Source: an uncultured virus (IMG/VR IMGVR_UViG_3300049433_000291) (lineage: Duplodnaviria > Heunggongvirae > Uroviricota > Caudoviricetes). From it: a stretch of DNA of 20,000 bases. Numbering within the stretch: the first letter of the stretch is position 1; each line of letters starts with the position of its first letter. Below, in pieces: positions 1-20,000 of this stretch. The notes under the pieces are model-generated. The model made no database searches. It was given only the letters and a program-made list of their open reading frames with translations, and was not told the origin of the DNA. The position numbers and the translations under genes are program-made. The stretch lies in IMG/VR virus record IMGVR_UViG_3300049433_000291; one strand, 5' to 3'.

Positions 1-2
1 TT

Positions 3-1616
3 TCGGGTGGCATCAGCGAGTTTTTTGGACAAGGTAATCCGTTTTTTGCCGTGTATTGTCCCTGCAAAGAAGGACAACCGAACAAGACAGAGCTTCTCCT
101 GCTTGATAAGTACTCCACACTCATTATTAGTGAACACATGATGAACCTGTCGATTGCCGACAGGTTAGTTGACTCATTGCGGATACAGTTCCCGAAAGAT
201 TTCTTTGGAAAAGAGGAGTGTACTAGCTTCGTCAACAAAACAGTGAGACTCTTTGATAGGGCGTCAATCGCGTCTTCGATTGAGCAGGTTAACTCCGTGG
301 TGGACCTCGAAACAAACCCGCTTGATTGGCTTCAAGAACTTTTCATAGCCGAGAATAGAAAAGTTAGCAATTATTTGACGCGAAACGCCTTGAGCGGCGG
401 TGGCGCGGTCTACGAAGGCGCCACCAGCGGTTACCACGACTTCATGCTACCTTTGATGAAGTTGGCGCAAGGATTCGCCAGTCTAAATTCCGCCTCAATA
501 TATGTGCTACTTGATGATGCGGGCAAGTTGACTAAAGAGCAGCAGAGCATCGTCAACACCTGGATTGCAAATAGAGATCAGTCAGCGATCTGTTTGAAAG
601 TATCAGCGCTCCGCGAAGAATACAAGACCTTCCTAACCCGTGACGGTGGGCTAATTGAGAAGCCACACGATTACTCCAAGGTTGATGTCGAAGAACTCTA
701 CACGCAATCCAAAGAAGATTACGCTCAAAAAGTAAAACTCATTGCAAATCGGCGTCTAGAATTATCAGAGGTCCCAACAAAGGACATTGAGCAGTTTCTA
801 CCGTCGGATCCGACCGAAGAAGCTCTGTTAGACGACTTCAGGAAGGAGACCGCAGCACAGTGGGAAATCGAGGGTCAGCCTGGGCGCCAGCGAGACTACG
901 TGACCAGATATGCGACCGCAAGACTATTTCAGCATTTAAGAGCCAGTAGACAGCGCAAGAGTTATGCGGGCTTCCAGAATATTGTGCATTTGTCCTCCGG
1001 CGTTGTGAGAGATTTTTTGGAGCCGTGTTATCTGATGTTCGATGAGTATGTCAGCGGAGATCGGGACCCGAGCACAGTTTCAGTCATCCCTCCCGCGTTT
1101 CAGAATGAGGTACTGTTCAGATATTCGGAAGAACTGATCTTAGGAAAGTTCGAGGATATTCGAAAGAACCTACCCCCGGAGAAATGGCCCCAGGTTGATG
1201 CGCTAAAAACGCTGTTGGAATCGCTCGGACGACTCTTTTACGAGAGGCTCCATGATCCGGAAGCGCGAGAGGCGCGGTTGTTCTCTTTTACTGTAAGAGG
1301 CCAGGTTACTGCTGACGTGGCAGATGTGCTCGACTTAGGTGTTCGTCATCGCTACTTTCAGCTTCGCACGTATAGCACGAAGGAAGGCGGCGGTCGGGAG
1401 AGCTGGTACATCCTCAACCGGTGGCTGTGCCCAGCTTACAAGCTCGACCCGACCGGCTTTGAGGGAAGGATCTCTCTTACACCAAGATTCATTCAGTTAG
1501 CCACCGAAGATCCCGATAGATTTGTCCGACTAAGACTGAAGCAAATGGACGATGACTCGCCGGACAAGGATAGACAGCCCACTTTGTTTTCGCTTGAAGA
1601 GGAGGCGGTGGGATGA
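3..1616 (+). CDS. P-loop ATPase, STAND/ORC-Cdc6-like (copy 1; 5' end truncated by the window edge)
   Basis: The frame is open from position 3 (SGGISEFFGQGNPFFAVYCP...), so the GTG at 51 is not the true start. Walker B-like YVLLDD is at ~501-518. It is a clear paralog of the 2913-5390 ATPase (DYVTRYATARLFQHL..YAGFQNIVHLSSGVVRDFLEPC vs DYVSKYGSARFFQTL..YAGLEYITMVSSGIYRQFLEIC). Walker A presumably lies upstream of the window. Confidence 0.85.
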   Translation, partial: SGGISEFFGQGNPFFAVYCPCKEGQPNKTELLLLDKYSTLIISEHMMNLSIADRLVDSLRIQFPKDFFGKEECTSFVNKTVRLFDRASIASSIEQVNSVVDLETNPLDWLQELFIAENRKVSNYLTRNALSGGGAVYEGATSGYHDFMLPLMKLAQGFASLNSASIYVLLDDAGKLTKEQQSIVNTWIANRDQSAICLKVSALREEYKTFLTRDGGLIEKPHDYSKVDVEELYTQSKEDYAQKVKLIANRRLELSEVPTKDIEQFLPSDPTEEALLDDFRKETAAQWEIEGQPGRQRDYVTRYATARLFQHLRASRQRKSYAGFQNIVHLSSGVVRDFLEPCYLMFDEYVSGDRDPSTVSVIPPAFQNEVLFRYSEELILGKFEDIRKNLPPEKWPQVDALKTLLESLGRLFYERLHDPEAREARLFSFTVRGQVTADVADVLDLGVRHRYFQLRTYSTKEGGGRESWYILNRWLCPAYKLDPTGFEGRISLTPRFIQLATEDPDRFVRLRLKQMDDDSPDKDRQPTLFSLEEEAVG

Positions 1617-2635
1617 GACATTGGTCCGTAGACGAACTGACGAACCACGGCGGTCTTCAGACGATACGAGAAGGAAGCGTCCCAGACGACATGTTTCTCG
1701 TTTCTGCCAGTTATGAAGCTAGAACCCTTACCGTGGCGCAGTCTCTCGCCGGTGACTATAGGGCCACACGAGGAGTTATATATGTAAACCAAGAGCTGTT
1801 GAGAGATCCTCAGAGCGATAGAGTTAGGCCACACCTTGATGAGCTAGTACATCTTTTGCTCTCTCACTGTGAGTCAATTGATCAAGCGGAGGGCAGTTGG
1901 CTTGATCCGAAGCGCCAACTCTTAGCCCTGCGAAGGGCATTAGTTACGTCCGCATACGAGCCGATGCAGGATGTTGCTGTGACCGTTGACACCACAACCT
2001 TCAATCGAGAATCGCTCTTGACTGCTATGGCCCTACTCCGAAATCATTTTCCCGCTTCGAAAATAAGGGTAGCCTATACGTCACCTCAAAAGCACGGGGA
2101 ATGGCTGAGCCAAGGTTACCGAAGTGTGCGAAATGTAATGAGCTTCGCTGGAATTCAGCAATCCAGCCGTCCCACACTTCTGGTTGTTTTATCTGGTTTT
2201 GAACCTGAGCGGACTTTGAAACTCATAGAGGAGCATGAGCCATCGAAAGTCTTACTCGGAATTGGGGATCCTCCGACAAATCAGCAATTCTTGCAAAGGA
2301 ATCTCGATGAACAAAAGCTAATACTGGCTAGACAGGAGGTTGAGAAGTTCAGTTTTCCAGCAAGTGACATGCTGCTCTGTCGCGACTCGTTGGAAACTCT
2401 TTTGCAAGCGTACTTGAAGAGTCACAACATCGCTTTAGCTCCAATGAGCACCAAACTTTCTACGCTTGCTGTCTTCCTGGTCGCCGAGGAGCATCCGGAG
2501 ATTCAGGTTACTTACTGTGTTCCTGGAGAATACAACACCGATAGCTATTCTTCGGGCGCGGACAGCGTATTCGTTGGTGAACTGCCACAACGCTCGGTAG
2601 AAGCGAAAGCTTTGGGCGTTCCGGATACTAGTTGA
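1613..2635 (+). CDS. ATPase-partner protein, predicted tandem Rossmann/CARF-like alpha/beta fold (copy 1)
   Basis: 340 aa with an ATGA overlap on the ATPase stop. Motifs FLVSASYEAR, VTVDTTTFNR, LVVLSGFEPER, IALAPMSTKL. Paralog of 5387-6364. The CDS is confident; the fold call is inference. Confidence 0.75.
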   Translation: MRHWSVDELTNHGGLQTIREGSVPDDMFLVSASYEARTLTVAQSLAGDYRATRGVIYVNQELLRDPQSDRVRPHLDELVHLLLSHCESIDQAEGSWLDPKRQLLALRRALVTSAYEPMQDVAVTVDTTTFNRESLLTAMALLRNHFPASKIRVAYTSPQKHGEWLSQGYRSVRNVMSFAGIQQSSRPTLLVVLSGFEPERTLKLIEEHEPSKVLLGIGDPPTNQQFLQRNLDEQKLILARQEVEKFSFPASDMLLCRDSLETLLQAYLKSHNIALAPMSTKLSTLAVFLVAEEHPEIQVTYCVPGEYNTDSYSSGADSVFVGELPQRSVEAKALGVPDTS

Positions 2636-2912
2636 ATTCAGCGTCTTAACAAGGATTGTACGTAGCGTTGTACTTCGACTCGATGAGCGCGAGCTGATAG
2701 GAGATCATTTACTAGTCCCTTGGTCTTGGTTCAAACCTGAGGGCCAACGGCGGCGACACATCCAAGAGAATTGTTAGCTCCTTCATCAGTAAGTGTCGGT
2801 CACGCACTCCATTTCGAGGCCCAATTCAACCTCTCGCAGCATTCAAGACAGTCGGGGGGGGCAATACACGACTGGGAACGGACCTACTTGCCCGATGAGG
2901 AGAAAACCTGGT

Positions 2913-5390
2913 ATGGCAATCCCATTCCTCACCGTTGCGATCGGTTATATGGCGGGTCTCGGCAAAGGCCTAGCCGTTAACTTGGCAGCAGCAGAGATCT
3001 ACGCAAGATTCAAGAAAGAGGACTTATTCTCATTGTTGGAGCGCTGCCTTGAGGATGCTATGAAAAACCGATCTCATATCCTCGATAGCGCAGCAGTCTT
3101 ACCAGGAGGATCTGTTCAAGGTGCGTACTTGGATAAAGAAAGGCTCCGGGATTACTTGGCAAAGAACCAGTCTATCGTCCCATCGCCCTCTGAATCAGGG
3201 GCGGAGAACCCGTGGCGAGAATATCTGAAACCCTTTGAGGAAATCATTGTTATTCCCACTTTCAAAGCCGAAAGCGAACGCCTAAATTCCATACAGGATG
3301 TGCTCGATGAAGCTTCGCGACTCTTTACCGCACGAGTTCCTTATCAGCAGCCTGCATTCCAAGAACTGTTGCTGAAATTCCAGGAGAAACACAGCGACGA
3401 ACACAAGGAAATCATCAAGAAGATCGATGCATTAAAACCAAGTGGTCCTTCTCTATTAATCGAAGTCGGGCATGATGAAAACCCAATCGCGGAGATTACA
3501 GTGAGCGCATGGGTCAATCCTTTTTCGATCGTCGCGGCTGACGATTTGGAGCTCACCAATCCAGAACACGTCAGACAGATTAGGAACCTTTTCATTGCCA
3601 GATACACTGACCTGCCAACAATCCAAAAACACTACAATACTATCCTCGAAGGCCAGCGCGGTACTGGGAAGACAATGATCATGAAGTATTTAGCCTTCGA
3701 AACTCAAATCCTAGAATGGGTTGAGAAGAAGAAACGGCAAGGTGCCGAATTCTTATCGTCCCCGGAGAATTTCATAGGTGTCTACTCAAAGCTCGGTCAG
3801 GGTGTTTTTGACAAGACTGACTTTGAGGCTATTAGCGACAAGACCAGGCGTGATCGCATCTTTGAACATCGACTCACGCTACAATTACTGTCTGACGTTC
3901 TCGATACGATGAAAGCCGTATACCAGCACTTCCCTCCTAGCACCGAAGACGTAAGAAGAATTAAGCAAGCACTGAACTCCCTTTTGAAAACCAACGGGAC
4001 CATAGATGTATGTCTGACGGCGAGTGATTTGATTAGAGCGGCTCAAGATCATATTTCCTTCATTTCAGTCCAAGAGGTAGACGAACACTTGGGTTCGGTG
4101 TCACCAGGTGGTGGAACCAGCTCGACAGACTTTAATCCAAGCCTGACACTGTCCGGACAACTGATACCCTTTCTTAAGTTGCTTCGACAATCGTGCAGTA
4201 CAAGCGTGCCATTCTTCCTCATGCTAGATGATTTTGATGTACTCGAGCCATTTCAGCAGGAGAGAGTTTTCAAAACGGCTTCGTCTAGGCAATTGGGCAC
4301 AGTCTGTTTCAAGTTCGGTGTCATGATTCATGGCAAAAAGGTTTTGCTATCGGGTGAGGGTAGAACGTTTCGCAATAGCGATGACTTTAACCGGATTGAC
4401 CTTGACTGGACCGAGGGAGGGCTCCATGAGAATTACCAGAAATCGCTTATTGATATTGCCCATGCTCGTTTGGAAGCTGCCGGTTCAGGTTGGAACGCCC
4501 AACTGTCATCGTTGCTCCCAGAATGGCAGCGCGGTAATGAGATATTTCTCGAGGTCAGAACAGTAATGGAGTCTGAATGGGAAACGGACGAAAAGCCAAC
4601 CGACTCCAAGAGTGATTACGTTTCAAAATATGGAAGCGCCAGATTCTTCCAGACGCTTAGAAAAAGAAAAATCAGGATGCGATATGCAGGCCTCGAATAC
4701 ATTACGATGGTCTCTTCGGGTATCTATCGTCAGTTTTTGGAAATCTGCAAGCTGATTTTTGATCGTGCTCACGATGAAGGCTGGATACCAGAAAACGGCG
4801 GAGTTCGCGCTGAGATTCAGGATATAGCAGTGCGCGAGTATTCTGAGGAAATGATCCAACAGTTTTCACGCACATCCGGGGACGCTCAATCTCTGCTTCA
4901 CGGCAATATTGAGGTCACTTCCTCACATATGACTACACTTATTGATAGCCTTTGTGACGTTTTCTATTCGCGGCTTCATACTCCGGTTGGTGTACTGGGG
5001 AGTGGCGAGCCTGAAATCATTTGCGTGGCAGTGCGTGATGATCTTGGTCGGTGCCCGGAGGCTGACATCCTATTAAAGATTGCTGTCAGAGAATCAATCC
5101 TTCATCGGTTTCAATACGCGCCAAAAACTTCGGGCGGTCCGCCTCTTCCGGCTTTCATGTTGAATAGAAGATTAGGTCCACGCCGGGACTTAAGCATCAG
5201 GCGTATGCAAGGGCGAATTGAGGTTGAAGCTGCTGACATCATTTTAGCGGCGAAAGACCGTAGAGAGTTTTTTCAGAAGATGCAGGGAAAAAAGGTGAAT
5301 GCTGACCGAACGAGCATAGACGATACATCGCAGCAGGTTGGCCTTCCGTTAGGAAAAGTAATGGGAGAGTCTGAACAGACTGAGCAATGA
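2913..5390 (+). CDS. P-loop ATPase, STAND/ORC-Cdc6-like, with a ~200-aa N-terminal helical extension (copy 2)
   Basis: Walker A GQRGTGKT at ~3651-3674, Walker B FFLMLDD at ~4212-4232, and an NPF motif before the P-loop. Start moved from the ORF-track GTG 2793 to the in-frame ATG 2913, which has GAGGAG at 2897-2902. Confidence 0.88.
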   Translation: MAIPFLTVAIGYMAGLGKGLAVNLAAAEIYARFKKEDLFSLLERCLEDAMKNRSHILDSAAVLPGGSVQGAYLDKERLRDYLAKNQSIVPSPSESGAENPWREYLKPFEEIIVIPTFKAESERLNSIQDVLDEASRLFTARVPYQQPAFQELLLKFQEKHSDEHKEIIKKIDALKPSGPSLLIEVGHDENPIAEITVSAWVNPFSIVAADDLELTNPEHVRQIRNLFIARYTDLPTIQKHYNTILEGQRGTGKTMIMKYLAFETQILEWVEKKKRQGAEFLSSPENFIGVYSKLGQGVFDKTDFEAISDKTRRDRIFEHRLTLQLLSDVLDTMKAVYQHFPPSTEDVRRIKQALNSLLKTNGTIDVCLTASDLIRAAQDHISFISVQEVDEHLGSVSPGGGTSSTDFNPSLTLSGQLIPFLKLLRQSCSTSVPFFLMLDDFDVLEPFQQERVFKTASSRQLGTVCFKFGVMIHGKKVLLSGEGRTFRNSDDFNRIDLDWTEGGLHENYQKSLIDIAHARLEAAGSGWNAQLSSLLPEWQRGNEIFLEVRTVMESEWETDEKPTDSKSDYVSKYGSARFFQTLRKRKIRMRYAGLEYITMVSSGIYRQFLEICKLIFDRAHDEGWIPENGGVRAEIQDIAVREYSEEMIQQFSRTSGDAQSLLHGNIEVTSSHMTTLIDSLCDVFYSRLHTPVGVLGSGEPEIICVAVRDDLGRCPEADILLKIAVRESILHRFQYAPKTSGGPPLPAFMLNRRLGPRRDLSIRRMQGRIEVEAADIILAAKDRREFFQKMQGKKVNADRTSIDDTSQQVGLPLGKVMGESEQTEQ

Positions 5391-6364
5391 TGGAGTCAAT
5401 AAGCGAAGTGCTTGGTCAAATTGAGCCGACCGCTGGTGATAAGGATTCAGTCCTCATAACGTGCGCTAGCTTTGAGGAGCGTTCAACTGCGGTGGCGCAA
5501 CGACTCGCTCAGAATTATGCCGCGGAACATACCTTCATTTTTCGGTCAACCGAATATGGGGACTTGGGGGACTCACCTGAATACTTTCAATTTATCGAAA
5601 GCAAAATGACTAGCATTAGTAAGAACAAGCCTAGTGTGATCAAATTCTCCATTGATCACTCGATCCCTTCCATGGCCCAGTTTGAAGGCTCCTACCGGGA
5701 ACTCAAAGCGACCTCGTTGGTTAGCAACGTCTCAGTGGACGTTACAACATTTCCACGGCAGGAATTGTTAATGCTGCTGCGCGTTTTGGACAGCCAATCC
5801 GATCTTGCCTCCACGCGGCTCTTCTACGGAGAGCCGCTTAGGTATTGCACCGAGGACGCGGGCGGATGGCTCACTAGAGGAGTCAAATCTGTGCGCCCCG
5901 TTCCTGGCTTCGGTGGAGTTCAGCCCCCGAACAAGAAGAAGAATCTGCTGATAATGTTTCTGGGCCATGAGGATGAGCGAGCTGCAATTACATGGAAGCG
6001 ACATCAGCCGAGAAAAACTATTGCTATTGTCCCGGATCCGAACTATCGGAAGGAGATGAACGGCATAGTTGAAAGAACGCATCAGCCGCTGTTTACGAAA
6101 CTGAGCACAACGGAATTCTATCCGGCAGTTCCCGCCCGAGGGATAGTGGAGTCCGAGAATGCGGTGTTGAGGATATGGGAGGAGCATCATGAATCCTACT
6201 ACATAGTTGTGGCTCCTCTCGGGACTAAGTTACAGACGTTGGGTATCTATAGAGCGGTGCGGCGAAGACCGGATATTCAGATCACGTATGCGATACCTTC
6301 AATCTATAACTACCGGAATTATTCTGTTGGGGTAAACCGCATTTGGGAGATCCATTGGAACTAA
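5387..6364 (+). CDS. ATPase-partner protein, predicted tandem Rossmann/CARF-like alpha/beta fold (copy 2)
   Basis: 325 aa with an ATGA overlap on the ATPase stop. Motifs LITCASFEER, VSVDVTTFPR, LIMFLGHEDER, IVVAPLGTKL, PDIQITY..P..YN...YS.G, all shared with 1613-2635. Confidence 0.75.
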   Translation: MMESISEVLGQIEPTAGDKDSVLITCASFEERSTAVAQRLAQNYAAEHTFIFRSTEYGDLGDSPEYFQFIESKMTSISKNKPSVIKFSIDHSIPSMAQFEGSYRELKATSLVSNVSVDVTTFPRQELLMLLRVLDSQSDLASTRLFYGEPLRYCTEDAGGWLTRGVKSVRPVPGFGGVQPPNKKKNLLIMFLGHEDERAAITWKRHQPRKTIAIVPDPNYRKEMNGIVERTHQPLFTKLSTTEFYPAVPARGIVESENAVLRIWEEHHESYYIVVAPLGTKLQTLGIYRAVRRRPDIQITYAIPSIYNYRNYSVGVNRIWEIHWN

Positions 6365-6440
6365 GAACGACTCTTTTCAACGACTGTTTAGAGTCAACCG
6401 TTCTAATCGGATTACGAAAGCTAAACTGTTCGGGACAAGT

Positions 6441-8231
6441 ATGTCGAACGTAACTTATGTCACATCCTTACTGTCGCGGCAATATAAGGATCCGTCCCTT
6501 AATAACCATCGTGATCCACTAGATGAAATAGTATTTATTCTCCTTTCCGAAAAGACCGACGAAGCTAAGTACACAACCGCCTTCAGAAATTTGAAGGCTC
6601 GCTTTCCTCGCTGGACAGGAGTTCTCAGCGCGCCCGTGCGCGAGATCAAGACGGCGATCGAGACCGCCGGAATGGGTAACCGACGCGCAAATCTCCTTCG
6701 TCGACTATTTAAAGCCATTGTTGAAAGGTTTGGCGCTCTGGATCTTTCAATGCTTGCAGGAATGTCTTTGGAAGAAGCTGAGGCCGAACTGATTCAACTG
6801 CCAGGGATCGGACGCAAGGCCGCGCGATGTGTATTGCTGTATTGCTTCGATTTTCCTGCCTTACCTGTTGACGTGCACACTTATAGATTAGCTATTAGGT
6901 TAGGCATCCTTTCACGTCGGGTTTCTTATGAACAATCCCACGAAGCGTTGCCGCGCCTCGTTCCATCTCATTTGCGTCGGCGTTTCCACGTAAATGCAGT
7001 AGCTCATGGACGCGCCCGGTGCTTTGCCCGCAAGCCCGACTGTAATGGCTGTCCGCTGGCAGAACACTGCTCTTATCCGGAGGCGGTTAGACCTTTGCGG
7101 ATCGTCGCGAGGCCTGAGCCACTTGCCATAGATCTTTTCGCTGGTGGTGGCGGATTAAGCCTAGGGTTTGAAAAGGCGGGTTTCCGCATCGTGCAATCGG
7201 TCGAGAGTAATTCAAGAGCCGCAGCTACATATGCACACAATAATCCTGACGTGGATCTTATTGAAAGAGATATAAGGCAGATCAATCCGCGCACCTGTTT
7301 AGCACGCCTCGGACTTAGGCCTGGCGACCTGACTGCCTTAATCGGGGGGATTCCTTGTCAGGGATTTTCAGAATCAAACCGCCGCACGCGGAATTCAGCC
7401 AACCCTAATAACCATCTTTATAAGCGATTTATTCGGTTCTTGGATGTGCTTCGGCCAGCATGGTTCGTGATAGAGAATGTCGCCGGCCTGCGAACGATGG
7501 AGCGCGGCTTGATTCTGCAGCGAATTATTCGCGAATGCAAAGCACTTGGCTATGAGGTTAATTGGCGGGAACTCAATGCCGCCGATTTTGGAGTCCCTCA
7601 GGTTCGTCGCCGCATATTTATCATTGGAAATCGGTTTGGCTTGCCGATTCCGTTTCCGGAGGCGACGCATGGTCCAGGATGTCAACTGCGAGTAACGGTG
7701 CGTAAGGCGCTTGGCGATTTGCCCGTTCTTAAAAATGGTGCTTCCAAAGATTATCGGCCGTACGGAAAAACTGGCCGAGGACTGACTAAGTACCAGCGCA
7801 TGATGCGGGCTTCGAGGAACGGGACCGGCGAAGTTCAGGGGAATCTGGTTACACGAAGCACAGACGTAATTATCAAGCGTTATCGGCACATACGGGCTGG
7901 GGGGAATTGGGAGGACATACCAACTGAACTGATGATCAATTATGAGGATCCTTCGAGATGTCACACTGGTATTTATCATCGATTAGAGTGGGACAAACCA
8001 GCCAAAGTTATTGGAAATTTTCGAAAGAACATGCTTATACACCCTCAACAGCATCGAGGCTTGTCGGTAAGAGAGGCCGCACGTCTTCAATCGTTTCCGG
8101 ACGACTATGAGTTCCTGGACTCGATCGGATTCCAGCAACAACAGGTGGCCGATGCCGTACCGCCGCTCTTGGCGGAAGCGGTTGCCAAGCACATCATACG
8201 AGCTGATCGAACAATGGGCCCCAAACGATGA
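6441..8231 (+). CDS. Fusion of an HhH-GPD (endonuclease III-like, [4Fe-4S]) DNA glycosylase and a DNA (cytosine-5)-methyltransferase
   Basis: N-terminal ~212 aa: HhH LPGIGRKAARCVL, catalytic Asp in PVDVH, FeS motif CFARKPDCNGCPLAEHC (C-x6-C-x2-C-x5-C). C-terminal part: MTase motif I DLFAGGGG, IV GGIPCQGFS, VI ENV, VIII PQVRRRIF, IX REAARLQSFPD, X ADAVPP. Single uninterrupted 596-aa frame. Confidence 0.93.
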   Translation: MSNVTYVTSLLSRQYKDPSLNNHRDPLDEIVFILLSEKTDEAKYTTAFRNLKARFPRWTGVLSAPVREIKTAIETAGMGNRRANLLRRLFKAIVERFGALDLSMLAGMSLEEAEAELIQLPGIGRKAARCVLLYCFDFPALPVDVHTYRLAIRLGILSRRVSYEQSHEALPRLVPSHLRRRFHVNAVAHGRARCFARKPDCNGCPLAEHCSYPEAVRPLRIVARPEPLAIDLFAGGGGLSLGFEKAGFRIVQSVESNSRAAATYAHNNPDVDLIERDIRQINPRTCLARLGLRPGDLTALIGGIPCQGFSESNRRTRNSANPNNHLYKRFIRFLDVLRPAWFVIENVAGLRTMERGLILQRIIRECKALGYEVNWRELNAADFGVPQVRRRIFIIGNRFGLPIPFPEATHGPGCQLRVTVRKALGDLPVLKNGASKDYRPYGKTGRGLTKYQRMMRASRNGTGEVQGNLVTRSTDVIIKRYRHIRAGGNWEDIPTELMINYEDPSRCHTGIYHRLEWDKPAKVIGNFRKNMLIHPQQHRGLSVREAARLQSFPDDYEFLDSIGFQQQQVADAVPPLLAEAVAKHIIRADRTMGPKR

Positions 8232-8339
8232 ATGATTAGCCAAGCTTCAAGAACTTTTCGGCTTCTGCTTGATTGCGCTCTTCTCTGCGTTTATCTGTTT
8301 CGAGTGTTTTGATTCTTCGGTAACGGTGGCTGTGTACAT

Positions 8340-8828
8340 TTATTGAAAATCCGTTTCAAGGCCCGGGGGAATTGGGAATTCGTTAAGGCATGAGCGACAT
8401 TCGACACGTTCATTGGTTTCTTCATCTTCGTCGTACACTTGGTAGAGGCCATTTATCGAAAGTACGCCGTCTTTGAGGCCTTCTATCTCGCGCCAGGTGG
8501 TGTGATTAGCGAGATATCGAAAGCCTTCTCCGTGTTCGGTCGGATCGTTGCCTTTATAACCGCACGTTGGGCAAATCAGTTCGGTTGGTTGAGTAATACC
8601 AAGGTCGGTGGTGAGGGAGTTTGATTTGATTTGCTCCCATTCGGTTTGAGCACGATCAAAGAGTTCTCGTAGCTCTTCAGTTTGCAAGTCCATTGACTGA
8701 CAAATTGCGGTCCAGGCATTTTCATCTATAGCTCTGGCAGCCATTATTTCGGCGAGTAAGCGTGGGAACTGAATGTCATTGCGTTGCCATGGCGAGGAGC
8801 TGAGATCGGGAAGTGTGCTTGTTTGCAT
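8340..8828 (-). CDS. Hypothetical phage/MGE-type protein with a C-terminal Zn-ribbon
   Basis: 162 aa with ATG start. The N-terminal W..NDIQFPRLLAEI...SMDL...ELFDRAQ segment is typical of phage/ICE hypotheticals (recalled, unverified). CPTC...CRSC cysteine pairs. Confidence 0.7.
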   Translation of the reverse strand: MQTSTLPDLSSSPWQRNDIQFPRLLAEIMAARAIDENAWTAICQSMDLQTEELRELFDRAQTEWEQIKSNSLTTDLGITQPTELICPTCGYKGNDPTEHGEGFRYLANHTTWREIEGLKDGVLSINGLYQVYDEDEETNERVECRSCLNEFPIPPGLETDFQ

Positions 8829-8896
8829 TGCAGTTTCTTTCTGGGTTTGAGGGGTAAGGAGAATTGGCGCATCGTGAGGTTAGTTGAGCGTGTGGC

Positions 8897-9583
8897 TCAT
8901 ACCAATGGTTCGATGTCAGCTATTCCATAGTCTTTAGGGTCAAATGATGGGTAGATGATCGCGTCTGCGTCGTGGTCGCCAGGTTCGCTTAATGGGAGGC
9001 GTAGTCCTTCGGTTTCATTATTGGTGACGAGCCTAACGAGATCTATAGCCTTTTCAATTGCGCTGGTGCCGCTTTTGGCCTCGATGCTGAGATAGAGCGG
9101 ACAACGATCTATTTCTACGCGGTAACTTGCTGGCTCGTCGTTTTCGATTTCTGGTTTTTGTTGTTTCTCATTCGTTGGCGGCGGATTTATTGAGTGGAGT
9201 GTGGTTCGCGCGAGCTCTGCGCAGTCCTGGCCGGAGAGTTGACTCATTAAATGTCGAAGCGGATTGTCTTGGAGATTACCGTTGTTAAGATCCCCATAGT
9301 TAGCAATCTGCTCCAAGGTCTTGATCGCTGGTTCATAAGCATTACAGGCGTGGACGATAAAGTCGGCGTCGGCTTTGAGCTTTGTTCGTATCTCTGTGGC
9401 TACATGAGGTAGTAATTTGCCGTCTTCGTATTCGCCTACGACTGCGAGAACCACGGGTCCTAAGCCGATGATGTGGCCTGTGCTTCCGATGATGTCAAAA
9501 GCGTCGAGGTGGGGGTCGTCCTGATGCGGACGAACGGCGTATGGTGGTGCGGTGTGCTCTGTGTGCTCTAATGCGCTGTTCAT
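8897..9583 (-). CDS. Hypothetical phage/MGE-type protein
   Basis: 228 aa, co-oriented with its neighbours. The HTAPPY...ADFIVHACNAYE pattern resembles phage HTPGPW/ANARLIAA-type proteins. Confidence 0.7.
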   Translation of the reverse strand: MNSALEHTEHTAPPYAVRPHQDDPHLDAFDIIGSTGHIIGLGPVVLAVVGEYEDGKLLPHVATEIRTKLKADADFIVHACNAYEPAIKTLEQIANYGDLNNGNLQDNPLRHLMSQLSGQDCAELARTTLHSINPPPTNEKQQKPEIENDEPASYRVEIDRCPLYLSIEAKSGTSAIEKAIDLVRLVTNNETEGLRLPLSEPGDHDADAIIYPSFDPKDYGIADIEPLV

Positions 9584-9692
9584 CGGTTTGCCTGCATTCT
9601 GGGTTGAAGGGTTTGGGTTTAATTGTTGAACAGCCAGTTAGAGTTGTGCTTGAAGCGGCCCGTACGGGTTGGCTTGGACCGTGAACGTATCC

Positions 9693-10568
9693 TTACGCGG
9701 CGGCTTGACGCTTTCGACGTGTCTTAGGTGTGCCGTTTTCAGGTGCGACGAGTGTTAGCGGGGAAGCAGTTGGTTCTTGCTCTACACGGTTTGCTTGTAC
9801 CTTCAGGCTTGCTTGCAGTGCGGTCATAATGTCGATTACGGCAGCTGGCTTTCGTACTTCGCCGGTGGTGGTGATCGTTTCTCCGGCGACTTTGGCATCG
9901 AGCATTTCTTTCAAGGCAGCGTGAAAGTGGTCCGTGGTGTCGATTTGGTCAAACGTGGTGACCATCTGCTCGACGAGCGTTGTGGCCAATTGCAGTTCGT
10001 TGTCTTGCGGCGTGGCTTGACTGGAAATTCCCGGAACATCGACCACACTGCGTACCTCGTGGCGGTAGTGCAGCTTTTGGATCATGAGGCCATCGCCGTT
10101 GGGGGAAATGGTAATCAGGTCTTCACGCTCCCGTAAAATTACCTTGCCCACTCCAATCCTTCCGCTTCGCTTCATAACTTCGCGTAGCAGGGCATAGGAT
10201 CGTTCGGCTGCCTGGCCGTTGGGGGCCGCGAAGTAAGAGGCGTCGAAGTAGGTGGTCGGAATTTCTTCCGGTTTGATGAAGCCGATGATTTCGATTGCTT
10301 CACTTGATTCTGGCGTGATCTTGGCGATCTCTTCCGGAGCGACTAGCACGTATTTTTCTTTTTCGTGTTGGTAGCCTTTGACGATCTCGTCGTTGGTTAC
10401 GGTGACGTCGCATTTCTTGCATTGTTTCTTCTGGCCGATGGGTCCCAGGCAGGCGCCAGCGTGGAGTTGGTTGAAGGAGATCTTCTCGCTGGTTTCAATG
10501 GCGTTGAAAACCTTAATCGGGATCGAGACGAGGGAAAACGTTATGCTGCCTTTCCAGATGCTGCGCAT
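9693..10568 (-). CDS. ku: Ku DNA end-binding protein (prokaryotic NHEJ Ku)
   Basis: Canonical N-terminus MRSIWKGSITFSLVSIPIK, IVKGY, YFDASYF, YALLREVM, VIDIMTALQASL and a short basic tail. The RBS AGGAG lies upstream (ctcct at ~10575-10579). Confidence 0.95.
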   Translation of the reverse strand: MRSIWKGSITFSLVSIPIKVFNAIETSEKISFNQLHAGACLGPIGQKKQCKKCDVTVTNDEIVKGYQHEKEKYVLVAPEEIAKITPESSEAIEIIGFIKPEEIPTTYFDASYFAAPNGQAAERSYALLREVMKRSGRIGVGKVILREREDLITISPNGDGLMIQKLHYRHEVRSVVDVPGISSQATPQDNELQLATTLVEQMVTTFDQIDTTDHFHAALKEMLDAKVAGETITTTGEVRKPAAVIDIMTALQASLKVQANRVEQEPTASPLTLVAPENGTPKTRRKRQAAA

Positions 10569-10602
10569 GGTGTGCTCCTAATTTAGTTAGTTAATTTGTT
10601 GC

Positions 10603-11403
10603 TCACTGCCCTTTGTATTTCAATTGCGAGATCAGGCAATGTTCCGGTTGGAGGTCGTCGCGGATGGCAACCATCCGAGGCTGGTAAACGTGATTTGAAT
10701 CGCGAAACGCGTGTAGATAGCGAACGTCTATTACCATTCCGTCCTTAACGCGAAAGTGCTTGCTGCGAATTTTGACGTTGCCACACTCGATTAGCTGGCC
10801 CTTGTCATTGAAGAGACCCAATGCAACGGAATCTTTTTCGTTCTTTTTAGTGAGTACAAACGAGCTGACTACCGTGAACTTGTGTTTGAATTGGTCAGGC
10901 TGTCGATCGGTGCGATAGGGAGAGTCAATTTTCTTCAGTACGATGCCTTCGAGGTTACGCGCATGAACTTCTTGCAATAGCGCGATTTTGCCTGCCTGTT
11001 CAAATTCAGTCCTTGCAATCTGAATCGATCTCGCTCTGGCAGCCTGGAGTGTTGCCAGTAGTTGGGTGTTTCGGTCAAGGAATTTCCAGGGGCGAATGTC
11101 TGTGCCGTTGATTTCTAGGATGTCGAATGCGTGGAGAGTTTTGGTTTCCCGGATCCACTCGCCATCGAACATGATGGGAGCGATGGGCTCGAATTGTCTT
11201 GCTTCGGCGATGATGTTTGGAGAGACGCTGCAAGTGAGGCCTTCTCGGTTGTGTGCCGTAACGGAAGAACGCTCGATGTGCAGCATGATGCGCTTGCCGT
11301 CGAATTTTTGCTGGACCGCATAGTTCGGATCGAGAAGTCTGGCGGCGGCTTCATTCCCGTCGTCGATGGCGGTTAGAAGTTGACAGGCTGCTTTGTGCTT
11401 CAC
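10603..11403 (-). CDS. Minimal ATP-dependent DNA ligase (adenylation domain plus OB domain)
   Basis: Nucleotidyltransferase motifs I QKFDG, III FDGE, IIIa AFDIL, IV EGIVLK, V FKHK, followed by a C-terminal OB-like region with QPR. 266 aa, with no polymerase or phosphoesterase domains. Confidence 0.88.
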   Translation of the reverse strand: MKHKAACQLLTAIDDGNEAAARLLDPNYAVQQKFDGKRIMLHIERSSVTAHNREGLTCSVSPNIIAEARQFEPIAPIMFDGEWIRETKTLHAFDILEINGTDIRPWKFLDRNTQLLATLQAARARSIQIARTEFEQAGKIALLQEVHARNLEGIVLKKIDSPYRTDRQPDQFKHKFTVVSSFVLTKKNEKDSVALGLFNDKGQLIECGNVKIRSKHFRVKDGMVIDVRYLHAFRDSNHVYQPRMVAIRDDLQPEHCLISQLKYKGQ

Positions 11404-11576
11404 TGTGCGATTGAGCTATTGACTGGTCTTTGCCTTGAGTAGAACTTTTTTGCGGGAGTGCAATGGGTTGCGTTCCGCTTATTTATCCCGGTAGCCAGGT
11501 TAGAAAGATGCGGAAGGCAGAGTAATGCCAGCGGCATCTCCAAGGAGGAGATGCCGGTTGCTGTCGTGCTGTGCAG

Positions 11577-12131
11577 TTAGCTCTGCGGACTGTAGGGATG
11601 ATTGTTTGCGCAGTAAATAGTAGTCTTGGCGGGTTCGCAGAGTTCGAGAATGTCTTCCTCACTGGCTGGTTGCGGGCCGCCGTCGTAGTCAATGATGCGG
11701 CCGTCGCTGTTTACTTCGACTGCGTAGAGGTTGATTTTGACGGAGGCGTGGAGTTCGGCGCCGCAATCCGGGCAGGTGCGCGCGGGGCCGGATGTTTTGG
11801 TAGAGCTGCTCTTGGATTGTCTGGAAAGTTCTGAGGCAAAGACTGGAGTTCCGTTTTCAATGGTGCAGTCTACCTGTTCGTCTTCTTCTTTCTCCCAGGA
11901 GTCACAGGTATAAGGACCTTCGCGGTCATCGCCACTTTCGTAGTTAAGATTGTCGAGCTTGTTTTTTTCAAGGAGTTCGGAGACGATTTCTTCTGCGGAG
12001 GAGGAGTCGGTAGTGCTGACTGCGACATCGGCGTATTCGGAGAGATCGCGAGCGACACGGACTACATAGGTTTTCTCCTCGTTTTCGTCCGGGGTGCTAG
12101 CTGAAGCTTTGTTATCTTTGGCTCGTTTCAT
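11577..12131 (-). CDS. Hypothetical acidic protein (DpnD/PcfM-like N-terminal motif and a C-terminal Zn-ribbon)
   Basis: KTYVVRVARDLSEYADVAVSTTDSSSAEEIV resembles the small MGE DpnD/PcfM-type motif. CPDC...C..NH near the C-terminus. Confidence 0.65.
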   Translation of the reverse strand: MKRAKDNKASASTPDENEEKTYVVRVARDLSEYADVAVSTTDSSSAEEIVSELLEKNKLDNLNYESGDDREGPYTCDSWEKEEDEQVDCTIENGTPVFASELSRQSKSSSTKTSGPARTCPDCGAELHASVKINLYAVEVNSDGRIIDYDGGPQPASEEDILELCEPAKTTIYCANNHPYSPQS

Positions 12132-12227
12132 GGTATGGGGGTAGTTTGGGTCATGCGCGTTGCTGCTGTTTGCAGGGCTCTTTATTTGCAGTTCATTGAT
12201 TGCCGCTGTTGTTTGACCATATTTGAT

Positions 12228-12473
12228 GGCGGGAAATGGGTCGTGCTCGGCTTAGTCTGAAGGCGGCGCATTTGGGCGCTTAATAGTACTTACGGTTGAG
12301 TGAGCTAAAGCGACTGTCGAACGTCGTAAACTAAAATCCTTGGTCCAGGGAGGCCACCATGTACTCGGACTGCCAACCTTTCTGAAGGGCCCCCGCAAGG
12401 GTGGGGAATGCGTCGCTTTTGGCTTAGGGCCGGAGGCGGCCCATTTCGGCGTTTAGAAGTAAGGGCGGTTGAG
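12228..12473. repeat. Degenerate direct repeat, ~73 bp x2 (12228-12300 and 12400-12473)
   Basis: Cores ggcttag-tctgaaggcggcgcatttgggcgcttaatagtacttacggttgag (12249-12300) and ggcttagggccggaggcggcccatttcggcgtttagaagtaagggcggttgag (12421-12473) match at 40/53 by hand. Similarity extends about 20 bp further left. Confidence 0.8.
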
Positions 12474-13193
12474 CCAGTAGCCTTCGACGGAGCGCCAGGT
12501 CCCGGCGGCGCGTTCGACTAATTGGATGGCTGCTTTCATCGCCTTCATCCTGGTCCATTCTCGCTTGATGAGCATGGCGGTAATTGTTTCGAGGGTGGCG
12601 CTTTCGTTTTGTTCCTCGAGGCAATTTTCGGTAAATAGCAAGTTAACGAATTCGGTGGTAAATCCTTGTTCTCGTTTGCGGCTCTTGTCTCCGAGAATAC
12701 CTTGCACGGCAGTGAAGATATCGGCACGCGCGGCCGCGCGCTGATTATCAAGCTCTGCGCTTAGCCGTCGCTGTCTTTCTTCTTCGCTTGGTACGGTGGG
12801 AATCTCTGCGTGAGTTCTAACTAATGTGGCTATCTCCGCCGCTTCAAGGCGCAGCAGTTCCTGTCCCATGGGAGTTGTGCAGATAACGTGTGGTGCGGGA
12901 TCGGTGTTGCAATGGATGTGAAGGTGCGCGTTGCTGGCCCAGCAATTACCCAAGGCCAGGCTGAGTTCTTCATCAGAGGCGCCGACTACAAGTTCTTTTT
13001 CCCAGCGACGGTGCTTTACGAATCCCTGGATGACCTGGGTGGCAAGTTCGTCGCGGGTTATCTCGATGTTGAGGGATTCGCTGTTGGCGTCGGTGCCTGT
13101 AGGCTCGGTTGTTGGGCTCGGGGCTTTAGGTTCATCGACAATAGTGGTCGTTGGTGTGAAGAGGGAAACTTGATGATGGTCAGGGCGTTTCAT
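12453..13193 (-). CDS. Hypothetical protein (~246 aa)
   Basis: The start is probably ATG 13193 (MKRPDHHQVSLF), which makes an ATGA overlap with the stop of 13190-13420. The ORF-track extension to 13316 overlaps that better-supported gene. Confidence 0.7.
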   Translation of the reverse strand: MKRPDHHQVSLFTPTTTIVDEPKAPSPTTEPTGTDANSESLNIEITRDELATQVIQGFVKHRRWEKELVVGASDEELSLALGNCWASNAHLHIHCNTDPAPHVICTTPMGQELLRLEAAEIATLVRTHAEIPTVPSEEERQRRLSAELDNQRAAARADIFTAVQGILGDKSRKREQGFTTEFVNLLFTENCLEEQNESATLETITAMLIKREWTRMKAMKAAIQLVERAAGTWRSVEGYWLNRPYF

Positions 13194-13420
13194 TTCGTGG
13201 AAGTTCGATTCGCGCGTTCTTGTTCTATTGCGTCTTCCGAACACGAGGCGTGAACATATCCTTCGTGGTTGTAAAAGCGACGATCGGAGCCGATTGGCTT
13301 TTCGCAGTAGCGGCAAACGGTGTGTGCGATAGTTCGCGATCCTGCGCAGTCAGTGTGGTGACATGGTTCGGCGCATGGTCCGTATTTTGTGCCGGGTGCT
13401 GAGAGTACGCCTGCTGCCAT
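13190..13420 (-). CDS. Small Cys/His-rich putative Zn-binding protein (76 aa)
   Basis: Strong RBS GAGGAG upstream. C-x3-C-x4-C, C-x2-C and H-x2-C ligand pattern. Coupled to the downstream gene. Confidence 0.72.
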   Translation of the reverse strand: MAAGVLSAPGTKYGPCAEPCHHTDCAGSRTIAHTVCRYCEKPIGSDRRFYNHEGYVHASCSEDAIEQERANRTSTK

Positions 13421-13440
13421 TGTAGTTAAGCTCCTCTTGC

Positions 13441-13947
13441 TCAGTTTGTGTTTGGTGCTTCAAGCTGATGGGCAGGTTCGTGTCCGGAGTCCTGGGGGGA
13501 AAGTATGGAGGTGCTTTGCTCTTCAGATTCGCCGGCCGCTCCGTTCGTTTGGAAAGTATCGGTTGTGTATTCGAAGCGGGCGACAGCCTGGCAGAGGGCA
13601 GCGTAAGCGGCGACCGGATCCGTCGAGGCTATAGTGATCGTCACGTTATTGAATTGAACTTCCTCGATCGGGAGTGTAATTTCCGATAGATGCGGCAGGG
13701 CGGCCCTTGCGATCGGAGTTTGGACCAGATCGTCAATTTTCCAGTCGACGTGTCCTTCCTGGCTGACGGTACAGAGAAGCCGCGCATCTTCCGGAGGTTG
13801 CTCGCCTTCGATCAGCGTGGCCCAGATCATTTGGTCAAAGAGCTTCCCCTTGGTTTCATAAACGAATAGGAAGGCGCGTTCGCGGGTCGCGCGTTGGATG
13901 GCTTCGTTGACGACTGTTTGGCGGATTTCGGTTGTGGTGACGGTCAT
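13441..13947 (-). CDS. Hypothetical protein (168 aa)
   Basis: ATG with AAGGA upstream. Tightly packed and co-oriented with its neighbours. Confidence 0.7.
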   Translation of the reverse strand: MTVTTTEIRQTVVNEAIQRATRERAFLFVYETKGKLFDQMIWATLIEGEQPPEDARLLCTVSQEGHVDWKIDDLVQTPIARAALPHLSEITLPIEEVQFNNVTITIASTDPVAAYAALCQAVARFEYTTDTFQTNGAAGESEEQSTSILSPQDSGHEPAHQLEAPNTN

Positions 13948-13961
13948 GAGTGTTCCTTAAG

Positions 13962-14540
13962 CTATTCGCCGGCGAGTAGTGTGATCTGGTTTTCGTCAAT
14001 TGGGCGTGTGAGATTTTTGGTTGCCGGCGCCGGAACTGCGGCCGGTATTCTAACAGGCTGGCCGATGATGCTGATCGGATTGCGTTTGCGCGGACGGAAC
14101 GCGTAGAGCTGGCGGTGAACTTCGCGAACGGTAAGGGTGGTTACTGCTGATCCGCCGATTATGGTCTCAGCGAGGTATTCAAGCTTGCGTCCTCGTTTGA
14201 AGGCCTTTTCTAGTATTGCTGGTTCTCCGGGTGTCCAACCGGCTTCAATGAGCGCATCGTGACGGCGATAGCATTGGGCGTTGTAGACGAGTAAGGAGAG
14301 CATTGAATTCTTTTCGGTGATGGAGCCGACTTGGAATTGTTGCTCGAACCAGGCTTGAAATTGCGCGTTGTATTGAAAGCCTGCTATTCGCTCGCGTTCA
14401 TTTAGCAATGAGCATAGCCAGGTGCTTTTGATCCGGAACTTGTTTAGGTTGTCAGGCAAGGAGCTTTCTAGTTGGCCAAGCAGTGCTAGAGTTTGTTCCT
14501 GGTCAAGGATCAAAAGTGGTGTAGGCTGGAAGTCGCTCAT
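13962..14540 (-). CDS. Hypothetical protein (192 aa)
   Basis: ATG start and short intergenic gaps in the co-oriented cluster. Confidence 0.7.
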   Translation of the reverse strand: MSDFQPTPLLILDQEQTLALLGQLESSLPDNLNKFRIKSTWLCSLLNERERIAGFQYNAQFQAWFEQQFQVGSITEKNSMLSLLVYNAQCYRRHDALIEAGWTPGEPAILEKAFKRGRKLEYLAETIIGGSAVTTLTVREVHRQLYAFRPRKRNPISIIGQPVRIPAAVPAPATKNLTRPIDENQITLLAGE

Positions 14541-14572
14541 GGTGATTGTTTAGCTACGAACGAGCTTGTTCT

Positions 14573-15205
14573 TCATGCTGCCTTTCTTTCCAACTCGAGG
14601 CAGCAATTAGCGCAGCGGATACGGTTTGGATTTAGTGGGCTTGGCTCAACTTCCTGGTGTGCGGTGTCGATTCCGCATTCTTCCTGCATTTCATCGAGCG
14701 CCTTGATGCAAGTGCCGAGCAGAAGTTCGAGATAGCGTTTACGGTCGTCCGCCACGTGTGGGTGCTCCGTAAGTCCGAATAGTGGACCAGCAGAGTCCAT
14801 TAGCGCCCACTCTGCTTGCCGGTGGAGATGCTCGGCTCTCAACGTTGGAGAGTGGCCTTTTGGAAGATCGGTATAACCATGGGCACGATGGGCGGCATCA
14901 CACGCGTCGTAGTACGCGCGGAGTTTGGCCTTAATCTCATCGGACTCGTCCTCGCCGTGAAGTAAGCAAAAGTCAACGTCGTCAGGCGAAGGGATAGGCT
15001 TACCGGCCAACTTCTCGCCGCGACGGGTATCGAGGCGTTCTACGGAGTTACCCTCGTAGACAAAATTGAAACTGTCGAATATCGGTTTGATGTAGGCGGC
15101 TTCGTAGATTTTGATTGTATCGGCTGCCGCTTGGGTTTCGCAGACAGCCAGGGCCAGTCTCGCGTTATCTCTGCTCCACTTTTTGAATTCATCAAGGGTT
15201 GGCAT
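14573..15205 (-). CDS. Hypothetical protein (~210 aa)
   Basis: The start is probably ATG 15205 (MPTLDEFKKW) after a purine-rich leader, rather than TTG 15256. C-terminal CANC. Confidence 0.7.
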   Translation of the reverse strand: MPTLDEFKKWSRDNARLALAVCETQAAADTIKIYEAAYIKPIFDSFNFVYEGNSVERLDTRRGEKLAGKPIPSPDDVDFCLLHGEDESDEIKAKLRAYYDACDAAHRAHGYTDLPKGHSPTLRAEHLHRQAEWALMDSAGPLFGLTEHPHVADDRKRYLELLLGTCIKALDEMQEECGIDTAHQEVEPSPLNPNRIRCANCCLELERKAA

Positions 15206-15373
15206 GGTCTCTCTCTTTTTTTCTTCCTTTATCGGTTGTAACAAAGGGGTTCCCAACTAAAGCTACGTCCGAATTCACAGCTCACAGCAATAATCCGACT
15301 CGATCTCCTGCAATAACTGTTCAAAGTATTGTGGTCGGTGCAATTTTACTTTTTCTAAATTCATGCGCGGTCG

Positions 15374-16255
15374 TCACACACGAGGATGGTGCATATCATA
15401 GGACCGTCGCAGATATCTGGTCGTTACGTGCGTATAGACTTGCGTCGTAGAAATATTGCTGTGGCCCAGAAGGGCTTGCACGTCTTTTATCTCCGCGCCG
15501 TTTTGCAGTAGGTGAGTAGCAAACGTGTGGCGCAGAGTGTGCGGCGAAATTTCTTTGATGCCGGCTATCAAGCCATAGTGCTTGATGATGGCCCAGAGGA
15601 ACTGGCGGGTAAGTGGCTCGCCGCGGTTGAGAAATAGATGAAGGTTAATGGCGCGGGGCAGGTCTTTTGTGGCGATGTAGTTTTCGAGCGCCTGCGCTGC
15701 GCTTTTGCCGATCGGGATGGTTCGTTCCTTCCTGCCTTTGCCGAAGCACGTGACGATACCGGTGCGAAGGTCAATGTTCTTTTGGCGGAGTGAAACGAGT
15801 TCAGAGGCGCGCAGGCCGGCCGCGTACATCAACTCGAGGATGGCTCGATCGCGAATCCCTTCTTTGGTTGAGAGGTCCGGCGCTGAGAGCAGTTTCTGTG
15901 TTTCTAGCTCAGTCAGGAAGGTTGGCAGATATGAAACTGGTGGAGGAGTGTCAAGGTCCTCGGTCGGAATGTTGTCGATGTATCCGTCAATGGCGAGGAA
16001 AAGAAAGAAGCCGCGGACGGCGCTGGCTATTCGGCGAACAGTTGCGGGCGATAGATGTGCGCGAGATAGCTCCGCGATAAACGTTCTGAGATCGCGTGGG
16101 CGAAGATCTTGTATTTGTTGCCCGGCTTGGTATGCGTAGTGAGTAAGCCGAGCAAGATCTTTGGCATAATTCATTATCGTGTTCTCAGAAAGGCCCTTTT
16201 CAATTCTGAGATAGCGCAGAAATTGTTTGGTGAGCGGAGGGCCTTGGGCGCGCAT
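15374..16255 (-). CDS. xerD: XerD-like tyrosine recombinase
   Basis: N-terminal SAM-like domain (FLRYLRIEKGLSENT..NY..DL). Catalytic motifs RDRAILELMYAAGLRASEL, GKGRKER, HTLRHTFATHLL, LLGHSNISTTQVY, with all R-K-H-R-H-Y residues present. The context suggests an MGE-borne rather than a housekeeping copy. Confidence 0.88.
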   Translation of the reverse strand: MRAQGPPLTKQFLRYLRIEKGLSENTIMNYAKDLARLTHYAYQAGQQIQDLRPRDLRTFIAELSRAHLSPATVRRIASAVRGFFLFLAIDGYIDNIPTEDLDTPPPVSYLPTFLTELETQKLLSAPDLSTKEGIRDRAILELMYAAGLRASELVSLRQKNIDLRTGIVTCFGKGRKERTIPIGKSAAQALENYIATKDLPRAINLHLFLNRGEPLTRQFLWAIIKHYGLIAGIKEISPHTLRHTFATHLLQNGAEIKDVQALLGHSNISTTQVYTHVTTRYLRRSYDMHHPRV

Positions 16256-16469
16256 CGCATTGTTGTCGTAATGTATGGTCTACGGCGTTTTGTCGGGCAT
16301 AACACTTCCCTGGTAATCACTTCGGCGACGATGCCGGGCGAATACGTTGCTGGAATTGCGGGCTCTGCCGGCGTGTGATGGTTGTCATTAAGGACACGTA
16401 TATATCGGCCGCTTGGATATTTAGAGATTGGCTTGTCAGCTCGAGAGTACTGTTTCGATGGCTGGCATT

Positions 16470-17234
16470 TTAAGAGCGCGACGTGCGGCGGCTGGGTTGC
16501 GGGTTTGTTTGTGGATGTTCGCGAGCCGGTGCGAGTACGAGGGTTGGCCTGGGACAGGGCAAAGGTAGGGCGGTGGCGGAGCGCTCTTGCGGGGCTTTAC
16601 TGCCGAGGCGAATGAATGCGGCCTGTTGCGAGCCGCAAGCGTAGATAGCGGCTTCCATGGCCGAGCCGGCGACGCGGCTGAGGTAATCATGGAGCTGCTC
16701 GCTTGGTTCGATGGTCAGGATTTCATCGGGGAGAATGATCGTGTTTTGCCGGATCGTCCGGTTGTTGCCGTTGATGATAGCGAAGGGCGCGATGGTTGCG
16801 GTTGAGGTGTCCTCGTCCGGAGTGGCGTGACTGAGGGCGAGCATGGGTGTCATGGATGTTGCCTCTGAAGTGGTTTGTTGATCGGCAGCTTGCGGATTGT
16901 CGACGATAGGGTCAAGGGCAAAAAGGTTGAGTTGGGGTGGGGCTGTGTACGGGCGAGCCCTTCGTTGCGCCTGCAGGGCGAGCATTGCCAAGTAGTCGAG
17001 ATCGAGTGTCTGGTCGGGCTTGATTATGAGACGCCATTGGCGAAAGTTGCGGAGCTGGTGCGTGAGTTCGAGCAGCCAGGCGGGGTATTTACTTTGAGTA
17101 CCAGGCTCGGTGTGTGCGGCTTCGCTGGAATCGGTGTCCGCGAGCGAAGACACCAGAGCGGTGTGGTTGTCGGCATCGGTAATATGCGCAGTAACCGCAG
17201 TGGCCATGTTTGTAGTTTGGTTGCTGCTTGTCAT
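16470..17234 (-). CDS. Hypothetical protein with a degenerate Fis/NtrC-type HTH-like segment
   Basis: The frame is open to TTG 17336; ATG 17234 is a plausible start. The segment LHDYLSRVAGSAMEAAIYACGSQQAAFIRLG resembles the Fis-type HTH entry. Much of the rest is low-complexity T/A/P sequence. Confidence 0.55.
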   Translation of the reverse strand: MTSSNQTTNMATAVTAHITDADNHTALVSSLADTDSSEAAHTEPGTQSKYPAWLLELTHQLRNFRQWRLIIKPDQTLDLDYLAMLALQAQRRARPYTAPPQLNLFALDPIVDNPQAADQQTTSEATSMTPMLALSHATPDEDTSTATIAPFAIINGNNRTIRQNTIILPDEILTIEPSEQLHDYLSRVAGSAMEAAIYACGSQQAAFIRLGSKAPQERSATALPLPCPRPTLVLAPAREHPQTNPQPSRRTSRS

Positions 17235-17351
17235 ATCAGGAATGGATTGTTCCGGTTTCGGTCCGCGTTGTTTTGGCCCAGAGTTAATTGATTTGGTAGG
17301 CCATTTCAGCCGTTTCCTCCAGCAAAATGTTGGCAACTATTGTGCCGTGGC

Positions 17352-17771
17352 TGAGTGACTGTTGACGCCCTTAAATGTCCTTCTCCTTCTCAGTCACTCA
17401 TCACCGTTCCCACGGGCACGCGCTTTTTCCATAGTTCTGAAGTTGGTTAAGGAGGACTACGTTTGGTGAACAACTTTGGCTTTCCTATTTTTGGAAACAG
17501 GCCGGGCAGGTTGTGGCGCGCCGTGTAAGAGGCGCCTCGCGCCGCTCTGCCCGGAAGTCCCTCCTGTGCGGAAGGCATGGAATGCCCGAGCACTGGCAAT
17601 CGAGGGGATTAGAGTGCAGTCTTGATATTTTGGCGGGCGGTTGTTTCAGCGCCCTGTAGAGCACGGCCATTCGGGCTGAGTGTGGTGGGGTTGGGTAATG
17701 AAATATGAGAGCGTCGCTCTAAAGAGACTTTTTGAGATAATGACGTAGTGAACGACAATCGACTATCTCAA
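17352..17771. promoter_or_regulatory. Divergent intergenic region with multiple inverted repeats
   Basis: Perfect IRs tgagtgactg 17352-61 / cagtcactca 17391-400, ccgggcag 17502-09 / ctgcccgg 17547-54 and ttgagata 17732-39 / tatctcaa 17764-71, plus nested stems at 17584-17676. Confidence 0.55.
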
Positions 17772-17973
17772 CTCAGCCGGCGGTTCATTCTAGATCGCTT
17801 GGAACTACCAAAAGGACTGACCTTGCGAGTGCACGCATTGATGACTTGAAAGCAGCTTGGTGGGCCGCTCGGATTCTCTTGGAGACCCCAGTCGGCCAGG
17901 GTAATCAACGAAATTCAACTTCGTCATTGGGTGCGCAACGAGCGTGAGGCACAAGGCATTTTTCCGGACAACA

Positions 17974-18441
17974 ATGAGTGATTTGACCAATTCCATCGAA
18001 GGACTGCCGCTGGAGCAAGCGCTAGAAGCGGCGCAGAATCTGACCTTGGAAATCATTCAGAACGCGTCGCCAAGTGAGCGAGAAGAAGAACTGCCGAAAC
18101 CGTTCATCGACAAGCCAAATGAAAACACTCAGGAAATTGAACAGTTGGCTCGACTGGTTCTGCTAACTGCTGCTGCAGATTCTGAAAACGCTGAAGCGGT
18201 GAGATCTGCAATTAAGGCGGCTGGCAGAAAGGAGTTGATTCTCGAAGGCACGGAGATAGTGGTGTTAGCTACCTTGGGCCTCTTCGCACTGAACCTTTTG
18301 GTGAAAGGAAAGTCGTTCGAACGCCGCACAATCAAGATTGAGGGAGATGGCGGTAAGACTACGTTTGTAATTGAAGATCGGGTTTCATATGGAATCAGTC
18401 CATCTTTGGGCAAACTTCTCAAGTCATACTTTGGGAGATAG
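17974..18441 (+). CDS. Hypothetical protein (~155 aa) with one hydrophobic segment
   Basis: The start is probably ATG 17974 (MSDLTNSIEG). The hydrophobic stretch EIVVLATLGLFALNLLV is followed by a beta-hairpin-like TIKIEGDGGKTTFVIE. Confidence 0.7.
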   Translation: MSDLTNSIEGLPLEQALEAAQNLTLEIIQNASPSEREEELPKPFIDKPNENTQEIEQLARLVLLTAAADSENAEAVRSAIKAAGRKELILEGTEIVVLATLGLFALNLLVKGKSFERRTIKIEGDGGKTTFVIEDRVSYGISPSLGKLLKSYFGR

Positions 18442-18842
18442 TAAAACCGACTGGGCTGTCATAAATGGCACAGTGTCCGACTGGCGACAATTGCCGAAGA
18501 TGTTATTTATCAACCTCGTGGCGGCCTGTGTCGTATCTTTTGCGGATTTATATGGGCATTGGTGGCTGGTCTTGCTGGGTTGTTGATGCGGTGCCAATTG
18601 CGGTCTTGTATTCAGGTTGTTCGGTTCAGGACCCACGAAACCTAATGGGAACATGGAGCGAAGGGGTTATTATCAACCCGGTAACGACCGGTAGATCGGT
18701 TTTGTAGTTGAGCTCGCAATGAAGTACGCATTCTGCTCCGACGAGGTATTAGCGTCGACGGAGCGCGAGTAGCATTGCCAGAAGCTTACACGCTTGACTT
18801 GGCCTAGCCAAGGTTTTTGGACCGCTCTCCTTAATTTCTAAA

Positions 18843-20000
18843 TTGACTTGCCCCATTGGGAAGGACTACACCTCGACTTTGAACAACCTCCCTGCCAACG
18901 GCCTCTGCGAGAACCTTGGGAACCGTGTGCTTGGTCACGCTGCGGTTGGTCACGACTTGGCCTATCAGATGAACTCGGGTGAGTGGAGATCGGTGCCGCC
19001 ATGGGCAGACTTCTTTCTCAGAGTGGGTCAGGTATTGGCAATGCAACCTCTGAATCAGAATCGAATAGTCATAGGTGTAGCAGTACCTATCCGCTCATTT
19101 GCTGCCTCCCTTTGTGCAGCAGGGGCAGTGGTCGCACATCTGAAGGGTAGTCTTGAATCAGATTTGACACCGTATTTCGAATACCTGTGCGGCCTGCCGA
19201 TTGGAACAGGAGTGACGGTGCTCAGAAGTGATAAGCATGAGGGGATACGTCAATATCCCGGAGTACTTGCAGGTTTGGACGAGGCAAGTATTGATTCCAA
19301 GGACAAGTCATCTCCTAAAGTGAAACTCATAAGAATTCAGATATCCCGTTCAACGATGCGCGAAAGCAAGGCTGGCGGCAGGGTATTTATGGTAGATGCC
19401 AGGCGCGCCGATACAATCAGAGTTCTTGATCCGGATGAAGCTATCACGGCGCAGGATCTGCCAGCGACGCCTTTGGGAGTTTCGATCAGAGCGGTGAGCG
19501 ATTTCAGTCGGAGAATCATGCCTGGCGGCATAGCGCAATATATTGCAAAGTCGAAAGTCGGATGTCTGATCGTGGGCAGTCCAGGAATCTTGGGCAGGGA
19601 GATTAACGAAACCACGTTTGGCGTCGGCGACAGCTCAGGAGGCATTTCCGCAGGAATTCTTGGGGAGGTGTTGAAGGTGCGTCGATTCAGTAGAACGCGC
19701 CGGCAGTTTCACTCGGACATATATACTGCGGCGTCAAAGTGGCCTCCAAAAAAGTCAGTGATTGGTAATCCGGATCTAGTCATCTTTGATGGGGCCGCAG
19801 GCTTCATGAAATGGCGGGATTCTTTTCGGGAGTCGCATCTGCTGATAGTGCTCGATCAGACTGAGGCGCTGTTCATGGAAGCCGTGCAGCGTTTGAACTA
19901 CGAGTACAGCTGCCGTCTTGAGGATGACGCTCTCCCGGAGTTCTTTCCGGCGCCGCCGCCGGGTACCGAGCTGACCTTCTTCAGGGAGCCCGTGTCATGA
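18843..20000 (+). CDS. Hypothetical alpha/beta protein, possibly a degenerate helicase-like fold
   Basis: Long ORF whose true start may be ~18927-18969. Strand motifs IVIGVAVP, CLIVGS, LVIFDG, LLIVLDQTE. It ends in ATGA (19997-20000), which suggests coupling to a next gene outside the window. Confidence 0.7.
   Translation: MTCPIGKDYTSTLNNLPANGLCENLGNRVLGHAAVGHDLAYQMNSGEWRSVPPWADFFLRVGQVLAMQPLNQNRIVIGVAVPIRSFAASLCAAGAVVAHLKGSLESDLTPYFEYLCGLPIGTGVTVLRSDKHEGIRQYPGVLAGLDEASIDSKDKSSPKVKLIRIQISRSTMRESKAGGRVFMVDARRADTIRVLDPDEAITAQDLPATPLGVSIRAVSDFSRRIMPGGIAQYIAKSKVGCLIVGSPGILGREINETTFGVGDSSGGISAGILGEVLKVRRFSRTRRQFHSDIYTAASKWPPKKSVIGNPDLVIFDGAAGFMKWRDSFRESHLLIVLDQTEALFMEAVQRLNYEYSCRLEDDALPEFFPAPPPGTELTFFREPVS

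Follow-up and report, generated by a model that had tools for sequence, protein, structure and literature searches.

Five large co-oriented genes lie at the 5′ end of the window, a 20,000-nucleotide stretch of an uncultured virus (IMG/VR IMGVR_UViG_3300049433_000291), and their order (A-B-A′-B′-C) raises the question of whether two ATPase/partner pairs and a glycosylase-methylase fusion form an undescribed defence system, and how such parts would work together.

Gene layout and the two ATPases

All five open reading frames that the earlier note had read from the letters were found on the plus strand (Table 1), and its gene identities (ATPase, CARF-like partner, glycosylase-methylase fusion) proved right. 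The ATGA overlaps that it reported are confirmed as well (ggATGAga at 1613–1616 for A/B, caATGAtg at 5387–5390 for A′/B′), as are the 76 bp separating the B′ stop (6364) from the C start (6441). The two modules are paralogous, with 26% identity between A and A′ over 548 columns (E 5e-36) and 27% between B and B′ (E 1e-33). The closest relative, locus L001, has the canonical gene order HD-CE - A - B - C, and alignment of its B-C junction to both window junctions, which sets the limits of the block, places ~3.76 kb (about 2654–6411) as an interruption of the B-C spacer. Relative to L001, module 2 thus looks like an insertion into this spacer; no promoter-like match was found in the part of the block that lies upstream of A′.

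Table 1. Coordinates and predicted products of the locus in the window
Feature	Position	Strand	Description
A	3-1616	+	ORC-CDC6-like P-loop ATPase, module 1; cut by the 5′ edge of the window
B	1613-2635	+	tandem-CARF protein (two Rossmann-like lobes), without effector domain
Spacer upstream of A′	2654-2912	+	left part of the block that interrupts the B-C spacer of L001
A′	2913-5390	+	N-terminal domain 2913-3560 and ATPase body 3561-5390
B′	5387-6364	+	second tandem-CARF protein
C	6441-8231	+	EndoIII-family HhH-GPD glycosylase 6441-7115 and C5 methyltransferase 7116-8231

The earlier note had called A and A′ STAND-like ATPases, of which the ATPase part is borne out; the full-length match is to the ORC-CDC6-like family PF24389 and not to a repeat-bearing STAND protein, with E 5e-69 for A and E 1e-59 for A′ (residues 253–809, GTG numbering), both above the Pfam cut-off of 27 bits. 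The relatives give NACHT/nSTAND matches below threshold only, and no solved structural homolog of the ATPase was detectable by sequence. Gene A, which is 84% identical to a 611-aa protein of L001, retains a Walker B-like IYVLLDD and lacks ~74 N-terminal residues, including the P-loop (GSRGAGKS), when compared with this full-length homolog; the loss comes from the cut of the window and not from a broken gene. A′ has an Arg within its P-loop (EGQRGTGKT) and the Walker B FFLMLDDFD; its ATPase body is 60% identical to that of L026, and the protein weakly matches the PADLOC model CARF_STK_AAA. The longest A′ reading frame opens at GTG 2793, and the likely start is rather ATG 2913, since a ribosome-binding site (GAGGAG) stands 10 nt upstream and the alignments of N-terminal homologs begin there. 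All seven homolog clusters align from their own residues ≤13 to ≤17 from Met 2913, five of them from query residues 1–3.

The effector positions differ between the two modules. In B-type loci with room for it, an HD-CE gene (PF24391) stands directly upstream of A (12 of 12); a search for HD-CE elsewhere in the window found none, and the hydrolase gene of module 1 is expected just upstream of the window, beyond its cut. The N-terminal domain of A′ (~215 aa) is mostly helical, with a hydrophobic first helix, and is rare: a search of 1.84 billion representatives gave only 7 clusters, 4 of them fused to PF24389. Neither Pfam nor PADLOC gave a match to this domain, whose predicted model has a pLDDT of 62, and an atlas comparison yielded a weak lead to the NACHT N-terminal helical domain NNH2 (score 0.89). 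Among the relatives, the same position is taken by a TIR (fused to the A′-type ATPase in L028 and L033) or a metallophosphatase (Metallophos, in L031, L032 and L039), and the A′ domain is therefore presumed to be an effector or adaptor. Two further loci, L051 and L054, carry a kinase::ATPase fusion and separate B-like genes.

The tandem-CARF partners and the methylase-glycosylase fusion

The PADLOC CARF6 models (PDLC01910-01925) match both partner proteins, B with PDLC01917 at E 1e-73 and B′ at E 1e-43, the latter belonging to its own family of 46 database proteins. The AlphaFold model of B (pLDDT 93) finds its best fold match in Can1 (6sce, Z 14.1, residues 24–306, 228 aligned residues), followed by Can2, Csm6, Card1 and SAVED proteins; all of the best 31 VIA matches are CARF or SAVED proteins, and the matches to these groups have Z 8–14. 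According to the available text of PMC4012209, the CARF superfamily has a Rossmann-like core of six strands, in which strand 1 is followed by a polar residue and strand 4 by the signature [DN]x[ST]xxx[RK]. In lobe 1 of B, the signature is present as D126-T-T-T-F-N-R132 after strand 4, S33/E35/R37 follow strand 1, and T280-K281 follow strand 4 of lobe 2. Across the 66 B/B′ sequences, D126-x-T-x-x-x-R132, T280 and K281 are invariant and E35 and R37 are kept in 65, while S33 is nearly invariant in the 36-sequence alignment of B. Judged by core topology, signature and structural matches of its model, B belongs to the CARF superfamily, and B′ has the same invariant pocket residues.

B and B′ share their best-conserved pocket residues, and these are uninformative on the identity of the ligand. 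Like the Can1 and SAVED receptors of type III CRISPR and CBASS, B and B′ have two CARF-like lobes per chain and, as predicted, a single pseudo-dimeric nucleotide pocket (the B model compares with the SAVED proteins Cap5, Cap4 and CalpL at Z 8–10); in contrast to these receptors, they lack any output domain such as a nuclease. Neither a Cas10 nor a CD-NTase cyclase gene is conserved among the recurring gene clusters of the 40 loci, and none of the 13 other open reading frames of the window encodes a cyclase domain. Since no conserved cyclase lies nearby, the ligand of B/B′ is probably not a cyclic oligonucleotide made by the cassette itself. Fusions of a kinase, an AAA domain with an Arg in its P-loop and a CARF domain were described in 2014, as presented in the accessible portion of PMC4012209. 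These Zn-ribbon/Ser-Thr kinase/AAA+/CARF/wHTH proteins (CARF6--CARF_STK_AAA) are alike in linking a CARF domain to an AAA+ domain of this type, whereas the window encodes the two as separate proteins and has no kinase. The existence of such fusions and the Arg-bearing P-loop common to A′ suggest that ATPase and CARF protein work together.

Protein C matches Pfam HhH-GPD, the EndoIII FeS motif (EndIII_4Fe-2S) and PF00145 (E 4e-63). Its methyltransferase part holds the complete C5 motif set (FAGGGG, PCQ, ENV, QVRRR and ADAVPP), and its glycosylase part retains the catalytic Lys (GIGRKAA), the Asp (PVDVH) and the C-x6-C-x2-C-x5-C iron-sulfur motif. The glycosylase corresponds to the DR2438-type of NCBIfam (E 4e-32) and, in the PDB, to Deinococcus EndoIII-1 (E about 1e-28) and Mig (1kea, E 1e-11). 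PADLOC rates C simply as a type II methylase, and the DruM and DrmMII matches obtained there are due to its generic C5 domain only. As the earlier note had remarked, no classical restriction endonuclease is visible: the window yielded no nuclease family, and the search for a cognate enzyme among the relatives gave HD-CE as the sole conserved hydrolase.

The note had also seen a base-removal arm of defence in the glycosylase, and here a Vsr-like repair companion fits better. Among 29 distinct loci with a methylase, 13 have a glycosylase (fused or adjacent), 7 a Vsr and 9 neither of them. Since glycosylase and Vsr never occur together, the C glycosylase is probably a substitute for Vsr, with predicted repair of T:G mismatches arising from deaminated 5mC. 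In Dcm-Vsr pairs and with Mig-type glycosylases, a C5 methylase likewise travels with a T:G-mismatch enzyme, the PDB entry of Mig (1kea) being titled ‘possible G-T mismatches repair enzyme’; the C glycosylase differs in that it is fused to the methylase, has the EndoIII Lys (a bifunctional-type active site) and is nearer to EndoIII-1 than to Mig. Such a fusion would represent an alternative to Vsr for limiting the mutational cost of 5mC.

Conserved neighbourhoods and catalogued systems

The expectation that ATPase/partner homologs co-occur with the methylase in other genomes holds for both pairs, which have a homologous C5 methylase as neighbour, often with a glycosylase. A homologous C5 methylase adjoins A-B in all 15 genome loci retrieved with the B alignment. 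The B′ alignment retrieved 25 metagenome loci, or 20 distinct ones once near-identical loci were merged, and 13 of these hold a methylase (including L029, where only the start of the fused glycosylase domain precedes the contig end). In six of the seven methylase-less B′ loci, the contigs are ≤3.8 kb or end beside B′; in the seventh (L036), room is available and the search for a methylase detected none. Homologs of C at 35–78% identity adjoin A/B or A′/B′ pairs in other genomes, the position of the methylase varies across loci (before the effector gene or after B), and the CARF6 gene lies immediately downstream of the ATPase in all loci holding both. Only ATPase, CARF, methylase, HD-CE, ThyX and Vsr clusters recur across the 40 loci. 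Note that thyX often accompanies the cassette (16 of 36 distinct loci) and stands outside what the working model given below explains.

These neighbourhoods bear on the simplest alternative, namely that the ATPase/CARF pairs are a defence module and C an unrelated solitary methylase or a type II restriction-modification remnant that came to lie beside them by chance. The non-overlapping gap between B′ and C and the PADLOC rating of C as a mere type II methylase agree with such an origin, which nevertheless appears very improbable given that a methylase is adjacent, at variable position, in 15 of 15 and 13 of 20 independent loci from ~8 phyla, and that the 35–78% identities argue against these loci being one recently spread element. 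The cassette spans many bacterial phyla and at least one archaeon (Haloarcula), one copy is borne by a conjugative Agrobacterium plasmid, and a B′-like match was found in only 5 of 401 Acidobacteriota genomes, a distribution that suggests horizontal mobility and patchy spread.

The claim that the system is undescribed goes too far. Its components are catalogued, as PF24389, PF24391, at least 13 PADLOC CARF6 models and the fused relative of 2014 (PMC4012209, as far as its available text goes), and the system itself is unnamed. No named system in PADLOC covers the locus, and RefSeq labels its three core proteins only as ‘hypothetical protein’. The ‘CE’ in family names such as HD-CE reportedly stands for ‘conflict effector’ and is said to go back to work by Nicastro et al. 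in NAR in 2023. Cassettes of effector-CE, ORC-CDC6-like ATPase, CARF6 protein and methylase have the same ATPase family, the same translationally coupled tandem-CARF protein and the same methylase neighbour as the locus studied here. They differ from it in three respects: here a single methylase is preceded by two modules in tandem that share only 26–27% identity; module 2 has a rare helical N-domain in place of HD-CE, TIR or metallophosphatase; and the methylase is fused to an EndoIII-type glycosylase. The two-module array round one methylase and the helical N-domain of A′ are what is new here. The five genes are two divergent copies of a widespread, putative immune-type pair (switch ATPase and nucleotide sensor) that share a common methylase-glycosylase. 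The methylase class itself varies in the wider family, with N6_N4 methylases in L052 and L053 and DruA in the methylase position in L051.

A working model and its alternatives

A methylase without a restriction nuclease and a CARF sensor without a cyclase mean that neither textbook system's mode is possible. A precedent is the PUA-Cal-HAD system, as presented in the accessible part of its preprint (bioRxiv 10.64898/2026.01.15.699771). This methylation-dependent immune module without a restriction nuclease couples a modified-nucleotide sensor to a ‘conflict effector’ phosphoesterase that depletes dNTPs; its Calcineurin-CE system is activated by m6-dAMP from Dam-methylated host DNA upon phage-induced chromosome degradation, so that host methylation is a barcode turned into a danger signal. 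Judged from the same text, it differs in having a PUA-like sensor instead of CARF, in the absence of an ORC/Cdc6 ATPase and in its use of host Dam instead of a cassette-encoded C5 methylase. The analogy is one of how a system works and not of family membership.

In this context, we see about even chances that the locus is a two-module form of a conserved, mobile, methylation-linked conflict cassette, probably directed against phages or plasmids, in which a switch ATPase of the ORC/Cdc6-like type is combined with an effector, a tandem-CARF sensor and a DNA methylase, and which would work as follows. C would write 5-methylcytosine on the host chromosome, and its glycosylase would take T out of the T:G mismatches left by 5mC deamination, a task that falls to Vsr in some related cassettes. 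B and B′ have no output domain; by binding a nucleotide-type ligand between their two CARF lobes, they would control the ATPase encoded beside them. The ATPase would then switch or oligomerise and so activate its effector, either HD-CE acting in trans or the N-domain fused to it, and infection would be aborted because nucleotides or NAD are depleted or growth is arrested in another way. The favoured candidate for the trigger is a nucleotide that stems from the methylome (for instance 5-methyl-dCMP) or a short fragment with 5mC, which would be freed as the invader degrades methylated host DNA. This part of the model is tentative, carrying less than half of the weight, and is drawn by analogy with the sensing of m6-dAMP by PUA-Cal-HAD, its published precedent (same preprint, accessible part).

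The variation in methylase class bears directly on this trigger. It means that one ligand (e.g., 5-methyl-dCMP) cannot serve the whole family and that, if the trigger is methylome-derived, the CARF pocket would need to co-vary with the methylase. The same variation is easily accommodated if only ‘methylated versus not’ counts, as in a restriction-modification-like logic where the methylase marks a self motif and the ATPase, aided by B, scans DNA and fires the effector at unmethylated sites, following the type of proposal made for BREX and leaving the CARF ligand as a secondary regulator only. A methylase as obligate neighbour (15/15 and 13/20 loci) would suit this logic, and ORC/Cdc6-type ATPases are usually DNA-binding, which favours direct DNA sensing over the ligand model. 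The available texts of PMC12839542 and bioRxiv 10.64898/2026.10.19.760177 count BrxC of BREX among the DNA-binding members of this clade. According to the former, BREX resembles the locus in joining a methylase (BrxX) and an ATPase of the ORC/Cdc6 clade (BrxC) without a classical restriction enzyme. However, the window has no PglZ, BrxA, BrxB or BrxL, its methylase is of the C5 and not the N6A type, and a CARF partner is present. The BREX models of PADLOC gave no match, and A, A′ and the HD-CE of relatives had no significant match to the signature non-methylase components of BREX, DISARM, Druantia or MADS in PADLOC (best mad8, E 0.0096). Moreover, the cassette has no DNA endonuclease; its HD-CE, TIR and metallophosphatase effectors are typical of abortive, small-molecule-targeting outputs; two ATPases at 26% identity would both have to read the motif of one methylase; and the invariant CARF nucleotide pocket would be left without a ligand source. 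Self-marking of this kind is a serious and still rather unlikely reading of the locus.

In another conceivable role, the modules would guard the methylase or methyl-donor metabolism, and a failure of methylation would make them kill the cell or stop its growth, for example through SAM-degrading or anti-methylase factors of a phage or through loss of the mobile element. The plasmid copy and patchy spread, the toxic type of the effectors and the recurrence of one-carbon/nucleotide-metabolism genes (thyX) beside the cassette are all compatible with such guarding or addiction. However, nothing resembling an antitoxin was found, and the CARF fold speaks for a nucleotide ligand, with no sign that the methylase protein itself is sensed, so that we regard this role as improbable.

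Returning to the methylation-linked conflict cassette, its furthest-reaching form holds that 5mC is purely a ‘barcode’, that the tandem-CARF proteins recognise a nucleotide that is non-cyclic and comes from the methylome and that the two modules give different outputs to the same signal. We consider this form speculative and, on balance, unlikely. If true, it would make these proteins the first receptors of the CARF family for a modified nucleotide that arises from DNA damage, and the cassette a self-contained immune system that would ‘write the mark, sense its release’, each CARF6 subfamily being matched to the modification (5mC, m6A or m4C) that its own methylase makes. The trigger, once worked out, would show how DNA methylation couples to abortive, nucleotide-targeting immunity. 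For this question, the window constitutes a natural experiment, with two divergent sensor/ATPase modules, different outputs and one methylase, and a single methylase serving both modules would fit a common diffusible signal.

Layout and origin of the five-gene locus

Five large plus-strand ORFs span positions 1-8231 of the window (see table), and the gene layout described in the earlier note was confirmed. Two pairs, each formed by an ORC-CDC6-like ATPase and a CARF-type partner (A with B, A' with B'), are coupled by ATGA overlaps at the A/B and A'/B' junctions, and C, a glycosylase-C5 methylase fusion, lies 76 bp downstream of B'. Since identity is 26% between A and A' (E 5e-36) and 27% between B and B' (E 1e-33), A-B-A'-B' represents an old paralogous module pair rather than a recent duplication. 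About 74 N-terminal residues of A, including the P-loop, fall outside the window solely because it starts inside the gene, and they are present in the 84%-identical protein of the closest relative, L001 (a Pyrinomonadaceae MAG). The true start of A' is probably ATG 2913, as judged from the GAGGAG ribosome-binding site that precedes it and from the homologs of the A' N-terminal domain, the alignments of which begin, in 7/7 clusters, no later than residue 13 of the homolog and residue 17 of A', counted from the Met of this ATG. Note that the public protein collection has B and B' in shortened form only (223 and 230 aa, 100% identical over 66% and 71% of the length); these calls probably start too late, since the alignments with homologs begin at residue 1 of the proteins that start at the ATGA overlaps. 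Promoter and terminator scans returned nothing informative.

Features of the window (nucleotide positions unless marked as residues)
Feature	Position	Strand	Description
A	3-1616	+	ORF, open 5' end; ORC-CDC6-like ATPase
B	1613-2635	+	ORF; tandem-CARF protein
A'	2793/2913-5390	+	ORF; ORC-CDC6-like ATPase
B'	5387-6364	+	ORF; tandem-CARF protein
C	6441-8231	+	ORF; glycosylase-C5 methylase fusion
C, first domain	residues 1-225		EndoIII-family glycosylase: catalytic Lys (GIGRKAA), Asp (PVDVH), C-x6-C-x2-C-x5-C cluster
C, second domain	residues 226-596		complete C5 methylase: motifs FAGGGG, PCQ, ENV, QVRRR, ADAVPP
Ku and ligase-like genes	9693-11403	-	PF02735 and PF01068
ORFs near recombinase	11577-15256, 16470-17336	-	no Pfam or PADLOC family
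Tyrosine recombinase	15374-16255	-	XerC/D-like, PF00589

In L001, the genes are ordered HD-CE - A - B - C (HD-CE being the hydrolase family PF24391), with B 76% and C 72-78% identical to their counterparts in the window and a B-C spacer of 62 bp. This spacer is split in the window, its left part following B (to about 2653) and its right part preceding C (from about 6412), with the A'-B' block between the two halves. Such an arrangement is consistent with the insertion into this spacer of a second module, which measures about 3.76 kb and brings a 259-bp leader of its own. In addition, B and B' both have database relatives at 88% identity that share the same contig statistics, which suggests, without proving it, that a relative keeps the same two-module array.

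Predicted CARF sensors and their ATPases

Neither B nor B' has a Pfam or NCBIfam match, and the PADLOC 'CARF6' models match both (E 1e-73 for B and 1e-43 for B'). The AlphaFold model of B, built with 36 homologs (pLDDT 93, pTM 0.92), has two Rossmann-like lobes, and exhaustive structural comparison (VIA wide search) ranked Can1, which carries two CARF domains in one chain, at the top (Z 14.1, rmsd 3.5, 228 residues over 24-306), followed by Can2, Csm6, Cam1, Card1, Csa3 and the SAVED domains of Cap5, Cap4 and CalpL. A Foldseek search of the PDB with the same model was set aside, as KCC transporters and KaiC dominated it with poor global alignments (TM 0.2-0.3). The CARF signature (PMC4012209), which combines [DN]x[ST]xxx[RK] behind strand 4 with a polar residue behind strand 1, is found in lobe 1 as D126-T-T-T-F-N-R132, and lobe 2 has T280-K281 after strand 4; D126, R132, T280, K281, E35, R37, E197, R200, Q298, Y307 and N308 are kept in 65-66 of the 66 sequences of the B and B' families. 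Taken together, the CARF6 matches, the modelled lobes, the Can1 ranking and the signature residues identify B and B' as stand-alone tandem-CARF proteins lacking an output domain, with a predicted sensor role. No B homolog was found in the phage collection searched.

Both ATPases match PF24389 ('ORC-CDC6-like') across the whole Pfam model. The P-loop of A' reads EGQRGTGKT, with an Arg within the loop, and its Walker B is FFLMLDDFD; a profile of A' gave no significant match to PDB sequences (best E 0.39). The same Arg-containing type of P-loop occurs in fused kinase-AAA-CARF proteins (PMC4012209), and such fusions support a model in which the ATPase would work as one unit with the CARF protein.

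Beyond PF24389 and CARF6, A, A', B and B' matched no named system in PADLOC, Pfam or NCBIfam, and PADLOC returned no named defence system for the locus. The earlier note had proposed a candidate undescribed defence system, which is partly supported: the locus is a real multi-gene system linked to methylation. 'Undescribed' does not hold, as the parts are already catalogued: PF24389 and PF24391 in Pfam, the CARF6 models in PADLOC and a fused relative described in 2014 (PMC4012209). According to bioRxiv 10.64898/2026.01.15.699771, the 'CE' of HD-CE stands for 'conflict effector', a term attributed there to Nicastro et al. 2023. No paper on the cassette (the effector, ATPase, tandem-CARF and methylase set) was found in the literature collection searched, so this kind of system is computationally catalogued and experimentally untested. 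What is new is the tandem two-module array round one methylase, a rare helical N-terminal domain on A' and the glycosylase-methylase fusion.

Methylase linkage and exchangeable effectors in other genomes

Loci were retrieved with the CARF proteins alone as bait, so that their neighbours are unbiased: the B-family alignment gave 15 loci in a species-representative genome collection, and the B'-family alignment gave 25 in a metagenome collection, reduced to 20 distinct ones after merging the near-identical L033-35 and L038-41. In all 15 genome loci, A-B is adjoined by a C5 methylase 40-78% identical to the methylase domain of C (in L015, B is reduced to a 29-residue remnant beside the fusion gene). 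The methylase is also found in 13 of the 20 metagenome loci, although in L029 the contig stops after the start of the fused glycosylase. Of the seven methylase-less loci, six (L043-46, L049, L050) lie on contigs no longer than 3.8 kb ending near B', and the only one with room, L036, has a truncated A' as well. The methylase, an obligatory partner, is placed downstream of B in some loci and ahead of the first cassette gene in others, which argues against a single frozen operon as the basis of the linkage. The loci derive from Acidobacteriota, Chloroflexota, Syntrophales, a 'delta proteobacterium', Armatimonadota, Planctomycetota, Latescibacterota and the archaeon Haloarcula, and one cassette copy lies on a conjugative Agrobacterium plasmid. 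Among 401 sampled Acidobacteriota genomes, any B'-like match was seen in only 5 and no close B' relative in any; two B-type matches reached 27% identity (one being the L001 cassette), the rest being weaker and distant. The distribution is thus patchy and mobile, as is typical of conflict systems.

After clustering all neighbours of the retrieved loci, a gene for a ~340-aa protein was found directly upstream of A, mostly overlapping it, in 12/12 B-type loci with room. This protein matches HD-CE (E 1e-15 to 1e-19), and the 5' edge of the window falls exactly at the position expected for its gene; no HD-CE is encoded elsewhere in the window, and the system is not complete within it. No HD-CE gene adjoins A' in the B'-type loci, with the exception of L044, a 2950-bp contig on which HD-CE and A-type ATPase genes come directly after a B'-type CARF gene; L044 is thereby a second tandem array of two different modules, with their order reversed relative to the window. 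The A'-type ATPases themselves carry a variable N-terminal domain: TIR (L028, L033), a calcineurin-like metallophosphatase (L031, L032, L039) or a helical domain of ~215 aa (the window, L026, L043). This helical domain is rare, forming 7 clusters in 1.84 billion representatives, with a fusion to PF24389 in 4 of the 7; it matches no Pfam or PADLOC family and has no recognised fold, its model is of low confidence, and a weak language-model lead (score 0.89) points to NNH2, the helical N-terminal domain of bacterial NACHT proteins. Note that a ~620-aa HD-domain protein (Pfam HD, E 1e-5 in L026) follows the glycosylase-methylase gene in L026 (5562-7424) and L028 (10178-12058), and could act there as an effector in its own right; the window has no counterpart after C.

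Distant loci extend this exchange: L051 (5135-10011) combines a kinase::ATPase and a B-like protein with DruA (Druantia) in the place of the methylase, L053 has an N6_N4 methylase, an ATPase, a B-like protein and ThyX, L052 has a B-like protein and an N6_N4 methylase, interrupted by an IS element, and L055 has HD-CE, A, B and a C5 methylase. The ATPase with the tandem CARF forms the invariant core, to which exchangeable effectors and DNA-modification partners are added. In L054 (2954-7612), a protein kinase is fused to the ORC-CDC6-like ATPase, and SIR2 and ParA-like genes precede it.

Probable repair companion, putative trigger and flanking genes

Among solved structures, the C glycosylase best matches Deinococcus EndoIII-1 (E about 1e-28), whose score exceeds that of Mig (1kea, E 1e-11). 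Accessory genes were counted in 29 distinct methylase loci (15 genome loci, 13 metagenome loci and the window). An EndoIII-type glycosylase is found in 13 of them, fused in L001, L003, L008, L015, L026, L028, L029 and the window, as a separate adjoining gene in L027, L030, L033 and L047, and as a remnant only in L005. Vsr, the very-short-patch repair partner of C5 methylases, is found in 7 (L004, L010, L013, L031, the L038 group, L042 and L048; Pfam E 1e-18 to 1e-31 in the three representatives scanned, L004, L039 and L042). The two alternate, as none of the 29 loci has both; 9 have neither, the contig being cut at the methylase in 2 of these. This complementary pattern is the main ground for taking the C glycosylase as probably a Vsr-type repair companion for deaminated 5mC and not a defence arm. 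In L005 (Dehalococcoidia; 10818-11120 and 12324-13110), accessory genes have decayed, the glycosylase being a 53-residue remnant before the methylase and thyX being split into two ORFs, and HD-CE, A, B and the methylase are intact.

In the mechanism that we propose, C would methylate host DNA, its glycosylase would limit C-to-T damage, and B and B' would gate the ATPase on binding a nucleotide-type ligand, leading to activation of the effector. We tentatively favour, at somewhat less than even chances, a methylome-derived nucleotide as the trigger, because the system has a nucleotide sensor with no cyclase and a methylase with no restriction nuclease, because its effector kinds target small molecules and because a single methylase serves two modules. 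As reported in bioRxiv 10.64898/2026.01.15.699771, another 'conflict effector' system follows the same logic, sensing m6-dAMP from Dam-methylated host DNA freed by phage-induced degradation. The main rival, which we consider rather unlikely, is restriction-modification-like: the ORC/Cdc6-type ATPase would itself recognise unmethylated invader DNA. It easily accommodates the varying methylase class, whereas a methylome-derived trigger suits this variation only on condition that CARF pocket and methylase vary together. If CARF proteins do sense methylome-derived nucleotides, the interest of the system would be considerably greater.

Of 36 distinct loci, 16 carry a gene for ThyX (flavin-dependent thymidylate synthase, PF02511), the carriers being L003, L005, L008, L010-L013, L028, L029, L032-L036, L045, L046, L049 and L050; the gene is also present in L053, L054 and the plasmid locus (L057, 6665-7603). 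The catalytic motif RHRxxS...SxRY is intact in the two copies inspected; ThyX lies within a 560-aa protein in L028 and accompanies the N6_N4-methylase version of the cassette in L053. The window has no ThyX.

The 13 ORFs downstream were excluded as parts of the system, as they have no PADLOC match and are not conserved beside the cassette. Adjoining Ku (E 3e-43) and ATP-dependent DNA ligase-like (E 1e-13) genes form a bacterial NHEJ pair, convergent with the methylase gene and not conserved beside the cassette in other loci. The tRNA scan found no tRNA gene in the window. Farther on, a tyrosine recombinase gene (E 7e-50) lies within a minus-strand run of ORFs. From 8.5 to 17.5 kb, a region that may be an integrated element, plus-strand skews are strong, with AT skew down to -0.32 and GC skew up to +0.29.

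Follow-up and report, generated by a model that had tools for sequence, protein, structure and literature searches.

Deamination of 5-methylcytosine (5mC) yields thymine and thus a T:G mismatch, and that of cytosine yields U:G. A C5-cytosine methyltransferase (MTase) may be coupled to an activity that repairs the mutagenic lesions it gives rise to, a principle known from Vsr and Mig: E. coli couples Dcm with Vsr (very-short-patch repair), m5C restriction-modification systems likewise have Vsr genes that link T:G-directed repair genetically to a C5-MTase, and M.MthTI has the Mig.MthI gene next to it on a plasmid. Mig.MthI (1kea) and Pa-Mig are T:G/U:G glycosylases of the HhH-GPD/[4Fe-4S] kind that counter 5mC deamination, and passages of two papers describe Mig enzymes as having evolved against this process (PMC1636421, PMC2714593).

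Members of the same superfamily are also found with MTases in plants, where DEMETER and ROS1, the counterparts of MET1/DNMT1, are bifunctional Nth-superfamily glycosylases with a Lys and a [4Fe-4S] cluster. In ROS1, the aromatic pocket residues F589 and Y1028 favour 5mC. The glycosylase domain of DEMETER/ROS1 is discontinuous, with a long insertion. EndoIII-1 of D. radiodurans (DrEndoIII-1; DR2438; 4unf; NF053634) is a stand-alone enzyme that is weak on thymine glycol and mostly a monofunctional glycosylase, and its true physiological substrate is therefore unsettled. Finally, there are cassettes that combine HD, ORC/Cdc6-like, CARF6-like and MTase genes (PF24391, PF24389; PADLOC CARF6), for which our literature searches found no experimental work.

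A glycosylase and a methyltransferase in one reading frame

The window, that is, the whole stretch of 20,000 nucleotides of uncultured-virus DNA analysed here, carries an open reading frame at 6441..8231 (plus strand, as are all features below) that translates into 596 residues plus a stop, with 0 internal stops. Pfam HhH-GPD, the EndoIII Fe-S motif and DNA_methylase all fall in this one frame, which bears out the in-frame fusion of an EndoIII-type glycosylase to a C5-MTase proposed by the sequence-only reading, and the catalytic residues named there (GIGRK, VDVH, four Cys, PCQ and ENV) are all at verified codons. Among 119 non-self proteins listed, 79 (P0002-P0080) align with the query at 55-79% identity over 85% or more of its length, a count of cluster representatives among the matches listed, and 269 representatives match at an E value of 1e-30 or lower. 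A contig of 64.7 kb from run X1, perhaps the window's own source, crosses 6300-8300 with 0 differences, and a 151-nt contig of run X4, from soil and a different study, matches the junction (7021-7171) equally exactly. Hence, the stop or frameshift near 7080-7120 that had been raised as a potential flaw is not there, and an assembly artefact is ruled out, because the 79 relatives span both domains at the above coverage and the junction is the same in the independent soil run. The short inter-domain linker (residues 211-228; 7071..7124), delimited by alignment and AlphaFold2, has an invariant R224 and a near-invariant P225 in a 49-sequence alignment, and the AlphaFold2 model is confident for both halves (mean pLDDT 86.8, pTM 0.87).

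Public records annotate the fusion only as "DNA cytosine methyltransferase", and our literature searches on the architecture found no paper describing a glycosylase-MTase fusion; a 2011 review of DNA methylation systems by Iyer, Abhiman and Aravind may mention glycosylase-methylase links. Phage records gave only distant Nth/MutY-like matches, at no more than 31% identity.

The EndoIII-like HhH-GPD/[4Fe-4S] domain occupies residues 1-212 (6441..7076), with Pfam matches to HhH-GPD (PF00730) at residues 34-175 (38.3 bits, cut-off 26.2) and to the EndoIII Fe-S motif at residues 194-210 (21.2 bits, cut-off 20.5); the Vsr domain PF03852 had no Pfam match in the fusion protein. Its helix-hairpin-helix, LPGIGRKAARCV (6783..6842, by Pfam and alignment), contains the Schiff-base Lys K126 (GIGRK; codon 6816-6818), which aligns with K120 of E. 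coli Nth, as the catalytic D144 (VDVH; 6870..6872) does with D138. The [4Fe-4S] loop, C194-x6-C201-x2-C204-x5-C210, lies at 7020..7070. Published work on E. coli EndoIII reports that S39 and D44 are required for glycosylase activity, and alignment with this enzyme places S36 and E41 (6546..6563) at these positions, the former as the Ser39 equivalent and the latter as a conservative change from Asp44. D144 and the four Cys are invariant in the 49 aligned sequences, K126 is kept in 46 (the other three have Lys at 125), S36 in 47 and E41 in 46, and by this conservation the catalytic residues are evidently under selection.

The closest solved structure is DrEndoIII-1 (4unf/8a5c; E 1e-28), followed by E. 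coli Nth (1.7e-20), ROS1 (4e-15) and Mig.MthI (1e-11). The Lys/Asp/four-Cys active site is common to the window and DrEndoIII-1, and a basic residue replaces the Gln of Nth in both (K38 in the window, R61 in DrEndoIII-1), although the window's domain is not an equivalog of it (NF053634 at 111.5 bits, below its 400-bit cut-off); PRK10702 likewise reached 69.3 bits against a cut-off of 405. The differences from Mig lie in the active site itself: the general-acid Glu (Mig E42, MutY E37) is absent, with I33 in that column, K126 stands for Y126, a Tyr being present in only one of the 49 family members (P0078), and H146 stands where Mig-type proteins have Asn. That is, the active site is by alignment Nth-type (Lys126) and not Mig-type, which is its unusual feature; the Lys of Nth and ROS1 and the Tyr of Mig at this position, which had been noted earlier, agree between our alignment and the passages of the papers. 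A host housekeeping Nth is ruled out as the identity of this domain, since other HhH-GPD genes, free-standing and with better scores, are present in the host genomes G001 and G002.

The C5-MTase domain (7125..8201) matches Pfam DNA_methylase (PF00145) at residues 230-586 (E 3.6e-63) and exceeds the cut-off of TIGR00675 (191.8 vs 100.65 bits). Motifs I (FxGxG; F233-G235-G237-G238), IV (PCQ; P305-C306-Q307, 7353-7361, with C306 as the nucleophile), VI (ENV; E345-N346-V347, 7473-7481), VIII (QxRxR; 7599-7613) and IX (RE; 8070-8075) are all present, with motif residues, C306 and ENV among them, invariant in the 49-sequence alignment, and the recognition region, GNFRKNML, is highly conserved. Fold and sequence are DNMT1/MET1-like, the nearest structures being DNMT1, MET1, ZMET2 and, from E. 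coli prophage CP-933R, the putative DNA modification methyltransferase 3g7u.

Partners and genomic context of the methyltransferase family

The loci compared belong to one MTase family with a common GNFRKNML recognition region and come from 80 metagenome loci ranked by whole-query similarity, a ranking that inflates the share of fusions. Vsr (PF03852) sits beside the MTase at three of these loci (L052, L063 and L071), a free-standing glycosylase that bears the E33/Y126/N146 signature of Mig at four (L047, L062, L066 and L077), and a Mig-type glycosylase is fused to the MTase at L055; a haloarchaeal pair is a further case of a Mig-type glycosylase with this family. The L047 glycosylase has Mig.MthI (1kea) as its best solved match (1e-45), the L055 domain scores 141 bits with MutY and 139 bits with Mig, and both the separate L047 protein and the fused L055 domain have the general-acid Glu. 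The Nth-type domain takes this position in the window and at L001-L005. Judged by sequence, therefore, Vsr, Mig-type and Nth-type proteins alternate in one slot beside one MTase family. Vsr is an endonuclease of unrelated fold, whereas the partner in the window is an HhH-GPD base-excision enzyme, and the linkage to a C5-MTase that characterises Mig is realised in the window by covalent fusion.

Directly upstream of the fusion gene are two pairs of ORC/Cdc6-like ATPase and CARF6-like genes. The first ATPase (3..1616; PF24389, 4.8e-67) runs off the window start and is followed by a CARF6-like gene (1613..2635; PADLOC PDLC01917, 1e-73); the second pair consists of an ATPase at 2793..5390 (PF24389, 9.7e-60), for whose approximately 250 N-terminal residues family searches gave no match, and a CARF6-like gene at 5387..6364 (PDLC01917, 1.3e-43) that stops 77 nt before the fusion gene. 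An HD-CE effector gene had no match within the window; as the first ATPase is truncated at the window's start, such a gene may lie upstream. Cassette genes are present at 46 of the 80 loci of this MTase family, and among cassette loci with a flank of 3 kb or more on one side, 28 have the MTase only and 5 have the fusion. Most cassettes thus combine a domain-free MTase with HD or TIR effectors of their own. On these counts the defence cassettes carry the glycosylase domain as an option, as one would expect if it assists in repair and is not an effector, and the DNMT1-like MTase family is, by its context, the probable modification gene of several of them. The context at L002 is Druantia-like. 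Neither the defence-cassette context nor the alternation of Mig- and Nth-type partners on one MTase family was part of the sequence-only reading.

Similar couplings recur among more distant relatives of the glycosylase. Of 25 long relatives scanned, 16 carry PF00145, 11 with the glycosylase in front of the MTase and five in the reverse order; their MTases are 28-33% identical to the window's over the full length and their glycosylase parts 36-44%. These Nth-type relatives are, on such matches, fused to unrelated C5-MTases in both domain orders. In a 301-genome sample of one phylum, a C5-MTase lies within 1.5 kb for four of the 29 best non-family matches, the two closest included, and the remaining 25 stand-alone relatives have no MTase within that distance, so the clade as a whole is not dedicated to MTases. 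A neighbour-joining tree (Biopython, without support values) distributed 30 linked tips over 21 pure groups with 16 parsimony changes, a result inflated by fragments counted as unlinked.

Candidate function and competing explanations

We consider it likely, on balance, that the fusion, taken here as the gene of a soil bacterium, is a self-marking C5-MTase with a built-in module for T:G/U:G deamination repair, the substrate being suggested by comparison. Under this hypothesis, the DNMT1-like MTase would methylate, through Cys306, a fixed target in the host DNA and may provide the modification function for the ORC/Cdc6-like ATPase and CARF-like cassette next to it; the EndoIII-type domain, about 17 residues away, would flip out a mismatched T or U, D144 and K126 would cleave the glycosidic bond and the AP site would probably also be nicked by β-elimination, after which host base-excision repair would restore C:G for re-methylation. 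Such a protein would work like Vsr beside Dcm or Mig.MthI beside its MTase, but with an Nth-type Lys site and in one polypeptide. We favor this hypothesis because Vsr, Mig-type and Nth-type proteins share one slot and Nth-type domains are fused to unrelated C5-MTases as well; the fusions in both orders, the MTase neighbours of some stand-alone relatives, the optional nature of the domain, its conserved catalytic residues, its distinctness from a housekeeping gene and the published view that Mig enzymes arose against 5mC deamination also point to repair. Three options had been left by the sequence-only reading, namely T:G repair, a 5mC writer and eraser in one chain, and a restriction glycosylase; the first has gained comparative backing from Vsr and Mig in the slot and from the accessory nature of the domain, while the other two have gained no support. 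Weighing against T:G repair are the Nth-type active site, with I33 for E42 and K126 for Y126, and a nearest solved relative, DrEndoIII-1, of unsettled substrate in a clade that is not MTase-dedicated. Among characterised bacterial enzymes of the Nth type, none is known to us to be specific for T:G.

The active-site set (S36, E41, K126, D144, H146 and four Cys) corresponds to that of Nth, and among families and structures alike EndoIII enzymes match best, one of which, DrEndoIII-1, processes thymine glycol; the domain could thus be a generic EndoIII tethered to the MTase, acting near methylated sites on oxidised or saturated pyrimidines (thymine glycol, 5-hydroxycytosine, oxidised 5mC) or as an AP-lyase, with no T:G specificity. 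We regard this as unlikely, since it explains neither the T:G enzymes Vsr and Mig in the same slot of the same MTase family nor why hosts with stand-alone Nth-like genes would need a second, MTase-fused one, and the score against the nth equivalog TIGR01083 falls far short of its cut-off (94.3 vs 211.7 bits). A role as a restriction or effector glycosylase that attacks unmethylated or foreign DNA at MTase-chosen sites, Type IIG-like but with base excision instead of cutting, would fit a gene that is always in defence contexts (ORC/CARF cassettes, the Druantia-like L002), the L047-type loci, where no recognisable nuclease was found, and a Lys-bearing bifunctional enzyme, which would nick DNA. 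Most cassettes, however, use the MTase without the domain and have HD or TIR effectors of their own, a separate 230-aa form exists that lacks a sequence-reading domain and is Mig-like, and a repair enzyme, Vsr, substitutes for it, which makes this role very unlikely.

The Lys/Asp pair also matches ROS1, which is a significant sequence match, and the partner MTase is DNMT1/MET1-like, so that the protein could be a writer and eraser of 5mC in one chain that excises 5mC like DME/ROS1 for methylation turnover or proofreading, e.g., of off-target marks. We give this very little credence: ROS1 scores well below the EndoIII enzymes (59 vs 104 bits), showing no specific affinity over Nth, the domain is continuous (212 residues aligned end to end with EndoIII-1, pLDDT mostly >90) and lacks the DML insertion, a tethered eraser would drive a futile, nick-producing cycle at protective sites, and substitution by Vsr and Mig speaks for T:G. 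That the Lys-bearing domain might, as a molecular activity, be a true 5mC (or 5mC plus T:G) glycosylase/lyase joined to a DNMT1/MET1-like methylase in one bacterial polypeptide is similarly improbable, if marginally less so; it would mean a prokaryotic writer-eraser pair that resembles the MET1-DEMETER/ROS1 logic of plants and might be its forerunner, and it would show on what class of substrate the puzzling DrEndoIII-1-like enzymes really act. Finally, HhH domains bind DNA without sequence preference and the relative DrEndoIII-3 shows no detectable activity, and hence the HhH/[4Fe-4S] domain could be a non-catalytic DNA-binding or damage-sensing module for the MTase; with D144 and a Lys at 126 or 125 in all 49 sequences and S36 and E41 each in at least 94%, this is likewise very improbable.

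Should the module act in T:G/U:G repair, the three repair solutions on one MTase family would constitute a natural experiment and would give a probable function to a widespread, atypical EndoIII-like clade that includes relatives of DrEndoIII-1. It would also mean that defence cassettes based on methylation bring along an accessory for maintaining the genome, and an Nth-type T:G/U:G glycosylase-lyase, if confirmed, would be a useful reagent. The architecture recurs in both domain orders with unrelated MTases, and its repair half is invisible to users of annotation because the records name only the methyltransferase.

Among the genes downstream of the fusion, PHROGs recognised Ku, a ligase and an integrase only.

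Integrity and spread of the fusion gene

The fusion gene (window 6441-8231, + strand) is a single, stop-free ORF of 596 aa. Its Pfam matches are HhH-GPD at residues 34-175, a C5 DNA methylase at 230-586 (E 3.6e-63) and, between them, the iron-sulfur motif of EndoIII at 194-210. The sequence-only reading had held that both domains keep their catalytic residues, and all the residues it named were found at verified codons: LPGIGRK with K126, VDVH with D144 and C194/C201/C204/C210 in the glycosylase, and P305-C306-Q307 and E345-N346-V347 in the MTase. An AlphaFold2 model (49-sequence alignment as input) reached a mean pLDDT of 86.8 and a pTM of 0.87, its sole weak stretch (506-536) lying inside the recognition region. 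All 49 aligned sequences share D144, the four Cys, C306 and ENV, and 46 of them share K126, the three exceptions (R, Q and Y) each having Lys at 125. In the fusion-family member P0078 (Thalassoglobus sp. JC818), Lys125-Tyr126 replaces Arg/Pro-Lys126; that is, Tyr occupies the Mig position and the Lys is displaced by one residue.

The window DNA comes from a soil metagenome. The same reading had raised the possibility of an artefact at the domain junction, which is ruled out by a 151-nt contig from another study (run X4) that matches window 7021-7171, junction included, with 0 differences. The whole gene is also spanned, with 0 differences, by a 64.7-kb contig from run X1, which may be where this DNA comes from, and 79 of the 119 non-self proteins listed (P0002-P0080) are fusion-wide relatives (at least 85% query coverage, 55-79% identity); these relatives and the identity in both runs rule out an assembly artefact as the origin of the fusion. 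Full-length relatives include named Planctomycetota (Thalassoglobus, Calycomorphotria). Relatives at 72-76% identity occur in two MAGs, one of Pyrinomonadaceae and one of Heliomicrobium, so the gene crosses phylum boundaries.

Defence context and repair partners of the MTase family

Two pairs of ORC/Cdc6-like ATPase (PF24389) and CARF6-like (PADLOC PDLC01917) genes lie upstream on the same strand, in tandem (window 3-6364, n=2) ahead of the one MTase; no HD-CE gene occurs within the window. About 250 N-terminal residues of the second ATPase (2793-5390) had no match in Pfam, PADLOC or PHROG, and may be a new effector domain where HD/TIR sits elsewhere.

We gathered 80 metagenome loci by MTase recognition-region patterns and supplemented them with two genome loci; the annotation came from phmmer searches with the proteins of the window and of loci L001 and L002. 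Cassette genes (HD-CE, ORC-like or CARF-like) adjoin the MTase in 46/80 loci with an MTase ORF (window counted), usually in the order MTase-HD-ORC-CARF; in L005, the place of the HD gene is taken by a TIR domain joined to the ATPase. Other systems with an MTase of the same family are PADLOC Mza (L050 and others), one built on a GHKL ATPase (L046 and others) and, in L002, a Druantia-like operon (DruE, DruK-like, DruC/G-like). The MTase therefore appears to act as a modification module that is shared promiscuously among defence systems. The glycosylase is absent beside most MTase copies (28 cassette loci MTase-only vs. 5 fused, counting only those whose flank reaches 3 kb or more on one side, with ORFs called by a simple greedy procedure and many loci stopping close to the MTase), and fusion frequencies are inflated because the 80 loci were ranked by whole-query similarity. 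In L002, the Druantia-like operon, which ends in a glycosylase-MTase fusion, is followed after ~1.6 kb by a Hachiman pair (HamA/HamB, 11335-15625), with one opposite-strand gene (9774-10937) in between; the region is a typical defence island.

Pfam was run on 58 small unassigned ORFs neighbouring the family's MTases. L052 and L063 have Vsr (PF03852) directly ahead of the MTase, L071 has it in divergent orientation, and in L013 a weak HhH-GPD gene lies directly upstream. A separate 230-aa glycosylase is found just downstream in L047, L062, L066 and L077, and one is fused to the MTase in L055; all five, like the MTase-adjacent glycosylase of a Halobaculum plasmid, have Glu33, Tyr126 and Asn146 in the active-site columns, which is the Mig/MutY signature (E42 and Y126 in Mig.MthI; PMC2714593). 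Sequence searches bear this out: for the L047 enzyme the best solved match is Mig.MthI (1kea; 1e-45, 159 bits, with MutY at 128), and against MutY/Mig the domain of L055 scores 141/139 bits. Lys126 and Asp144 are present throughout the window's family and in each of the 133 stand-alone relatives aligned, and His146 and Ser36 in most of them; E. coli Nth has the same residues in these columns. Given the Vsr matches, the Mig-signature glycosylases and the Nth-type fusions, the partner of this one MTase family is, depending on the genome, a T:G endonuclease, a Mig-type T:G/U:G glycosylase or an Nth-type domain.

Mig enzymes are described as evolved against 5mC deamination (PMC1636421). The principle of coupling a C5-MTase with repair is already known; new here are the use of an Nth-type domain, its covalent attachment and the alternation of three partners on one MTase family. 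Literature searches on glycosylase-MTase fusions found no paper describing this architecture, and public records name the protein as a methyltransferase only.

In L047, L066 and L077, the MTase and Mig-type glycosylase pair is followed by an HTH_17 protein and a conserved convergent protein pair without known family (~260 aa and ~820 aa; L047:8245-11532, with equivalents in the other two), which may supply restriction in a system not yet described. Thymidylate synthase genes repeatedly adjoin the MTase or the cassette: ThyX in five loci (beside the MTase itself in L006:7875-8219, L029:2730-3554, L032:1859-2590 and L049:992-1618; also L005:3194-4873) and a ThyA-like/pterin-binding fusion in one (L001:2650-4071). 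Together with Vsr and the glycosylases, these genes point to a thymine/uracil-centred accessory set.

Affinities of the two halves and proposed role

Among solved structures, the glycosylase half is nearest to D. radiodurans EndoIII-1 (4unf/8a5c, ~1e-28), followed by E. coli Nth (1.7e-20), ROS1 (4e-15), Mig.MthI (1e-11) and MutY (~5e-6). NCBIfam points the same way, but because its scores (NF053634, DR2438 type, 111.5 bits; nth TIGR01083, 94.3) are far under the equivalog cut-offs, this half belongs to the EndoIII family without being an ortholog of any characterised enzyme. DrEndoIII-1 is itself described as atypical: it acts poorly on standard substrates and mostly as a monofunctional enzyme (PMC9268735).

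A full HMMER scan with residues 1-229 returned 8760 representatives, of which 269 reach E 1e-30 or better. Most of the 8760 are stand-alone proteins ~230 aa long. A C5-MTase domain is present in 16 of the 25 long representatives scanned (glycosylase first in 11, last in 5); two others (P0239, P0269) carry a C-terminal GlnD PII-uridylyltransferase-type domain in its place. In distant full-length fusions, the MTase parts are 28-33% and the glycosylase parts 36-44% identical to the window's, and the window's MTase recognition motif is absent; the record of a 746-aa fusion from a Natronobeatus plasmid calls it simply "dcm". Within the phylum of G001, a genome carrying a relative of the fusion, 102/301 genomes have a glycosylase match at E 1e-20 or better; the unpublished G154 and G051 are counted in this tally and enter no other result. 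A C5-MTase lies within 1.5 kb, in GLY-then-MT, MT-then-GLY or divergent arrangement, in 4 of the 29 best non-family loci, the two closest among them, and in none of the other 25. By these both-order fusions, unrelated MTases and mostly unlinked stand-alone relatives, the clade is mainly a stand-alone repair family captured repeatedly by C5-MTases; our NJ tree is without support values.

The MTase half finds its closest match in the catalytic domains of eukaryotic DNMT1 (161 bits vs. 116 for M.HaeIII), and Foldseek with the whole model placed DNMT1, MET1 and ZMET2 on top. The bacterial MTase domain at window 7125-8201 is nearer to these enzymes than to any structurally solved bacterial MTase, and the sequence similarity extends past the recognition domain into the following region.

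From the domains, residues, conservation and linkage observed, we infer that the fusion is probably a defence-cassette MTase with a tethered deamination-repair glycosylase. The MTase would mark host DNA on behalf of the cassette, 5mC deamination would give rise to a T:G mismatch, the tethered EndoIII-type domain would excise the T (or U) and probably also nick the DNA as a beta-lyase via K126, and host base-excision repair would restore C:G. C5-MTases bind mismatches at their target sites tightly and can hinder repair, so a tethered glycosylase would be advantageous. Our chief doubt comes from the Nth-type active site, as we know of no characterised T:G-specific bacterial enzyme with such a site.

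Alternatively, the domain might serve generic repair of oxidised pyrimidines, which we regard as unlikely and which leaves the substitution by Vsr and Mig-type enzymes unexplained. The same substitutions find no explanation if the domain is a restriction or effector glycosylase, an improbable role, nor under two readings to which we give very little credence, namely non-catalytic DNA binding and a 5mC eraser, although the latter, if true, would be the most exciting in view of the DNMT1/MET1-like partner.

Downstream minus-strand genes

A run of genes on the - strand (window 8340-17336), over which GC skew is strongly positive, starts with two unknowns, one with a weak Zn-ribbon match, followed by Ku (9693-10568), a small ATP-dependent ligase of 266 aa (10603-11403), five unknowns, a tyrosine integrase (15374-16255) and one further unknown. 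This run may be an integrative element with its own end-joining pair.
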